Source of the DNA: a virus
Taxonomy: Duplodnaviria > Caudoviricetes
Direction: 5' to 3' (one strand)
Virus record (IMG/VR): IMGVR_UViG_3300037067_010363
Location: 4,609-68,608 of that record
Length of the DNA: 64,000 nucleotides
In this document: positions 1-64,000 of the stretch, piece by piece
Layout: the number at the start of each line of letters is the position of its first letter
Numbering within the stretch: position 1 is the stretch's first letter
The notes under the pieces: generated by a model
The model's input: only the letters and a program-made list of their open reading frames with translations
Databases searched by the model: none
Told to the model about the DNA's origin: nothing
Translations under genes and position numbers: made by a program

Positions 1-24
1 TATAAACTTAAATAAAAGAATAAA

Positions 25-192
25 ATGAAAAAACTTTGGAAATGGTTATTTGGAACACGAAAGCAGCAATGCAATATACACGATGTTAGCAAATCGTGCC
101 CTTGCTGTGATGGTACTGGATATTGCGAAGGAGAACATTATGACGATTTACAAGCATGTTTAACCTGTGGAGGGTCTGGGCATGTTTGCTAA
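25..192 (+). CDS. 55-aa cassette protein with DnaJ-type zinc-finger motifs (not in ORF track)
   Basis: Hand translation: MKKLWKWLFGTRKQQCNIHDVSKSCPCCDGTGYCEGEHYDDLQACLTCGGSGHVC*. Two CxxCxGxG motifs; the TAA lies inside the GCTAAC box. Confidence 0.7.
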   Translation: MKKLWKWLFGTRKQQCNIHDVSKSCPCCDGTGYCEGEHYDDLQACLTCGGSGHVC

Positions 193-281
193 CGTTTTGC
201 GTGTTTATGTCAGGCGGACATAACACAAACTTATTTACTAACCGCAAGCTATCCGCCCGCTTGCATAAACACGCTGTTAGC
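188..281. repeat. attC-like site 1 (94-bp imperfect inverted repeat)
   Basis: GCTAAC 188-193 / GTTAGC 276-281; GCGTGTTTATG 199-209 / CATAAACACGC 264-274 (perfect 11 bp); GGCGGA 213-218 / TCCGCC 252-257. Confidence 0.8.
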
Positions 282-294
282 AGCAGTTTTAATT

Positions 295-516
295 ATGGAA
301 AACTTAAAAGGATTTGAAAAAGTGACAGATTACGCTTGGATGAAGAAAGGTAGAAAGTATTGGAATATTTGGTTGGGGAATCCTTTTTGCATTTCATTAC
401 ACAAAGCACCTTTATCTATACCAAAAAAAGAAATAGAAATGGATTTGATAACAGGGCAGCAAGAGGCAAAAAGGGATTTTGCAAAACGATTTCCAGAAGT
501 GGAATGGGTCGGCTAA
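295..516 (+). CDS. Cassette-borne hypothetical protein (73 aa)
   Basis: ORF lies between GTTAGCAGCAGT (276) and ATTGCTGCTAAC (518); AATT-ATG start context. Confidence 0.7.
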   Translation: MENLKGFEKVTDYAWMKKGRKYWNIWLGNPFCISLHKAPLSIPKKEIEMDLITGQQEAKRDFAKRFPEVEWVG

Positions 517-523
517 AATTGCT

Positions 524-652
524 GCTAACGGTTGATAATATATTACGTGCCGAATACAAGGCATAAATTTATAAATACTTAAAAACTTTGATATGAAAAC
601 AAAACTTAAAAAATGGCTACGAAGCAAGGCATGGAATATATTATATGTTGTA
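524..652. repeat. attC-like site 2 (about 129-bp imperfect inverted repeat)
   Basis: GCTAAC 524-529, 5-nt spacer, then ATAATATATTACGTGCC 535-551 pairing with GGCATGGAATATATTAT 628-644 (15/17), then GTTGTA 647-652. Same arm asymmetry as site 1. Confidence 0.75.
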
Positions 653-853
653 CGCAGTTATTGTGCGGTGGTAATGTATAGTATTGGAAAGAAACCAGCT
701 TGTAGCACCTTTATTGATGAAGTAAGCATAACTGCTGGATATGGTAAATTAAACAGCATTGGAGATTTCCAATACGATTTACCAAGATGGTGTATTCGTA
801 AGATGTATAAAGGTTGTACTAAATGGAGTGATTATTTAGAAAAGTGTGCGTAG
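593..853 (+). CDS. Cassette-borne hypothetical protein (86 aa)
   Basis: ORF starts inside attC-like site 2 and stops 4 nt before ATTGCGTACAAC (858). Confidence 0.7.
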   Translation: MKTKLKKWLRSKAWNILYVVRSYCAVVMYSIGKKPACSTFIDEVSITAGYGKLNSIGDFQYDLPRWCIRKMYKGCTKWSDYLEKCA

Positions 854-857
854 GCTA

Positions 858-882
858 ATTGCGTACAACTAGTTTATATCCC
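858..882 (-). other. Terminal half-site of the cassette array; candidate attI-like junction
   Basis: The ATTGCGTACAAC box is not followed by inverted-repeat arms. The minus strand reads GATATAAACTAGTTGTACGCAAT, loosely like the AAAC-nn(n)-GTT core of attI1. Confidence 0.4.
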
Positions 883-949
883 TTAAAAAAGTAATACTTT
901 TTAAAGCTAAATGTTTTAAAATCTAAATGTTAATTAAATACCAATTATT

Positions 950-1306
950 ATGAAAATATTTGAAAGATTAATTATATTATTAATTATTATCTTATCATTA
1001 ATATCATCTTATTTATGTATTAAATATAATAGTTCAATATTATATTTAAACGCATTATTTTGGCTAGATATTGGAATAGTATTAAATTTTATATCTTTAT
1101 TTGATAAATACAAAGTAATTGATAAAATATATAGTATTGTCTTAATAAACATAGCAGTTATATTTAATTATTTTATTTTAGAAGATACAATACATAATTA
1201 TCCTAAAATAACTCTAGCAAATGCAATTATTTTATTATTTTTGATACTTATGTATATAGGTATGAATTCAAAATATATAAATGTAGATAAAATAGATAAT
1301 GAATAA
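950..1306 (+). CDS. Hypothetical membrane protein (about 4 TM)
   Basis: Four hydrophobic stretches in 118 aa. Confidence 0.6.
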   Translation: MKIFERLIILLIIILSLISSYLCIKYNSSILYLNALFWLDIGIVLNFISLFDKYKVIDKIYSIVLINIAVIFNYFILEDTIHNYPKITLANAIILLFLILMYIGMNSKYINVDKIDNE

Positions 1307-1574
1307 AAGTGTTTCTCAATTAAAAAAAGAGATAATAAATAAAATATATGAAGAAATCAAATTAGAATATCCAAATATCACTAAAATTGAAATAAAAGCT
1401 ATTATTAAACATTTTGAATACAAAATGTCTTATTGGGTAAAAAGAGGAAAACCTATCGAATTGAAACATCTTTGTACATTGGGGGTTATTAAATATAGAA
1501 AAGTTAAACCAAAATACAAGATTAACTACAACAAACAATATATGCTGAAAAGAATTGAAGAAAGTTTTGACTAA
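1299..1574 (+). CDS. HU/IHF-like DNA-binding protein
   Basis: 91 aa, basic; KKEIINKI...ITKIEIKAIIKHFEYKMSYWVKRGKPIELKHLCTLGV follows the HU helix-helix-strand layout. Confidence 0.6.
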   Translation: MNKSVSQLKKEIINKIYEEIKLEYPNITKIEIKAIIKHFEYKMSYWVKRGKPIELKHLCTLGVIKYRKVKPKYKINYNKQYMLKRIEESFD

Positions 1575-1586
1575 AATAAATAAATT

Positions 1587-2081
1587 ATGAATATTCTAGA
1601 TTTTTATAATGGCTTTGCTATTGCAATGCTATGTGTATTTATACAAAAAATAATGTTTCCTGGTATGATCCTTAATTGGTATTACAATTTCCTTATGTAT
1701 ATAAAAGCTAATTATACTTGGTTAAAACATTTATCTTCACTATTAGGATTATGCCCTTATTGTTATGGATTTTGGATATTAGTATTCTTTAATTATTATA
1801 TATCAAATGATGATTTTATTATTAAAATGTTTAGTAGTTTCCCTATATGGTTATTGTCTTTATTATTAATAATTCAATTTACTGATGTAATATATGTAGC
1901 TCCATTAGATAACTATATAAATAAATACAAAGTTTATAAGATTACTGATACAGAAATAAAATTTATAGGATTACGTTCATTATTTTATATTATTAAGAAA
2001 AATGCTATACCAGTAAAAGATTTCAATAAAGAAGCATTTGAAAATGGTATTTATTATATAAGAGAATCATGGAAGAAGTAA
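1587..2081 (+). CDS. DUF1360-like membrane protein
   Basis: TM helices plus an LLGLCPYCYGFW motif. Confidence 0.55.
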   Translation: MNILDFYNGFAIAMLCVFIQKIMFPGMILNWYYNFLMYIKANYTWLKHLSSLLGLCPYCYGFWILVFFNYYISNDDFIIKMFSSFPIWLLSLLLIIQFTDVIYVAPLDNYINKYKVYKITDTEIKFIGLRSLFYIIKKNAIPVKDFNKEAFENGIYYIRESWKK

Positions 2082-2434
2082 TTAAAAAATGTCTTGAAGA
2101 TATGTCATGTTCCATACTAGATAAACCAACTCTAGAATTATATCTTAAAAATTCTATTTTTAATAAATTATTATTAGATGGAACAGCATTAACTCCTGAA
2201 CTAGCATTAGAAAGATATAAAGGATATGATAATTATTGGAATAGTCTTTATGGTACTAGGGATCCTAAATATATTGCTACAAAAGATAGGAAAATGGGAT
2301 TTTTTTCATTTCTTGTTAAAGGAGAATATAATAAAATTTATAAATCTGTAGCTAGACCTAAAGATACATATTTATTTGGTAATAATACTATAGAATATCT
2401 TATAAAAAAACTTAAAACATTTCTAAATGGTTAG
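2069..2434 (+). CDS. Hypothetical protein
   Basis: 121-aa ORF overlapping both neighbours in an operon-like run. Confidence 0.65.
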   Translation: MEEVIKKCLEDMSCSILDKPTLELYLKNSIFNKLLLDGTALTPELALERYKGYDNYWNSLYGTRDPKYIATKDRKMGFFSFLVKGEYNKIYKSVARPKDTYLFGNNTIEYLIKKLKTFLNG

Positions 2435-3800
2435 TATAATAGAACCTCAATTAATTCCTCAAGATATTAATATTGAAAAATATATACTTGGAGGATTACT
2501 AATAAACTTTAATAAACAAGTCATAGATACAATAGAATTTTTAAATGATAATGATTTTTATATTGATACACATCAAAAAATATTCAAAACTATAAAAATT
2601 ATTATTAAAGATATAAATACTATTGATTTAGCTTTATTAATTAATAAATTAAATAGTTTAAATTATTTAGATAATATTACTCTTGATGCTTCATATATAT
2701 CAAATTTAACCTCCAATATATCGTCTAATGCTAATCTTATTTATTATGCTAAAATATTAAAACAAATATCCGTTCAAAGACAAATACTTCTTTTATGTGA
2801 TTATTATAAAAATGAATCATATAAGAAAAATATTGATGTTGCAGATATAATAGATAATATAACTAAAGATTTAAACAAAATAATAAATGATTTAGATAAA
2901 GAATCGTTTAGTAAATCTAATTTATCTGTAGTAAAAACATTTTTTGATGAAAAAAGAAGTGTTAAAGGTAATACAAGGAAATTAGGATATGATAAATTTG
3001 ATAATGAAATTAAAATATCACCTAATAAGATAATCTTATTGTCTGGTCATGCAAAAGCTGGAAAATCTAGAATGATGTGCAATATTATGTTTCGTCTATT
3101 AGAAAATTATAATGATATTTCCGTATTTTGGATTACATTAGAAGATAGTGCATTTGATATTTTAGCTACATATCTCTCATATAAAACAGGATTAACTAGG
3201 GAAGATATAAAAAATAAAACCTATGATGATAAATCATTTGCATTAATGAAAGAACATATAGAAAGATTTAAAACTTTTGATATTGAATATATAGAAGAAT
3301 CAGCAAAAATATCAAAAATGAATTTGTTATTTCAAGAATTTTGCAAAAATAGAAAAAATAGATTCCCTATTTTTATATTAGATAATATACTTTCTATGTC
3401 TGATAGAGATGATTTTAAGAATAATGATAATAGTATGTATGATTATGTTATGCAAGAATCATTAAGAATAAGACAAAGAACAAAAGCAACTATATTCATT
3501 ATTCATCATTTTAAAGATAGTCAAATGGGTGAAAATAAATTAGAAATAGCATATCGCCCAAGATTAACAGATTTAAAAGGTACAGAAGCATTTAGAAGGG
3601 TCCCTAATCAAGTATTAATGATCAACTATCCTCCATTTCATAAAGACTTAATAAATGAATATAAAGGCGAACAACAAGAAATATTAAAACATTTATTATT
3701 AGTTGATTCTGGTGCAAATAGAGATGGTGGTACTGATGATGATTTTTCTATTATCAGATTTTTTGTTGATTATGGTAAAAATAAATTTATGGAAATATAA
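2427..3800 (+). CDS. dnaB: DnaB-like replicative helicase
   Basis: DnaB-N-like start (PQDINIEKYILGGLLI...DFYIDTHQKIF), Walker A GHAKAGKS, Walker B PIFILDN, and RPRLTDLKGT resembling RPxLSDLRES. Confidence 0.8.
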   Translation: MVSIIEPQLIPQDINIEKYILGGLLINFNKQVIDTIEFLNDNDFYIDTHQKIFKTIKIIIKDINTIDLALLINKLNSLNYLDNITLDASYISNLTSNISSNANLIYYAKILKQISVQRQILLLCDYYKNESYKKNIDVADIIDNITKDLNKIINDLDKESFSKSNLSVVKTFFDEKRSVKGNTRKLGYDKFDNEIKISPNKIILLSGHAKAGKSRMMCNIMFRLLENYNDISVFWITLEDSAFDILATYLSYKTGLTREDIKNKTYDDKSFALMKEHIERFKTFDIEYIEESAKISKMNLLFQEFCKNRKNRFPIFILDNILSMSDRDDFKNNDNSMYDYVMQESLRIRQRTKATIFIIHHFKDSQMGENKLEIAYRPRLTDLKGTEAFRRVPNQVLMINYPPFHKDLINEYKGEQQEILKHLLLVDSGANRDGGTDDDFSIIRFFVDYGKNKFMEI

Positions 3801-3979
3801 TGTTAGAAGAACAAATAAATTATTATTGGAAAAGTAAAAATGAAAATACTATTAAAAGATTAGCAGAATTAGATAATAATCATTTAGTAAATATTATTAA
3901 AAAAATATATAGAGGTTCTAATCTTAAAAAGTTTAATACATTGTCAAAAAGTAACATTTTATTAGGATTCGATGATTGA
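3800..3979 (+). CDS. Hypothetical 59-aa protein (not in ORF track)
   Basis: MLEEQINYYWKSKNENTIKRLAELDNNHLVNIIKK...; fills the gap with overlaps at both ends. Confidence 0.6.
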   Translation: MLEEQINYYWKSKNENTIKRLAELDNNHLVNIIKKIYRGSNLKKFNTLSKSNILLGFDD

Positions 3980-4418
3980 AATATATAATCCACTATTCAA
4001 GATTAAAACAAATAAACATTGTAATATAGATAAACAAATAAAAAATTCATTAAGTGCTGTTAAAGAAATTCAATGTTTATATGAAAAACATAATGATTTA
4101 TATATAATAGAACATAGTTTTCTAATAGTAATTAATAGAAATAATAAAATTATTAATATTTATATGATTAGCAAAGGAGATTATACATCTACATTTATGA
4201 ATCCAGTTATAATATTCAAATTACTTGTAGATAATTTAGCTAGTGCTTTTATTATTGCTCATAATCATCCATCAGAAAATTTGAAACCCTCTGATAGTGA
4301 TATAAAAATAAATAATAATTTAAAAGAGATAGGTAAATTGTTTAATATAAGTATGTTGGATAGTATAATTTTTACAAAAACCAAATATTTTTCTTTTGCA
4401 GATGAAGGTTTAATTTAA
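3972..4418 (+). CDS. radC: RadC-like JAB/MPN domain protein
   Basis: AHNHPSENLKPSDSD...IGKLFNISMLDSIIF...YFSFADEG matches the RadC HNHPSG..PS..D signature. Confidence 0.85.
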   Translation: MIEIYNPLFKIKTNKHCNIDKQIKNSLSAVKEIQCLYEKHNDLYIIEHSFLIVINRNNKIINIYMISKGDYTSTFMNPVIIFKLLVDNLASAFIIAHNHPSENLKPSDSDIKINNNLKEIGKLFNISMLDSIIFTKTKYFSFADEGLI

Positions 4419-4431
4419 AAAATAATTTAAT

Positions 4432-4632
4432 ATGAAAGAAACAAGAATTGAAACTAAAGTAATAACTAAAAATGGTAAAGAAGAAGATATTTCATTATTA
4501 CTTACTTCACAAACACAAATAGTCAAGTCTGGAAATAACACAGCAATATTATCTCCTGATTTAACAAATAACATTATAATAAAAGAAGATTATAATGATG
4601 TATTATTAATTATTAATAACTTAAATAAATAA
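4432..4632 (+). CDS. Hypothetical protein
   Basis: 66-aa ORF in operon. Confidence 0.55.
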   Translation: MKETRIETKVITKNGKEEDISLLLTSQTQIVKSGNNTAILSPDLTNNIIIKEDYNDVLLIINNLNK

Positions 4633-4636
4633 CACT

Positions 4637-6073
4637 ATGATTGAATCTTTTAAAGTAGATTTTTTAAATCACAAATTATTACAAGATACACAAGCTGAAT
4701 TTAAAGCTGGGAATTTATATTATATAGAAGGAAGTAATGAAAAAGGTAAAACTACATTTATCAATGCTTTAAGAAATCTTATTACAGGAAAAGCTAATAA
4801 AACAAATAATGTTACATATGGTCAAACAGATGGATATGTAAAAGGAGAATTTAATTTAATAGGAGGAAATAAAGAAAAATATATTATTAAATGGGATTTT
4901 ACCCAAGAGAAAAATTCTTTTGTTATTATTGATCCTAAAACAAATGTTCATAAATCAACATCAAGAAATAATATTGTTGCTGAGATATTCAAATATAATG
5001 ATTTTACTATTGATGAATGGTTCCAATGGGGTTTAACATCTGAAGGAAGAAGAAAACAAGCTTCTATATTATTAAATTTACTTCCTCCTGATATTCTTAA
5101 TAAATACAACAAATTAGAAGGAGAAACTAATACTACTTATGGCACTTTGTATTCTACAAGAACAAAAGAAAATAATATCTATGATAGCATAAAAATGACT
5201 TTAGATTCATTAAAGATTACAAATGATGATTTAGCCACAATAAAAAAAGAAAATGAATATAATAAGATTGTAGAAAAATACAACAGTAATAAAGTTTATA
5301 AATCAGAAAAGGAATTATTAGAAGTAAAATATAATTCAATAGAAGATAAAATTAAATCACTTAATAAAGAATTATTAGAAAAAGAAGATATACAAAATAT
5401 TAATAATAAAAGAGATAATGATTTAATTTCAGAATATCTAAAGAAAATAGAAGATTTACGTCTTAAAATTCAAAAAGATATTCAAAGTTTTAATGAATTT
5501 AAAGTTAATTATGAAAAGAATATTGATGAATGTAATAAAGATAAAAATAATATTAATATATTCTTAAATGAATATAATAATATGGATATTATTTCAGATG
5601 ATATCTTTAATAATGCTAAAACAGAATTAAATAAGATATTATTATTAAAAGATAAAGCAAATAATTTTACTTCTACTCAACAAAAGCTTAATACCCAATT
5701 TGAAATAATTAATAATTTAAATAATGAAATAAGTAATAAAAGAAAAGAAAAAACAGAACTATTATCATTAGCTAAACTGCCAGAAAATATAATTATAGAA
5801 GATGGTGAAGTAATGTATAAAGATAATGATAATATTATTCCATTTACAGAAAATAATGTATCATATTCAACAGGAGGAATGGTAATAGCTAAATTAATGA
5901 TTATGCTTAATAAAACATTACCTATTTGGTTATTTGGTAAAGCAGAAAGCTATGATACAAGTAGAATAAAAGAATTTATTAAATTAGCAGAAGAAAATAA
6001 TGGTATTATAATAATGGATAAAGTTATAGAAAATGAAAATATTCCATTATCAATTAAATGTGTTGAACTCTAA
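4637..6073 (+). CDS. SMC/RecN/SbcC-like coiled-coil ATPase
   Basis: N-terminal Walker A GSNEKGKTT, long central coiled coil, C-terminal YSTGG signature-like segment. Confidence 0.75.
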   Translation: MIESFKVDFLNHKLLQDTQAEFKAGNLYYIEGSNEKGKTTFINALRNLITGKANKTNNVTYGQTDGYVKGEFNLIGGNKEKYIIKWDFTQEKNSFVIIDPKTNVHKSTSRNNIVAEIFKYNDFTIDEWFQWGLTSEGRRKQASILLNLLPPDILNKYNKLEGETNTTYGTLYSTRTKENNIYDSIKMTLDSLKITNDDLATIKKENEYNKIVEKYNSNKVYKSEKELLEVKYNSIEDKIKSLNKELLEKEDIQNINNKRDNDLISEYLKKIEDLRLKIQKDIQSFNEFKVNYEKNIDECNKDKNNINIFLNEYNNMDIISDDIFNNAKTELNKILLLKDKANNFTSTQQKLNTQFEIINNLNNEISNKRKEKTELLSLAKLPENIIIEDGEVMYKDNDNIIPFTENNVSYSTGGMVIAKLMIMLNKTLPIWLFGKAESYDTSRIKEFIKLAEENNGIIIMDKVIENENIPLSIKCVEL

Positions 6074-6084
6074 ATTTTAAAATT

Positions 6085-6723
6085 ATGGCACTAGATGAAG
6101 GTAAATCAGGTCTTATTTATTTAACTATAAAAGGACTTAAAAAAGATGCAGAGAAAATTTATATTGAAAAATATGAAGGGAAAAATGTTGAAGGGAAACA
6201 TTATAAATCTGTTGAAGGCAATCTTGTTAAAATAACATTTCCGGATAAAGAATATGAAAGTAAAAAATATAAAGGATGTTGTATTTATCTCAAAGATAAA
6301 GATGAAACATATGTGTTAAAAAGTGGATTTGATAAAATTACTAATATTATTCGAAGTATATTAAATCAAATTCTAAACCTTAAATCTTTTGATAATATAA
6401 AGATAACTGTTAAAGGTGGAGAAAATGATTATAAGAATGCTTGGGTATCTCAAAATGATAATAAAGCGGGATTTTATCTTTCATTAGATGAAATTAATGC
6501 TTTGATAGAAAAATATACCATTAATGGAGATACTGTTAAATCTTATTCTAAATTAGATGAAAGATTTATAGAACTTGTAGAACTTTCTATTAATTCTGTG
6601 TTGAATTGTAAAAATAACGATATAGAAAATAATAAACCTGAAATTAAAGACAATAAAGTTGTAGATCCTATTCAAAGTCTTTCTGATGAAGATGATTCTA
6701 ATATTGATAATTTACCATTTTAA
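6085..6723 (+). CDS. Putative single-stranded DNA-binding protein
   Basis: Acidic C-terminal tail DEDDSNIDNLPF typical of SSBs; lies in the recombination cluster. Confidence 0.6.
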   Translation: MALDEGKSGLIYLTIKGLKKDAEKIYIEKYEGKNVEGKHYKSVEGNLVKITFPDKEYESKKYKGCCIYLKDKDETYVLKSGFDKITNIIRSILNQILNLKSFDNIKITVKGGENDYKNAWVSQNDNKAGFYLSLDEINALIEKYTINGDTVKSYSKLDERFIELVELSINSVLNCKNNDIENNKPEIKDNKVVDPIQSLSDEDDSNIDNLPF

Positions 6724-6725
6724 TT

Positions 6726-6995
6726 ATGAATACAAATCAAATAATAAGCAAACAAGTAGCTCAAGAATGTGCAGCAGAATTGTTAACAAGAAATAATAAA
6801 GAAGTAAATGTAGATGATTATAATAAAATTGTTAAATGTCTATGCAAATGGATTTTAGCTAAAGGAGAAGAAAGAGATATATTAATACAAAGACAAGCAG
6901 CATTAAAAAGAGCTTACCTTTGTATAAATATTTTAACTCCTAAAATAGATTCCACAATAAAATTAATTGATTTAGCTGAAATATTATTATGTTAG
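6726..6995 (+). CDS. Hypothetical protein with a duplicated helical motif
   Basis: IISKQVAQECAAEL and LIQRQAALKRAYL resemble each other. Confidence 0.6.
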   Translation: MNTNQIISKQVAQECAAELLTRNNKEVNVDDYNKIVKCLCKWILAKGEERDILIQRQAALKRAYLCINILTPKIDSTIKLIDLAEILLC

Positions 6996-8050
6996 AAGGA
7001 TTTAATGATGATAAACAAATATCAATAGCAGAAAAAGAACAAATTAAAACAAAAGAAATTATAGATGTTGATTTCTCTATTGATACTTCGCCTAAAATTA
7101 ATCCTAATACTAATAAGGACAAAATATATATTAGTCAATCATTAATTAAATTAATAATTGATAAATTTCAAATAGAAAAAGAATTTTGTCCTAAATATAT
7201 ATATGATTTATATATAGCAAAAACAAAATCTTCTATTCCATCTGAAAATATGATTAGAGGTTTGTATTTTGAAACAGCATTATTAGGTGCTACATCTGGC
7301 GAAAATGGTGTTTATGATTTGCCAAGAAAATTATTATCTAAAAAGAAAATAGCTGAATTAACATCATTAGGATTACCTATAATAGGTGAAAAAAGACTTT
7401 CTCATATTAGAATAGATAATCAAATAGAAAGAGCTAAGATGCGATTTAGTGATTTAGAATTAAATATTTTGCCTAATATCAACACTCAAATTAAAATCCT
7501 CAAAAATTGGAATGATAGATACATCCTATCTGGCGTATTAGATATTTTCCCTACAACTATTAATCAAATATTGAAAGAAAATGGAAATATTTTCACCATA
7601 AATAGATTAGCAATAGTTGACCTTAAATTAACAGGAGATATTTATTGTACATCAGGACCTTTTGGATGGGGTAATTTTAAACATATGGATCATCTTCAAG
7701 CTGACATGTATCATTATCTTGTAGAAGATATAGATTTTGAATTAAATCCGCATTTGAAAAATCTTATTACAGAACCTATTCTTAATATCATAAAAAATAA
7801 ACAATTATTATTTCTTTATTGGGTATTTGGCTATAAAGAACCATTAGAAAAACAAGACAAAATATTTGAAAAGGAATATAATAATCATGATATAAGAGAA
7901 TTAAAAGAACGAATAAGAAAGACTATTGCAGTATTAGAAAGAGAAGAACAATTTGGTTGGCAACCTAAAAATTGTGATATGTGTTTTAAATGTCCAAATA
8001 ATATGCATATAGGAGGTAATTGTCATTTAAGTATAATTTGTAAAATTTAA
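6989..8050 (+). CDS. PD-(D/E)xK exonuclease, Cas4/AddB-like with probable Fe-S cysteines
   Basis: YISQS...FCPK, GLYFE, SGVLDI, IVDLK, HLQADMY and C-terminal CDMCFKC...C. Confidence 0.7.
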   Translation: MLEGFNDDKQISIAEKEQIKTKEIIDVDFSIDTSPKINPNTNKDKIYISQSLIKLIIDKFQIEKEFCPKYIYDLYIAKTKSSIPSENMIRGLYFETALLGATSGENGVYDLPRKLLSKKKIAELTSLGLPIIGEKRLSHIRIDNQIERAKMRFSDLELNILPNINTQIKILKNWNDRYILSGVLDIFPTTINQILKENGNIFTINRLAIVDLKLTGDIYCTSGPFGWGNFKHMDHLQADMYHYLVEDIDFELNPHLKNLITEPILNIIKNKQLLFLYWVFGYKEPLEKQDKIFEKEYNNHDIRELKERIRKTIAVLEREEQFGWQPKNCDMCFKCPNNMHIGGNCHLSIICKI

Positions 8051-8055
8051 TAATT

Positions 8056-8889
8056 ATGAGTACAAAAACATTAGAATTTAAAGAAAAAGCTAATGAAATT
8101 TTATCATTAGATGAATTAAGATTATCTGTAAAAGCAAAAGAAGCAGGTATTAATAGAAATTTAGAACATTATCAAGTTTTTGATAAAGTAATTGATTTAC
8201 TTGCTAAAAACAATATTAATTACACTCCTTTGCCTATTCATGTTTCATCTAGTGGAAGTAAGTTAATAGAAATAGCTGAAAAATATGTTGGAGAAAAAAA
8301 TATCAAGGCTTGGTATTTAGATAAAATTACTGGAATAATTACTTTAGATGATATGAAAGATAATATTTCCGTTCCTAGAATAAATATAGAATATAATGAA
8401 AGAGGTATCAATATAGCTTTTGGCAAACATGTATTGATTTGTTCTAATGGTATGACTGCTTTTAAAGGTGATATGTTTTCTACTTTTGGCTCCGATAAAG
8501 TTCCTTTTGAAAAAGGATTAGAAATGATTAAAGGATGGATTCTTGAATTAGATACCAAAAATAAAATCTATGATAATCTTATTGCTCAAATGAACACAAT
8601 AGATATAAATTATGAAGAAATACCTAATATAATAGGTTCTCTTGAATTAGGAGCAGTAGAACAAGCATATCTTAATGGTCCTCCTTCTCCTTTTAATATT
8701 TCCCAAGTATCTACATTAAGTAGAAACATTATCAAAGAAATGAAGAAAGGTAATGAATTTAAAAATGTATGGGATTTGTATAATTTAGGTACGTGGATTC
8801 AAAAACCTGATCAAATGGATATGGCAACAATTAATCAAAACAACTATCTATTTACTAAATTAATTATAGACAAGTATAATTTAAATTAA
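8056..8889 (+). CDS. DUF932/DUF3871-like protein
   Basis: IAFGKHVLICSNGM motif and C-terminal NVWDLYN..T. Confidence 0.6.
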   Translation: MSTKTLEFKEKANEILSLDELRLSVKAKEAGINRNLEHYQVFDKVIDLLAKNNINYTPLPIHVSSSGSKLIEIAEKYVGEKNIKAWYLDKITGIITLDDMKDNISVPRINIEYNERGINIAFGKHVLICSNGMTAFKGDMFSTFGSDKVPFEKGLEMIKGWILELDTKNKIYDNLIAQMNTIDINYEEIPNIIGSLELGAVEQAYLNGPPSPFNISQVSTLSRNIIKEMKKGNEFKNVWDLYNLGTWIQKPDQMDMATINQNNYLFTKLIIDKYNLN

Positions 8890-8900
8890 TTATTAACACA

Positions 8901-8934
8901 AAGGGAGTAAGTTAAATCTTACTCCCTTATTATT
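8901..8934 (+). terminator. Intrinsic terminator
   Basis: AAGGGAGTAAG-ttaaat-CTTACTCCCTT, a perfect 11-bp stem followed by ATTATTT, just after the 8889 stop. Confidence 0.75.
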
Positions 8935-8945
8935 TATAGTGAATT

Positions 8946-9203
8946 ATGAAATATTATGATAATAAGCATCCATTAGTAGATGTTAAATACATGGAAGATG
9001 GTAAAGTATTCCAAGCTATAGAGATAGACGATAATAAAATTTTGACTATGGAAATTACTTGTGGTGACTATCCTGATACTACATATTTAATATATGATAG
9101 TAAAAAAGATTTTGTTGAAAGTACAATATGGCATGATTGGATTATTTGTGGAATTAAAAACAAAAATTTATTAAATGAAGTATTAATTAAAACTAATAAC
9201 TAA
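8946..9203 (+). CDS. Hypothetical protein
   Basis: 85-aa ORF, AATT-ATG start. Confidence 0.65.
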   Translation: MKYYDNKHPLVDVKYMEDGKVFQAIEIDDNKILTMEITCGDYPDTTYLIYDSKKDFVESTIWHDWIICGIKNKNLLNEVLIKTNN

Positions 9204-9205
9204 TT

Positions 9206-9406
9206 ATGGTAAAAATTAATGAAGTTGAAATAGCTACTATGTTAGCAAATTATGAAATACAAGACATTGTTGGACACAATATAAAAATTTATGAATCAGA
9301 TAAAGATAATCCTGACACAAATATTCTCAAAGAAATATATAAAGATTTATTTAATGATAAATATGAATACTTTTATAATATTTTAATAAGATATAATTAT
9401 GAATAA
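9206..9406 (+). CDS. Hypothetical protein
   Basis: 66-aa ORF, AATT-ATG start. Confidence 0.6.
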   Translation: MVKINEVEIATMLANYEIQDIVGHNIKIYESDKDNPDTNILKEIYKDLFNDKYEYFYNILIRYNYE

Positions 9407-9614
9407 AATATATTACATATTAATTACAGATGTATGGCAATCGAATTCATCTTCAGAATTGTATTGTGTATATGACAACATAGATACAGCAAATATAGAA
9501 TATAATAGATTATGCAATACTATAGATGAAACAGATAATTGTGTCATAATGTATGAATATACATTAAATGAAAAAGATTCAGAAATTAAATTAAAATCAA
9601 ATACAGGATATTAA
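9399..9614 (+). CDS. Hypothetical protein
   Basis: 71-aa ORF overlapping the previous gene. Confidence 0.6.
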   Translation: MNKIYYILITDVWQSNSSSELYCVYDNIDTANIEYNRLCNTIDETDNCVIMYEYTLNEKDSEIKLKSNTGY

Positions 9615-9625
9615 ATCTTATAATT

Positions 9626-9844
9626 ATGTCTCAAATAAATGTTAAACCGATAATAAATTGGATTAGGTTACTGAAAGGTAATGATATTGTACCAAAACAA
9701 CCTCCTGTTACACATAAATATAAACTTGATATAATTGGTGGTACTGCTTATTTTAATTCACAACAACAGATGGATGAATGGAAGTCTAAATATAATAAAA
9801 TATACAAAAATAAATATTCTTTAAATACTAATATTTATGAATGA
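9626..9844 (+). CDS. Hypothetical protein
   Basis: 72-aa ORF, AATT-ATG start. Confidence 0.6.
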   Translation: MSQINVKPIINWIRLLKGNDIVPKQPPVTHKYKLDIIGGTAYFNSQQQMDEWKSKYNKIYKNKYSLNTNIYE

Positions 9845-10271
9845 AGAAGATTATAAAGATTTAATCAAACATTGGTTTACTAGATATTCTAATAACTTTG
9901 GACAAAATGCTAATATGTTTCTTAAAGATTTATTAATTAAATCTAACTTAGAAAACCCTCAAACAATATTAATAGAAAATATAAGAGAATTAGTTTTAGT
10001 TACAGAGTTAATTACTAAAGACCAATTAATGCAATATTCACGCAAAAGAGATATATCTGTTCAACCAAGACAGATATATGCTCATTTACTTATTAAATAT
10101 ATTAAAGGATATTCATTAAATAAATTAGGGACATATGTAAGAAATAAACCATATATACATTGTGATATGATTCATTGTAATAAAGTAATTGAAAATTTAT
10201 GTTCATATAATAACAATTTTAAAGTCAAAATAGAAAATTATTATAATATTATAGATTCATGGAAAATATAA
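9837..10271 (+). CDS. DnaA C-terminal (domain IV) HTH-like protein
   Basis: SRKRDISVQPRQIYAHLLIKY...YSLNKLG...HCDMIHCNKVI parallels DnaA SRKREIVxPRQIAMYL...SLxEIG...DHTTVLH. Confidence 0.65.
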   Translation: MNEEDYKDLIKHWFTRYSNNFGQNANMFLKDLLIKSNLENPQTILIENIRELVLVTELITKDQLMQYSRKRDISVQPRQIYAHLLIKYIKGYSLNKLGTYVRNKPYIHCDMIHCNKVIENLCSYNNNFKVKIENYYNIIDSWKI

Positions 10272-10891
10272 CTACTCAACAATTCTTCGAGTATTCATAC
10301 ATTCAAAATACACAAATACTCAAAGAATTAAGGACAATGATACAAGAAAGAAAGGCATATTTCTTACCAGGGAATGTGCCTTCCCTTAAAAATAGTAAAG
10401 AGATAAAACAAATCTTCACTAAAATGTCCTCTTGTTGTTATAGAAAAGGTGGTCTTCGATATAAAGATACAAATGGTGTATGGAGATGTACTATTTGCAA
10501 TAATCCAGCGGCTATGCATACTAAAGCTATTCTTTCTCCTTCTGATAATGCTTTAAAATATCAAGAACAAATGGTCCCTTTTTTTAAAGTTTTAAAAGGA
10601 TTATTTAAAGAATGGATTAAAGATAGAAAATATCCTTTACCGATTGCATTTTATTTTATAAGAGACCAATATAGAATATTTGATTATGGTAATGCATCAG
10701 AAATATTACAAGATGAAATGGTACATAATGATGTTATCGAAGATGATAATATGAAATTTATTATACCTGAATATTTAGGGTGCCATTATAATAAAAATAA
10801 TCCTGGTGTAGTTATTTGTCTTATGACTGAAACTTTATATCGACTTAAAATAGAAAATTTATTTAATCATACAAATAATGATTTATTTTGA
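10259..10891 (+). CDS. RusA-like Holliday junction resolvase with zinc-ribbon-like insert
   Basis: PGNVPSLKNSK start; FYFIRDQYRIFDYGNASEILQDEM...IEDDN catalytic region. Confidence 0.6.
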   Translation: MENITTQQFFEYSYIQNTQILKELRTMIQERKAYFLPGNVPSLKNSKEIKQIFTKMSSCCYRKGGLRYKDTNGVWRCTICNNPAAMHTKAILSPSDNALKYQEQMVPFFKVLKGLFKEWIKDRKYPLPIAFYFIRDQYRIFDYGNASEILQDEMVHNDVIEDDNMKFIIPEYLGCHYNKNNPGVVICLMTETLYRLKIENLFNHTNNDLF

Positions 10892-11084
10892 ATTTATAAA
10901 GCCTAAATACTTTAATTATATATTTAAAGAAAATAACACCTTTAATATGCCTGTTAATATAATGTATAAAGGGTATTTTGACGATGTTACAATAGATAGT
11001 GATATAATATATATTTATTCATTAGAATTAAAATATAGAATTAATAGTAAGGAAATAGAACTATTTAAATTTATACCCAATTAA
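10878..11084 (+). CDS. Hypothetical protein
   Basis: 68-aa ORF. Confidence 0.5.
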   Translation: MIYFEFIKPKYFNYIFKENNTFNMPVNIMYKGYFDDVTIDSDIIYIYSLELKYRINSKEIELFKFIPN

Positions 11085-11096
11085 TTATTTTCCAAT

Positions 11097-11414
11097 ATGA
11101 ACACAATAAAAACAAATTTATGTGAATTTACTTTTAATAAAAATTATTATATATTGATTAGTAATAATGGTAATCATCATAATAATAATAGAATATGGAA
11201 TGTTTATTCAAATGGATTTAATACCAAAAAAAAAGCATTAAATGAATTAAATCATCTTAAAGCAGAAAATGACGACATGAAATATGGATTAACTTATAGT
11301 CAAATAGTTACACCTAATGAATTAATAGAAATTATAAACTCTGACAACAAAGTAAATATTATTAATTGCTATGATATAGCTTATTCAAATAATTCAAATT
11401 TAATATCTAAATAA
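11097..11414 (+). CDS. Hypothetical protein
   Basis: 105-aa ORF. Confidence 0.6.
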   Translation: MNTIKTNLCEFTFNKNYYILISNNGNHHNNNRIWNVYSNGFNTKKKALNELNHLKAENDDMKYGLTYSQIVTPNELIEIINSDNKVNIINCYDIAYSNNSNLISK

Positions 11415-11421
11415 TTACAAC

Positions 11422-11522
11422 ATGGACATTATTGATACAAGTGATCTTATTAAAGAAAGAGATGATTGCAAACAAACAGTAGTAAATATGACGGGAACAC
11501 TTATTATTATTTAAATACATGA
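11422..11522 (+). pseudogene. Probable internally deleted gene remnant
   Basis: MDIIDTSDLIKERDDCKQ in one frame; YDGNTYYYLNT* in another, with its TGA overlapping the next ATG (ATGA). Confidence 0.35.
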
Positions 11523-11851
11523 AAATACACACTAAATTATATATGAAACATTTTAATCTTCATGAAGGAGATTATGTATATAGTGAAATATCAGGATTAC
11601 CTTGTACAGATATTCATCATATAGACAATAAAGGTATGGGAGGAAGTAATAATAAAGATTATATAGAAAATTTAATTGCATTAACAAGAGAAGAACATGA
11701 ATTATGTCATAAACATAAATCTATAAATGATTATGCTAAAATTGTTCATGAATATTTCTTAAAGAATAATCCTTATAATAATCCCGAAGATTCTGTTTAT
11801 TTTAACAAATTATTCAATTTGAATATATCAAAGATAAAATTACTTACTTAA
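11519..11851 (+). CDS. HNH-motif nuclease-like protein
   Basis: DIHHIDNKGMGG...ENLIALTREEHELCH. Confidence 0.7.
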   Translation: MKIHTKLYMKHFNLHEGDYVYSEISGLPCTDIHHIDNKGMGGSNNKDYIENLIALTREEHELCHKHKSINDYAKIVHEYFLKNNPYNNPEDSVYFNKLFNLNISKIKLLT

Positions 11852-11873
11852 TTATTTATTTATTTGAACTATT

Positions 11874-11908
11874 AAGGGGTGAGACCATAACAGTCTCCCC
11901 CTTTTTTT
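11874..11908. terminator. Probable bidirectional terminator at the convergence of the early and late blocks
   Basis: AAGGGG(T)GAGAC-cataaca-GTCTCCCCCTT followed by a T run; sits exactly where + genes meet - genes. Confidence 0.75.
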
Positions 11909-12696
11909 TAATCTAATATTTTATAACCTATTACTTGACATTCTAATCTACCAATTGTAATAGATGAATAATCATCAGTATCACCAGTTATAGCTGTTTT
12001 TATATTTACTGTCAAATCATTTCCTGCTGTATATGTAGGTCTTGCTCCTGCATAACATGGGTAAGAAGCTATAGGCGTTACATCTCCTGAATTAGGATTA
12101 AATTCATCTATATAATTAACATAAGCTAATGTATCTTTCAAATCAACTATTATTACATATTTGTGAAATTCTGCTGCAGGCTCACCATCAGAACCTTTAA
12201 TCATATTAAAAGTAATTGTTCGTGTACTTGAAAATGTTAATGTTATAATTATTTGATTAATATTTTCTGATTCATAAATTGTACTACCAGCAAGTATTGT
12301 AAATATTAATCTATTATCTTTTTTTATATAATCTCCAGGTATAGTTATTGTTCTATCACAAGGATCATCTTTTGAATATCCTCTACCATCAGTATTTTCA
12401 CATAATAATTCTATACCATTAGGTAATTGATGAGGTTGAACAAATCTTCTAAAACCATCTCCAAAACCTTCATATGTTTTTCTATTTATAACATCTTCAT
12501 CAGAAGCTATCTTTCCATGTCCTGCATTAATAAGTGATGCTGTATTATCACTATTAGCACTAAATAATATACTTTCAAATAAATATTTAAAAGCATTATC
12601 ATCAGGTTTATTACCCTTACGAAATTTCTTATATGAAGAACCTATTGGTAATGTTATATCCCAGAAATAGCTTCTTAATTTTCTAGTTAAAGACAT
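11908..12696 (-). CDS. Putative tail fibre/spike protein
   Basis: N-terminal about 90 aa paralogous to the 397-aa neighbour (RSYF...YKKF..GNKPD...F.YLF.SI...VQPHQLP). Confidence 0.55.
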   Translation of the reverse strand: MSLTRKLRSYFWDITLPIGSSYKKFRKGNKPDDNAFKYLFESILFSANSDNTASLINAGHGKIASDEDVINRKTYEGFGDGFRRFVQPHQLPNGIELLCENTDGRGYSKDDPCDRTITIPGDYIKKDNRLIFTILAGSTIYESENINQIIITLTFSSTRTITFNMIKGSDGEPAAEFHKYVIIVDLKDTLAYVNYIDEFNPNSGDVTPIASYPCYAGARPTYTAGNDLTVNIKTAITGDTDDYSSITIGRLECQVIGYKILD

Positions 12697-12715
12697 ATTG
12701 TTATTTATTTATTGT

Positions 12716-13909
12716 TTATAATTCACTTCCTGGAATTCCTACATATGCACAATAACATACCACAAATGATAATGGTTTATTGTCTATTGTATTTGCTGTA
12801 TCATCGTCTGAATACTCTGTTCTATGCTTATCTTCATTAAGCTGGTCATTTACAGTATGAGAATGTTCACCTGATTTAGTTGTATTAAATGTACCAGATG
12901 CTGTACCTGATGTTGCTACTCCAACTCCAGTTTCACCATTTTCTGCTGAAATAGTATGAATATGGTCAGAGCCTGTGTCGTTAATAGTAATGTCTATTTC
13001 AAAATTATCATCTGTAAGTTCATGATAATGGTCTTTTAATGGAACATCGTCTTGTGTTAATGTATATGAATTTTTTCCAATAGTTTGTAAAGGAAATAAA
13101 CTTAAATTATTGAACCCTTTTGACAATAATGATTCACTTCCTATTCCAATAGGGTATTTTGTTCTTGTATCTACAATATACCCATTATATCCTGTAAATC
13201 GACTTAATAATGATGAATCTGCTCCTGCAGTTAATAATGTAGATACACTTTGATTCATTAATATAATCCAACCTTCCCAATCTGTATCTTTTCTACCTAT
13301 TCCATCAACATCAAAAGCAAAACTTGTATCTCCTAATCCTTTATTAGAATAAGAATACATTTTTATTTCTCCTAATTTACCATTAACATTTGTCTGTAAT
13401 GATTCTACATCTTCTTCTAATTCTGTTATAGTATCATTAGATTCTATTTGATTATCTATAGCTATATTTAATTCCTCAGCATCAATATTCAATATATATG
13501 TATTATCTTCTTCAGTTATAGTTAATATATCACTATTACTATATATGTTTAAATCTAAAGATACTTCATAATTTGCCCCTATTCCACCAGTTGATCTTTC
13601 AACTTCACTTTTTGTAAGAGATATATATTTTCCTGCTGTTATACTAGGTAATTGATGTGGTTGTACAACTAAGGAATAACTATCTATATCTTTAGTTGAA
13701 TCTAATGCATAAGTTTTTGCATCTGTTGATAGTTTACAAAAGCCTTGCATAGATGTTGTAGCAGTATCATCACTGTTTTTTAAAAATCCAATAGAATCAA
13801 ACAAATAACTAAACATTCTTTTATCCGGTTTATTACCAGTTGAAAATTTCTTATAAGATTCTCCATCGGGTCCAAAGAAATAACTTCTTAATCTTCTTGT
13901 TATTGACAT
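12716..13909 (-). CDS. Tail fibre with tail-collar-like domain
   Basis: LGEIKMYS...EGWII...DTRTKYPIG...G...TLT..DVP...HYH...HSHT...DNKPLSFVVCY is a collar and fibre-tip pattern. Confidence 0.65.
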   Translation of the reverse strand: MSITRRLRSYFFGPDGESYKKFSTGNKPDKRMFSYLFDSIGFLKNSDDTATTSMQGFCKLSTDAKTYALDSTKDIDSYSLVVQPHQLPSITAGKYISLTKSEVERSTGGIGANYEVSLDLNIYSNSDILTITEEDNTYILNIDAEELNIAIDNQIESNDTITELEEDVESLQTNVNGKLGEIKMYSYSNKGLGDTSFAFDVDGIGRKDTDWEGWIILMNQSVSTLLTAGADSSLLSRFTGYNGYIVDTRTKYPIGIGSESLLSKGFNNLSLFPLQTIGKNSYTLTQDDVPLKDHYHELTDDNFEIDITINDTGSDHIHTISAENGETGVGVATSGTASGTFNTTKSGEHSHTVNDQLNEDKHRTEYSDDDTANTIDNKPLSFVVCYCAYVGIPGSEL

Positions 13910-13912
13910 ATT

Positions 13913-14401
13913 TTATCGTATTATAAAAACATTATTACTAGTTAAACAATTACTATCATTATAGTCTATAGACATATAACTTATTCCTGTTTTTTCTTCT
14001 ACATCAGGATTTACTGAAAACATATCTAATATAGGTTGTATATCATATCCTGTACCAATACAACTAAAATGTTTTTGAATACAATCAATATCATATTTAT
14101 CTGCATAATAGGCATTGCCTAAATCATTACCACAACCTCCATTTAATACACTTAATCTTGAATCATTTTCTCTTTCTAACTTAATTATTATCATTAATCC
14201 TAATAAATAATTAAAGTCATTTAAAATATTATATAAATGCTCTGTATCTTTTCCAAACATTTCAGATGAATAAATTTCTGATAATAATTTATTAGTATTA
14301 ACTTTTACTTTACTATAATATTCGGAAAACATAATTTCTATTTCTGTATTATCTATTTTATGAAATTCCGGATTATGAAAAGGATTTAATATATCTATCA
14401 T
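13913..14401 (-). CDS. Putative tail structural protein
   Basis: Position in the tail module; contains several Cys. Confidence 0.55.
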   Translation of the reverse strand: MIDILNPFHNPEFHKIDNTEIEIMFSEYYSKVKVNTNKLLSEIYSSEMFGKDTEHLYNILNDFNYLLGLMIIIKLERENDSRLSVLNGGCGNDLGNAYYADKYDIDCIQKHFSCIGTGYDIQPILDMFSVNPDVEEKTGISYMSIDYNDSNCLTSNNVFIIR

Positions 14402-14405
14402 AATT

Positions 14406-15506
14406 TTAACAATTACAAGGTTTATAACTTCCTGATGTATTAGTAGTATTAGTGGTTAAGATTTGCCATGCTCCTTGACATAGTTCGCATCTTTCTAATA
14501 TATCTTCTATCTTTTCAAATATTAAATCTATCTGTTCTGCCATAGTATCTCTTGTTTCGTCAATATCAAAAATACCAAAATATGTTACATATTCTTCATT
14601 TATAGAAGCTAACAATAAAGGATATAAAGCTATCATCTGATTTAATACTTGTCTTTGTCTATTCTTTTTAGCTATAACATCTGCATCACAATTATCACAA
14701 CATGGGTCATATGAATTACACAATACTGATTTTACTAAATATGTAAAACATTCTTTTAAATGACAATATTCATATATAGGAATATCTGCTACTGTTGTAG
14801 TATATTCTTCAAGTTCAAAATTATTTAGACTGTTTTGTTCTATAGTAATTCTGTAAACACCATCAGCATTTAATGTAAAATCAACATATTCTGTACTAAA
14901 TTCTGTTGCTTCAATAACTACTTCATCTTCTCTATAATTAAATACTGTATATCTCTTTAAATAATCATTTTCTGAATAATCATACAATCTTCTATTACCA
15001 TTACATTCCAGTAATACTACTTCATAATCTGCATGAGGAAATACACTTTCATAAACTGTTGATGATTCTAAATTATCTGCTTCTGCAAATAATAATGACA
15101 ATTCATCATTTTCATCTATCAAAATCCATTCTGTGCCTGTACCAGGTTCTTCAGTTGTACTTTGTCCTGCAACATAAAAATTATTTTCATAATAAACTAT
15201 TTGATTTGTAGTATATGTAATTCCTGTTTCCCACAATGGACACCAATAAGCTATTATTTCATAATTTTTTCTTGTATTAGTTATACCTATTTCCCATTCA
15301 CCATTTGTATCATCTGTACCTGGATTAGATAAATCATTCGATGTTACATCTTCTTCATATGTACCATTTCCTGCATCTATCTTTACTATTAATGCAATAC
15401 CATAATCACCTCTTACTGTAGGTGTAGAATACACACTTAAATCAACAACTGATATGATGTTTTCAGTTGTAGTTTGATTCGATTGAATTTCTTGTATTAG
15501 TGCCAT
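14406..15506 (-). CDS. Putative tail hub/structural protein with Cys-rich C-terminus
   Basis: Acidic, beta-rich N-half; C-terminal CHLKEC...LCNSYDPCCDNC...CELC...PCNC. Confidence 0.55.
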   Translation of the reverse strand: MALIQEIQSNQTTTENIISVVDLSVYSTPTVRGDYGIALIVKIDAGNGTYEEDVTSNDLSNPGTDDTNGEWEIGITNTRKNYEIIAYWCPLWETGITYTTNQIVYYENNFYVAGQSTTEEPGTGTEWILIDENDELSLLFAEADNLESSTVYESVFPHADYEVVLLECNGNRRLYDYSENDYLKRYTVFNYREDEVVIEATEFSTEYVDFTLNADGVYRITIEQNSLNNFELEEYTTTVADIPIYEYCHLKECFTYLVKSVLCNSYDPCCDNCDADVIAKKNRQRQVLNQMIALYPLLLASINEEYVTYFGIFDIDETRDTMAEQIDLIFEKIEDILERCELCQGAWQILTTNTTNTSGSYKPCNC

Positions 15507-15507
15507 T

Positions 15508-18500
15508 TTATTCTTTATTTAAATTTATTAAAGGTATGAAATTTCTTGTTAATCCTATTTTTTTGAATATTTTTTCTACTGAAGGATTAAATGTTGCATT
15601 TATCAGGTCACTATAAATAGATAATGAAGGTAAAGGATTTTTAGAGAAGATTTCTGCTACTGTAGGACCAATAGTTATATCAGAATATATCCATGCAAAT
15701 TTATCATCATCATCATCAAATCCCCCTTTTATTAATGCATACAATAATACCATTAGTGACATTTGTACACTTAATTTAGCATTATTAAACTTGGTAATTT
15801 GTGATAACTCTTTATATGATTTATGCTGAACAAAAAGAGTATCAACAGTAGTCCAAAAACTTTGCCATACACCTTCTATTTCCAATAACTCTTTTGTACT
15901 AATCCAATTACCATTTTCATCTTTTATTGCTTTATATGCTACTCCTTGTGTTGTATTTCTTTTTCCTGCAAATAATCCTGCATTTTCTAATTTTGTTAAT
16001 TGAAACATTCTAAATTGAGATATTAATACTCCTATTGTAGTATGTCCTAATAAATTTTTAGATTTACTGTCCATGTTGCCAATAATAAATTTATCTGCAA
16101 ACCATTTTAGTGTCCCATCTACTAATGTATCGTCTAATCCTACAGGAAATACTGTATCTTCATTTGTCATTTGTCCTTGGTCTATTAATCTTTCTTTTAA
16201 CGATTGCACTAAAACATGTTTACCATTGGCTTCATCTATATGACCATCTACTGAATACATACCATCTTTTGTAATATCATAATCTATTTCTCCTGTCTGT
16301 TCATTATATGTATATGCATCCCATGATTTATATTTCATTAATACAGCTGCCATAGATATTAACCTTGCTCCCATATCTGTCCCACTATTTAAAATATGTG
16401 CATATGTTGCATCCCACCAATTCCTGCTTGTTTTATTTATTAATGGATTGCTTATCATATCTCTTTCAGTCCTATTAATTAAACCAAATTTCTTTCCTAA
16501 TTCTATTAATTTTTTAGTTTCCGGATTATATCCTGTTATTCCTTTTATTAACACTTCCTGTGCTTTTAGCAAATCAATTATACCCGGCAATGCTATATTA
16601 CTTTTACTTGCACCTGATAAAGAAGATGCTAATCCATTAATAAACATTGATAGCTCATTATATATCAAAGATTTTACTCCTGTTGTAACAGAATATCCTA
16701 ATACAAAAAATGATGATGTATGTACTAATGATTTAACAATTTTACTTATATCAGTTGTCCCTCCTACAGTAATACCTTTTTTAATAATATTACCTTTTTC
16801 ATCTTTCTTCCTACCTAATATAATTGGTGTTGACTTAACAATAAGTCTTTCATCAGCATCCCTAGATAATATATTTCTTTTGTAATAATCTTTTACATAT
16901 TGAATAGAATTTTTCAAATCTATATCAGTTGTATTTTCATACATTTTTAATATAGACAAAACCGAATTATAAGCAGGAATTACTCTATTTTCTATATCTA
17001 TTTTTCTTTCTATACTCAAAGTTATGTGATTATATATTGTCTCTAAATTTGTTGACATCATATTATTAGCATTTTCATCCTTCAATATATAAACAGTATT
17101 ATTAGGAGTTGAATTAACGTGGTCAATAATAAGTCCTGCATTATAAAACAATCTATCTTGATTTAATTGATTTAAAATATATGAACTAATATCATCTTTT
17201 ATATCTGATTTTTTACGCTCCTGCTTATTTATAGTTTCATCTAATATAATAGATGTGTTTCCTGTTTGTGATAAATATCTTTGCCATGCATTACTTGCAT
17301 TACCACTAAACAATAATTCATTAACACTCTTTTGCAATACTATTACATTACCTTTTATATATCCAGAAGCATATAATGCATCCATAACATTTTCTTTCGT
17401 TACTTTACTTGTGCCATCAGGATTCATATAGCGAGGTTGTTTGCTTAATGTATGTTCAAAACATTTAATATATTCATTTTCTAGTTGATTAACTAATTTC
17501 TCTGTAAATGCTAAATCCTCCTTACTGATATATCCAGTATCAACTAATTTTTTAGTTTCAGGATCATCAATAGTATAATGTAAAATAGGTAAAGTTACTT
17601 CTACAAATTTATTTGTTCCTTGTATTTGAACATTTTTCTTTTTAAACATATGTTTAAATATATCAGAACCATTTGACTTTATTAAAGATAATATTGAATA
17701 TTTACTACCATTTCTTGATATAAATGATTCAAGTTCTGTCATTATTTCTTTCTTTAATTTAATAACATTTCTAACAGTAGCTTTTTCTTGTGAAAACATA
17801 ATATCTCTTAACCATTGAAGATTTTCATCAGATAACATATGAGAAGATTGTAATGATTTTTGCAAAGCTGACATATCTTCAATATCATTTATTGTCCCAT
17901 TAAAATTATAATCTAATTCTTTTAGTGCTAATGCAGTATCTATAAATTCTTGACTATGCAAATATTCATCTCCTTTATATTGGGATTGAAGATATGTTAA
18001 TCTATTTCTTAATATCCTTTTAATATCATTTATATTTAAATTAGAATCTAACACTTTTAATTGTTCAGCCATAAACTTTTCTTTTGCTGTTGACAATTTG
18101 CCATTTGTAATTGATTCTTTAATATGTTGCTTTAATATCGTAAAATAGGATTGCTTATATTCATATTCATATACTGATTTGTTATTTAATAATGATTTTA
18201 TATCTTCATTAATAATAAAATTTTGTAATATTTTATTATCGGCTACTAATTTAATTTGTCTTATTAACGAATTAATATCATAAGCCATTTTATTATTTAT
18301 TTTATTATTATTTATTGACATAACACCAACATTATTAAACCTTATAGTTGGCTTATTATCTTTTAATGACATCTGCATCATCTTCATCATTGTTACACCT
18401 AACATAAATAATCTTATATCTTCATCATGATTTGATAATTTCAACCCTCTTACATCTGATTCAGAATCATTTTCTAAAATAGATAATATCTTATTGTCAT

Positions 18501-19770
18501 TTAAATCAAAATAATTTTTTTTGATAGGTTTTGTTGTTATATCAACTATTGATACAACATATTCACCATTTTCAATTGCATGAACAATTACTAATGGATT
18601 TAAACCTTCATAAATAGGATTATAAAGATGTTTTAATGCTTCATTATTAGCTAATTCTTTATATTCAAGTGCATAAAGAAATGGCTCGTCTAATGATAGT
18701 TTATCAACTAATTCGTTAATAACTGCATTACTATATTTTTCTTTTCCAAAAATATGATTTGCTATATGAATAAATTTTTCTTCAGTTAAAACATCATCTT
18801 TTCTTGCTTCATAAATTGCTGTTACAAATGATTTGCATTTTCCTTTGAATTCTTTTTCATATTTATTTATATAAGGTATTATTTGTTCTCTAACTTTATT
18901 TATTAATTCTGATTGTGTTAATGATTCTGGAAATATAAACTTTTTACCATATTCATATTTAAACGGTTTTCCTTTTTCATGATTAGTTATCATTGAATTT
19001 ATAATAATATTTGTCAATTTATTTTCTTCTATAAATATCATTGTTGATTGATCTGTACTATTATTGTTAAATTTTGGTACAAAATCTCTTAAATTATCTA
19101 CATAATCTAAACTAAATTGAAAACTATCATCTTGTGCTTTTAATAATTCTATAGATAATTTATCTTCTTCAGATAATTCAGAATAATACTTTTCTATTTG
19201 TTCGTCATTGCGTATTCTTTTAAGTTCTTCTTCCGACATATAATCAGGTTTATGAAATTTTATCTTCCATAATTGATAACCTTTTTTAGTCGTAAAGCCA
19301 ACAACACTAAAATTATCTCTGCCTACTTTGTATTCTCTTACAATATTATCAATATCCATTTCGGCTTGTTCTTTATGAAAATATGTCCTAGTATTTAAAC
19401 TTCTATTAAGATAATTTCTTAATCTGTTTACTTTATCAAATTCATTTTTGTCTGTAAATAAATGTTCATTATAATAATAATCTAATGAATATGTAGCTGA
19501 TAAATTGAATATCTTATAGCCTCCCTCTACTTCATAATACTTGTAAACATTATTAGTGTAAGATAGGTTTATTAATGCTTCTGTAAGCTCTTCTTTTGTT
19601 GCGTATATTTTATCTGTAATACTATCTGATTTACCTTTAACAAATTCTTTAAATCCTTCTATATCTTGTGATAAGAACTCATTGATAAATTCATTAAAAT
19701 TATTTTTAAAATATTTCTCAAACTCTTGTTGAGAATACTTATTATTTTTATATGTAATTATACAAGCCAT
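15508..19770 (-). CDS. Large putative ejection/cargo protein (1420 aa)
   Basis: Size and position downstream of the vRNAP giant; hydrophobic C-terminal helices (QMSLMVLLYALIKGG). Confidence 0.6.
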   Translation of the reverse strand: MACIITYKNNKYSQQEFEKYFKNNFNEFINEFLSQDIEGFKEFVKGKSDSITDKIYATKEELTEALINLSYTNNVYKYYEVEGGYKIFNLSATYSLDYYYNEHLFTDKNEFDKVNRLRNYLNRSLNTRTYFHKEQAEMDIDNIVREYKVGRDNFSVVGFTTKKGYQLWKIKFHKPDYMSEEELKRIRNDEQIEKYYSELSEEDKLSIELLKAQDDSFQFSLDYVDNLRDFVPKFNNNSTDQSTMIFIEENKLTNIIINSMITNHEKGKPFKYEYGKKFIFPESLTQSELINKVREQIIPYINKYEKEFKGKCKSFVTAIYEARKDDVLTEEKFIHIANHIFGKEKYSNAVINELVDKLSLDEPFLYALEYKELANNEALKHLYNPIYEGLNPLVIVHAIENGEYVVSIVDITTKPIKKNYFDLNDNKILSILENDSESDVRGLKLSNHDEDIRLFMLGVTMMKMMQMSLKDNKPTIRFNNVGVMSINNNKINNKMAYDINSLIRQIKLVADNKILQNFIINEDIKSLLNNKSVYEYEYKQSYFTILKQHIKESITNGKLSTAKEKFMAEQLKVLDSNLNINDIKRILRNRLTYLQSQYKGDEYLHSQEFIDTALALKELDYNFNGTINDIEDMSALQKSLQSSHMLSDENLQWLRDIMFSQEKATVRNVIKLKKEIMTELESFISRNGSKYSILSLIKSNGSDIFKHMFKKKNVQIQGTNKFVEVTLPILHYTIDDPETKKLVDTGYISKEDLAFTEKLVNQLENEYIKCFEHTLSKQPRYMNPDGTSKVTKENVMDALYASGYIKGNVIVLQKSVNELLFSGNASNAWQRYLSQTGNTSIILDETINKQERKKSDIKDDISSYILNQLNQDRLFYNAGLIIDHVNSTPNNTVYILKDENANNMMSTNLETIYNHITLSIERKIDIENRVIPAYNSVLSILKMYENTTDIDLKNSIQYVKDYYKRNILSRDADERLIVKSTPIILGRKKDEKGNIIKKGITVGGTTDISKIVKSLVHTSSFFVLGYSVTTGVKSLIYNELSMFINGLASSLSGASKSNIALPGIIDLLKAQEVLIKGITGYNPETKKLIELGKKFGLINRTERDMISNPLINKTSRNWWDATYAHILNSGTDMGARLISMAAVLMKYKSWDAYTYNEQTGEIDYDITKDGMYSVDGHIDEANGKHVLVQSLKERLIDQGQMTNEDTVFPVGLDDTLVDGTLKWFADKFIIGNMDSKSKNLLGHTTIGVLISQFRMFQLTKLENAGLFAGKRNTTQGVAYKAIKDENGNWISTKELLEIEGVWQSFWTTVDTLFVQHKSYKELSQITKFNNAKLSVQMSLMVLLYALIKGGFDDDDDKFAWIYSDITIGPTVAEIFSKNPLPSLSIYSDLINATFNPSVEKIFKKIGLTRNFIPLINLNKE

Positions 19771-19774
19771 AGTT

Positions 19775-20383
19775 TTAATATTGATAACGCTTAACAGATG
19801 ATATAGATATTCCTAATTGTTGTGCAGTTTTAGATATACTAACTCCACTCAATCTTAATTGCTTAATTTTTAGGATGATTTCATTCGACAGTACTTTTGC
19901 TTTTGAAATTTTATTTCTTGTTTCTTTAGAAAATTGTCTTCCTATAGAAGCAATTCTTATTTTTTCCTTAGTTTCATCAGAAGGTTTTATAATTCTGTTT
20001 GCATAGATATTATCCCAATACTCCTTATTATTTTTATGATGCTCAGATATTTTGTTTTTATGATTTTCACTTCTTTTAATTCCGTTACAGTTAGCTGCCT
20101 TTTTACATAAATTAAAATGAGGTTGTAGAGTATCTATATAATATTGCTCTCTTTCTATTATATTATCACAAATTTCAATAATTTCAATATTAATATTTTG
20201 ATGTTTATTCCAAGCTCTTTGCAAATATATAGAGTGGTGCAAATTTCTTTCCAAATCAAGTAGATGTTTTGACAATCTAATTCCTATATTTTTAGCACTA
20301 CCTATGTAAAATTTATTATTTATAGTAAGTTTATAAATCCCAGATTGATTTTTGTACTGTTGATATAATTCTTTTCTTAACAT
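19775..20383 (-). CDS. GIY-YIG homing endonuclease with NUMOD3-like and HTH modules
   Basis: SGIYKL...FYIGSAKNI..RL..H...EREQYYID...FNL; SENHKNKISE and SDETKEKIR repeats; C-terminal HTH. Confidence 0.9.
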   Translation of the reverse strand: MLRKELYQQYKNQSGIYKLTINNKFYIGSAKNIGIRLSKHLLDLERNLHHSIYLQRAWNKHQNINIEIIEICDNIIEREQYYIDTLQPHFNLCKKAANCNGIKRSENHKNKISEHHKNNKEYWDNIYANRIIKPSDETKEKIRIASIGRQFSKETRNKISKAKVLSNEIILKIKQLRLSGVSISKTAQQLGISISSVKRYQY

Positions 20384-21651
20384 TTCCTATCAATTTTATT
20401 ATTTACAACTAAAAACTCTTCTACTGCTGCAAAATTTTTAGACATTATATAATCTCTAAATTGCTGAATACTTCCAATTTTAGAATAGCTGCTATTTTCA
20501 TAAGATACAAAGTTAGCAAAATTTTCTATATCTTGTTTAGAACCTAATATATGGATTTGTTCTGGTTTAAATACTACAATTTGATTTTCACCAGCATCAT
20601 ATATTCTATTATCTGATTGCTTTCCACCTTTCAACAAAAGACCATCAGCATTTTCTTTTAAACTACTACTATCGTCGTAATTATCAAACCAATCTTTTAC
20701 AGTCAGGTTTTTGGGATTTTCTATATTAAGAATTACCTGTTCAGTTATACCTTTATTATTCTGTATATACTCTTGATATTTTTTAGCATCTCTTTCAATT
20801 TGTTCTTTAGTAGCTCCCATTTTTTCAAAGAAAGCTATTTCCGATTTTATTTGTTCAATGGTAGGATTTAGTCCAAATTTCTTTACAATCCCCTGTATAA
20901 TTGAATCTTCAAATTCATCGTCTTTATATTTAACAGCATAAATATTGGCAGCATTCTTATCATCTGTAAAAAATATACCTAACTCTCTACTTTTTTTGTT
21001 AGTTGGATTATCTATTGATCCACGATAAACAATATATTTTACTTTACTATCAGGAAATATAGTATCAAGATATTGAGAATATAGTTGTTGTGCTTGTTGT
21101 TTTTGTTGTGGGGTTATTTGGTTGATGATAGAATCTTGTAACAACCCAATCTCAGTATTATACAAATCTTTCAATTTTTGTATATTTTCTTCTGTAGGAT
21201 TACTGCGAGATTGAGATATAATGTCTATATCTTCACCACCTAAAGATATTTGTCCTCTCTCTTGTTTTTCGAGTAACTCTCTTCTTATTTCAATAGGTGT
21301 TTTTATTGTATCAATTTTAGTTTTAATTTTAACAGGAAACCCTAAAGCTTCATATATCTCATTAGCTAATTCAGGATTAGATTCAAATAATTCTTCAACT
21401 CCTTGTTTGATAGCAAATTTAGATTTCAAATTAAGATAAGGTGATTGTTCTTTTGATAACAAACTAAATGATTCATGATTTTTAGCAAATACATTTTTAC
21501 TTAAATCAGATAATATATCTGTTATTCTTAATCCACTAATATTATTCCTTAATGTTTGTGATTTAAAAAACTCTTGTTTGTTTTTATCTATTAAATCATA
21601 AAATTCAGATTCAGAATATTCATTACCTTTGAAAACATATACACAACTCAT
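20377..21651 (-). CDS. ADP-ribosyltransferase-like (ART-PolyVal-type) module protein
   Basis: IVYRGS...GIFFTDDK..A..Y...ILNIENP...DGL...ENQIVVFKPEQI follows the ART-like pattern seen in polyvalent proteins. Confidence 0.55.
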   Translation of the reverse strand: MSCVYVFKGNEYSESEFYDLIDKNKQEFFKSQTLRNNISGLRITDILSDLSKNVFAKNHESFSLLSKEQSPYLNLKSKFAIKQGVEELFESNPELANEIYEALGFPVKIKTKIDTIKTPIEIRRELLEKQERGQISLGGEDIDIISQSRSNPTEENIQKLKDLYNTEIGLLQDSIINQITPQQKQQAQQLYSQYLDTIFPDSKVKYIVYRGSIDNPTNKKSRELGIFFTDDKNAANIYAVKYKDDEFEDSIIQGIVKKFGLNPTIEQIKSEIAFFEKMGATKEQIERDAKKYQEYIQNNKGITEQVILNIENPKNLTVKDWFDNYDDSSSLKENADGLLLKGGKQSDNRIYDAGENQIVVFKPEQIHILGSKQDIENFANFVSYENSSYSKIGSIQQFRDYIMSKNFAAVEEFLVVNNKIDRKC

Positions 21652-21652
21652 A

Positions 21653-24600
21653 TTAACATATTATTTGTAATCCTTTACTTTTTAAATCATTCTCTATATT
21701 TTCTTTAGTATACAATAATTCATTTTCTACTGTATCTCCAAACAAATATCTTAAACTATCATTTAAACTATTTTCATACATCTTAAACAATGACCATAAT
21801 TCTGATACAATTTTTTTATCTTTAAATTCATATCTATTATTATTCATTAAAAAATCTCTAACATTTTCTTCTGATTGAAATCCAGCTATAGTTGCAATAA
21901 CTTCACTAATTAATGATTCTAAATTTAATGAAATTCTGTTTTGTTTATATTTTTCTTTTATTGATAAAACAATGGGATTATTATTGTTTATTAATTCTAT
22001 TGCATCATTTCTTAATTGACTATATTTTCTTGGATTTACTTCTTTCAAAGCCTTTTCCCACATATGGGTTAGTTCATGTATAAAATCTGTTGATAATACT
22101 CTATCTGTATTTATATAAACAACACCTTTCAAAACAAATGCTCTAGCTTTAACATCATCACCATATAATCGTTTTACTTCTTCATCATTTGTTTCTACTA
22201 TAGTAACATCTTTTATTTTATTAGATATATGGTTTATTAATAATCTAACTGCATCCCTATTTAATTTAATTCCTTCAAATGTTTTTAATTCATCTAATGA
22301 GAATTGACTATTCTTTTTCAAGTTTTCAATTTTCTCTAAAATCTGCAAACTTTCATTATTTTTTCCTACCTTTTTAAATTCACAAACAGAAGTAGTTTTC
22401 CATATAACTTTTAATATATCCCCTGTTTCTGTTATTACTTCCTGTTCATTCATATATGTATAACCATTATGAAATGTATGTGAAATAATTTGACCAGGAA
22501 GCATTGTTTTTATTTTTGCTAACTCAAAACCTGAAAATATTCTTGTCAATTCTATATCAGTTATATTGCTTTGTGAATTAATATCAGTATCTATTTCTTT
22601 ATTTAATAACCAAAATGCATTGTCTTTATCATATCCAAATCCTTCAAGAAATGTGAAGTATTCTCTCATATAATTATATCTTGCTCCTGTATCCTTTATT
22701 TTAATTCTTTTTACTTCATGTAATGATTCACCTGGTTCACTTAATATACTTTCATTTTGTCCATGAATAACAGAACCTTGATCAGAAAATTGAATTGCTC
22801 TTAATAATTTTTCAGATATTGTTGTAACAAAATTTTTATCTTTTAAATTCATTCTTGTTGCTTTTATGGAATCTGAAAATTCAGTTAACCAATCTATACC
22901 CATAACATGCATTATGGAGCCATTTTTAAACTTTAAATTATGTTGTATTATTTCATAATGTTGAAATAATGTTTTAAGCCATGGTGTAAACTTTGCAAAT
23001 TCATCCTGATATAATTGCATATCTTGTTCATTTATTGCAGCAGAATTCCTCAATATTAACCTTTCTGAAGTATCTTGTCCTATTATTTCTAATTTTTTAA
23101 TAAAACTACTATTCTTTAATAAAGATAAATCATTAGATGTTAAATCTATTTGTTTGTATTTTTTAATCATTTCTGAATAACTCATATCTTGAATATCATT
23201 TAAAAATTCTTTCATGAATTCTGGCAAACATTTAGAATATAACTTCCTTCCCTTTGAATCAGATAAATCTATATTTGATAAACCAACTATATTTTTAACT
23301 GGTTCTCCTAATATTTCATTGAATTCTAAAAATGACAAATCTACATTTTTATTTTTCAATGATTTAAAATATACATCTTTAAAGATTTCCATTATATTAT
23401 TGTAGAATTTAATTCTTCGTGATTGAAAATCCCAAGTCCTTAATTCCATACTATTTAAATACACTTGTTCTATCTGTTTGAATACTTTATTATTAATATC
23501 CCAATGTTCTGTATTTGATTGTTTTTCAAACGCACATAATTTTAAACCATTTTCGATATGTGGAAACTTCTGAACTAATGCTTTTATGTTCCCTAATTTC
23601 GCTATGTCTATCTCTCTTTTAATTATCTTGTTTGTTAATTTTGTATCTCTTGGTCCATTACTATTACTTGCCCTACGACGTTCTAAATTGTCTGCTCTTA
23701 AATATTCTGTACTATGTTCTTTGAAAAATTCAATATGTTTTTCAAGTGACCAATTAAATGCATCATAGTTTTCTAAAAGACTTCCTATTGATAATTCATA
23801 ATTAAATATATCCCTTTCAAATTCATAGTCATTTACTTTAATACCATTTCTTAATGATATAATATCACCAAATCTTTTAATAAATGCTCCTTCATCTAAA
23901 TATTGACTTAATGTATTTAACGAGTTGATACTTTCTTGACTATTAATAATTTCATTCATCTTATTTATTTCATCTTGAATGGCTATTATTTTATCTAATA
24001 AAGAGTTATCATCTATTTCTATTGACTTCTCGATTATATTATCTATTTTATCTTCTAATGATATTTCTAATTGATTAGCTTGTTCAATATATCTTTGTCT
24101 TTCTTCTTCATCGAAATATTTTTTCTCTTTAACTTCTTTCTTATTTTTTTCTTTACTTTTTCTATATTCAGATATTTCTTTTTGTGTAACATCAATTACA
24201 GAATATAGTGTATCAAGTTCATCTATTAATTGATTTTTTTTGGTTAAAGCTTTATCAATAGATGATTGATCTAAAGACATTAATGATGCTAATGTATCTT
24301 CTATTATGTCTTTTATTTGATAATCTTTTTTCTTATTGTCTATATTTTCTCCTTTTTGTGATTTGCTAAATACTTGTTTTATTGCAGGAGAATTTAAATA
24401 TGTTTTTATTTTTATATTTGACCAACCATGTAATATTAATATAGTCACTAATGATGCGTTTGTTTCATTAATGCCATATTCTCCTAATAACATTTCTTTT
24501 GCATTATCTAATGCTATCTGTAAATAATCTCCTATTCTTAATGGAATCCCATTATTGCCAGTTTCTAATAACATATTTTCGATAAATGCAAAACCAGGCA

Positions 24601-27600
24601 ATATTTTTTTAAATTCATTTATGTCTGTTATTTGTAACATATATGAAATTGTACTTAATGATTTTGCAAATATGCTTATAGTATCTGATGCAGTAGAAGA
24701 TGCATGATAGTTCTCAACAAATGTAGCAAATGTCCCACTTCTTAAATATTTATAATTATTCTTCTGCTTATCAAATTCATTTTGTTCTTCTTTACTTAAT
24801 GCTTTATATTCATCTGTTTCTTTAATTTCATGTAAAGGCATATCAACAATACTTCTTAAATCATCTATATTAGAATCTATTAATATAGCTTTATGATTTT
24901 CTTTATTGTTGTATATATCATATATTGATTCCAATATATAATCTTGTAATTCTTCATATGTATTTATTTCATCTATGTCTTTTAATGTGCCATTTTCATC
25001 TCTTACTTCATTGTACGTTAAATTATTAGATATATATTTAAAATAAGCAGATAATTGGTCTATGTCAAAGTCACTATCATTCAATACAGTCAATCCTAAT
25101 GGTATATATATGTTATTGCCATTATCTTGCACAAATCCTTTTATTCTTGCTTTTGCCCCATATCCTAATCTTGATGTTGGTATACGAACTAAAAACATAT
25201 CTAAAGCTTTATCAAGTGCTTTATAATATTGTTTCATATATTCTATTGGATTATATGAAATATTAATTTTGTCTGCTAAATTTTCAGGTATATAAAACGC
25301 ATCTTCTTCTTCATTGTAAATATATCCTTTTGCGTTAGCATATTCTATTTTTGCTCTTAATATATCAAAATCGTCAAATTCTCGTTTGCTTATAAATCTT
25401 TTTAGATTTGTTCTATCTTCGTAGATAGGATCTGATATTGACTTATTAAAATCATCTAATACTAATTGATTAGCTTCATTATTAGCTTTAACATATTTCT
25501 TATTATTTTCTTTATAATATATCTTACGTAAAAATATATTACTTCTTTCGTCTAATAATGTTTTATCTTTTAAGAATTCCTCCATTTCGGGAGTAAACTT
25601 ACTATCTTTTATAAGTAATGTACCATATTTACCTGATTTATCTTTATAATGAATAGTTAAAGCATCTGTTAATGTTTCGCCTTTTTCTAATTCAAAATTT
25701 TTAAAATATGAAAAACTTACAAATACTTCTGCTTGTTTCATAGTATTATCACCTGACTGCATAGATTCTAAATCTCTTACTTTATAATCTTGATATACGC
25801 CAGAATTTACAATATCTACTAACTCTTTATTTGTAAATCTTCTTCCTAATCTATTTTCTATATCCTTAATTGTTAATGTTTCATTATCATTTTCAAACAA
25901 TTTAAATCCATATCCTGATGCTTGATTTAATCTTGTTCCATACATTTTTTGTCGTAATGAACGTGATGTTAAATAATTTCTTAATAATTGAACTATTGCT
26001 GTTCTATACTGTGGTATCTGAATGCTTAATTCTTTATTATTTAATACTTCTGCTAATGAACCGGAATACTTACTTCTATTTATTGAATTTAATGATAAAT
26101 TTCTAACATATTCATCGAAGTTTTTATTCATCTCTTCTTTAATTGGCTCTATTTCTTTTTCATATATTTTGCTAAAAGCTTTAAATATACGTTCAGCTAT
26201 TTGACTATTTTCTTTATTATTAGAACCTATAAATGATAACAATTGATGCATCACTTGTACGTTCTTTGTTTCTTCTACATCTTGATTTGGATTTAATACT
26301 AAACCTATTTCTTTTGAATTTAATGTTCTTGTAACTAAATTCATATTCCTATTAACACCAGTAAAATCATATTGATTTATTCCTGTTTCGTAACTTTTTA
26401 CTCCACTCTTATATTGAAAACCCCAAATCATGTTATTTTTTATAATACCTTTTAATCTAGGATCATTTATATTGTTTATATAGTCAAACATATAATCAGC
26501 TACTAAGTCTAAATCATTTAATTCTTTCATTTTAGAATTAAATATATCTAATAATGAAATATTATAATTTACAAATTTATTATTTGCATCTATAAAACAT
26601 TCTTTATCCCATGTAAGTAATATATCTTCCATATAAAGACGATACAAATAATTGTCATTGTATGTATCACTAGTAATAACATCGTCAGCATGTTTAATAA
26701 TATGTCTTTCTCCTGTAGCGTAATCTGTGTAATTAGCCATAGTTTTATACATCTGTTTTCCTGTAGGAGCATTTTCAAATCCTCCAAATGATTTAATTAT
26801 AAATCTATTTGCTATTGGATTACCTACCATTTGTCCATCTGCAATTCTAACTTTTTTACCTGTAACTGGGTCATTTATATATTTCTCTTTATTTATACCT
26901 TCATCATCAACAACTATATATTTCATTTTAGAACTTACACCATTTTCAGTATCAGGAACTAATTTGTTTTTTGGAGTTACAAATGTGTGTTTCCTTTTAT
27001 TCTCATCTAATTGTGATGAATACTCTTGTCTATCACCCCAAAATATAGGATTGAAATTTTGTGCATTAAGAAAATAAGCCCAATATTGTGCTTTAAAATA
27101 ATCATTCACAGATTTATCTTTATTGAAGAAAGGACTTTCTTGTCCTGTTAATTTTGCAACATCTTCAGATACTATTACATTGTTATTATAATAAGCTGAT
27201 ATGTGTCTATTATATTCATTTTTAAATAACTGTTCTATATATTTTATTTTACTTTCTAGGTTGTCTAATGATTTCCATTTATTATATGTCCATGTATTAA
27301 ATATTTTGTCGTATTCTCTTAATCCATATTCTTTACCATTTATTTCAGCTTTAACTTCTGAATTCATAGATGTTGCATATCCTAATAAGAAATATTCTTC
27401 ACCAAATTTTTTTGTCATTACAAAATCTTCATTACCATGTAGATATTTCTTTGCTTCATAAATAAAGTTATTATATTTTTCTTTATTAGACTTTATGTTT
27501 TGAATAAAAGAATATAATGTTGTTTCAAACATTTTTATATTATCCTTTTCAAATAATTCAGGATTTGCTAATAATATTAATTCATCAGAAGTTAATATTC

Positions 27601-30600
27601 CATTTTCTGATAATTTTTTAATAAAGACTTTCCATCTATTAATTGAAACAACTCTATTTCTTTCATACCTATCAAAGATTTTATCAAGATGTTTGCTTAA
27701 TACTTTGTAATTGATAATTACTTTAGATATTTTATGTTTGTCTAATACTACATTAAACAATCTTTCATTTCCTGTTCCATCAATAGTAAATACTGCTTCA
27801 TATATTTTAGTTTTATCTGATATATTGTCTAATAAAACACTTAATGTTTCCACTTTATCAGAAGCGGATTTTACTAAACTCGTATAAAACAATTCATTAA
27901 ATGTAATTATAGCATCATGTGTATTTGGAGATACTACAGACTTATTAGATGATATTCCAGTAAATTTATTTACTCTGTATAATCTTGTAGAAGATGATTT
28001 ATCTAAATAATCATAAAGAGGTTTTCCATTAGCATCAAAATATTTAGAGTTGTCAATATCTGACATATCAATTCTTGATATTTCTTCTTCTATTATACTA
28101 GAACCATATTCTTCAAATTTGTTTAAATCATCTCTTAATTGATATTTATATTCTTTAGTATTGTCAACTCTATATATGAACATTAATTTATCATCAGGTC
28201 TATTACTTATTTCTCTATTTGCTAAAAATGTTAAAAATCTATATAGGTCTGTTGGTTTATGAATTGTTTTTACTTCGTCAAGTATTTCTGTATTTTCATT
28301 TAATATAATTTTAGACATTGGATCAACTATAGCCTTTTCTCCTAACTTAGAATAATAAGAATCTATTAAATCTTCAACATATTCTAATTCAGATAATTTA
28401 TTCTTATATTCAACTATTGATATATTATTATTTTTTAAATCATTATCTAAGTCTACTTTTACTTTTGTTTCATTATAATAATATTGTAATGTTAAAAACA
28501 TAGCAGATATACTTTCAGCCATAAAATTTTTAGCATCTTCTTTTTCATTCTGTGATTTATAATTAGGGACCTTTTTTAATAATTCAAATTGTATCTCTTT
28601 ATTATCTTTTAGTAAATCATTAAATGTTATTAATGAAATAGATTTTTTCAAACCAAATAACGCAAGTATTTCTTTGGCATATGTTTCATTATATTTAAAA
28701 TATTCATCTGTAAAAAAAGCTTTTATTCTATTATTGTCATCTTTTTTATATTCTAATATCTTTATTTCTTTACCTTTTACATTATAATAAACACCATCTT
28801 GTTTAACATTAAATTTTCTGTATTTATTATTCTTGTCTATTTTAGATATAATATGATTTCTTAAATCGCCATTTATATCAAATATATTATTCTCTATATT
28901 GTCTTTTAAGAAATTCTTAAACATTTCATCATCATTCTTTGATAATCTTATAATGTTTGCAACCTTTTTATGTAATGCATGATTATATTCCATCTCTATT
29001 TTTACTACTGATGCTTCATGCAAATTCATAAAATTGCATATTATATGAGTCATAAAATTTTCTATTGCCACTTTCCTTTCAGGTATATTTGTATTCTTTT
29101 TTAAGTTTTTTAAACTTAATGAGGAATAACCATTGACTATATCTGGAAGTCCATACATTCTTTCTAATAAAGACATTGCTGCATTAAATCGTGGTGTATT
29201 TGGTTGTAATGATATAGCATAATTATATAACACTTTTGCAAATTTATCTTCATATGAATTTCTAGAACTATTATTTAATTCTAAATTCAAACTATCTGTA
29301 ATAGCGTATAAAATATATTTAATTTCTTTCGGACTACAATATGAACTATTATCCCATCCGTTATTTTTTATTGATGTAATCTTTCCATTACTAAAACCTA
29401 CTGTATATGTATAATATGGAACTCCTTCCATAAACATTTTAAGATTATTAGATATTTGTCTATCTGCATTAAATTTACTTTTATCATATAACGCAACATC
29501 ATCATGTTTTACTTCAAATATTTCATTTAAAATAGGATCTATAACATCATCAAATGAAACATGATATGCAAAATAGTCTTGTAATACATTGCTGTCTTTT
29601 GCTGATTTAGCCTCTGTGTATGTTAGTTCAGATAATTGTTTATTATATTCTTTAACAATTTTTACTCCTAGTAATCTAAATGATGAATAATGATTTTTTA
29701 CTTTATTTATTACTTCTTCAATACTACCTACATCTTGATCCATACTTCTTCCTAAATACGAAAAACTTAAACATGTTCTTGATAATGATGTCTTTACTCT
29801 TTCTACATCATTGCCAAAATATTTAGACAAATGCGAATATTTTAATTTTTGGTTTTCATGTTTACTTCTTTTATCATTTGACACTTCATCGTCTAATATA
29901 GCATCAGAACCTTCAATATCTAAATCACCTTTGATGTTATATGCTACAGTATTACTTAATTCAAAATGTGGAGTTTTATTTACGAAACTACCACTATTAA
30001 TCATTTCATATAATTCTGTTAATTTTGTAGAATGATAAAACCACTTACTTACTATATTCTCTAACCAATCAAAAAATCTTCTTATTATTCCTGTTTTAAC
30101 ATTCTTGTCTGTACGACCAAACTTTCTAGCCATCCATTCTTCTGCATCAGTTATATCAGTTATACCAGTTATATTATTAACTTCTTTTAATAATGTTTGT
30201 TGTTCTTCTTTTGTTAGATAATATTTAAATATAACATGGAATATTTCATGTCTTACTGTTGGTTTGTCTATTCCCATCTTTGTAAGTTCATAATATATTT
30301 TACCATTTAATACCATTCCAAATAAATCTATTCCATCATGAGTTAATTTATCTCTAGTAATAACTCTATCAACCCATTCTTCTCCTAATAATTCTTTTAC
30401 AATATTTAAAGCTTCTTGTTTTGCATAACCATATTGAGCTAATGACATTCTTCTTCTATTAAAAGCCACAGTTGCAGCACGAACTCCATTTTTATTTTCT
30501 TGAAGTATATAGAAATAAGAAGGATGATGTATATCAGTTTTTTTCCCTATTGTTAATTTCTCTATATCTAAATCCGATATTTCACCAGATTTATTTTTAG

Positions 30601-33600
30601 ACATTCTATCTAAACTTATTGAATCATACAACATAGTGGCTTCTTGTTTAGAAGCATCTATTTGCATTAATTTCTGTAATTCAGTTAAAAATATTCTTGT
30701 TGCTGTTAATTCACTTATTTTCCCTTTTCTTTTTATTTGATTATTTTCAAATTTAAAATATTTATTAAACAGTTTAATTATTTCTGCAGTACTAGTATTT
30801 TCAAATTTACTTTTATTTTGTTTTATTATTTGTATAACAGATAATGAATTGAAAATTTGTGTTGTAAATTCCTGTTTCGATAAATTTGATATTGTAGATA
30901 AATCGTCTTGTATTTTTTCAAGCAATATATCTCCATTTATCTTTTGATTATTTAAAATGACATATGGTGAACTATTTGATATATCATTTCCTATTACACT
31001 ATATTGCATTATTATATTTACTATTCCTTTAATTTTTCTTGTACGAATATTGCCAAATTTTATTGCTGGATATTTCTCTTTCATTCTTGTTTTAAATTCT
31101 TCAACTCTTTCAGTTTCATAATTATTAAAGTCGAATATAGTATTGCCATCAATTATTTCTGTTTGTGCAACTTCAATGGGACCTAAATTAATAGGTCCAT
31201 TTTTATGCTTTGCTTGATCATAACCATTCTTTCTTAATTCAGCTAATTTTTTATTTAATTCTTTTAAATTTGGATGTAATTCAAAACCATTATCTATTGT
31301 GCCTTGTATATTATCATCATCCCAATTTTCAATTATTTTCTTCTTACCATTTTCAGAAGGATAATCTGTTTCAACATCTTTAAGAACAGATACATATCTT
31401 AATAATTCTTGATTTGTATCAAAATTCTCGTCAACATAATTATACAATTTTGCATTTTGTGGATCGTCTTCATAAATAGCACGTAATAAATCTTCTTTTG
31501 TTCCATTATAATATATTGCTAATGCAGAATCTCTTTTTTCTGCATCTATCAATTGAACATCGTTTAAATAATGAACTTCTAATTTATCACTAAATTTTGA
31601 TGATATTAGTCTATTTAATTCTCTTTTAAGTTTAAGAAATTCTTTTTCTGATATAGTTAATATTGTCTTATTACCTATATCTATGATTATTGTATAACTA
31701 CTACCCCATACTACATTTATATCTTTTAAATTTGATGCTATCCTATTTGCGACTGTATATACTTCTATTTCCGGTGATTCATCATGATATTCTATATTAT
31801 CTAAAAATTCATTTATTGGAACATCTTTTCCATTATTTAATCTAATAATAATATCTTTTTTGGTATTTATTGAAAATGCAATAATTTCCACTTCTTTACC
31901 TTCAAACAAATATGTATCATTTTTAATTAATCTATAATCTTTAGATTTATAGTTGTGTGTTAAATCATTTATATTTAAATCGCTTAAAGTATTATCTGTT
32001 AAAGATGGCAGATTTTCCTTTTTGGGTTTTAATGATTCTTTATATTTATCATAATCATCTTTTGTAGCTGTTCCATCTATATATATTTTAGGAATTGTTA
32101 TTTCATCTTTATTTTCTAAAATTATTGTACCGTCTTCAGATATTTCTGTTATTAAACCTACTTTCCCATTATTATATTTAACATATTGTCCTACGCTATA
32201 TTCTGATTTTCCGGATGTGGTTGTTTTTTCATATATTATCTTTTTTAGTAATATATTTTCATCTTCTAATACAGCTATACGACTTTTTTCTTTTTCTTCT
32301 TCGCTTCTTAATTTTTCCTTATCTATGTCATCTATCCACCATTTAGGCTTATCTACAAGATTATATTTATTCATTCCAGGTAATGTTAAACTACCAAATG
32401 ATTGTAATCTTCCAAAAGCAGTATAGAATAATGCTTTTATTGAAGCAGGGTATAATTCATATTTTTCAGGATTGTTTTTTAATTCTAAAAAATCTAATGC
32501 TAAAAATATGTTACTCTTTCTTAATCCTTGTATCGAAGGTATTTGATTGTTTATCTTTTCTTGTTGCAAAACAAATATTCTCCCTGGATAATCGCTTAAT
32601 TTTACTTTGTCCTTATATTGGGCATATTGTTTTTCATTTATAAATACTAATACACCATCTTTGCTATTAATAAATTCATTAATAACCTTTTCAATAGCTG
32701 TATTACTTGTATCACCTTCTACATATTTTACTCCTCTTTGTCCATCATGATACATATTTGGCATTACTTCTTTACCATAACCCATATATGATATTGTCCA
32801 TGTCTCAACCCATTGTTCTATTAATATATTTATAATAGGGTCGCTATTTGAAAATACTTTTGTTAATGGTATAGTTCGTAATCCTGTTCTTTCTCCATAT
32901 CTTATTGAATCATTTTGCGTAATATCGAACATCTGTGATGTGTCTCCTACTAATATCAATCGTCCTTTGTAGTCTTTTAACGCTTCTTTTATTTCCATTA
33001 ATTCATCTAATGACAATATTGATGATTCATCAAATATTATTATATCATTACTTGTTAATGATGATGGGTCATTTCTTATTGCATCTAAGAAAGCTTCTTT
33101 TGTTTTTAGAGTTTTTTCATCTTTAAACATATCAAAATATTTAGATAATGAATTCCCTGTATTATCTAATACTTCATTTGATAATCCGGCTAATAATATC
33201 TTCATCTTGCTATCAGTATTGTTTTTTTGTTTATATAGCTTATTATATATTAAAGCATTAACCAATATTTGAACTGACTTTCCGGTACCAAATTTTCCTC
33301 TTAAGTTTAAAGTATTTTTAATATGAATATTAATATTTTTTGTAGATTTATCTTTATTGTATTTATGATAAAATGTTTTTTCTGCTGCAGTTGCTTTCTT
33401 ATCGAAATTTTCTTTTTCTAATTCTAAAGCAATTTCTAATGGTGAACTATTAGTATTTAAAAAAGAAACTATTGTATTTTCACTTTCTTTTTGTTCTTCT
33501 GTAGATGGTGTTATGTTATTATCAAATACCTCACTTCTTATTATATTTATTTCATTAACACTAACCCCTTTTAATTGACACAAATAATTTATTACATATA

Positions 33601-36600
33601 CATATACATTTCCTTTAGCAATATTTTGTAACTTTTGATTTGATATATTATTATAACCTAATTCAAAGAGATTATATAAAAGATTAATCCCATTATTATC
33701 TTGGTCTTTTGCATATAAATAACCTTCTCCTATTTTTAATGAATTATTTTTATTAAAGTATGTCCTTTTTAAATATTCTTTAATAACATCATCGGATAAT
33801 ATTGTTGAATGTTCTATTAGATAATCTTGAATCTGATTTAAAATAATTTCATTGTTTAATATTTCTGTCTTTTGTGATTCCGGACAAGCTATATCTTCTT
33901 CAGGTATTTGCTTAGTTGGTTTTAATTGTTTCAATAATGCAACTAATTCAGGATGTTTATCTGAGCCGTCCGCTATATATTTTTTAAATAAATTTTGTAA
34001 TATTAATATTTTAGCATTTTGATGTATGTTTTTGACTTTAAAATTAAATTCTGTTGTTGTAATTCCTAATGATTTTAATTTATTTTCTAATAAGGCTAAA
34101 TTTTCTTTATTTCTATCTAATATTCCATCTATTTTATTTAACAGTTCATCAGATAATGCTACTTCTTTGCTAGATGTATGTTTCTCTAATATTTCGGTAT
34201 TTTTATTTAATGCTCTTTTTACATCAGTATATACAGAATATGATTCTAACTGTTCTTTATATTTATTTAATAAATCTTGTAATTCTTTTTTGTCTGGTAC
34301 TTCTTTAGTTATTGCTACATTAATATCATTTTCTAATTGACTGAATAATAATTCAAAATATTCTAATAATCTAGTTTCTTTTGATTTTTCATTTTGTTTT
34401 GCTTCTAATGCATTTAAATAAGTGCTTTGCACTTTTTCAATATCTTCTAAATTATTTTGTAAATCTATTTTCTTTTCATAATTTTCTGCATCAGTAGGAT
34501 CAACATATAATTCATCATTAATTTTATTTAATTTGTTTTTTATAATTCCTAACTGTTCTTTTATTTTATCACTAATCAAATCTATTTCATTAATATCTGA
34601 CATCTTTGTAATAGATAATAGTTTATCTTTTATCTCAGCAACATCATTTTCATTTGTATTTTCGTCAGGTATAGATGCTATAATTCCGTTTAATGCATTT
34701 TCTATATTATTAGAGTATTTGTTTCTTTTTTCTTTTTCATAATTGCTTATATTTTCTATTTGAATGGCTATTTCTTTTTCTAATAATTTTGTAAGAAAAT
34801 AATTATCTTTCATCGAAAGTGTCTGAAAATTTACAGCTATTTCTGCATAATAATCTTTTTTATTATCTTTAGTTTTAGTTTTACCTTCTTTTTTCCATCG
34901 TTCATCAACTACTGATTTAGCTAAATTATATGCTATATAATTACCTTTTATTCTATCATTAACATACTCGGGATTTTCTGTGCCTTCTTCTATAGATGTA
35001 AATTTCTTTATTATATCTTTAAGTCCGTCTTGATGAACTACTTTATCAGTACCTTCATATTTATAATCGAGACCATTAATTTCTTCTTCTAATTTATTTT
35101 TTTGTTCTAATAATTTTTTGTGTTTATCAGAATCTTTTTCTTCTCCCAATAAATTATTTATTTGTAGCAATTCTTTTTCTTTATCTTTAATAAGCTTCAT
35201 TGCTTTTAAATATTCAGAGCCAAAATCTACATTAGATGATACAATATTAAATAAAGCTGTATTTCCTTTACTTTCTTCATATATATCATACAAAGCATCT
35301 ATAGTTGTCTTTAAATCATAATACAGTTTATCGTTTAATGTTTCTACTCTGTTTGCATTTCTTCCCTTTTTTCCTGGAATATTAAAAGGAATATCAAAAG
35401 ATTTATCTTCATCTTTAACAATAGTTGAACCATCAGGATTTAATTTGCTTAATTCTTCATTACCTTCTTGGTATTTATTATATAAAAAAGTCATAAGGTA
35501 TTCTTTATTAGCTCCTTTATTTTCAATTATGAATTTCCTTATATCTTTTTCTAAATTATTGTTGCTATTTCTCCATATTGCACCACCAATCATACCTCCT
35601 AATCCTCCTAATACCCATGATGACATCATTCTATTTGAGAATTCTCCATATTTGTGATTATACAATCCTTTGCCATATTCAGCTTTTGGATCAGAATTAG
35701 ATTTTATAGCATTAAATATTGATTCTTCTACCCAATATCCGAATTCTTCTGTCGTTTCTTGAGTTGATTCTTTCGTAAATCCACTTGTTATCCCATAAAC
35801 ATAAGGATGTTTTTCAGCCATTACTTTTTGCCATTGAGTATCACCTTTGAGAGTTTTAACAAATCCTTTCATAAAACTTGTTGAATTTTCAAAGGTGCCT
35901 AAATTACCATCATAATTTTTTAATGATTTATTTAAGAGATTTTCAACAACTTCTTTTGCATCAGATGTTAATCCTTTTGTAAACAAATCAGCATCAATTA
36001 ATCTTTCTGAAATCGCAACCATAGGAAATGCAAACAATGTCATTAATGCAGATTCTCCATCAGTTAAGCCATTTTGTTTCGCTGATTGAAATGTCGGTCC
36101 CATCATTAACCATCCACCTATTCCTGATGCAGTCCATTTTAATGCATTCTCTGACATGCCTAACCCTTTAGTAAATAATTTGGCTGCTGTTTGAACTCCA
36201 GCAGTCATTTCACGCTGTACAATAAGTGATGCTAATACATTAGCAACACCAGCACCAAAAGCTATAGGATTATCATTCCATTCCGAATCTTCATATTGTT
36301 CAGATTTTTGAGGTCTTAATTTGTTTATAAATGCTAAATCTAAGTCTGCGTTTCTACTAAAACTACTATCAATACCTAATTTTTCTAATCCTACACCTAT
36401 CAATTTATTTACAGTAAAATACATTTGAGGTATTGCTGTTATTAAAGAATAATTAAATTCATCTAATATATCAGAAACACTTTGGTCGTATTTTGTATTA
36501 TTAACAAATGTTCCAGTTAATCCTTTAATTGAATATCTATCATCTAATTGTAGGGAAGTACCAGGTTCTACTATAACTTTACCAAATTCTTGTGTTTCTT

Positions 36601-37159
36601 TATCATATACCACATATACATCATTATTTAAAGTTAATGCTGTTTTTGGCATATTTTTGTCTTCTAACAGATATTTCGGATTCAAAGGGTCTCTCATATC
36701 TATCATAGGATTAAGCGAAGACAACTCGTCATCTGTTAACGAACTATGAAATTCCCCTGTTCTTGAATCAATAAAATCTCTATATTTAGGCATTTCAGTT
36801 ATAGAAGCTCTTTGTCTTCCATAAAATGAATAGCCGAATCCTTCTCCTAACTTTTCACTTCCTGTCGGAACAATATCTGTAATTGCATTTGGTTTAGTTA
36901 CAGATAAATAATCTTTTAATTGTAATGAAATTTCATATATTTCATTAAATTCTTTATCATCTTTAAATCTATCATATAATTCTTTATTTTCTTTGTAATT
37001 TTCAGGTTTATTAATAATAGGTTCATAGTCTTTACTCCATGATTCTACAATTTCCTTTGGTTGTAATCCTGATGTTGCTAATACTTTAAATATATCAATT
37101 TCCTTTTTAGGATTTTCTGTATTTTGATTTTGCTCTGTATTTTCTGTTCCATTACTCAT
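21653..37159 (-). CDS. Giant virion RNA polymerase-containing polyvalent protein (5168 aa)
   Basis: RIPTS (about 25175-25187) and DSDFDID (DFDID at 25058-25072) match the crAss vRNAP catalytic motif. Also SF1 helicase-like motifs (GKFGTGKS about 33275-33298, IIFDES, VGDTSQ, YTAFGR), two HExxH zincin motifs (30236-30250, 22064-22078) and N-terminal Gly-rich hydrophobic helices. Confidence 0.85.
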   Translation of the reverse strand: MSNGTENTEQNQNTENPKKEIDIFKVLATSGLQPKEIVESWSKDYEPIINKPENYKENKELYDRFKDDKEFNEIYEISLQLKDYLSVTKPNAITDIVPTGSEKLGEGFGYSFYGRQRASITEMPKYRDFIDSRTGEFHSSLTDDELSSLNPMIDMRDPLNPKYLLEDKNMPKTALTLNNDVYVVYDKETQEFGKVIVEPGTSLQLDDRYSIKGLTGTFVNNTKYDQSVSDILDEFNYSLITAIPQMYFTVNKLIGVGLEKLGIDSSFSRNADLDLAFINKLRPQKSEQYEDSEWNDNPIAFGAGVANVLASLIVQREMTAGVQTAAKLFTKGLGMSENALKWTASGIGGWLMMGPTFQSAKQNGLTDGESALMTLFAFPMVAISERLIDADLFTKGLTSDAKEVVENLLNKSLKNYDGNLGTFENSTSFMKGFVKTLKGDTQWQKVMAEKHPYVYGITSGFTKESTQETTEEFGYWVEESIFNAIKSNSDPKAEYGKGLYNHKYGEFSNRMMSSWVLGGLGGMIGGAIWRNSNNNLEKDIRKFIIENKGANKEYLMTFLYNKYQEGNEELSKLNPDGSTIVKDEDKSFDIPFNIPGKKGRNANRVETLNDKLYYDLKTTIDALYDIYEESKGNTALFNIVSSNVDFGSEYLKAMKLIKDKEKELLQINNLLGEEKDSDKHKKLLEQKNKLEEEINGLDYKYEGTDKVVHQDGLKDIIKKFTSIEEGTENPEYVNDRIKGNYIAYNLAKSVVDERWKKEGKTKTKDNKKDYYAEIAVNFQTLSMKDNYFLTKLLEKEIAIQIENISNYEKEKRNKYSNNIENALNGIIASIPDENTNENDVAEIKDKLLSITKMSDINEIDLISDKIKEQLGIIKNKLNKINDELYVDPTDAENYEKKIDLQNNLEDIEKVQSTYLNALEAKQNEKSKETRLLEYFELLFSQLENDINVAITKEVPDKKELQDLLNKYKEQLESYSVYTDVKRALNKNTEILEKHTSSKEVALSDELLNKIDGILDRNKENLALLENKLKSLGITTTEFNFKVKNIHQNAKILILQNLFKKYIADGSDKHPELVALLKQLKPTKQIPEEDIACPESQKTEILNNEIILNQIQDYLIEHSTILSDDVIKEYLKRTYFNKNNSLKIGEGYLYAKDQDNNGINLLYNLFELGYNNISNQKLQNIAKGNVYVYVINYLCQLKGVSVNEINIIRSEVFDNNITPSTEEQKESENTIVSFLNTNSSPLEIALELEKENFDKKATAAEKTFYHKYNKDKSTKNINIHIKNTLNLRGKFGTGKSVQILVNALIYNKLYKQKNNTDSKMKILLAGLSNEVLDNTGNSLSKYFDMFKDEKTLKTKEAFLDAIRNDPSSLTSNDIIIFDESSILSLDELMEIKEALKDYKGRLILVGDTSQMFDITQNDSIRYGERTGLRTIPLTKVFSNSDPIINILIEQWVETWTISYMGYGKEVMPNMYHDGQRGVKYVEGDTSNTAIEKVINEFINSKDGVLVFINEKQYAQYKDKVKLSDYPGRIFVLQQEKINNQIPSIQGLRKSNIFLALDFLELKNNPEKYELYPASIKALFYTAFGRLQSFGSLTLPGMNKYNLVDKPKWWIDDIDKEKLRSEEEKEKSRIAVLEDENILLKKIIYEKTTTSGKSEYSVGQYVKYNNGKVGLITEISEDGTIILENKDEITIPKIYIDGTATKDDYDKYKESLKPKKENLPSLTDNTLSDLNINDLTHNYKSKDYRLIKNDTYLFEGKEVEIIAFSINTKKDIIIRLNNGKDVPINEFLDNIEYHDESPEIEVYTVANRIASNLKDINVVWGSSYTIIIDIGNKTILTISEKEFLKLKRELNRLISSKFSDKLEVHYLNDVQLIDAEKRDSALAIYYNGTKEDLLRAIYEDDPQNAKLYNYVDENFDTNQELLRYVSVLKDVETDYPSENGKKKIIENWDDDNIQGTIDNGFELHPNLKELNKKLAELRKNGYDQAKHKNGPINLGPIEVAQTEIIDGNTIFDFNNYETERVEEFKTRMKEKYPAIKFGNIRTRKIKGIVNIIMQYSVIGNDISNSSPYVILNNQKINGDILLEKIQDDLSTISNLSKQEFTTQIFNSLSVIQIIKQNKSKFENTSTAEIIKLFNKYFKFENNQIKRKGKISELTATRIFLTELQKLMQIDASKQEATMLYDSISLDRMSKNKSGEISDLDIEKLTIGKKTDIHHPSYFYILQENKNGVRAATVAFNRRRMSLAQYGYAKQEALNIVKELLGEEWVDRVITRDKLTHDGIDLFGMVLNGKIYYELTKMGIDKPTVRHEIFHVIFKYYLTKEEQQTLLKEVNNITGITDITDAEEWMARKFGRTDKNVKTGIIRRFFDWLENIVSKWFYHSTKLTELYEMINSGSFVNKTPHFELSNTVAYNIKGDLDIEGSDAILDDEVSNDKRSKHENQKLKYSHLSKYFGNDVERVKTSLSRTCLSFSYLGRSMDQDVGSIEEVINKVKNHYSSFRLLGVKIVKEYNKQLSELTYTEAKSAKDSNVLQDYFAYHVSFDDVIDPILNEIFEVKHDDVALYDKSKFNADRQISNNLKMFMEGVPYYTYTVGFSNGKITSIKNNGWDNSSYCSPKEIKYILYAITDSLNLELNNSSRNSYEDKFAKVLYNYAISLQPNTPRFNAAMSLLERMYGLPDIVNGYSSLSLKNLKKNTNIPERKVAIENFMTHIICNFMNLHEASVVKIEMEYNHALHKKVANIIRLSKNDDEMFKNFLKDNIENNIFDINGDLRNHIISKIDKNNKYRKFNVKQDGVYYNVKGKEIKILEYKKDDNNRIKAFFTDEYFKYNETYAKEILALFGLKKSISLITFNDLLKDNKEIQFELLKKVPNYKSQNEKEDAKNFMAESISAMFLTLQYYYNETKVKVDLDNDLKNNNISIVEYKNKLSELEYVEDLIDSYYSKLGEKAIVDPMSKIILNENTEILDEVKTIHKPTDLYRFLTFLANREISNRPDDKLMFIYRVDNTKEYKYQLRDDLNKFEEYGSSIIEEEISRIDMSDIDNSKYFDANGKPLYDYLDKSSSTRLYRVNKFTGISSNKSVVSPNTHDAIITFNELFYTSLVKSASDKVETLSVLLDNISDKTKIYEAVFTIDGTGNERLFNVVLDKHKISKVIINYKVLSKHLDKIFDRYERNRVVSINRWKVFIKKLSENGILTSDELILLANPELFEKDNIKMFETTLYSFIQNIKSNKEKYNNFIYEAKKYLHGNEDFVMTKKFGEEYFLLGYATSMNSEVKAEINGKEYGLREYDKIFNTWTYNKWKSLDNLESKIKYIEQLFKNEYNRHISAYYNNNVIVSEDVAKLTGQESPFFNKDKSVNDYFKAQYWAYFLNAQNFNPIFWGDRQEYSSQLDENKRKHTFVTPKNKLVPDTENGVSSKMKYIVVDDEGINKEKYINDPVTGKKVRIADGQMVGNPIANRFIIKSFGGFENAPTGKQMYKTMANYTDYATGERHIIKHADDVITSDTYNDNYLYRLYMEDILLTWDKECFIDANNKFVNYNISLLDIFNSKMKELNDLDLVADYMFDYINNINDPRLKGIIKNNMIWGFQYKSGVKSYETGINQYDFTGVNRNMNLVTRTLNSKEIGLVLNPNQDVEETKNVQVMHQLLSFIGSNNKENSQIAERIFKAFSKIYEKEIEPIKEEMNKNFDEYVRNLSLNSINRSKYSGSLAEVLNNKELSIQIPQYRTAIVQLLRNYLTSRSLRQKMYGTRLNQASGYGFKLFENDNETLTIKDIENRLGRRFTNKELVDIVNSGVYQDYKVRDLESMQSGDNTMKQAEVFVSFSYFKNFELEKGETLTDALTIHYKDKSGKYGTLLIKDSKFTPEMEEFLKDKTLLDERSNIFLRKIYYKENNKKYVKANNEANQLVLDDFNKSISDPIYEDRTNLKRFISKREFDDFDILRAKIEYANAKGYIYNEEEDAFYIPENLADKINISYNPIEYMKQYYKALDKALDMFLVRIPTSRLGYGAKARIKGFVQDNGNNIYIPLGLTVLNDSDFDIDQLSAYFKYISNNLTYNEVRDENGTLKDIDEINTYEELQDYILESIYDIYNNKENHKAILIDSNIDDLRSIVDMPLHEIKETDEYKALSKEEQNEFDKQKNNYKYLRSGTFATFVENYHASSTASDTISIFAKSLSTISYMLQITDINEFKKILPGFAFIENMLLETGNNGIPLRIGDYLQIALDNAKEMLLGEYGINETNASLVTILILHGWSNIKIKTYLNSPAIKQVFSKSQKGENIDNKKKDYQIKDIIEDTLASLMSLDQSSIDKALTKKNQLIDELDTLYSVIDVTQKEISEYRKSKEKNKKEVKEKKYFDEEERQRYIEQANQLEISLEDKIDNIIEKSIEIDDNSLLDKIIAIQDEINKMNEIINSQESINSLNTLSQYLDEGAFIKRFGDIISLRNGIKVNDYEFERDIFNYELSIGSLLENYDAFNWSLEKHIEFFKEHSTEYLRADNLERRRASNSNGPRDTKLTNKIIKREIDIAKLGNIKALVQKFPHIENGLKLCAFEKQSNTEHWDINNKVFKQIEQVYLNSMELRTWDFQSRRIKFYNNIMEIFKDVYFKSLKNKNVDLSFLEFNEILGEPVKNIVGLSNIDLSDSKGRKLYSKCLPEFMKEFLNDIQDMSYSEMIKKYKQIDLTSNDLSLLKNSSFIKKLEIIGQDTSERLILRNSAAINEQDMQLYQDEFAKFTPWLKTLFQHYEIIQHNLKFKNGSIMHVMGIDWLTEFSDSIKATRMNLKDKNFVTTISEKLLRAIQFSDQGSVIHGQNESILSEPGESLHEVKRIKIKDTGARYNYMREYFTFLEGFGYDKDNAFWLLNKEIDTDINSQSNITDIELTRIFSGFELAKIKTMLPGQIISHTFHNGYTYMNEQEVITETGDILKVIWKTTSVCEFKKVGKNNESLQILEKIENLKKNSQFSLDELKTFEGIKLNRDAVRLLINHISNKIKDVTIVETNDEEVKRLYGDDVKARAFVLKGVVYINTDRVLSTDFIHELTHMWEKALKEVNPRKYSQLRNDAIELINNNNPIVLSIKEKYKQNRISLNLESLISEVIATIAGFQSEENVRDFLMNNNRYEFKDKKIVSELWSLFKMYENSLNDSLRYLFGDTVENELLYTKENIENDLKSKGLQIIC

Positions 37160-37182
37160 ATCTAGTATGTTTTAACAATATT

Positions 37183-39606
37183 TTAATTACTTCCTGTAGA
37201 TTCAATAAGTGATTGATTATCTTCTATATTTTTATCATTAGTTCCATTCCATGAACTATACATTCTATCAGCAAATTTACCTAATTCAGAAGATAAATTA
37301 GAAGGTCCTGCTTCTGTATTAAAATTCTCTAATTCATTAATAGGTATATATCCTTCAAAAAAATACGTCTTATCAATATCAAATAAATCACTGCCTATTT
37401 GCGTTTTATCATCTATTAATGTAGTTTCAGTTATATCTGATGCATCAACATCACTTAAAATATCTCCTGGTCCTGCAAATCCTAGTTTTAAATATGCCTC
37501 ACTTTTCCTGAACGACTCTTTATCCGATAAAGAAGGTAAATCATCAGTGGTGAATTTTGTAGAAATATACTTTGGCTCATTTTGATATTTTGCTCCAACA
37601 GCATATGTGGCATTTTTCCATTGAGTATATTGTTTAGGAGATAACACATCAATTACTTTGTCGTTTTCTATAACTTCATAACATGATATATTACCATCTT
37701 CATCAAAATAATCATTATCTGTTATTTGATGTCTTGCTATTTGCTGTTTATATGAATCATAATTCTTATCAGTTTCACCTATTTTAGTTTCTTTAACTAT
37801 GCTCTGACTTAGATTTATCAAATTATTATCTGTGTTATTTATATCATAAGAGTATATATCTTGTCTTTGAAGAAAATTTTCTATATAAGGCTCATCAATT
37901 GCATAAATTACTTTCATAACAGGCGAAAGTTTTACCTCGCCATTAGCATCTTTTTCTAATTGTTTGTTTTGATCATATTTAGGCATTAATAATATTTTAT
38001 TTTTTACTGAATATAATCTTATTTTGTCATTTATGTCGCTTATATCAACATATGTTCCTGAAGGTGTGTATATGTAATTAGAACCAAAATCTCTTAATTT
38101 ATTATCCTGAGTTACACCATCTTTTTCTATTTTATAACCCCAAACATTATTTAATTTTTCAACTTGTTCTATAGGTACATCTAACTCTGCTGTTGTGACT
38201 ACATTTTTCTTTATGAAATTTCCGTTTGCATCATATACATTTATACTTTGATTACTAGTATTACCTAATTTTTTTATTACTTTAGGATTATTATATAAAA
38301 GTAGATTAGTAGTTGGAGATTTTAATAAATCATTTCCTTCTCCAATAACAAAATCTTTTCTTTTTGATATAATATCAATTATCTCATCTGAATTAGTCTC
38401 TTTAAATTCAGTTTCCATATTTCTTATGTATTCATAAGCTACATCTTTCATTAAATCTTTAAAATCTAAAGCATCTTTATTCTTTGATTTATCAAATTTA
38501 TTGTCTTGTATTTTTTCAATTATTTTCCAATTAGTTAATATATTTTCTAACTTATATCCTTTTTTATTTGCGAATGCTGGTATCGATTTATCAACAGTAG
38601 TTTTATCATTTTTATATTCATTGTATTCCTTTCCAATTTCTTCCGATACAAATCTTGATATATAATCAGCACCATTCCCACCCATAACAGCTGATAATGT
38701 ATATTGAGCTAGATCTTTTAATTCACCGCCTGTAATGTTTTTAAACAATGATTCTTTTACCGCCTCAACTTGGTTTTCATTACTACCAAACGCATCTTTC
38801 ATGGTTGCATATATTAACAAATCGTTTGTTATATTATTTGATATTGAACCATCTTGGTTTACTACAAAATCTTTAAAATACGTTTTGCCATTTTGGTCAA
38901 CATCAAAATATGATTTATATTCATTATTATGCGAAGCAGCTTCTTTTAATTTGTTTTGTACAAATGTATTAAAGGCTCCGTCTGTATTATAATTCTCAGG
39001 AGATGTAGATTCTTGGTATTTAATATTATATAACCCTGTATTTACATCTTCCATTATAATAGGTCTTACATTTCCATATTCTGATTGTTGCTCATAATTT
39101 GTTTTAACGCCAGAACCAGGTGTCATATCAGGAACTATTAAAGTGCCATACGATGTCGTTGCAAAATTTTGGCCTGTTCCATATTCTCCTATCTTAGCTT
39201 TTTGGTCATAATGAGCGTTTTGTCTTGACAATAAATCATTTTTTGCTGATTTTAAAGTTATTAAGTTTTTTTTTGCTACCTGCAATTGCATTAAAATAGA
39301 TTTATTCCCTTTCTCTGATTCTTTTTCTATATAATCATCAACACTTCCATAAGCTTCATTTATAAATTTATTAGACAAACTACCTATTTTGTTTTGTTCA
39401 TATTCAATTAATTGATTTATATCATTAGCTTCCTGCGTTAATCCTTCGAGTAATTGATCTTCTTTTTTTGGTGTTAGGGGTTTTCTAGTTTTACTAGAAT
39501 TCATAAATGCAGTTATAGGAATATCTCCAAAACTAAATTTTTGTCTTGGTTCCGGCTGAACAATTATGTTAAGTGGTTGTCCACCTCTATTTAATCCAAA
39601 AGCCAT
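37183..39606 (-). CDS. Putative ejection/cargo protein (807 aa)
   Basis: Lies between muzzle and vRNAP as in crAss-like genomes. Confidence 0.55.
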   Translation of the reverse strand: MAFGLNRGGQPLNIIVQPEPRQKFSFGDIPITAFMNSSKTRKPLTPKKEDQLLEGLTQEANDINQLIEYEQNKIGSLSNKFINEAYGSVDDYIEKESEKGNKSILMQLQVAKKNLITLKSAKNDLLSRQNAHYDQKAKIGEYGTGQNFATTSYGTLIVPDMTPGSGVKTNYEQQSEYGNVRPIIMEDVNTGLYNIKYQESTSPENYNTDGAFNTFVQNKLKEAASHNNEYKSYFDVDQNGKTYFKDFVVNQDGSISNNITNDLLIYATMKDAFGSNENQVEAVKESLFKNITGGELKDLAQYTLSAVMGGNGADYISRFVSEEIGKEYNEYKNDKTTVDKSIPAFANKKGYKLENILTNWKIIEKIQDNKFDKSKNKDALDFKDLMKDVAYEYIRNMETEFKETNSDEIIDIISKRKDFVIGEGNDLLKSPTTNLLLYNNPKVIKKLGNTSNQSINVYDANGNFIKKNVVTTAELDVPIEQVEKLNNVWGYKIEKDGVTQDNKLRDFGSNYIYTPSGTYVDISDINDKIRLYSVKNKILLMPKYDQNKQLEKDANGEVKLSPVMKVIYAIDEPYIENFLQRQDIYSYDINNTDNNLINLSQSIVKETKIGETDKNYDSYKQQIARHQITDNDYFDEDGNISCYEVIENDKVIDVLSPKQYTQWKNATYAVGAKYQNEPKYISTKFTTDDLPSLSDKESFRKSEAYLKLGFAGPGDILSDVDASDITETTLIDDKTQIGSDLFDIDKTYFFEGYIPINELENFNTEAGPSNLSSELGKFADRMYSSWNGTNDKNIEDNQSLIESTGSN

Positions 39607-39642
39607 TATGTTTAACTATTTATTTATGTAATTATCTTTATT

Positions 39643-40704
39643 TTATTCGTATAAATCAGGAAATTTTGCTCTTAAATAATTTTCTGCTTCAATTAATGAT
39701 GTAACACTATTATTGTTTTCATCAAGAAATTTCTTAATTTTTGCATACTCATAATTTTGTCTATTTACATCAGTGATATTATTGTATATTCTGTCTTGCA
39801 ATGCACCTATTAACTGTCCTGATATTTGATTCTCTTGTGCTTGTTTTTGTACATTTAAATTAAATGTTTGAGCATCTGCTTGACTTTGCATATTTCTATA
39901 TTGATCAAATCTTTGAGCATCACTTGAAATTCTTTGTAATTCATTAGATGCTATTTGAGCAGTTCCTTTATTTATTGCTTCATTACTCTGTGCTAATACA
40001 CCTCCTACTGCATCTGTTAATCCTTGTGATTCTATAAATCTCATCATTTTCGCTTCTCCTGATGATATATCTCTATTTAACTCTGCCTTCATCATATCTC
40101 TTGAAGAAGGTGTAGGTGTAAATGATAATGTTGGTCCTTTATATGGCACTGATGTTCCTCTACTTAATTCTCTTATAAGATTATAAATATCACTTCCTAA
40201 TCTTCCTGTTTCTACTGATAACTGTGTGTTTTTAATATTTTCAAGTTGTGTATTTAATGTAGGTTCCTCTTTTAATTCTGCATCTGCACTATCAAAAATT
40301 TTTCTAGATATATCACTTTCTGAATTAGAATTACCATCTTTCTTTTCATCTATAAATTTATTCTCCTTACTTCCTTGCTCTTCTCTATATTCTTGCTCTG
40401 TATTTTTGCTATTCTCTACTATTGAATTAGTATTTATATTATTAACTAACTTTGGTGGTGCTTCATTTATACCAATATTTGCATTTGGATTAAATATTGA
40501 ATTGGTTTGCATACTTTTTAAAGGAGTATCACTTGGAGGAAAATATTTATTATATAATTCTTTTGTTAATACTTTATCGCCAACTTTTGCTTGATTAAGT
40601 ATTTCATCTATTCTTTTATAATCATTAGAATAAACATTTTTTAATCTTTCATATAATGCATTATATTCTTCCTGTGTTAATATTGATTCATTTGGTGTTG
40701 GCAT
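39643..40704 (-). CDS. Putative ejection/cargo protein (353 aa)
   Basis: Helical Q/N/A-rich C-half typical of ejection proteins. Confidence 0.55.
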   Translation of the reverse strand: MPTPNESILTQEEYNALYERLKNVYSNDYKRIDEILNQAKVGDKVLTKELYNKYFPPSDTPLKSMQTNSIFNPNANIGINEAPPKLVNNINTNSIVENSKNTEQEYREEQGSKENKFIDEKKDGNSNSESDISRKIFDSADAELKEEPTLNTQLENIKNTQLSVETGRLGSDIYNLIRELSRGTSVPYKGPTLSFTPTPSSRDMMKAELNRDISSGEAKMMRFIESQGLTDAVGGVLAQSNEAINKGTAQIASNELQRISSDAQRFDQYRNMQSQADAQTFNLNVQKQAQENQISGQLIGALQDRIYNNITDVNRQNYEYAKIKKFLDENNNSVTSLIEAENYLRAKFPDLYE

Positions 40705-40719
40705 ATCTTTATATTTTAT

Positions 40720-41181
40720 TTATTTTAATACTATTCTATTATTGTTTTTATATATAACAGATTCATTACCTTCTAATTTTACAGTTGCAGGTTTTTTTAA
40801 TACAGTTTTAAAATCATTTTGTGATGTTAATGAAGATGTTAATGAATTAGCTACTTGTAATCCTTCTGTTCCTAATGTTGTTACAGTATTCATTGTATTA
40901 GCTAATGAATTATTCCCATCAGTTATAGATTTTTTAAAACTATAGTCTTTTTCTACATCACCTAATCTATATCCTGCATAAGGATCACCTTTTGTCATTG
41001 ATAATGTAAATTTGTTTTTAGGTTTATCATCTCTTATAAATACACCAATAGTATTTCCAACAGTTTGTCCTATTTGTGATCCTATTGCTGCACCTGGCAA
41101 TCCACCAAATACAGCTCCAACTCCTGCTCCTATAGATGTTGCACCTAATGTTATTCCTGCTTCTATATTTTGACTAGACAT
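40720..41181 (-). CDS. Putative pilot/ejection protein with Gly/Ala-rich hydrophobic helices
   Basis: GITLGATSIGAGVGAVFGGLPGAAIGSQIG. Confidence 0.6.
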   Translation of the reverse strand: MSSQNIEAGITLGATSIGAGVGAVFGGLPGAAIGSQIGQTVGNTIGVFIRDDKPKNKFTLSMTKGDPYAGYRLGDVEKDYSFKKSITDGNNSLANTMNTVTTLGTEGLQVANSLTSSLTSQNDFKTVLKKPATVKLEGNESVIYKNNNRIVLK

Positions 41182-41183
41182 AA

Positions 41184-44100
41184 TTAAAAATTACTTATTT
41201 CAAAATTAGTAATAATATTTTTAATAAACACTTCATCCGTTCCTAAATAATTAATATTTATTTTCAACCATTCTCCTCTCATTTTACTTTCTTCCATAAA
41301 TTCATATCCTTCTATATAAAATTCATTATCAGGATTAGTTTGTGCTTGAATAGGGAATTTCCATTTTCCTTCATTGTATTCCGGAGCCAACCAAAATCTA
41401 ATATCATTAACATCAAAGTTATCATGTAATCCTTCTTGTTTTAATGTATAATATCTTATTTCAGAAAATCCTGTTTCAGATGCTTCTATTTCTAATGAAT
41501 CAAATCTCTTTGAATACATAGATAATGATGGTCCTCCATTTACTATTACAGAAATATCAAAATTTCCTAATATATTATAAAATGTTTGTCTTTCTCCTAC
41601 ATCATGTAAATAAAACATATTAGAATTATAATAATTACCTACATAATAAAGGGAATATAAGTCATTATTAATATTACCATATAAAGGGGTATAAAATGAA
41701 TATTTTGTTGTAAATGAATCTATTAATTCATTAAATGCTAATGTTTCATTATAATCTTCATACATAATGCTAAATAGTACTTCATTATATTTTCTATCAT
41801 ATCCTAATGATAATCCTTTATTTCTATAAGGAGTATCTTGTATTTTTTGAGTTATATCTGTTAGTTCTTTAATGCTTTCTAAAATAGCATATACTTCAGT
41901 AGATAACATATTTTTCAATGTTTCATCCTGTTGCCTCATATTTAAACTGATTCTTACTATTGCTCGTCTATTCCAATCTAATGAATATAATCCATTTAGA
42001 CCCTTTACAATACCTCTTTGATGTTGGCAACCATATTCTGACAAAGAACTTACTTGTTGTTCTAATCCAGTTGATGTTCCAACTTTTAATTCATATTCAT
42101 TAGTAGGTATTTGTAATTGTCTTTGATCTGTATAATGAAGATTTATTTGTCTTTCTTGATATGATATTAATTTGCCAGATAAATTATCTATTTTTACAAT
42201 ATCTCCAAATATTTTATTATAATCTTTATATTGCATTATATCAATTTTTCTGAAAGAATCAACAAAAGCAGTTGATACATCTACATCAGAATATCTTATT
42301 CTTGTATTATAATGTATTTCGTGATAATCAATATCTTTATTATAAGCAGAATATTGTTTAAATGTAGATGTAATACTATTACCGAAATTTACTAACAAAC
42401 TTTCTGTTTTATCAGCAGTATCAGGATTATAAACAGCAAATGATTTTAAACCATCTTCTTTACATTTAGGAAAAAATGTTCTATCTTTTTGAGAATATCT
42501 AAATGATGTATTAATAGCATTTTCTGATATTATTTCTATTACTAATCCATGTCCATCACAAATTAATGGTTGATCATCATTACTTTCTCTACAATCTTTC
42601 TCTGCACCATTAATAATTGTCAATTCATTTCTTGTTGCTTTTAAGAATGTCTTTCCTCTAAATGACATTTGTTTAATATATGTAGATTGAAGATAACAAT
42701 CACCTTTAAAAATAAGCTTGGTTGATGTATTTTCAAAAGCTGTAGTAGAAGATGGTATGTAATTAATTAATTCTGATATTTTATAATATTTTGTATTTTT
42801 CAAATCAAAATAATTAACTAATTGTGATGAAGATATAGTTGCAGGATTAATCTTATATAAACTGCATAAAGATAAATTTATTCCTTCTTTATGTTCATTT
42901 AATGTCAATCCAATATATTTACTTGTACTCATACTTCTATTAGATGCTCCTTCTAATCTATCTTCTGAAAGAGTAGAATTTACTTTAAACCAATACCACA
43001 TACAAGAACTTGTACTTGAAGGATCATTAGTATTTATATCATCATATCCTAAATCTGTATATTCTGATACAAACCCATCTAATGCTTTCTCAGGTAAAGA
43101 ATATTTTTCTATTATAGAATATTTTATATTATCAATATATTCATGTTCTTTAGCATTAAATTTATGTATATCTGATTTATACCACATAGGATATACATCA
43201 TAACCATATTTATCTAAATCTGTTTCTAAATCTATTGGATTAATCCAATCATCATTATCTTTTGCAGGATTATAATTTTCTATATAATCTAAATGATAAT
43301 GACTGCTTAAATAATTATTATCAGGACAGAATGACATAGGATCAAATATATTGTCTGTAGAAAATAAACCATATTTTTTTTCTACATAAAAACATCTTGA
43401 CATATAATTCCTATTTACTTTTCTTCCGTCATCAGCTTTTAAATGCACCATTGTATTAGGTAAATATCCTTTATAAATAGGCATTACTAATTCATCATCA
43501 TTATATATTATTTCATTATATAATGTTCCATTAACTATATCTTTTTTACCACCTGGTTGTAGATTTTCTAATTTCCCTCTACATGCTCCAAAATATGAAC
43601 TTTCAGCCTGATCTTCTGTAAACTTACATCTCGCTTGACCATACCATCCAGAATATATAGAATCATCCCAATATATTTTAGTAAATTCACTCACAGATGT
43701 GTTAGTATCAGTAGAATCTAATGTATCTTCTGTATCAGTATTTAAATCATATAAAAATTCCGATTGGCCATATTGTAATATTCCAAATGTTTTTGGTTCA
43801 TCGCCAACATCTTTAGCAGGAAAATAAAAATCATCAGAAAAATAATATGAACTTTCAGGCTTACATATAAATAAATTTTTACATTCTTCATATTGTTCCA
43901 TAATACCATCATAATGTATTGTTGAATCATCAGTATTATCTAAAAATCTATATCCTCTACAACCATACATTAATAATCCTTGATATGTCATATTCTTAAA
44001 TCTATCACCTCTTACATAATAATAGCCTATAATATTTTCATCAAAGAACTTTTTTACATCTACATTACTTAAAACATAATTATTAGCTATTGTATTATTA

Positions 44101-45644
44101 AATTTTAATGATAAAATATTTAACTTTTTATTTTTTGTATAATTTGTATCATATAATTTCTCTTTATATATAGAAGGGAATCTTATTATACCTTCTTCTA
44201 CTTCTGTATTTGTATTATAATAATCATATCCTGATGTTTGATATACTTCTGAATGTAATCCACCTTTAAATACATACACTATTCCTACAGGATATATCTC
44301 AGACCTAAAATAACCTACCTTATTTAACATTGAATCAACACTCCTATAACCATTCAATGTAGTTAATTTAGTTGATACATCATAGTTAGGAATGATTAAT
44401 TTAGCATATTCTATAAGATAATCATTATATGTATTTATTTTGTAAAAATTTGCACCAAAATATTTCCTATTTAAAATAGTATGAGTTTTCCATGTTAATT
44501 CTTTATTTTCAGAATTTATTATTTCTGTATCTGAAATATTTAACATAGTTTCATGACCAGTTATTATAATATCTAATGTATCATCTTCTATTTTAAATAG
44601 TTTATCTACTAATTTACTTTCATGTAAAACTACAGTACTTTCTCCACTATAATATCTTACAATAGCAAATTCAATAAACTTATATCTTCTATCTATATTA
44701 TATAATGTAAAATGAATTCTTTTATCACTATTATTTGATATTGTTGTTCCCAACTGTATTACTTCTTCTCCATGTATTCCCTCTATAGATGTTATGTCTC
44801 CTTCATCACCATTATAAATAGGTATTGGACCTATTTCAGTTATAAATGATGTTCTATTAAAATTATCATTAATATATCTACAAAATAGAAATATATTACC
44901 ACCTTTTAAACTACCACCTTTTTCTAATCTAATATTAGATATTCCATTATCATATATTGTAGGAATATTATTTACTAAAGGAATATGACTAACTATATTA
45001 GGAAAATATTCTTTATCATAATATTTTTCTGTTAATTGTCCTTTCTGATTAAATCCGCTATTTACAACTGAATTATACGTTAATTTACCATTAAGTTCAA
45101 ATCCTGTTATATAAAGATTTACAGAATTATCATATTCTTCATAAGTTAATAATTCGGGAGGATAATTAATGTTTAATGTATATCTATCTGTACCTACTCT
45201 GAATACTTCTCTTGTTGGTGTTATTAATGTTATATCATCATAATAATTTACAAAAGGTTTATATTTCTGTTCAAATCCTTGTATTGATGTATTAATAGAT
45301 AATGATACATCATCTTCAGGAATTTCACCATATGTTACTGTTATACATGCAGGAGAAGGGAATGAACCAAATTCCACTTTTCTTAATTGTTCTGATAATG
45401 ATATTATATACAAAACACCATTATATTCTTTACATGCTATTGCAACGAAACTTTCTGATAATGTTATTCCAATATTTTTATCAGGTTCATAAGCATTACC
45501 AACAACATTAGTAATAATTAATCCTTGACCTTCTTTATTCATTATTCGGGCATTTAATGTAGGGAAATCCCACATATCATTTCCTCTTTTAGAGTAATCT
45601 AAATCAGTAACAATACCTTTATGAAAAACATTTATATTCTGCAT
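41184..45644 (-). CDS. Muzzle / tail stabilisation protein (1486 aa)
   Basis: NVFHKGIVTDLD...LNAR start, FRSEIYPVGIVYVF, YNTRIRYSD and beta-propeller-like C-terminus typical of crAss muzzle proteins. Confidence 0.75.
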   Translation of the reverse strand: MQNINVFHKGIVTDLDYSKRGNDMWDFPTLNARIMNKEGQGLIITNVVGNAYEPDKNIGITLSESFVAIACKEYNGVLYIISLSEQLRKVEFGSFPSPACITVTYGEIPEDDVSLSINTSIQGFEQKYKPFVNYYDDITLITPTREVFRVGTDRYTLNINYPPELLTYEEYDNSVNLYITGFELNGKLTYNSVVNSGFNQKGQLTEKYYDKEYFPNIVSHIPLVNNIPTIYDNGISNIRLEKGGSLKGGNIFLFCRYINDNFNRTSFITEIGPIPIYNGDEGDITSIEGIHGEEVIQLGTTISNNSDKRIHFTLYNIDRRYKFIEFAIVRYYSGESTVVLHESKLVDKLFKIEDDTLDIIITGHETMLNISDTEIINSENKELTWKTHTILNRKYFGANFYKINTYNDYLIEYAKLIIPNYDVSTKLTTLNGYRSVDSMLNKVGYFRSEIYPVGIVYVFKGGLHSEVYQTSGYDYYNTNTEVEEGIIRFPSIYKEKLYDTNYTKNKKLNILSLKFNNTIANNYVLSNVDVKKFFDENIIGYYYVRGDRFKNMTYQGLLMYGCRGYRFLDNTDDSTIHYDGIMEQYEECKNLFICKPESSYYFSDDFYFPAKDVGDEPKTFGILQYGQSEFLYDLNTDTEDTLDSTDTNTSVSEFTKIYWDDSIYSGWYGQARCKFTEDQAESSYFGACRGKLENLQPGGKKDIVNGTLYNEIIYNDDELVMPIYKGYLPNTMVHLKADDGRKVNRNYMSRCFYVEKKYGLFSTDNIFDPMSFCPDNNYLSSHYHLDYIENYNPAKDNDDWINPIDLETDLDKYGYDVYPMWYKSDIHKFNAKEHEYIDNIKYSIIEKYSLPEKALDGFVSEYTDLGYDDINTNDPSSTSSCMWYWFKVNSTLSEDRLEGASNRSMSTSKYIGLTLNEHKEGINLSLCSLYKINPATISSSQLVNYFDLKNTKYYKISELINYIPSSTTAFENTSTKLIFKGDCYLQSTYIKQMSFRGKTFLKATRNELTIINGAEKDCRESNDDQPLICDGHGLVIEIISENAINTSFRYSQKDRTFFPKCKEDGLKSFAVYNPDTADKTESLLVNFGNSITSTFKQYSAYNKDIDYHEIHYNTRIRYSDVDVSTAFVDSFRKIDIMQYKDYNKIFGDIVKIDNLSGKLISYQERQINLHYTDQRQLQIPTNEYELKVGTSTGLEQQVSSLSEYGCQHQRGIVKGLNGLYSLDWNRRAIVRISLNMRQQDETLKNMLSTEVYAILESIKELTDITQKIQDTPYRNKGLSLGYDRKYNEVLFSIMYEDYNETLAFNELIDSFTTKYSFYTPLYGNINNDLYSLYYVGNYYNSNMFYLHDVGERQTFYNILGNFDISVIVNGGPSLSMYSKRFDSLEIEASETGFSEIRYYTLKQEGLHDNFDVNDIRFWLAPEYNEGKWKFPIQAQTNPDNEFYIEGYEFMEESKMRGEWLKININYLGTDEVFIKNIITNFEISNF

Positions 45645-46285
45645 TATCTTATTTCATTTAAATGATATAAAGGAATTTTATTCATATTAGGTATCATATT
45701 TAATACTACATTCATAAATCTTCTCATATCATCATTAGATTCATGCCTAACACCATTATTAGCTGCTTCGCATTGTATTGTTTTCTGTTGATCTAAATAT
45801 TGCCATTGTTGACCATTAATCTTTCCGGTTAAATAATCTTCAAAATATAATTTACAAGCACAATATGCTTCACAAGCTAATTCATGTCCTTTCATTATCA
45901 AAGGATACCCTGTTTTACTATCTACAGCAATACCATAATAATTTATATATACTACATTTTGACCTAATTCATCTGTTTCAAAGACAGCATCGGATGAAAA
46001 TATAATATGACTTCCATCATTATAATAATTAGTAATTCTATTATCATTACTATCATAAACATCTAATAATCTATATACATTACATGGTAATAATGCTTTA
46101 TAATTATTTACAATTAATTTAATCCTATTATAATCATACATAGAAATAGGATTACCTATTACTTCTATAACACATTCAGAACACCATTGTACGATTTCAT
46201 CTATATTAAATGATTTATTTTTATGCATCATAGATAATCTCGCCATAATGTTTTCTGCTGTTACATATTTATTATTTATTCCCAT
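45644..46285 (-). CDS. Tail ring (tubular) protein
   Basis: YVTAENIMARL...IVQWCSEC...YKALLPCNVYRLLDV...INYYGI; directly upstream of the muzzle. Confidence 0.7.
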   Translation of the reverse strand: MGINNKYVTAENIMARLSMMHKNKSFNIDEIVQWCSECVIEVIGNPISMYDYNRIKLIVNNYKALLPCNVYRLLDVYDSNDNRITNYYNDGSHIIFSSDAVFETDELGQNVVYINYYGIAVDSKTGYPLIMKGHELACEAYCACKLYFEDYLTGKINGQQWQYLDQQKTIQCEAANNGVRHESNDDMRRFMNVVLNMIPNMNKIPLYHLNEIR

Positions 46286-46776
46286 GTCATCCCTATTTTT
46301 TTCAATCCTTTAATAATATTAATAAAATCTTTATTAAACAATGTACTTATATATGATAATCTTCTTGCTTCAATATCTTTATATTTCATTCTTACAAAAA
46401 TAGTATATATCCTCCCATAAAACATATGAAATCTCTTTATGAAATATATAGGATTTTTCATTAATTTTATTTTTAAATACATAGGAGGATTTGAACATAT
46501 TTTTACTTCTTCTTTATTTAATAAAATTTCTTCTCTTATCTTTAAAAAATATAATTCCAATACTTTTTTTGCTAATGCTCTTGTTTCTTCAGGTTTATTC
46601 TTTAAGCCTCGTTTCCTTGCTATTGTTTTCCAACTTATACTTTTGGATAACTCTTTATATGTTTTTTTCCCTGTTAATTCATCATCGCTTATTAAATCAA
46701 ATATCTTCTTAGAACAACTACTTTCTGTAAAAAGCTTTTGTTCTTTGGTTTTGTATGGTTTTAAGCAAATCTTCAT
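46276..46776 (-). CDS. Basic protein, possibly crAss IHF-like
   Basis: K/R-rich; KKVLELYFLKIREEILLNKEEVKI; position matches crAss IHF-like genes. The start is uncertain because of a 59-nt overlap. Confidence 0.45.
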   Translation of the reverse strand: MKICLKPYKTKEQKLFTESSCSKKIFDLISDDELTGKKTYKELSKSISWKTIARKRGLKNKPEETRALAKKVLELYFLKIREEILLNKEEVKICSNPPMYLKIKLMKNPIYFIKRFHMFYGRIYTIFVRMKYKDIEARRLSYISTLFNKDFINIIKGLKKIGMTWE

Positions 46777-47152
46777 ACTCTCTACTTATTTCCTCTTTAT
46801 ATGTATTATTTATTGTTCTACCTAAAAATTCTTTATTTAGTATATCGGTATTTTTTATATCTTCCCAACTTTCTTTTCTATGTTCATAATATTTCTTATC
46901 TAAAATAGAATCTTCCGGTATATAACCACTATATTCACAGCAAACACCTTTTGGTATAAGATATTCTTCATCTTCAATAATAACTTTATAATGTAAAAGA
47001 TTTTTACCTATTAATGATGAATCAAAATTTGTGTCAGTAATAACTTTCTTTTCTGTAGATACATAATCATATTGTGATTGTATATGAAATAATTTTATAG
47101 TTCCATTACTTCCTTCAATCATTTCTGTACTTTGCATCGTTATTGTGGACAT
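46718..47152 (-). CDS. Hypothetical protein
   Basis: 144-aa ORF in the late operon. Confidence 0.6.
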   Translation of the reverse strand: MSTITMQSTEMIEGSNGTIKLFHIQSQYDYVSTEKKVITDTNFDSSLIGKNLLHYKVIIEDEEYLIPKGVCCEYSGYIPEDSILDKKYYEHRKESWEDIKNTDILNKEFLGRTINNTYKEEISREYEDLLKTIQNQRTKAFYRK

Positions 47153-47158
47153 TATTGT

Positions 47159-47797
47159 CTATTTTATTGTTTCTAACCCATCTCTTGAATCATTCAATTC
47201 ATCTTTTGGAATCTTTGGATATGTAGTTAAAATATCTTGTTTTACTAATAATTCTAATTTATAAACATCGGGACTAGGATATTGATTTTCATCATCCCAA
47301 TTACAAGCAGTTGTTGGATCATTTAATATACCTACTAAACACAAATATTTTATTCCTGTTGTTGGTAAATTCTTGTAATATATTTTATCATTTAATACAG
47401 TATAAATAGGTCGTGTAGCATAAGATAAAGCATTCCCTATTTCAAATCCTGTATATGAAACCCTTCTAAATGATGTTGACATATCAGATAACCCTAAATA
47501 TGAAATATTCTTATTACCTATTTTTGTATTTAATCTAGGTATTTCGGAATAAAATATTACATCTCCTGATGGTATTCCTTCGCATTCTGTTCTTTCACAA
47601 AGTACCTCAATACAACATAATTTTTGCATATATGATTCTAAACTTTTTCCTTGTTTAAAATCTTCATCTATTAATTTAGCATTAATATCATTTATTTTCT
47701 TTACAATCCATTCTAAAGGTATTTCATTATCATCTGTTATATGATACCCCTTTATAGATTCTAAAATCGAATATGCTATTTCTTTTAATGTTGCCAT
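47159..47797 (-). CDS. Tail ring protein
   Basis: MATLKEIAYSIL...TDDNEI...WI...I; C-terminal YPSP..YKLELLV...I.K.ELNDS pattern of crAss ring proteins. Confidence 0.7.
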   Translation of the reverse strand: MATLKEIAYSILESIKGYHITDDNEIPLEWIVKKINDINAKLIDEDFKQGKSLESYMQKLCCIEVLCERTECEGIPSGDVIFYSEIPRLNTKIGNKNISYLGLSDMSTSFRRVSYTGFEIGNALSYATRPIYTVLNDKIYYKNLPTTGIKYLCLVGILNDPTTACNWDDENQYPSPDVYKLELLVKQDILTTYPKIPKDELNDSRDGLETIK

Positions 47798-49440
47798 TAA
47801 TTAGATACTTTATTAATAGTTAATATTATTGAAGGACATAATGGTCTATCAGGTCCAATTTGTGCAGCTGTTGATTCTAAACTCAGACTTGTATCATCTG
47901 ACCAACATTGTAATTGTATTGTTTGTCCTGCTGTTAATACTTCTACATATGTAACTGTTATAACTCTTTGTTGGTTAGTTCCAACAAATTTAGTTATAGT
48001 ATTAGATGCAGTTACAGCAGAACCATTAATTAATAACCATATATCTAATAATTTGTTTGGTGCGGATGATTGTGCTATTACACTATACGTTATAAGATAT
48101 GCTCCTGCATCTGTTACTACAAATGTTGAATCAGTTGCTTTTGTAATACCTGATGAATAAAATTGGTTATTACATGTAATAGGAAATGTTTTAGACGCAT
48201 TATTTATTGCTTGATCTATATCAGAATACCATGAACCATACGGAAAAGGTATATTTGAATTAGTTGTAGCATTTAATGAACCAGTAAAATAATTAGCTGT
48301 TGTTGATGTATTTCCTATAGTTACTGTATTTGTTCCATGTCCTGTTACTCCATCACCTCCTATAACAACTTCATTTTCTGTTGAATCTGCTCCTGCTCTT
48401 GAACCTTTGCCTATATACACACAATTAGTTGCATGAGATAATAAATCAGTTCCTGTTTCTAATTCTCCTGCCTGAGAACCTATTGCAATATTTCCACCAC
48501 CATTTATATTATTTATTAATGATTGATAACCTAATGTAGTATTATAATTTCCTTCTTCTGCATAATGCATTGCATACCATCCTATTCCAACATTTTTAAC
48601 TCCTGTAGTTATACTATCTCCTGAATGAATACCAACAAAAATATTTTGTCCATTAAAATAATTAATAGGCATATATCCTATTAATGAATCATGTATTCTT
48701 TCTTTAATAGTATCTTCTACTACCGAAGATAAGTAATAGTCCGCAAGAGTGTCATTGATTTTAGTTGCTAAGTAATAATCTGTTAATGTATCATTTATTT
48801 CTATTTTTGTATAATAACTACCTAATGCATCAATAACATAATCATCATCAATTAAAGAATCTCCATAAACATATATAACATTCTCGCTGGATATTAATAT
48901 TGTATCTATTGATACTTTATTTGCTCCTAATACATCTATAGTTAAACTATCCATAAATCCATTATCTACAACTATATTTTCTCTTACTAAATATGTTGTA
49001 TCTGAACTATGAGTAATATAATTATTAATTGAATCTAATATAGTATTATCTACATATTCATTATCTACTAATGTATCTCCTAATACTTTTATTACATTAA
49101 TAGAATTTATATTTATAGTATCAGTATTTATCTTATTACTTATAATAACATTTATATCTGCACTATCCGCTTCTATTTTTTTGTCTGTAACTATTTTTGT
49201 TCCAACAATAGTCCAATAAGAACTATCTTGTATTGTTGTATCTAGAAATCCTCTTAGATATGCAGGATTAATTAATGTGTCTGAACATATCTTTGTAACA
49301 GTATCATTACCTAATACAAATTTCCCTGTTCCTGTAACAGTTAAATTATTTGTAAATCTATTTGTACCAGGATAGTATTTCACTTGACCATAGGATAACA
49401 TAGATATAAACAATAACAATATGAATATTAATTTTTTCAT
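47797..49440 (-). CDS. Signal-peptide-bearing fibre/adhesin-like protein (YadA-head-like repeats, C1q/BclA-like C-terminus)
   Basis: MKKLIFILLLFISMLSYG|Q signal; NVGIG/NTTLG/NIAIG/VYIG/VVIG/VTIG repeats; GAYLITYSV...IWLLING...LTAGQTIQLQ jelly-roll-like end; 18 D-(S/T)-(A/L/V/I/T) motifs. Confidence 0.7.
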   Translation of the reverse strand: MKKLIFILLLFISMLSYGQVKYYPGTNRFTNNLTVTGTGKFVLGNDTVTKICSDTLINPAYLRGFLDTTIQDSSYWTIVGTKIVTDKKIEADSADINVIISNKINTDTININSINVIKVLGDTLVDNEYVDNTILDSINNYITHSSDTTYLVRENIVVDNGFMDSLTIDVLGANKVSIDTILISSENVIYVYGDSLIDDDYVIDALGSYYTKIEINDTLTDYYLATKINDTLADYYLSSVVEDTIKERIHDSLIGYMPINYFNGQNIFVGIHSGDSITTGVKNVGIGWYAMHYAEEGNYNTTLGYQSLINNINGGGNIAIGSQAGELETGTDLLSHATNCVYIGKGSRAGADSTENEVVIGGDGVTGHGTNTVTIGNTSTTANYFTGSLNATTNSNIPFPYGSWYSDIDQAINNASKTFPITCNNQFYSSGITKATDSTFVVTDAGAYLITYSVIAQSSAPNKLLDIWLLINGSAVTASNTITKFVGTNQQRVITVTYVEVLTAGQTIQLQCWSDDTSLSLESTAAQIGPDRPLCPSIILTINKVSN

Positions 49441-49922
49441 AAACTTAAATTTTTAATGTCAATAATTTCAAAACTACAAGACTTTGTATCATCTGATAAT
49501 GTAATAGATAATTTTATTTTTCCTGAATTATATAAAGCAGAAAAAGAAATTGCATCATAATCAACATCTTCTTCTGTTCCAAACAAAGTTCTAACTAATT
49601 CACTAACAACAACAGTTGATGTATCTGTTTTTACAACTTCTATCTCTCCTGTAGCTATACCATCACCTCTTTCAAGATAATATCTTAAATATACCATTTT
49701 AGAAGGTATTGTTGTTAATACCATTAATGATGTAGTATCTCCTAATGAAATATCTAATGTCTTAGTATAACTCTCTAATACGTGCTTATTAAGATTATTA
49801 TCTATCTTAGTTAAAGCATTATTATTTGATGAATCAAATCCTACAAAAAAAGAATTATCACATATCTGTCCTTTTCTAAATTTTGTAAAATCTACCGTTG
49901 CAAAATGTAATAAATTACTCAT
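49437..49922 (-). CDS. Hypothetical beta-rich structural protein
   Basis: 161-aa ORF coupled to the fibre gene by an ATGA overlap. Confidence 0.6.
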   Translation of the reverse strand: MSNLLHFATVDFTKFRKGQICDNSFFVGFDSSNNNALTKIDNNLNKHVLESYTKTLDISLGDTTSLMVLTTIPSKMVYLRYYLERGDGIATGEIEVVKTDTSTVVVSELVRTLFGTEEDVDYDAISFSALYNSGKIKLSITLSDDTKSCSFEIIDIKNLSL

Positions 49923-49943
49923 GATTTTTAATTTTAAAGTATT

Positions 49944-49969
49944 AAGGGAGAAATATTACTCTCTCCCTT
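49944..49969 (-). terminator. Hairpin downstream of the capsid-associated genes (possible terminator)
   Basis: AAGGGAGA-10 nt-TCTCCCTT in the 49923-49985 gap; weak U-tract. Confidence 0.5.
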
Positions 49970-49985
49970 TCTACTCTTTTTTATA

Positions 49986-51407
49986 CTATGAATTCCAAGA
50001 TTCAATTGCTTCTTCTAAAAGTGCATTTTCTGTAGTTGCAACATCTTCTGTATAATCTGATGCATAAAACAAATCAGCTCTTACTGAAGATTTAGGTACA
50101 TAAAGCTCTATCTTCTGTTTGTAATTATCATAATGACTTGCTCCATGAATAGCTCCAATTGCTGTAGGAGAAGATGTTAAAGTGTATTTAACATATTCAG
50201 CTCCTTTTGTTGTTGCAACAGGTTGTCTTACAGCCGAAGATAAATCTCCCATATGATTAGATACTGCAAATACTCTCTGTACATCATCAGCATTTAATAT
50301 TGAGAAAGAACCAGTTGCTGTTCCTGCAAATGTTAAATAAGCCTTAGTTGTATAAGGAGCATCATTAGTTGAATTACATGAAGGAAATGTTATTGCCATA
50401 TTTGTTACAGTTCCAGAAATACCAGCTATAAGTATAGTCGTTCCCCATGCTAACGCATTTACTCCTGTATAGCCATCTATAGCAGTTATAACTGTTGCTA
50501 TATTAGTACCTGAAGTACAAACATTATCTGTGCCATTAACTGTAATAACTGCATTTACAGCTGCTGCAAAAGAATCAGTAGAAGTCATCTCAAATAAATA
50601 ATATCCGGTTTCTGTAGCCCAATCTGTATCGAATTGTACATCATATAGAATATCATCATATTTGCTATCAAGAAGTATTTCTCTTCGTACAATAGTCGTA
50701 TCTGTTCCTACTGCAATACTAAAATTATATCCATTATCAACAGAAGTAATAAGATATGTAGCAGTACCTATATGGTATGCTTTTAAAATAGTATTAACAT
50801 TTGCATCAGCATTAAATTGTATTCCTAATTGTCCTTCAGAATATGAAGAATCAGTTGTAAATGCATATGTGGTACCATCCGATTTAGTTACTGTAAATCC
50901 ACTTGCATTTCCTGTTCCATCATCAGTAATTATATATGCTCGTCTTGCATTAACAATTGCACCACTAGGAATTGAAGAACCAAATTGTGTATTATTAGTA
51001 TCATTAGTAATCATATCAATAATTTGCTTTTCTTGAATTACTGCTTTAGCATCTTGATATAATCCTGCTGTTTCTGTCAATCCACTTATTTTACTTCCAT
51101 AAAATTTACCTACTGGTCTTTGTTCACTATTATCAACATAACCAGGAGTTCTTCTTCTAGGAACAATTTTAATTCCATAATCTTCAGATGCTTCATTGTA
51201 ATTTTTTGATAAAGCAATTCCAACTACTTTTTTTACTGCATTTTTGGTTTCTAATTTAGTCCATGTTGCAGTACTTCCTCCTAAAATCTCAATACCTTCA
51301 GATTTTAGAATAAATTTTTTAACACTATCATTATCAGTATACACACCTATATTAGCTGGTCCTGGATTAGCGATAAAAAATTTCTTAATAGGATAACTTA
51401 AATTCAT
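49986..51407 (-). CDS. Putative auxiliary capsid/decoration protein (473 aa)
   Basis: T/G/A/S-rich, beta-rich; two genes downstream of the MCP-adjacent gene and followed by a hairpin. Confidence 0.5.
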   Translation of the reverse strand: MNLSYPIKKFFIANPGPANIGVYTDNDSVKKFILKSEGIEILGGSTATWTKLETKNAVKKVVGIALSKNYNEASEDYGIKIVPRRRTPGYVDNSEQRPVGKFYGSKISGLTETAGLYQDAKAVIQEKQIIDMITNDTNNTQFGSSIPSGAIVNARRAYIITDDGTGNASGFTVTKSDGTTYAFTTDSSYSEGQLGIQFNADANVNTILKAYHIGTATYLITSVDNGYNFSIAVGTDTTIVRREILLDSKYDDILYDVQFDTDWATETGYYLFEMTSTDSFAAAVNAVITVNGTDNVCTSGTNIATVITAIDGYTGVNALAWGTTILIAGISGTVTNMAITFPSCNSTNDAPYTTKAYLTFAGTATGSFSILNADDVQRVFAVSNHMGDLSSAVRQPVATTKGAEYVKYTLTSSPTAIGAIHGASHYDNYKQKIELYVPKSSVRADLFYASDYTEDVATTENALLEEAIESWNS

Positions 51408-51414
51408 GATTTTT

Positions 51415-52173
51415 TTATTTTATTTGTTTACGTATTAATTCTTCTTGTATAAATGATTGCCATCTTGGATCTTTTACTCTTTCTAAATATACTCTTACTG
51501 CTATATCTATTATTTCTTTTTGTATTTCATGATTAAATTCACAAGGAGTTCCTTCCTCCCCAGGCACAAATACAATATCATTTGGTCTTCTTAAATATTC
51601 TATACGCATTGAATACCCAATACTATTTGTTCCTGTTATCAATCTAATTTGTCCATTCAATATTTCATAATATAATCTAGCATCTGTTGGTTTTCTAAAA
51701 GGATTATCCATTATAACATTCCTTAAATCTGACCTCATTATTTTAGCATCTAACCAATCAGATATTCCTGTTAATTCACATTCATTCTCACTTCCATATT
51801 CTATTTTAAATGCTACATTTAGTAGTCTATAATAAGGAGGATATGTTTGTGAATCTTCTGTACCATCTGGTTGTCTATTTACTATATCATATGTATATTT
51901 AGGAATTAAAAATAAATAAGAAGTTGTTGGAGCAATAGGATATATAACATCTCCATTATAAGAAAATTCTCCATCAGTAACTACTCGAATTCTTTCTAAA
52001 TCTTCTATTTGTTTCTGATTTAATTCAATAGTTAAACAATTCTGTTTCAACCATTCATCTTGTCCCCAATCATTAATGATACGGTTAAATTGAGATGGTG
52101 TAACTATAGATGTAGAATTTTTCTTTATCCCATCTAAAAACGCTCTATATATATCCTCTGCTGTTTCTAACAT
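51415..52173 (-). CDS. Tail ring / head-tail adaptor protein
   Basis: TPSQFNRII...QDEW...DL; NPFRKPT...Y.IEYLRRP...CEF...IQKEIIDIAV pattern. Confidence 0.7.
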   Translation of the reverse strand: MLETAEDIYRAFLDGIKKNSTSIVTPSQFNRIINDWGQDEWLKQNCLTIELNQKQIEDLERIRVVTDGEFSYNGDVIYPIAPTTSYLFLIPKYTYDIVNRQPDGTEDSQTYPPYYRLLNVAFKIEYGSENECELTGISDWLDAKIMRSDLRNVIMDNPFRKPTDARLYYEILNGQIRLITGTNSIGYSMRIEYLRRPNDIVFVPGEEGTPCEFNHEIQKEIIDIAVRVYLERVKDPRWQSFIQEELIRKQIK

Positions 52174-53213
52174 TACAATTTTCTTCTTCTATCTATTTTT
52201 TTCGTTAAATTATCAATAGATTCTTTCATCTCCTTTAATGTCTTATCATTAGGTTTATAAACAAGTGCTTGTTCGTAAAGTGCCAATGCTGTATCATAAT
52301 TGGATTTTACTATTTCTATTGCTATCTTTCCTAAGATGTCGCGAAAATAGTTCTCGTCTTTTTCTTCTTTATCTTCAATTAATTCTTCTTCCGGTTCACG
52401 TTCATTTATGTGTTTTGACCATCTAATTCTATATTTTTCTCCTTCGCTAGTTTGTGCAAATTTGATTATAGATTGTATATCATCACCTAAATATTGATTA
52501 CCATCAAAAAATCCTTTTCCCTTCTTTTCAATAAGTCCTAAATCTATTGCTTTCAATATCATTAATTCTTTTTCTACTGAAGGATTAAAACATTCTAATA
52601 CTTTTTCCGGATATTTTTCTGATAATGTTAATAATTGATCCTGTATATAATTATCTGAAGAATTTTTTAAATCAATTTTAGATTCAGCTATTTCATAATT
52701 TAAAAGCAATGCTAAATCTCTGTATTTTTTAATACTTAAATTTTGCATAATCTTTGAATGTGCTTTATAAATTAATTTCTTTTTGCTAACTCTATTATTG
52801 ACTTCTTCCTCTATGTCGTTAATATAGAAGTAATGAGTACCTGGCACAACAGCATCTTTATTAGATGCAACTACATATTGTAATTTATAATAATCTAATA
52901 AAGCTTTGCTCTTTGGATCTTCATAGTTACCTAATTCATCCTGTGTAAGATTTAATTTCTGCATATGAGTAATAAAAACTCTTTGTTCTGGATTAATTAC
53001 AACTGGAAATTTCTTCCTCTGAGCATCTGTTAACTTCTCTTTACCTAACATTTGATCTACTGTCAAATTATCTTTTGTATTCTTATCATATATGTCAATA
53101 TGTTGTCCTGTCATATATGTATTAAGAACACTATTATAATTTGCTATTGAAGGATATGCTTCCTTCTTATACCTCTTATCTACTGATACTATTTGAACTA
53201 TTTTCTTTTTCAT
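52173..53213 (-). CDS. Conserved crAss-like protein downstream of the MCP
   Basis: Synteny with MCP; C-terminal TPR-like helix (ALALYEQALVYKPND). Confidence 0.55.
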   Translation of the reverse strand: MKKKIVQIVSVDKRYKKEAYPSIANYNSVLNTYMTGQHIDIYDKNTKDNLTVDQMLGKEKLTDAQRKKFPVVINPEQRVFITHMQKLNLTQDELGNYEDPKSKALLDYYKLQYVVASNKDAVVPGTHYFYINDIEEEVNNRVSKKKLIYKAHSKIMQNLSIKKYRDLALLLNYEIAESKIDLKNSSDNYIQDQLLTLSEKYPEKVLECFNPSVEKELMILKAIDLGLIEKKGKGFFDGNQYLGDDIQSIIKFAQTSEGEKYRIRWSKHINEREPEEELIEDKEEKDENYFRDILGKIAIEIVKSNYDTALALYEQALVYKPNDKTLKEMKESIDNLTKKIDRRRKL

Positions 53214-53218
53214 TTTTA

Positions 53219-54655
53219 TTAACTATTATAATCTCTAAATATTCTTGTAATTTTTGTTCTACAAATTACTCCTGTTTGGAATAAGAAATGTACTGATGTT
53301 CCATCAACTGATGTTGCCATTCCTTCACCTCCCTTATTAATACCATTAATAGAACCCATTGTAGGCTTTCTTAACTGTACTAATTCAATTTGTCTGTCAC
53401 CTCCATTTGTTACACCTAGAGGAACAAGAAATCCTTCATGTGATGCTAATGAAGTACCATCAGATAATCTTTTGGTAGGAACATCTACAGAATCATAATA
53501 AGCATATCTTTTAGGAATAACTCTTACACCATCAAATTCATAATAAGAATAAGTATCATTTATTCCTTTATCTGCTCCATCGCCTACTATGTTTTGATTC
53601 ATAGTAATTCCATATTCACGCATTACTGATGAAAATCCAGATGTTACTTCTTTACCTCCGATTAGAGCTACTTCTGTAAGACCATCTTCTCCAATTCTTA
53701 AATCAATATCTTTCATTAATTCTTGTAAGAATTTCTTATTCCATTTTACATAAGGAAAATCATATGCTCCATCTCCTTGATTTAAAATACCGGAACCTGC
53801 AATAACTTCTCGTCCAAGTTTGTCATGCAATAATACTTTTCCATCTTCTGTAACAGTACCTTGACCAAAGATATTATCATGTTCTGCATATTTTGCAGCA
53901 CGCATCATCATTTGTTCTTCTGCTTCTGTTAAGAAACCTTTATTGCCTTTATGAATATACCATTTCTTATTTTCTTTCATGGCTTCTGCTGTTCCACTAT
54001 AAGAATATTTGACTCTTTGTAATGTTAAATATGAATGTCCCCATGTAGGAAATGTGTATTTTTCATTTGCAGTTTCAGAAAAATCATGTTCATAAGCTGT
54101 AGATATAGGCATACATTCACTCTGTGATGCTAACAAGTCAGTATTAACATAATTGTCATAAGAATTTGTTTTTAACTTAACTTCATATCTCCACACTCCT
54201 TCTGCTACTTCTACAGGTAAATTTGGATCGTAAACATATAATTGTGTCCTATTATCATTCAATTGAATAACTTCTTTAGGACCAATCCAATTACTATCTG
54301 TATAAATATAAAATGCTGATTGGTTTTTCCCTGGTTGTGTTGGATATATATTACTATCAAAAGTAACTCCATCGACATTTTCTACTATATGAACTTTCCT
54401 TAAATCAGATGCTGGAATAGCATACATGATATGATTAGAACCTACAACTCTAATTTTATTAGTAAATGTAGCTTCTGTTAGATTTCGTGTTTTTAAGCCT
54501 TTCAAATTAAGCAATGAGCTTAATGGTGATTCCATTTCCTTTATTGAATACAATGTAGGAAGAATATCTGGATCATTAATTGCATGAGTAATAAAATGAT
54601 AACTACTTATTGACTCATTTGAAATTTGTGGTGCATAACCTGGTAATAGTCTCAT
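53219..54655 (-). CDS. Major capsid protein
   Basis: 478 aa; STAYEHDFSE...TLQRVKYSYSG...G.GILNQ...GYEFDGVRV.PK pattern of crAss-type MCP; canonical position after portal and scaffold. Confidence 0.85.
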   Translation of the reverse strand: MRLLPGYAPQISNESISSYHFITHAINDPDILPTLYSIKEMESPLSSLLNLKGLKTRNLTEATFTNKIRVVGSNHIMYAIPASDLRKVHIVENVDGVTFDSNIYPTQPGKNQSAFYIYTDSNWIGPKEVIQLNDNRTQLYVYDPNLPVEVAEGVWRYEVKLKTNSYDNYVNTDLLASQSECMPISTAYEHDFSETANEKYTFPTWGHSYLTLQRVKYSYSGTAEAMKENKKWYIHKGNKGFLTEAEEQMMMRAAKYAEHDNIFGQGTVTEDGKVLLHDKLGREVIAGSGILNQGDGAYDFPYVKWNKKFLQELMKDIDLRIGEDGLTEVALIGGKEVTSGFSSVMREYGITMNQNIVGDGADKGINDTYSYYEFDGVRVIPKRYAYYDSVDVPTKRLSDGTSLASHEGFLVPLGVTNGGDRQIELVQLRKPTMGSINGINKGGEGMATSVDGTSVHFLFQTGVICRTKITRIFRDYNS

Positions 54656-54678
54656 GGTTTTTTATTTTTTAATTATTT

Positions 54679-55848
54679 TTATATAAATGCTCCTTTCCCT
54701 GGTAAAACGGGATTTCCTAATTGTATATTAGAATTTTGTTGTATATTTGGTTTAATTCCAAGTTTATCTAATATATCTTCTTTTATCTTGATGCCAATAT
54801 TTGAAAAATGTTTAGACATCTCTCCTGAATCTATTTTATGAGCAAGATACAACATCTTATATAATCTAGTTTCGTCGCTTTGCAAATAATCAGATAAATA
54901 AGTATTGCCTGTCTTGTCATTATATTGTGTTAATTTATCAAAGATAGCATTAAATTCCTGTTTGTCAGATTCACTGAATGGAATTTCCCCTATCTTATCT
55001 AAACTACTTACCATTTTAGATATTTTATTTACTTTTGTTTTTCTATCGTTTTCCCAATTATCAAATTGTTGTTTGATTTTTTGTTGTTTTTCTTGTTCTT
55101 GTTTAGTAATATTTTCTTGTTTTGTTTTTACGTAATTACCTTTAAGTTGTTCTACTTCTTTTTCAAGTTGTATCTTATTAAGTTTTGAAATATAATCTTC
55201 TAAATCATCTTTGGAATATTTCGATGTACCATCTTCATTTTTAATATTAGAATAATAATTAACTAGAAAATCCTTACCTTCTAATTTAAGAATATTGTCT
55301 TGTGTCTTTTTACTATCAATGAATTTTTCAAAGTTAAATCCTTCTTTAGTTTTTTGTTCTTTATATTCTTTAATAAAGTCATCATCACTATTAGTATCAT
55401 CTTCATTGACTTTAGTGTACTTATAGATAGTTTGTAATAATAGATCAAATTTTTCATCTGCTGTTAATGGATTTCCTTCTTTGTTTTTTCCTGTCTTTAT
55501 TTCTTCGGGATAATCCCATTCATTATTATCTGATTGTATCTTTGATTTAAATACATTCCAATAATTATCTACTTGATATTGTTGACTATTTAAATCGTTA
55601 TTATCTATAATTTTATTTTCATTATTTTCTACTAAATTATCAGGATCTATTAATGCTTGTTCTTCTGGTGAAACATAATCTCCCGATAATGACTTACCTA
55701 ATATAGATGCTATTTTTTCAGGTTCTACTGTTACAACTTGTTCAGCAGGAGGACTAATTTCAATATTTCCTCCACCATTAACATTTTCATCTACATAAAA
55801 AATATAATTTCCTAATAATAATTTTTTTAATACTTTTACTCTTTTCAT
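54679..55848 (-). CDS. Scaffold/cargo-like acidic protein
   Basis: Acidic, helical; lies between portal and MCP. Confidence 0.6.
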   Translation of the reverse strand: MKRVKVLKKLLLGNYIFYVDENVNGGGNIEISPPAEQVVTVEPEKIASILGKSLSGDYVSPEEQALIDPDNLVENNENKIIDNNDLNSQQYQVDNYWNVFKSKIQSDNNEWDYPEEIKTGKNKEGNPLTADEKFDLLLQTIYKYTKVNEDDTNSDDDFIKEYKEQKTKEGFNFEKFIDSKKTQDNILKLEGKDFLVNYYSNIKNEDGTSKYSKDDLEDYISKLNKIQLEKEVEQLKGNYVKTKQENITKQEQEKQQKIKQQFDNWENDRKTKVNKISKMVSSLDKIGEIPFSESDKQEFNAIFDKLTQYNDKTGNTYLSDYLQSDETRLYKMLYLAHKIDSGEMSKHFSNIGIKIKEDILDKLGIKPNIQQNSNIQLGNPVLPGKGAFI

Positions 55849-55868
55849 CTTTTTACTATTTTATTAAA

Positions 55869-55876
55869 CAAATTTA
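55869..55876 (-). promoter_or_regulatory. Candidate Bacteroidota -7 promoter box (TAnnTTTG)
   Basis: TAAATTTG on the - strand in the portal-scaffold gap, about 20 nt upstream of the scaffold ATG. A short motif in AT-rich DNA, so weak evidence. Confidence 0.3.
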
Positions 55877-55882
55877 TAACAT

Positions 55883-58486
55883 TTATTTTATGTATTCCTT
55901 CTTTTTACCCATATTTTTTTTCAGAGACTCAATTTTGCTGTTTTCTGTTAATTTTCTAATTTGCATTTCAATCATTTTTAATCTTTCATTTACCATGTTT
56001 GAACGCTGTGTTTCCATTAAATATGCTGATTCAATATCTCTTTCAGTTTCTATATCTGCCATTTCAACTTTATTTTCAGAATCTATTTTTTCTTTTTGAA
56101 GTTTTAATTTTGCTTCTTCAAGTTTTAGTTTATATTGTTCTGTTTCTTTTTTTAGTTGTAATTCCATTTGTTTTATCTGCATTTCTGATTGCTTTAATTG
56201 AGCATCTATCTGAGCCTGTAATTGCATTATTTCTTTCTTATTATTCATATCTGTTTCTGCTTGATTAGAATAATTCTGTTGAGCAAATTTTATAGCTTCA
56301 TCACTAAAAAATTCAAATTTCTTTTCTAAGTCTTTTAATGTTTCAGTATTATATAATTTCAATATATCTCTAAATGGCAATGATCCTCGTGTATATTCTT
56401 GTATAGCAAATTGTTTTAATTCTTTTAATTGTTTCTCTTGTATTGATGTATTATATACATTAATACCTATATCTAAATTATTTAAAACATTTGCTGGTAT
56501 TTCGAATTGTTCTGTTCTATAGTCATCTGTTTTATAATCAAATATTCCTCCATTTTTATAAATATATTTTGCTGATAAATTCATTAATACCTCAAATGCT
56601 CTTCTTTCACATTCATCATGTTCATTAAATATAATTTCTGTAATTAAATTATTTTGGGTTATAGCCATTTGATATGTTGCTACTTGATCATTTGATGTTA
56701 CTTGTCCTTGTCTTTGCGGACCAACACCTATCATTGAACCTAATGTGTAATCTAAATTAACTAACATATTATCAAGATATTGTATAGATGAAGAAACAGA
56801 ATCATCATAACTACCAAATTGATTAAATGATGCTACTCTACCTGATTTCTTTACTGTTTCTATCCATGCTGTACCTAATTTTTTATAATACATCCATTCT
56901 GCTTTAGACATTCCTTCAGGTTTTTGAGACATATCCATTATTGTACCTTTAACACCTGATGTAGCTAACAATAATTCTCTATGATAATTTATAAGATTAT
57001 AAAGCTTTTGAATATCTTTTGTGTCCCATATCAAAGAATAAGGTCTATCTGTAATTGAATTATATGTTCTTCCTATTATAGGTAATACAGAATATGAATA
57101 ATTCTCATTAGAATATAATCTAATTGGTTTTTTTTGAGCAGTAATAACTAAGTCATTACCGAGTATCACTACTTCATATATTTCATCTATATATCGTGTT
57201 TCAAGTTCTTCACCTTTTGCAGACGATATAACATTCTTCTTATCATATTCTTGTGCTGTTTCTTTATGTATATATTTCTTTTTCTTATTATCCCAATATA
57301 ACTGTCCTGTATTAACTATTTTTTCATCATTGTCTAAAAAATGAATAAAATATTTTCCTGGTGAATATTGATTAGGAACTTTTTTTATCTTTATTTCTTT
57401 TGGTGATCTAAACCATATTAATGTTTCTTCTATTCCTTCTTCTGTATTTATATTTCCAGAATATATTTGATTGTTTAAAACATCATTTGTATATTGTAAA
57501 GAAAGAAAATCTGTATTCCTGTTTCCTATTATTAATTCATTCTTTAATTTTTCTTTTTGTTCTTTTGTTAATCTATATTTATCTACTGCTTGTGATATAG
57601 ATATTCCTTTTTTCCATTTAACCCACATACCATCTTGAATCCATTCAACACCATCTGTTAAAGGATATTCTATATTAATTGTATTTACACATTCATATCG
57701 TGGTTTTTTTTCTCCAGGTAATAAATCAACATAAAATGCTTCTTTCCCTGTAACTATTTTAGATGTAAATGCTTTTGTAGATTCTCTTTTAATATCCAAA
57801 TTATTACGTAACTTATATGCTAATTTTTGTATAACATCTTCTACTAAATCTTTAGATTCATAATTATAAAAATTAGTAATTCTTTTTAATTCTTTATTAG
57901 ATATTAATAATTCTTTTGATATTGCACTTTCGGCATTTTTTAATTGTTCATCAATTATTGGAAATTGCATCTTTATCATTTGTATTTGATATGCTTCTTC
58001 TTCTGTTTTCGGTTGCATTTGCAATTGCTGAATAAGTTGTTCTCTCTGTTGTGATATTCCTTGTAATGCTATATTATATTGAGATATTTGACTTTCTGTT
58101 TGGTCAATAAATTCTCTAAATATATTTTTAAGTTTTCTTACAGTCTTTTCTGCTTTCCCTTCTGTATCAGATATAAAAGAAGAAAATTGAAACACTCTCT
58201 GATGTTGTTCTGATATAAGTACATTCAATTTAGTTCTTTGTATTGGAATATGTCTTACTTTAGCAGGAAGATAAAAATCACTTTGTTCATTTGTTCCTGA
58301 AGGTATTCTATTTAAATATTCAAATTCCTTTTCATTAAATATATTATGAAACATCATCCAACATTCTACATCTTGCTTCATTGTATTAGTATCAGAACTA
58401 GACATTTTATGTATCTCTAATCCTTTTCTTTTAATCCATTCTTTATCCTTTTTATTATCAGGAATTAAATCATTTGCTATTTCCAT
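55883..58486 (-). CDS. Portal protein
   Basis: 867 aa; follows TerL; KVRHIPI, GKEAFYV, GVKGTIMD, IGVGPQRQG, HDECERR and C-terminal coiled coil typical of crAss portals. Confidence 0.85.
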   Translation of the reverse strand: MEIANDLIPDNKKDKEWIKRKGLEIHKMSSSDTNTMKQDVECWMMFHNIFNEKEFEYLNRIPSGTNEQSDFYLPAKVRHIPIQRTKLNVLISEQHQRVFQFSSFISDTEGKAEKTVRKLKNIFREFIDQTESQISQYNIALQGISQQREQLIQQLQMQPKTEEEAYQIQMIKMQFPIIDEQLKNAESAISKELLISNKELKRITNFYNYESKDLVEDVIQKLAYKLRNNLDIKRESTKAFTSKIVTGKEAFYVDLLPGEKKPRYECVNTINIEYPLTDGVEWIQDGMWVKWKKGISISQAVDKYRLTKEQKEKLKNELIIGNRNTDFLSLQYTNDVLNNQIYSGNINTEEGIEETLIWFRSPKEIKIKKVPNQYSPGKYFIHFLDNDEKIVNTGQLYWDNKKKKYIHKETAQEYDKKNVISSAKGEELETRYIDEIYEVVILGNDLVITAQKKPIRLYSNENYSYSVLPIIGRTYNSITDRPYSLIWDTKDIQKLYNLINYHRELLLATSGVKGTIMDMSQKPEGMSKAEWMYYKKLGTAWIETVKKSGRVASFNQFGSYDDSVSSSIQYLDNMLVNLDYTLGSMIGVGPQRQGQVTSNDQVATYQMAITQNNLITEIIFNEHDECERRAFEVLMNLSAKYIYKNGGIFDYKTDDYRTEQFEIPANVLNNLDIGINVYNTSIQEKQLKELKQFAIQEYTRGSLPFRDILKLYNTETLKDLEKKFEFFSDEAIKFAQQNYSNQAETDMNNKKEIMQLQAQIDAQLKQSEMQIKQMELQLKKETEQYKLKLEEAKLKLQKEKIDSENKVEMADIETERDIESAYLMETQRSNMVNERLKMIEMQIRKLTENSKIESLKKNMGKKKEYIK

Positions 58487-60586
58487 TTAATTAAATTTAA
58501 TATTTCCGTTTTTATCTTTTGTATAACGTAAAGGTTTTTCATTTACATCTTCTGAACTACTAATAACTGTAAATGCTTTTTCATCTTCTTCACAAACTGT
58601 ACATAAAGATGTCGCAATAGTTATATCACAATTATATTTCTTTCCCGATGGATCATATTTGAATCTACCCCATGCTTCTAATAACTCTATAAAATCACAT
58701 TTTTCAATATTTTCTTTTGTTTTTAAAAATGATTTTTGCATAACCAACCAATCAGACTTTGTTGATGGATCAATACCATATTTATTTGTTGTCTTTGACA
58801 TTTGTACCATATTAGCAGTAACAAATTCAGGTCTCATTTTTAATAATGAAGTAAATCCATTTTTAGTGTACCAATCAAATATTAATTTGTTTGACCATTC
58901 TATAAGATTTATTGCTCCATAAAATATACATAACATCGCAGTATGTTCATAAAATAACTCTCTACCTCCTTCTGCTGTTGTAGGTCTTTCTAATATTCCT
59001 GCAACATATATATTATATGTTTCATTTGCATTAATAAATCCTTTTTTTATCCAACATGCTCCTTTAGAAGTAGAATATCCTGCTTCATCTTGGTCATAAC
59101 TATCTGTACCACCTCTATAAAGATTTATATATTGTTTATTTTCTTTGTCTAGTTTTGGGAATTCTCCTATCATAAAACACCCTTCTGGATCGGGTTCCAT
59201 TACTACACCATTAAGTGGATTTTTAGCATCTTTCCAATAACCCCTATATCTCTTTACTATTTGTGAATCTTTATGATTTAATATATAAGCTTTTCTTTCA
59301 TTGCACCATTGTGTAATTTCAGCTCCAAAATATCCTCCTTGTTTAGTTGAAAATATTTCTGATAGCCTAATAGGTTTCATTACAATATTCTTATATCTTT
59401 CATCAGGGTCTTTTATATTTCTTGCTTTTTCAATTTTTAATATTGATTCTTTATTAAGTGAATTTCCTTCTTTATCAATTATTTCAAATCTATATGCCGG
59501 AACAAATCTTGCTATCATTGTAGTACCGTCAGTATCTTCATATCTATTCTCGAATTCTAATAAATTATATTCTTTTGGATGATATGCCATTTTTTCCATA
59601 TCTGCAACACCATCTTCCATATCTCCACCTGTTCCTATATATGTTGAATAACCAACTTTATTACCCATTGATTCTAATGACGGATCAACAGTAGCTTTAA
59701 CTTCTCTTAATAATCCTTTTGTCCATATACCTATTTCTTCATAATGTATTCGACTAGGTGAAAGACCGGATATTGCCTGAGAATTATTTTTACATGTACG
59801 TGAATAAATTTCTGAACCTGTATTTTTTGTTCTTCTATAATCTTCTGATTCACCTCCTTTTGCAAATTCTTTGAAAAATTGTGTATTTCTTAATGCCTCT
59901 ATGCCTCTAATAACCATTCTCATAGTATTAATATTGTATTTATCTTCTCCTGCAATAATTACAGATTGAGAATCATTATAAAATAAAAATTCATATGCTG
60001 TTGCACATGCTTCTTCTTCACTATATCCTGCTTGTCGTCTTTTAGCAAAAAGTAAATCTTTTTTCTCTTTAATCATTCTATCTCTAATCCACCAATTTTC
60101 CCACGATAAATCTGTAAATAAAGGATTAGCTACAATTTTTCTTATACCTTTATCATCATTTCTTTTAATCTTCCAAAAATTCAAATAAAAATAATGTCTT
60201 CCGGTAATATAGACTCTGCCATCTCTAATCCATAAATCGCAATCTTTAATATATACATCTTTATCTTTAACAATTATATTACCTCCATAAATGCAATAGT
60301 CATTACCATTTTCAAAATTATATCTGATTTGAGAATCTATGTAATTATCCCCTCCTTCAGTAAATGCATTATCTATATAATATCCATTTAAACATCTTTC
60401 TCTTTGTTTCAACCACCAATCTGTATCTATTGCATAATCTCCATCTTTCAGAAATTCTTTTGTAATAGATTTATAATCCAAATTAAAATAATCATGTTTA
60501 TCTGGTAAATCACCTTCATATATTACTGGTGAAAATTTTTTAGTATTTATAAATCTATAACTACTCATTTGCTTCTCTGGAATCAA
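58487..60586 (-). CDS. terL: Terminase large subunit
   Basis: ITGRHYFYLNF, AKRRQAGYS (Walker A variant), HYEEIG (Walker B), IGTGG, nuclease motifs GTDSYDQD and YNCDIT. Confidence 0.92.
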   Translation of the reverse strand: MIPEKQMSSYRFINTKKFSPVIYEGDLPDKHDYFNLDYKSITKEFLKDGDYAIDTDWWLKQRERCLNGYYIDNAFTEGGDNYIDSQIRYNFENGNDYCIYGGNIIVKDKDVYIKDCDLWIRDGRVYITGRHYFYLNFWKIKRNDDKGIRKIVANPLFTDLSWENWWIRDRMIKEKKDLLFAKRRQAGYSEEEACATAYEFLFYNDSQSVIIAGEDKYNINTMRMVIRGIEALRNTQFFKEFAKGGESEDYRRTKNTGSEIYSRTCKNNSQAISGLSPSRIHYEEIGIWTKGLLREVKATVDPSLESMGNKVGYSTYIGTGGDMEDGVADMEKMAYHPKEYNLLEFENRYEDTDGTTMIARFVPAYRFEIIDKEGNSLNKESILKIEKARNIKDPDERYKNIVMKPIRLSEIFSTKQGGYFGAEITQWCNERKAYILNHKDSQIVKRYRGYWKDAKNPLNGVVMEPDPEGCFMIGEFPKLDKENKQYINLYRGGTDSYDQDEAGYSTSKGACWIKKGFINANETYNIYVAGILERPTTAEGGRELFYEHTAMLCIFYGAINLIEWSNKLIFDWYTKNGFTSLLKMRPEFVTANMVQMSKTTNKYGIDPSTKSDWLVMQKSFLKTKENIEKCDFIELLEAWGRFKYDPSGKKYNCDITIATSLCTVCEEDEKAFTVISSSEDVNEKPLRYTKDKNGNIKFN

Positions 60587-61169
60587 AAGTTCTTATTGTA
60601 TTATTCTTAATTGTCTGTTCTTCTTTTTTCATTTTAATTTTTAACGAATCAACAAAGTCTAATAAGTCAGCAGACCTTTTTAATGCTTTAAATTTTTCGT
60701 CTGTATTATCTACTTCAACATAATCATCTAATTCATAAAGCATAGTTTCTGTTGAATCTTTATATTTAGGAATAGGAACATTAAATTTTACTTTTACTCT
60801 TTTCTTAAATCCTATAGTTGAAAGATATTCTATTAAATCTTCTATATCTTTCATTACTGCTAAATATAATCTTTCTGTTTGTGTAGTTTGTAATTCTAAA
60901 TATAATTTAATGAAATTTTTTACTAAAACATTTTCTTCAATTTCTTTCCAATCACAATTTGCTTTTTTTGCCGCCAATTCTTTCCTCCTAGTAGGTAACT
61001 GATGTTTATATTCTCCATCTTTTTTATATGCCCAATATATATATGTTATACATTTTTTAAAATACGGTTTTGTTGAATTTTGTCTATCTGTATTATATAG
61101 TTCTTTAACTTCATCAAAACACATTCCTTCATCTGTTATCTTTACTTCTTCTTTATCTAAATGCAACAT
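60561..61169 (-). CDS. Putative terminase small subunit
   Basis: Directly upstream of and overlapping TerL; helical 202-aa protein. Confidence 0.5.
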   Translation of the reverse strand: MLHLDKEEVKITDEGMCFDEVKELYNTDRQNSTKPYFKKCITYIYWAYKKDGEYKHQLPTRRKELAAKKANCDWKEIEENVLVKNFIKLYLELQTTQTERLYLAVMKDIEDLIEYLSTIGFKKRVKVKFNVPIPKYKDSTETMLYELDDYVEVDNTDEKFKALKRSADLLDFVDSLKIKMKKEEQTIKNNTIRTFDSREANE

Positions 61170-61170
61170 A

Positions 61171-61362
61171 TCAATTACTATTTATTTGTTTATTTGCTAT
61201 ATCAGTTATTATCTGTTTTTTTTTACAACTTAATGTTAGATCAAGTGATTTTCTATACTCTTTTAATTCTTCAGGAAATTTAGGAAAATCTGTGAAATCT
61301 TGCAAATATTCTACTTCGTAATATTTTATAGTCTTTTCATCTGTATCTATTAATATCTTCAT
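61171..61362 (-). CDS. Hypothetical protein
   Basis: 63-aa ORF. Confidence 0.55.
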   Translation of the reverse strand: MKILIDTDEKTIKYYEVEYLQDFTDFPKFPEELKEYRKSLDLTLSCKKKQIITDIANKQINSN

Positions 61363-61394
61363 GATAATTTATATCAATTTAATTTATATATTTA

Positions 61395-62471
61395 TTAAAT
61401 AAATTTGAAATAATTTGTAGGATTAATCTCTGATATTTGATAAAAATTTATCTCTCCAATGCCTTGTCTTAAATCTTTAAAATAGTCTATTTCTTTCTTT
61501 TTTACACTATTCATATAATAGTCAGAACCGAATAATACTTTCTCTTTAATCCTTTTATCAGTCAATAATTCTTTTATGATAGGAAAAAATTCTTTATCAT
61601 GAGATGTAAAAGAAATATCAGAATATAAATTAGGATAAATAGATAATAGCATCCTGATTATACAATACCAATTTTCATCAACATTATCTACTTTGCCTGA
61701 CTTTAAGTATTCTTTCCACCAATACTCACTTCCGAAATGACACAGATTCCAATTTGATTTAGTGTAATGAGTGAGAAGTTCTCTATAATTATAAGGGTTG
61801 CTAAAATATGCAGATAGCTTTCTTTTAGATTGATTAAAGTCTATTGTATTATAGAATATACTTCCTTGTAATGCTTTTTTAAAATCATTTTTTGTTCCTC
61901 TATAATAAACAGGATTATAAGGTGAGCAATGACACATTATATTAAGATTATTCCTATTGCAGTAATCATAGACTTTCAACAATCTATTATCAAATGGTAA
62001 ACACCCAATATTAGGATATATCTTTATTCCTTTATAACCATAAACTTCTATTGCTTGTAAGAATAAATCATAATAATCTTTACTACGTGGGTCAACATGA
62101 ATAAATGGTAATATTTCAGGATATTTAAAGCTCAACCTTCCTAGTTCTTCTATTTGTGATTTATATTCCTCTTTTGTTTTCCCTGCTCCCATTTCTTGCA
62201 TATTCATAGCTAGAACAACGAACTTGCATCCGTCAGGGTATGCAGACTTCATAAGTTTAAATATTTCCTCTTGACTGTCTAAACAACCAATTTCGACAAA
62301 CTTAGCATATCTCTCAACTGCATCTTTCTCTGTGAAAGGAATAAAATGTTTTAACCCATTTACGATAATATAATAGCCTACTCTTGTTCTTAATATCTTT
62401 GCAAGTCCTAAAGGCAAAAATTTATCAGGAACAGATAATTCAGTAAAAGTATGACTATGGCAATTGTACAT
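61395..62471 (-). CDS. Amidohydrolase_2-family metal-dependent hydrolase
   Basis: NCHSH, PFIHVDPR, YKGIKIYP, IMCH, NLCHFG, LYSDIS and KVLFGSDY TIM-barrel motifs. Confidence 0.85.
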   Translation of the reverse strand: MYNCHSHTFTELSVPDKFLPLGLAKILRTRVGYYIIVNGLKHFIPFTEKDAVERYAKFVEIGCLDSQEEIFKLMKSAYPDGCKFVVLAMNMQEMGAGKTKEEYKSQIEELGRLSFKYPEILPFIHVDPRSKDYYDLFLQAIEVYGYKGIKIYPNIGCLPFDNRLLKVYDYCNRNNLNIMCHCSPYNPVYYRGTKNDFKKALQGSIFYNTIDFNQSKRKLSAYFSNPYNYRELLTHYTKSNWNLCHFGSEYWWKEYLKSGKVDNVDENWYCIIRMLLSIYPNLYSDISFTSHDKEFFPIIKELLTDKRIKEKVLFGSDYYMNSVKKKEIDYFKDLRQGIGEINFYQISEINPTNYFKFI

Positions 62472-62472
62472 A

Positions 62473-62799
62473 TCATTTTTTGTTAAAACTTGCTTTCTTG
62501 TTCAATAAATCCCAAATGAAATCTATTGAAAACCCAATAGAACAAGCGTTCATAATATTTAATTCTTTGTTGAATAAAGTTATAAATAAAACAACTGCGA
62601 CTGGTATTAACAACAATTGAAATCCTAATCTTTTAATATTCTCTTTACACCATAATTTCCAACTCAATTCTGTTGTCTTGTCTTTCCTCTTGCTAACATC
62701 AGCCAACATCTGTAAAGACATACCAATAAATCCCCAAATAGTATATACACAAAAATCTATTGTGTTAATACCTCCTAATAGTTTATCTAAAAATTCCAT
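62473..62799 (-). CDS. Holin-like membrane protein
   Basis: About 3 TM segments, basic C-terminus, next to the endolysin. Confidence 0.6.
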   Translation of the reverse strand: MEFLDKLLGGINTIDFCVYTIWGFIGMSLQMLADVSKRKDKTTELSWKLWCKENIKRLGFQLLLIPVAVVLFITLFNKELNIMNACSIGFSIDFIWDLLNKKASFNKK

Positions 62800-62804
62800 A
62801 ACGT

Positions 62805-63287
62805 CTATTCGTATATTATTAATTCTCTTTTAGGTTGGAAGTGCATACCATCAAATCTTGTAAATTTGCCTCCCCAATCCCATCCATTTCTTTCAAAGCA
62901 TCTTACAAATTCTTCTGATAGTTTAGGAATGTCTCCGCATTTATTCTCTTTAGCATTTACATCAATACCTAATCCCCAACTATGCAACGACCAATGTACA
63001 TCTTCTGCTTTTGCTGTTAAAATATTTACTTTATTATAACCTGTCATTACACGAACATTAAAGCAACCATCCCATGTTTTTAATTGATTGCCTATTCCTT
63101 CTCTTATTAAAGCATCAAATGCTTGTTGTAAAGGAAATTTTATCATTGCATTGATATATAGTTTTTTAGGCAAATTAGTGATAAATGCTGTATAGTTTTC
63201 GGGAACATTCCAAACTATCATATATTCATTCTCGCCCTTTCGAGGGTCTCCAAATTGTTTTAAACAATCTCTAGGTTGTAGTATCAT
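62805..63287 (-). CDS. Endolysin, peptidase M15 family (L-Ala-D-Glu type)
   Basis: GCFNVR...SLHSWGLGIDVN...WDWGG...DGMHFQ. Confidence 0.88.
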   Translation of the reverse strand: MILQPRDCLKQFGDPRKGENEYMIVWNVPENYTAFITNLPKKLYINAMIKFPLQQAFDALIREGIGNQLKTWDGCFNVRVMTGYNKVNILTAKAEDVHWSLHSWGLGIDVNAKENKCGDIPKLSEEFVRCFERNGWDWGGKFTRFDGMHFQPKRELIIYE

Positions 63288-63299
63288 TGTTTTGGGTTT

Positions 63300-63701
63300 T
63301 TATATCCTTTTACGCTTTATATCATCAATTTGTTTTTGAATATGACCAACTTCACCTTTTACATAGTCTTTTAACTCTGTAATCACTTCTGTCATTGCTA
63401 TTTTAAAGCCATTTGTAAAACTATCTTTTAAATCGCTAAACATCTTTTGATACTCTAATGCTTTATTTAAAGAACCATTCTGTATATTTTCAATCTTGTC
63501 ACCTAAATTCTTAATTTGTACTTCTAAACTTTCAAAAGATTCGGAAATCTCTTTATATATATCAGGAATCTTGATTTCTCTTATTCTCTTTATTTCCTCA
63601 CAGTTTGAATTTACTTTAAAAAAATAAAAAGAAACAGCAGATATTCCTGTTAATATTCCGATAACCCCTACAACTAAACTAATCCATTCAAGCAAACTCA
63701 T
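63300..63701 (-). CDS. TM plus coiled-coil protein (holin/antiholin-like)
   Basis: N-terminal TM (WISLVVGVIGILTGISAVSFYFF) followed by a coiled coil. Confidence 0.55.
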   Translation of the reverse strand: MSLLEWISLVVGVIGILTGISAVSFYFFKVNSNCEEIKRIREIKIPDIYKEISESFESLEVQIKNLGDKIENIQNGSLNKALEYQKMFSDLKDSFTNGFKIAMTEVITELKDYVKGEVGHIQKQIDDIKRKRI

Positions 63702-63879
63702 TTTTCCTTCTTTTATATTTAACTTTTAAAAAACAATTAACTACTATTGCATATACAGAAGCAATCCAAACAGAAACAATATCATAAGGAGAATTAAAAT
63801 TCAATCCTAATAATATTATTGCTATCGTTGGCAATATTAATAATAATGTATGTTTGCTTTTATATTTCAATCTAAACAT
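63688..63879 (-). CDS. Small 2-TM membrane protein
   Basis: Two hydrophobic helices in 63 aa. Confidence 0.55.
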   Translation of the reverse strand: MFRLKYKSKHTLLLILPTIAIILLGLNFNSPYDIVSVWIASVYAIVVNCFLKVKYKRRKNEFA

Positions 63880-63998
63880 TTTTTAAGCATTTCGCCTGTC
63901 AAGTAAATAACTTGTTTGACATTATCCTCTGCTGAAATAACATCTATAACAACCTCATCCACATAAAGAACTCCATAATCATCTGTACGTTCCCATTT
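63867..63998 (-). CDS. Partial ORF (3' end), hypothetical
   Basis: Open frame KWERTDDYGVLYVDEVV...KKCLD* entering from the window edge. Confidence 0.5.
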   Translation of the reverse strand, partial: KWERTDDYGVLYVDEVVIDVISAEDNVKQVIYLTGEMLKKCLD

Positions 63999-64000
63999 AC

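Follow-up and report, generated by a model that had tools for sequence, protein, structure and literature searches.

The window analysed here is a 64,000-nt stretch of a Caudoviricetes record (IMG/VR IMGVR_UViG_3300037067_010363; linear, 68,608 nt, estimated 77% complete), of which it covers bases 4609–68608. Because the window begins at record base 4609, the array region at its start has 4.6 kb of contig to its left; this additional DNA was examined as locus L005 (contig 1–6500), and window coordinates equal contig coordinates minus 4608. PHROGs named the head, portal, and terminase genes of the phage. The terminase has its nearest named relatives, no more than 24–30% identical, among Crassvirales and crAss-like phages whose hosts are Bacteroides, Flavobacterium, and Cellulophaga, and “distant crAss-like phage” appears to be a fair label. 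The helicase gene flanking the array found no relative when used as an IMG/VR query, and cultured phages gave matches of only 20–23% identity. Elsewhere in the window, one ORF of 5,168 aa spans positions 21653–37159 on the minus strand.

Nine cassettes tile contig 2469–5477 (window −2139 to 869) without gaps. Those in window 1–882 are the last three of the nine, and the array extends 2.3 kb leftwards outside the window. GC content is 33–43% over window 1–900, compared with 14–24% to the right of or beside the array and ∼20% in the phage outside it, which bears out the remark in the first-pass annotation that this segment is richer in GC than its flank.

All array features within the window lie on the plus strand. 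The window opens inside hairpin site S6 (contig 4577–4693; window −31 to 85), whose 3′ two thirds fall within it (1–85). The 3′ arm of S6 is AGCAGCAATGCAATATAC, its loop carries the ATG (window 25) of the ORF in the following cassette, C7, and its site family occurs on other viral contigs at 91–93% identity with different flanks. The body of C7 (86–193) is bounded by the boxes GTTAGCAAA (86–94) and TTTGCTAAC (185–193), and its ORF (25–192, 55 aa), which takes its start codon from the S6 loop, contains CxxCxGxG zinc-finger-like motifs. Site S7 (194–275, or 191–278 with the flanking cores) consists of the spacer GTTTT and the arms GCGTGTTTATG and CATAAACACGC, followed by 1 nt and then GTT; it forms a 13-bp Watson–Crick stem and includes the sequence GTTTTGCGTG. 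Cassette body C8 (276–529) lies between the boxes GTTAGCAGCAGT (276–287) and ATTGCTGCTAAC (518–529), holds an ORF of 73 aa (295–516), and terminates in ...GCTGCTAAC. Site S8 (530–646, or 527–649 with the flanking cores) has the spacer GGTTG, the arms ATAATATATTACGTGCC and GGCATGGAATATATTAT, a 15-bp stem, and an AT-rich loop carrying the ATG (593) of the ORF of C9 (593–853, 86 aa). The body of C9, the last cassette of the array, occupies 647–869, with boxes GTTGTACGCAGT (647–658) and ATTGCGTACAAC (858–869). The first-pass annotation had reported three cassette-specific box pairs and two inverted repeats with the layout AAC, 5 nt, arm ... arm, GTT (S7 and S8), and all of these were recovered at the positions given here. 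Its description of three ORFs flanked by the box pairs needs amending: the pairs are real, but the ORFs at 25–192 and 593–853 start in the preceding hairpin loop.

The complementarity of the cassette ends extends through the array. Seven of the nine pairs of 12-nt end boxes match fully, with 10–11 Watson–Crick pairs, 1–2 G:T pairs, and no mismatch; the exceptions are C2, with one mismatch, and C7, in which pairing runs over 9 nt. Defining a strict box pair as at least 10 Watson–Crick pairs, the remainder G:T, and zero mismatches, we counted 7 in the 3.2 kb of contig 2301–5500. Dinucleotide shuffles averaged 0.11 and never exceeded 1, and the remaining 63 kb of the genome have 1 per strand. The earlier statement that the two ends of each cassette are complementary to one another is thereby upheld. 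Box pairs also covary, reading GTTAGCAGTAGT/ATTACTGCTAAC in this phage and GTTAGCGGTAGT/ATTACCGCTAAC in locus L098.

In five of the nine cassette ORFs, the start codon and the first 17–21 residues come from the hairpin loop and 3′ arm (leaders at window 25–87 and 593–649, and at L005:2904–2956, 3264–3326, and 3975–4025). These ORFs read through the 3′ arm, and the GTT core is in frame as Val in every case. The leaders are basic (e.g. MKKLWKWLF..KQQCNIHDV), and the “KQQCNI” string, which is set by the DNA arm, also occurs in Polaribacter phage Freya_10. Homologues of the cassette ORFs are 72–96% identical and of equal length, with changes mostly at third codon positions, and on this comparison the ORFs look like genuine genes evolving as coding sequence. 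Pfam, PHROGs, and the protein atlas returned no function or family for any of them. Homologues of C9 at L202:90–440 and L203:2290–2570 (78–86% DNA identity) keep the 3′ arm and GTT box, but neither the 5′ arm nor the ATTGCGTACAAC box at the cassette end is present; these homologues may represent cassettes in decay or, alternatively, ordinary genes that gave rise to a cassette.

The array closes in an attI-like end (867–898) that reads AAC|TAGTTTATATCCC and continues into the conserved tail AAAAAGTAATACT; a paralogous copy is found at contig 115–154. A second array end occupies contig 1–135, its last 40 nt being 83% identical to window 859–898, and reads AAC|TAGTCTATATACC (contig 123–135); in L005:1–343 this second cassette array continues past the left end of the contig. 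The motif AAC|TAnnATATATA, hereafter the docking motif, is thus present at both array ends of this phage (contig 123–135 and 5475–5490). It stands downstream of the last cassette, and the cassette ORFs read towards it. Beyond the two motifs lie a 61-aa ribbon–helix–helix-like ORF and a 118-aa membrane ORF, and no recombinase. The 61-aa ORF, which follows the motif at contig 123–135, matches phrog_25647 (E 2.5e-6). An exact-pattern scan for the phage's own 32-nt array end gave no match.

Hairpin sites and the unit they belong to

On the coding strand, the sites share a layout of AAC, 5 nt (mostly beginning with GG), an arm of 10–20 bp, a loop, the second arm, 1–3 nt, and GTT. The span from core to core (AAC to GTT) ranges from 80 to 123 nt across the nine sites, with main size classes of 80–82 and 116–118 nt; two sites fall outside these classes, S4 at 107 nt and S0, at the far left, at 123 nt. 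Of 363 sites in related loci, 226 have a 5-nt spacer. AAC and GTT alone are invariant. The first-pass annotation had likened this layout to that of integron attC sites, and the likeness holds for size, attC sites measuring 57–141 nt, and for the AAC and GTT cores but not for the RYYYAAC/GTTRRRY consensus: GTTRRRY is matched by one of the nine GTT boxes, the consensus at this locus being GTTAGC. A search of contig 1–6500 against Rfam at E values up to 10 gave chance matches only, with no attC match and none at threshold.

The stems show compensatory evolution. Between S4 and its homologue in L098, 6 of 17 stem pairs have changed on both sides and none is broken, and between S1 and two homologues the same applies to 5 of 19 pairs, again with none broken, a pattern indicating that the hairpin structure is under selection. 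Where stem pairing is imperfect, the coding strand almost always shows G:T, and when folding energy was computed for both strands, the coding strand was more stable than its complement in seven of the nine sites. Across the stems of the 363 sites in related loci, there are 570 G:T against 157 A:C on the sense strand. Together, the G:T excess and the more stable sense-strand folding suggest that the sense strand, as DNA or RNA, is selected to fold, and the excess would fit structure in the mRNA too.

Sites and cassette bodies uncouple, one site family preceding unrelated ORFs, as with Vibrio VCRs. The sites are free of T tracts, and neither promoter-like matches (12 versus 14.2 expected) nor terminator-like matches (4 versus 2.0) are enriched. 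Two other kinds of repeat were considered and rejected. REP elements, raised as an alternative in the first-pass annotation, and MITEs are excluded by a repeated unit that contains an ORF and by cassette-specific ends. An invertible segment is excluded by an inverted repeat that differs from cassette to cassette and by ORFs that are all co-oriented.

Direct BLAST of the array identified units shared with other contigs. S4 with C5 (contig 3911–4216) matches L098 118–421 at 78% identity, starting at AAC|GG and ending at AAC|G, and its neighbours there are unrelated on either side. S7 with C8 (window 194–529; contig 4799–5137 including the flanking AAC) matches L200 2048–2385 at 89% identity and is also found in L201; in both of these metagenomic contigs it is solitary between unrelated genes and bounded by AAC, and the differences lie chiefly at third codon positions. 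A match in L016 covers C3 and the 3′ half of the site upstream of it and ends at AAC. A comparison of cassette bodies requiring detected sites on both sides provided one informative pair only. As judged from the shared stretches, the mobile unit is a hairpin plus the ORF after it, not an ORF plus the hairpin after it. A unit of this kind accounts for the five of nine ORFs that begin within the preceding loop, for the complete hairpin at the left end of the array, and for the bare AAC in which the rightmost cassette terminates.

The lone unit of S7+C8 type in L200 (region 1700–2440) precedes an SNF2-family gene. The ∼40 nt that follow it (ACCGATATATGCGAACAAATTACA...) occur a second time ∼670 nt further upstream, ahead of the adjacent gene (101 aa), an arrangement resembling the duplication of a docking sequence.

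Recombinase genes and related loci

Six other viral contigs contain the site family of S2 and S6, as revealed by a 19-mer from these sites, and in each the cassettes on either side are different. The array of contig G004 ends in ...GGTAAC|TATACTATATATG, and the gene for a 267-aa tyrosine recombinase (P0001) begins ∼55 nt further on, on the same strand. The sequence of P0001 includes the catalytic motifs GLRVSE, HTLRHS, LGHSS, and EIYTH. With Pyrococcus XerA (4a8e) it can be aligned from one end to the other; its alignment with Vibrio IntI4 (2a3v) splits at the IntI-specific segment, where 30 residues face 78, and on the integron integrase model TIGR02249 it scores 161 bits, below the cut-off of 265. 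These alignments point to an enzyme in the relatives that is short and Xer/XerA-like and lacks the IntI-specific segment. The IntI-like recombinase postulated at first pass was therefore partly correct: a tyrosine recombinase does adjoin such arrays in other phages, but it is of Xer/XerA type and falls below the integrase cut-off.

At least 228 stretches in IMG/VR encode relatives of P0001, and the best 80 of the 228 are 60–86% identical to it. We applied a hairpin-plus-core detector to the 38 loci that have 6 kb on both sides of the recombinase. On the recombinase strand, 210 sites were detected upstream of the gene versus 16 downstream, and on the opposite strand the counts were 21 and 10, respectively. 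AAC followed by TAnnATATATA or a close variant stands directly upstream of the recombinase gene in all 38 loci.

The 68.6-kb record contains no tyrosine recombinase according to PF00589, TIGR02249, and tblastn with P0001, and no member of the serine recombinase and Y1 transposase families searched. Extending the sequence leftwards, as the first-pass annotation had proposed, added six cassettes and another array end; a recombinase was not found anywhere in the record. Two near-complete array-bearing phages, G002 (100%) and G003 (95%), also have no recombinase.

Bacterial relatives of P0001 are at most 51% identical to it. Arrays of the same layout, with self-complementary cassette ends, were observed in bacteria (L154:8500–12500, L184:7700–12200, L119:7700–12100, and L179), the carriers being Flavobacterium saccharophilum DSM 1811 (L154), Desulfitobacterium sp. 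Sab5 (L184), and several MAGs. Their sites read AAC–5 nt–arm...arm–3 nt–GTT, and the arrays are located downstream of, but on the other strand from, a recombinase of 347–385 aa (42–51% identical) that passes NF040815 (“tyrosine recombinase/integron integrase”) and not TIGR02249.

Weaker relatives of the enzyme (36–39% identity), annotated as integrases, are encoded by Polaribacter phages Freya and Leef and by Cellulophaga phage Ingeline. Freya_1 and Freya_10 are 99.7–100% identical around the integrase gene, and Freya_10 has 4,942 extra bp inserted exactly at ...TTGTTTACAAC|ACCCCTATAAC... (AAC|ACCCC), ∼50 nt ahead of the integrase start codon. The extra block begins with GGATA and an S2/S6-family hairpin, followed by GTTAGCAGTAGT, and ends in ...ATTGTTGCTAAC|. 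By its boundaries, the block is the product predicted if units are inserted at the docking motif by a crossover within AAC or immediately after it.

The closest relative of the locus itself is L204, a 6.2-kb contig whose helicase protein is 89% identical. It is collinear with this phage at 79–93% DNA identity (84% over the 5.2-kb helicase side) and lacks contig 1429–5516, a 4.1-kb block comprising three AT-rich ORFs, the nine cassettes, and the docking motif; this whole-block difference equally fits homologous exchange. L205, a more distant crAss-like relative (helicase 46% identical), carries, in the same region of small genes, its own array built to the same design and ending in ...GGCAGGTAAC|TCACTTATATATAC, with no recombinase within the 21 kb examined. 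Since L204 lacks the block and L205 has an array of its own, relatives differ at this locus, in the present case by an entire block. An AT-rich ORF of 130–133 aa ending in ...MFGxxDLExLK occurs in both crAss-like phages (L205:2690–3640 and L005:1681–2082); it lies between cassettes in L205 and, in this phage, just left of the array, inside the block missing from L204.

The suggestion at first pass that the phage carries an accessory-gene platform of integron type gains support from single cassettes that recur with other neighbours and from an array that is present or absent between close relatives. As for the variation at the level of cassettes that it anticipated among related phages, the comparison yielded recurrence of units and presence or absence of the array, but the closest relative differs by the whole block.

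Interpretation and alternatives

We consider it likely that the window begins with the distal part of an integron-like cassette array of the kind carried by Bacteroidota phages, and that the array is an orphan here. The sequences show the anatomy of the array, the covariation of its stems, the mobility of its units, the link to a recombinase, and the insertion at the motif in the cultured Freya phages. Each unit consists of the 5-nt spacer, the imperfect hairpin, and the GTT box, followed by a single small ORF and the complementary box with its terminal AAC. The chemistry, the exact position of cleavage, the strand that folds, and present activity we infer as follows. Once such a unit is free and circular, its two boxes would flank the hairpin and form one long folded site on the sense strand. 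A Xer/XerA-like recombinase would cut within or just after AAC and insert units at AAC|TAnnATATATA, the downstream end of the array. Because the recorded 77% of the genome contains no recombinase, the array is regarded as an orphan, CALIN-like, and it could be served in trans by a co-infecting phage or by the host. Alternatively, it may have been inherited as a block and now be static, or the enzyme may be encoded in the ∼23% of the genome outside the record.

The array may instead have been built by the recombinase system of another phage, arriving and staying here by homologous recombination as a fixed fossil, an explanation that would differ from the one we favour in present activity only and that we regard as somewhat unlikely. 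The record without an enzyme, the presence or absence relative to L204 of a whole 4.1-kb block that includes three AT-rich, native-looking ORFs, and the two paralogous array ends adjoining unrelated genes would all agree with a fossil; boxes and stems are, however, intact in nine of nine units, with no decayed sites, and 23% of the genome lies outside the record. A host origin, in which the array would be a fragment of a host-chromosome integron (CALIN) and any movement would be due to the host integron integrase, strikes us as improbable. Bacteria do have same-layout arrays beside relatives of the recombinase 347–385 aa long (e.g. L154 and L184), the cassettes are richer in GC than the phage, and IntI1 recombines attC sites of virulent phages (Qi et al. 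2023, PMC9892861). Yet the sites and cassettes have their closest counterparts on viral contigs or on short metagenomic ones, and the site family adjoins a phage-type recombinase that is 60–86% identical among the best 80 of 228 relatives, versus at most 51% in bacteria. The polarity of the ORFs and the position of the docking motif are, moreover, reversed relative to a canonical integron, and one of nine GTT boxes fits GTTRRRY.

A role confined to RNA would place the hairpins in the transcript, where they might serve small early genes in processing, stability, or translation control, and would make the locus an ordinary hyperplastic moron region, PeSL-like and free of site-specific recombination. 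The strong sense-strand G:T (G:U) excess in the stems would fit such a role, as would the five of nine ORFs that begin in the loop and continue across the 3′ arm, and the difference from the nearest relative is a single large block. We nevertheless judge this role highly improbable, as it leaves unexplained the complementary ends, the exact AAC boundaries of shared units, the association of recombinase and docking motif, and the Freya insertion; promoter- and terminator-like matches are not enriched, and no Rfam family was found.

Beyond this locus, and returning to an array of mobile cassettes, we put forward as a tentative but serious possibility that one pool of hairpin cassettes extends across unrelated Bacteroidota phages, including crAss-like podoviruses, Forsetiviridae such as Freya, and contigs of up to 360 kb. 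Its cassettes would be moved by a Xer/XerA-like recombinase acting on sense-strand hairpins, and enzyme-less arrays would be loaded in trans at co-infection. The system would then be a viral equivalent of the integron whose origin did not involve the IntI-specific domain. If true, this would explain the exchange of fast-changing small “early” genes in many Bacteroidota phages, which probably serve host takeover or counter-defence, and hairpin borders would become a handle for finding such genes. It would also offer a direct test of whether the IntI-specific domain is needed for folded single-stranded sites. The window contributes a crAss-like, enzyme-less example and bears on the service of arrays in trans.

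Relation to known systems

In textbook accounts, bacteria gather and rearrange accessory genes by means of integrons, which are thought to need IntI. The array described here resembles them, especially sedentary chromosomal integrons with their Vibrio VCRs, in its tandem one-gene cassettes, imperfect hairpin sites, and AAC...GTT cores. Further points of likeness are the asymmetric unpaired spacer, the complementary cassette ends, the site families common to unrelated ORFs, the docking site that in relatives adjoins a tyrosine recombinase, the existence of orphan arrays, and a cargo mostly of no known function. The differences begin with the enzyme, as the recombinase of the relatives lacks ∼48 residues where IntI4 has its specific segment. 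The boxes are 12–16 nt long here rather than 7, without GTTRRRY. The docking motif lies downstream with the ORFs reading towards it, whereas attI lies at the promoter end with the ORFs reading away. The cut is placed 5′ of the hairpin at AAC rather than 3′ of the hairpin at G|TT, and the wobble bias is on the sense strand, whereas in canonical integrons the antisense (bottom) strand folds. Some cassette ORFs here also start in the hairpin loop. With nine tandem sites and no recombinase in 68.6 kb, the locus resembles a CALIN, a likeness that holds only if the sites are counted as attC-like.

Integrons and 17 CALINs have been found with IntegronFinder among 10,705 phage genomes, and IntI1 was shown to recombine attC sites of virulent phages, including Polaribacter phage P12002L (Qi et al. 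2023, PMC9892861). Those clusters share with the present array integrase-less recombination hairpins in virulent phages, a flavobacterial phage among them; they differ in that no crAss-like phage, Xer-like enzyme, or phage docking motif is mentioned. Our search of the published literature on attC in crAss-like phages or Crassvirales and on phage integrons found nothing closer than Qi et al. 2023, and no paper that describes a phage Xer-like cassette system.

In function the evidence supports an integron-like array; by enzyme, consensus, polarity, cut side, and probably folding strand, it is not a canonical integron. Two further systems invite comparison. The PeSLs, reportedly described by Arbiol et al. 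in 2010 as mobile regulatory cassettes of T4-type phages, are similar in that small novel ORFs in a hyperplastic phage region each have a stem-loop module and are shuffled between phages. They differ in comprising a promoter and a terminator-like stem-loop, in moving by homologous or illegitimate recombination, and in lacking end pairing, AAC/GTT cores, and a dedicated recombinase; the promoter and terminator stem-loop per ORF of PeSLs and morons is not a feature of this array. In pdif modules and IMEX elements, small gene modules are moved by Xer-type tyrosine recombinases; these rely on double-stranded 28-bp dif-like sites and host XerC/XerD, whereas the units described here are built on long, folded, tandem hairpins.

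Follow-up and report, generated by a model that had tools for sequence, protein, structure and literature searches.

According to the current view, tailed phages assemble their particles entirely within the cytoplasm, and to our knowledge glycosylation of virions is known only where the phage itself supplies the transferases, as in actinobacteriophages. In BclA, the nap glycoprotein of the Bacillus anthracis exosporium, an elongated stalk below a trimeric C1q-like head is multiply O-glycosylated. Substrates of the general O-glycosylation system of Bacteroidota, for example the S-layer proteins of Tannerella forsythia, combine a Sec leader with the sequon D-(S/T)-(A/I/L/V/M/T). Such motifs are nearly fully occupied in non-cytoplasmic proteins, and engineered motifs are glycosylated as well (PMC12871550). 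The Q-rule, a Gln at position +1 of the leader, is a trait of the Bacteroidetes and is seen in Ignavibacterium too (PMC5837995).

Leaders of this kind also occur in phage genes. Prophages of Porphyromonas gingivalis encode proteins of unassigned function whose leaders obey the Q-rule and which were proposed to be modifiers of the host envelope (PMC10367356). The Cellulophaga phages phi18:3 (gp085-087) and phi46:3 (gp079-083), members of the Pachyviridae (KC821620, KC821622), encode large late proteins with classical leaders and Gln at +1, and GenBank annotates phi18:3 gp085-087 as structural 'based on experimental MS/MS proteomics analysis'. In PhicrAss001, the fibres gp21, gp22-26 and gp29 are trimeric or dimeric and dock with their N-termini onto hubs or hexon pockets (PMC10172136). 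Here, we analysed a gene of a crAss-like phage for which an earlier note had proposed Sec export and dense O-glycosylation of the encoded fibre-like protein by the host. The note knew of no phage described as using this pathway; likewise, no paper describing phage proteins as substrates of Bacteroidota O-glycosylation was found in our literature search.

Results

The window, i.e. the whole stretch of 64,000 nucleotides under analysis, belongs to an uncultured crAss-like phage. On the minus strand it encodes a crassvirus major capsid protein (53219..54655; Pfam Crass_capsid, E 2e-17; phrog_11589), a tail ring protein 3/4 (51415..52173; Pfam CrAss_Ring_3_4, E 1.4e-6; BLASTP match to crAss001 gp35, E 1.6e-5), a tail ring protein 1 (45644..46285; Pfam CrAss_Ring_1, E 4e-20) and a muzzle protein (41184..45644). 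The latter was assigned by a syntenic orthologue (L002) matching Pfam crAss_MUZ and by a weak BLASTP match to crAss001 gp44. PHROGs of portal and TerL were matched in the window as well, and capsid, ring proteins, muzzle, portal and terminase follow the conserved order of the Crassvirales. The target is a fibre-like late gene within this structural operon (P0001, 47797..49440, minus strand, stop codon included), for which ORF list and translation give a product of 547 aa. It is syntenic in three further crAss-like contigs. Among 50,697 phage records searched by tblastn, the sole match was to the head, at 27% coverage, in a Limnohabitans phage, and megablast of the capsid region gave no match. 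The Crassvirales gene set and the Q-rule leader of the target suggest that the phage infects a Bacteroidota host.

The ATG of the target overlaps the stop codon of the upstream gene as ATGA. This overlap is preserved in all homologous contigs compared, and the two genes are translationally coupled. The upstream gene (49437..49922, minus strand) encodes a protein of 161 aa with a predicted beta-sandwich resembling the C-terminal domain of T4 gp9, the long-tail-fibre connector (PDB 1qex). A pLDDT of 70 was reached by one AF2 model of five; the model matched 1qex in Foldseek (E 5e-5) and T4 gp9 in VIA (Z 10.3, rmsd 3.1 A across 111 residues). The downstream gene (47159..47797, minus strand; 212 aa) occupies the place that ring protein 2 has in the gene order of crAss001, which suggests this assignment, and its product weakly matches phrog_9863 'virion structural protein' (E 5.5e-4). 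BLASTP of the neighbours of the target against the crAss001 tail-hub proteins THA, THB and R2 gave no match, so that the idea of a 'tail-hub slot' is based on gene order alone. Other fibre candidates of the same phage, which are leaderless, are located at 11908-13909.

The C-terminal residues 396-547 (47800..48255, minus strand) are confidently predicted to form a jelly-roll head of the C1q/TNF/BclA_C fold. The match to Pfam BclA_C (E 7e-8) reached 32.8 bits, under the cut-off of 38 bits. AF2 modelled the head with a pLDDT of about 97, and Foldseek retrieved BclA as the best structural match (3tyj/1wck, E 4e-10, TMt 0.64-0.65), then ExsFA, C1q and TNF ligands. The adhesin head proposed in the earlier note is thus supported by AF2 and Foldseek, as a C1q/BclA-like domain. 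The encoded fibre-type protein is probably trimeric. The head is preceded by a Gly/Asn-rich repeat module (residues about 260-395; 48256..48663, minus strand) with matches to phrog_4636 (tail spike) and phrog_23837. Relatives of these repeats number thousands, with multiple copies and in some cases a Peptidase_S74 chaperone domain. Repeats of this type are common in tail-spike and fibre proteins.

At the N-terminus, a putative Sec/SPI-type signal peptide covers residues 1-18 (49387..49440, minus strand). It consists of MKK, a hydrophobic core of 12 residues and S-Y-G, with Gln19 as predicted new N-terminus. Twelve hydrophobic residues after two Lys are a textbook Sec leader. A hydrophobicity heuristic, direct reading and conservation were used to judge the leader, which has the Q-rule layout: the n-region is positive, the h-region hydrophobic, positions -3 and -1 hold small residues, and +1 is Gln. 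Such a leader, with small -3/-1 residues and Gln at +1, is present in all five homologues; the n/h/c pattern and the Gln are preserved in P0002-P0005, where P0004 and P0005 read G-F-S before the Gln. The signal peptide claimed before looks real. AF2 places a helix at residues 2-15. The leader is not of the lipoprotein (SPII) type, since residues 1-51 lack Cys, and a type IX secretion CTD (TIGR04183/TIGR04131 type) found no NCBIfam match at E <= 1 in the target protein. Met14 would provide an alternative start, and the ESM Atlas contains a form beginning at residue 14; in P0002 this position is Ile.

Residues 19-80 (49201..49386, minus strand) form a conserved N-terminal module, the most conserved block of the alignment and a candidate docking module. 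P0002 is 95% identical to the target, P0004 and P0005 are 45-62% identical. P0005 has the N-terminal half, including this module, in common with the target and a different C-terminal domain. Position in a structural operon, together with a conserved N-terminal module and an exchangeable distal domain, is the layout of a fibre. When all cluster representatives were scanned with HMMER, the N-terminal half was recovered in P0003-P0005 only; P0032, considered as a shaft relative, was rejected on reading as a spurious low-complexity match. The scan of viral contigs with the N-terminal half yielded no relatives, the scan of species-representative genomes with the head alignment no confirmed locus, and the sequence search of solved structures nothing relevant. 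The ESM Atlas returned unnamed clusters and weak fibre-family leads only.

The shaft (residues 46-277; 48610..49305, minus strand) holds 16 of the 18 D-(S/T)-(A/L/V/I/M/T) motifs of the protein. This recount agrees with the earlier note in both numbers and in the tripeptides listed. The motifs follow each other at spacings of 8-25 residues, with a mode of about 15. Composition-preserving shuffles, 20,000 in number and none reaching the observed count, averaged 3.5 (sd 1.8) motifs in the 547-aa protein and 2.4 (sd 1.4) in residues 46-277, corresponding to an excess of 5-6.5 times chance (z about 8-9). Enrichment over composition-matched controls, the check that had been suggested, is thereby found. 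Of the 29 Asp in the shaft 17 are followed by S/T, again as counted before (binomial P(>=17/29) = 1.8e-6), and 16 of these 17 pairs continue with an allowed residue (binomial P(>=16/17) = 2.3e-5); D[ST] with a non-allowed residue occurs once versus 3.1 expected. Within the shaft, control motifs occur at the frequency expected by chance: E[ST]phi is absent (0), N[ST]phi and the reversed motif are found 2 times each, and permuted motifs 2-3 times. As head and repeat module contain just 2 sequons, the excess is limited to the shaft. Among about 55 ORFs of the window the target is the sole outlier (3.3 motifs per 100 aa, z 8.3), the others having z < 3; neighbours without signal peptides indeed have far fewer motifs, as had been stated.

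At the third position of the motifs the residues rank L > I > T > V = A > M, which comes near the preference published for glycosites of Leu, then Ile, then others (PMC12871550). The flanking contexts of 54 motifs were heterogeneous. Recent duplication was considered as origin of the motif copies and rejected: no DNA repeat exceeds 41 nt, and the repeats found are about 70% identical. The shaft is composed of 15% Ile, 12.5% Asp, 10% Thr, 8% Val, 7% Tyr and 0.9% Pro. With so much Ile, Val and Tyr and so little Pro, it is probably folded and not a disordered Ser/Thr/Pro linker, so the 'mucin-like' character ascribed to it has to be given up. In the AF2 monomer the pLDDT is < 50 across residues 21-395, and in this low-confidence model several motifs precede short helices (at 217, 230 and 243).

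The sequons are kept in divergent homologues. All 20 D-S/T-x tripeptides in P0004 and 21 of 23 in P0005 are sequons, and of the aligned sequons 11/12 and 13/15 are kept in the two proteins. Identity is 83-87% in the sequon columns, compared with 52-60% in the remaining columns of the shaft (Fisher p 0.005 and 9e-6). As judged from these alignments, the sequon enrichment is under purifying selection, and the conservation asked for by the earlier note is present. The test is equally compatible with structure or glycosylation as the cause; conservative S/T and L/I/M swaps fit both alike.

A comparison of proteins with and without leader, likewise suggested earlier, linked leader and sequon excess among the relatives. 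Among 157 domain relatives, observed/expected motif counts were 1.49 with leader plus Gln and 1.06 without leader, and 12 leaderless IMG/VR fibres with the same head had sequons at chance. L019, also with this head, is enriched (9 versus 2.2), and a Q-rule leader appears if a TTG start is used. L020 has the same head and a leader yet 0 motifs. A further protein with leader and the same head (P0145) is encoded last in the tape-measure tail module of an unrelated phage type.

Discussion

In our assessment the chances are even that the target is an exported fibre whose shaft is glycosylated by the periplasmic O-glycosylation system of the host. From the sequence we infer export, cleavage, glycosylation and the host phylum. 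The unfolded protein would cross into the periplasm of a Bacteroidota host via Sec, and cleavage of the leader would expose Gln19. The general O-glycosylation system of the host would then load glycan onto many Ser/Thr of the shaft, so that glycans sheath the fibre but leave its binding head bare. Docking on particles may follow at or after lysis, by way of the conserved N-terminal module and the gp9-like neighbour; alternatively, the fibre may act free or on the cell envelope. Association with the virion is slightly favoured. The complete route, in which the receptor-binding fibre of a tailed phage would mature outside the cytoplasm by Sec export, pyroglutamate formation and a host O-glycan sheath on a sequon-array shaft, followed by joining of the particle at or after lysis, is possible, if doubtful. 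Against the exported, glycosylated fibre it counts that we know of no way for a protein in the periplasm to become part of a tailed-phage particle, and that a homologous contig fell into the bin of a Melioribacteraceae MAG. The possible structural role of the repeat, the leaderless fibres of crAss001, the low sequon numbers of the leader-bearing phi18:3 virion proteins and the alternative start at Met14 count against it as well. No characterisation of O-glycosylation in the Melioribacteraceae is known to us.

It is unlikely that the motif is purely structural, i.e. that D-(S/T)-hydrophobic recurs as a cap or turn in a trimeric shaft and is kept for folding, the sequon match being coincidental and not under selection, and glycosylation incidental or absent. 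The fibre-like period of about 13-15 residues, the composition expected of a folded shaft and the short helices following the motifs at 217, 230 and 243 in the low-confidence AF2 model speak for such an element; a buried core position would likewise favour Leu or Ile third, and the conservation would be the same. However, Asp is never swapped for Glu or Asn, although Asn is abundant and caps or turns are usually tolerant. The sequon-allowed Thr and Ala do occur third, whereas excluded residues are found in 1/17, 0/20 and 2/23 cases. The heterogeneous flanking contexts also argue against a structural element, as do the 12 leaderless fibres that carry the same head without an excess, the sole enriched relative having a Q-rule leader. 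Should the protein be exported in a Bacteroidota host, its motifs would, going by published work (PMC12871550), be glycosylated in any case. An exported and glycosylated protein might also stay off the virion and mask receptors (superinfection exclusion, or protection of progeny from debris), stick to surfaces or serve as a soluble decoy, which we regard as unlikely. Known exported proteins of tailed phages, such as exclusion lipoproteins and spanins, are not virion parts; with neither a type IX CTD nor a lipobox found, the periplasm is the default location, and leaderless fibre candidates exist elsewhere in the phage. The Q-rule proteins of P. gingivalis phages, proposed as envelope modifiers (PMC10367356), fit such a role as well. 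Yet the gene is translationally coupled inside a ring/hub block of tail genes next to the gp9-like neighbour, and a constant N-terminal module combined with interchangeable heads at the distal end (P0005) is how particle-anchored fibres are laid out. The same head tops ordinary leaderless phage fibres, the leader-bearing phi18:3 proteins were detected by virion MS/MS according to the GenBank annotation, and P0145 occupies the usual slot of a receptor-binding protein behind the tape-measure module.

That the protein is never exported appears quite improbable. With a start at Met14, or with an N-terminal docking helix in place of a leader, it would be an ordinary cytoplasmic fibre that never meets periplasmic glycosylation. 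This would agree with the fact that all characterised tailed-phage fibres assemble in the cytoplasm, and with the location inside a structural operon. The crAss001 fibres dock via their first 26-58 residues (PMC10172136), and the ESM Atlas form starts at residue 14. But these docking N-termini are not hydrophobic, whereas the N-terminus of the target is that of a textbook Sec leader. Position 14 is Ile in P0002, the order of MKK, hydrophobic core, small residues and Gln is maintained in P0004 and P0005 at 45-62% identity, and the ATGA overlap with the upstream stop is conserved. Without export the sequon excess would be left without explanation.

If the exported, glycosylated fibre is real, host Sec and the periplasmic O-glycosylation system would serve as a new maturation route for a virion protein or phage effector. 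Phage infectivity would be tied to a pathway that nearly all Bacteroidota hosts possess, and virions, if the fibre joins them, would bear host-type glycans, with protease resistance or a 'self' coat as a result. This could explain part of the difficulty in predicting receptor-binding proteins of crass-like phages. As the pattern also occurs in an unrelated tape-measure phage, it may be a general habit of Bacteroidota phages.

The target shares sequon and putative Sec leader with the established substrates of Bacteroidota O-glycosylation; it differs from them in being phage-encoded. Its motif density of 5-6.5 times chance compares with about 1.5 in domain relatives with leader plus Gln. The P. 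gingivalis Q-rule proteins belong to temperate phages, were not described as fibres and were not linked to O-glycosylation. The leader proteins of phi18:3 and phi46:3 come from another phage family, have no sequence similarity to the target and are sequon-poor (0-2 each versus 1.3-4.2 expected; phi18:3 gp085-087 1 each versus about 3). Export of a phage fibre thus does not itself require sequons, since leader-bearing virion proteins of phi18:3 have few of them. The PhicrAss001 fibres, from the same phage order, lack hydrophobic leaders and, at lengths of up to 850 aa, contain 0-5 sequons, and their genes adjoin the portal gene, whereas the target gene is located inside the ring/hub block. The proposed overall design is shared with BclA, the two heads having about 20% sequence identity. 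However, BclA has a collagen-like GXT triple helix as its stalk, glycosylated by dedicated enzymes in a Gram-positive spore former, whereas the shaft of the target has no collagen repeats and would make use of a periplasmic en-bloc system.

Genomic context of the target gene

Pfam and PHROGs matches identify the window as part of a crAss-like phage. The parent IMG/VR virus contig comprises 68.6 kb, of which the window covers 64 kb, with ~25% G+C and an estimated completeness of 77%. Pfam matches place the crass major capsid protein at 53219-54655, ring protein 3/4 at 51415-52173 and ring protein 1 at 45644-46285; PHROGs matches add a crass-type portal and large terminase. By synteny, the 1486-aa gene following ring protein 1 is assigned as the muzzle protein; its orthologue on another contig matches crAss_MUZ. 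A single 5168-aa ORF (21653-37159, minus strand) lies after the muzzle and cargo genes and greatly exceeds in length the genes for virion RNA polymerase in cultured crassviruses. No tRNA genes were found by ARAGORN across the 64-kb window.

The target ORF (547 aa; 47797-49440, minus strand) is flanked by a 161-aa gene upstream and by a 212-aa gene; the corresponding stretch of PhicrAss001 carries the tail-hub and ring-2 genes. The target start codon overlaps the upstream stop (ATGA), and gene order and overlap are identical in three further contigs. Elsewhere on the minus strand, adjacent genes of 262 aa (11908-12696) and 397 aa (12716-13909) have their N-terminal 93 residues in common (47% identity) and then diverge. 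The latter has a weak tail-fibre PHROG match, and the pair probably represents paralogous fibre genes without leaders that share an anchor region.

The target carries an excess of O-glycosylation sequons behind a putative signal peptide

The count in the earlier note was reproduced: the target has 18 D-(S/T)-(A/L/V/I/M/T) motifs, 16 of them in residues 46-277 (48610-49305), where 17 of 29 Asp are followed by S/T. In 20,000 composition-preserving shuffles, the expectation was 3.5 ± 1.8 for the whole protein and 2.4 ± 1.4 for the region, and the observed value was reached in 0/20,000; the comparison with composition-matched controls, which that note had called for, thus gave a clear excess. Given the composition, the frequency of S/T after Asp has P = 1.8e-6, and an allowed residue after 16/17 D-S/T has P = 2.3e-5. 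Control motifs occurred at chance level (E-S/T-hydrophobic 0, N-S/T-hydrophobic 2, reversed 2, permuted 2-3) and D-S/T with a non-allowed residue was depleted; among the motifs compared, enrichment was specific to the sequon alone. As had been stated, neighbouring proteins are sequon-poor: the target is the sole outlier of ~55 window ORFs (z 8.3; others z < 3). It is also the sole large protein among them with an obvious leader.

Residues 1-18 comprise MKK, 12 hydrophobic residues and S-Y-G, followed by Gln19. Since Cys is absent, the leader is not of the lipoprotein type; by its sequence it follows the Bacteroidetes Q-rule, with Gln at +1. High Q-values were reported in > 99% of the species of Bacteroidetes; the figure for Ignavibacterium album was 77% (PMC5837995). 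The homologues P0004 and P0005 (45-62% identity) have an equal leader layout, ending in G-F-S before Q. In one database the target is stored as a form starting at Met14 (codon 49399-49401, minus strand), a Met inside the leader with a counterpart, Met11, in P0004 and P0005. Such an internal start could in principle yield a leaderless cytoplasmic isoform. Met14 is not conserved, since the 95% identical homologue P0002 has Ile at this position; because of this Ile14, and because leader features are conserved in the codons upstream, the long form was taken as real.

The sequons are maintained in homologues

The N-terminal half of the target has only four relatives among 1.8 billion cluster representatives, all on syntenic crass-like contigs. 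Sequons are kept in these homologues, as 20/20 D-S/T-x tripeptides in P0004 (a 309-aa fragment with 20 motifs) and 21/23 in P0005. Of the motifs that could be aligned in these two, 11/12 and 13/15 are still sequons, and identity is 83-87% in motif columns vs 52-60% in other shaft columns (p 0.005 and 9e-6, Fisher test). Whole shaft blocks were gained or lost between homologues, and P0005 combines an N-terminal half as in the target with an unrelated C-terminal domain, in line with the modular habit of phage fibres generally. The 54 motifs from three homologues have heterogeneous flanks, and no position is fixed beyond D, S/T and the third residue. The third-residue tally (L 34, I 9, T 4, V 3, A 3, M 1) is near the published ranking for glycosites, which runs L, I, V, T, A, S, M (PMC12871550). 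No tandem array was seen in the shaft DNA, where direct repeats are at best ~40 nt long and 70-73% identical; together with the heterogeneous motif contexts this rules out the motif copies as a by-product of recent duplication. The sequon excess is real, strong and evolutionarily maintained.

Sequon excess tends to go with the leader among relatives

The target-type head caps 14 proteins on IMG/VR contigs. Twelve are leaderless, with sequon counts at or below chance (z -1.7 to 1.1), and one, on contig L020, has a Q-rule leader and 0 motifs. The only enriched one, a protein with a C1q-like head (L019:1295-2368; IMG/VR UViG_3300042288_001089), has 9 sequons vs 2.2 expected (z 5.1). Read from a TTG four codons past the preceding stop, it has a leader ending in S-F-G before Q and, if this start is used, would be a separate instance of a leader combined with an excess of sequons. 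Across 157 relatives of the repeat and head modules, observed/expected was 1.49 with a leader and nearby Gln vs 1.06 for leaderless proteins (Mann-Whitney p 0.04 for all leader-like vs leaderless proteins). Nearly all of the strongest outliers have a leader: P0140 (21 vs 6.4 expected), P0144, P0116, P0055 and P0092. With 5-6.5 times the chance count, the target family marks the far end of this trend.

P0140 (804 aa; L006:487-2901, on a 3-kb contig) combines a leader ending in V-F-S before Q with a target-type head, and adds many D-S-S and D-T-S to its canonical sequons. The protein also contains an extended series of short Tyr-x-Asp-Ser-x-x-Val-Ser-type repeats. P0145 (784 aa; L023:8001-10355, on a 51-kb Logan SRR31020874 contig) has a leader ending in G-Y-G before Q, a target-type head and 8 sequons vs 3.5 expected. 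Its gene is the last in a tape-measure (TMP_2) tail module on a contig unrelated to the target's phage; therefore, fibres with a leader also occur outside the crass-like phages.

Predicted structure of shaft and head

The proposed adhesin-type head was borne out by the predicted structure, in which residues 396-547 form a C1q/TNF-type jelly roll (pLDDT ~97). Its best structural match is the BclA C-terminal domain (E 4e-10), followed by the exosporium proteins ExsFA and BxpB, C1q domains and TNF ligands; the Pfam BclA_C score is slightly below the cut-off. Residues ~260-395 are Gly/Asn-rich repeats common to thousands of fibre- or tail-spike-like proteins, some with an endosialidase-chaperone domain. 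The shaft was modelled at pLDDT < 50 (monomer, five sequences). A "mucin-like" stalk does not fit its composition: 15% Ile, 8% Val and 7% Tyr with < 1% Pro suggest a folded fibre shaft rather than a mucin-like coil.

Export, glycosylation and location of the fibre

The most economical reading is export plus a glycosylated shaft: the target would be exported, and the host general O-glycosylation system would then act on the shaft Ser/Thr of the sequons. Nearly full occupancy has been published for sequons of non-cytoplasmic proteins, and engineered motifs become glycosylated as well (PMC12871550). That the target is exported and its shaft a dense array of acceptor sites is an evenly balanced proposition. 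A purely structural role of the motif, set against its association with leaders among relatives, is unlikely. A target that is not exported, as a Met14 start would give, appears least probable, the leader being conserved. Export towards a non-virion role is slightly less likely than the structural explanation; it retains the glycosylation claim and differs only in the fibre's later function.

Several observations favour association with the virion. The target is translationally coupled within the tail genes, its head is common to ordinary fibres, and P0145 lies at the usual place of receptor-binding proteins, the end of the tape-measure module. The upstream 161-aa neighbour (49437-49922, minus strand) has an all-beta AF2 model, reaching pLDDT 70 in only one of five models. 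From residue 47 to 161 this model resembles the long-tail-fibre connector of T4, gp9, in its C-terminal domain, with Z 10.3 and 3.1 A rmsd over 111 residues; the neighbour may be a docking partner of the fibre. The cultured Cellulophaga podoviruses phi18:3 (gp085-087; L008:1892-7584) and phi46:3 (gp079-083; L007:30343-38945) have runs of 3-5 large late proteins, all with a classical leader and Gln at +1. For those of phi18:3, the GenBank entry reads 'structural protein, annotation based on experimental MS/MS proteomics analysis'. Against virion association, the leader proteins of both phages are sequon-depleted (0-2 each), PhicrAss001 fibres have no leaders, and the target's phage has further, leaderless fibre candidates (11908-13909). 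Moreover, a type IX secretion domain was not found in the target, so its default location would be the periplasm, and we know of no mechanism for incorporating a periplasmic protein into a tailed particle.

Among the papers searched, none was found that ties phage proteins to the Bacteroidota O-glycosylation pathway; the nearest remark concerns Q-rule proteins encoded by prophages of P. gingivalis (PMC10367356).
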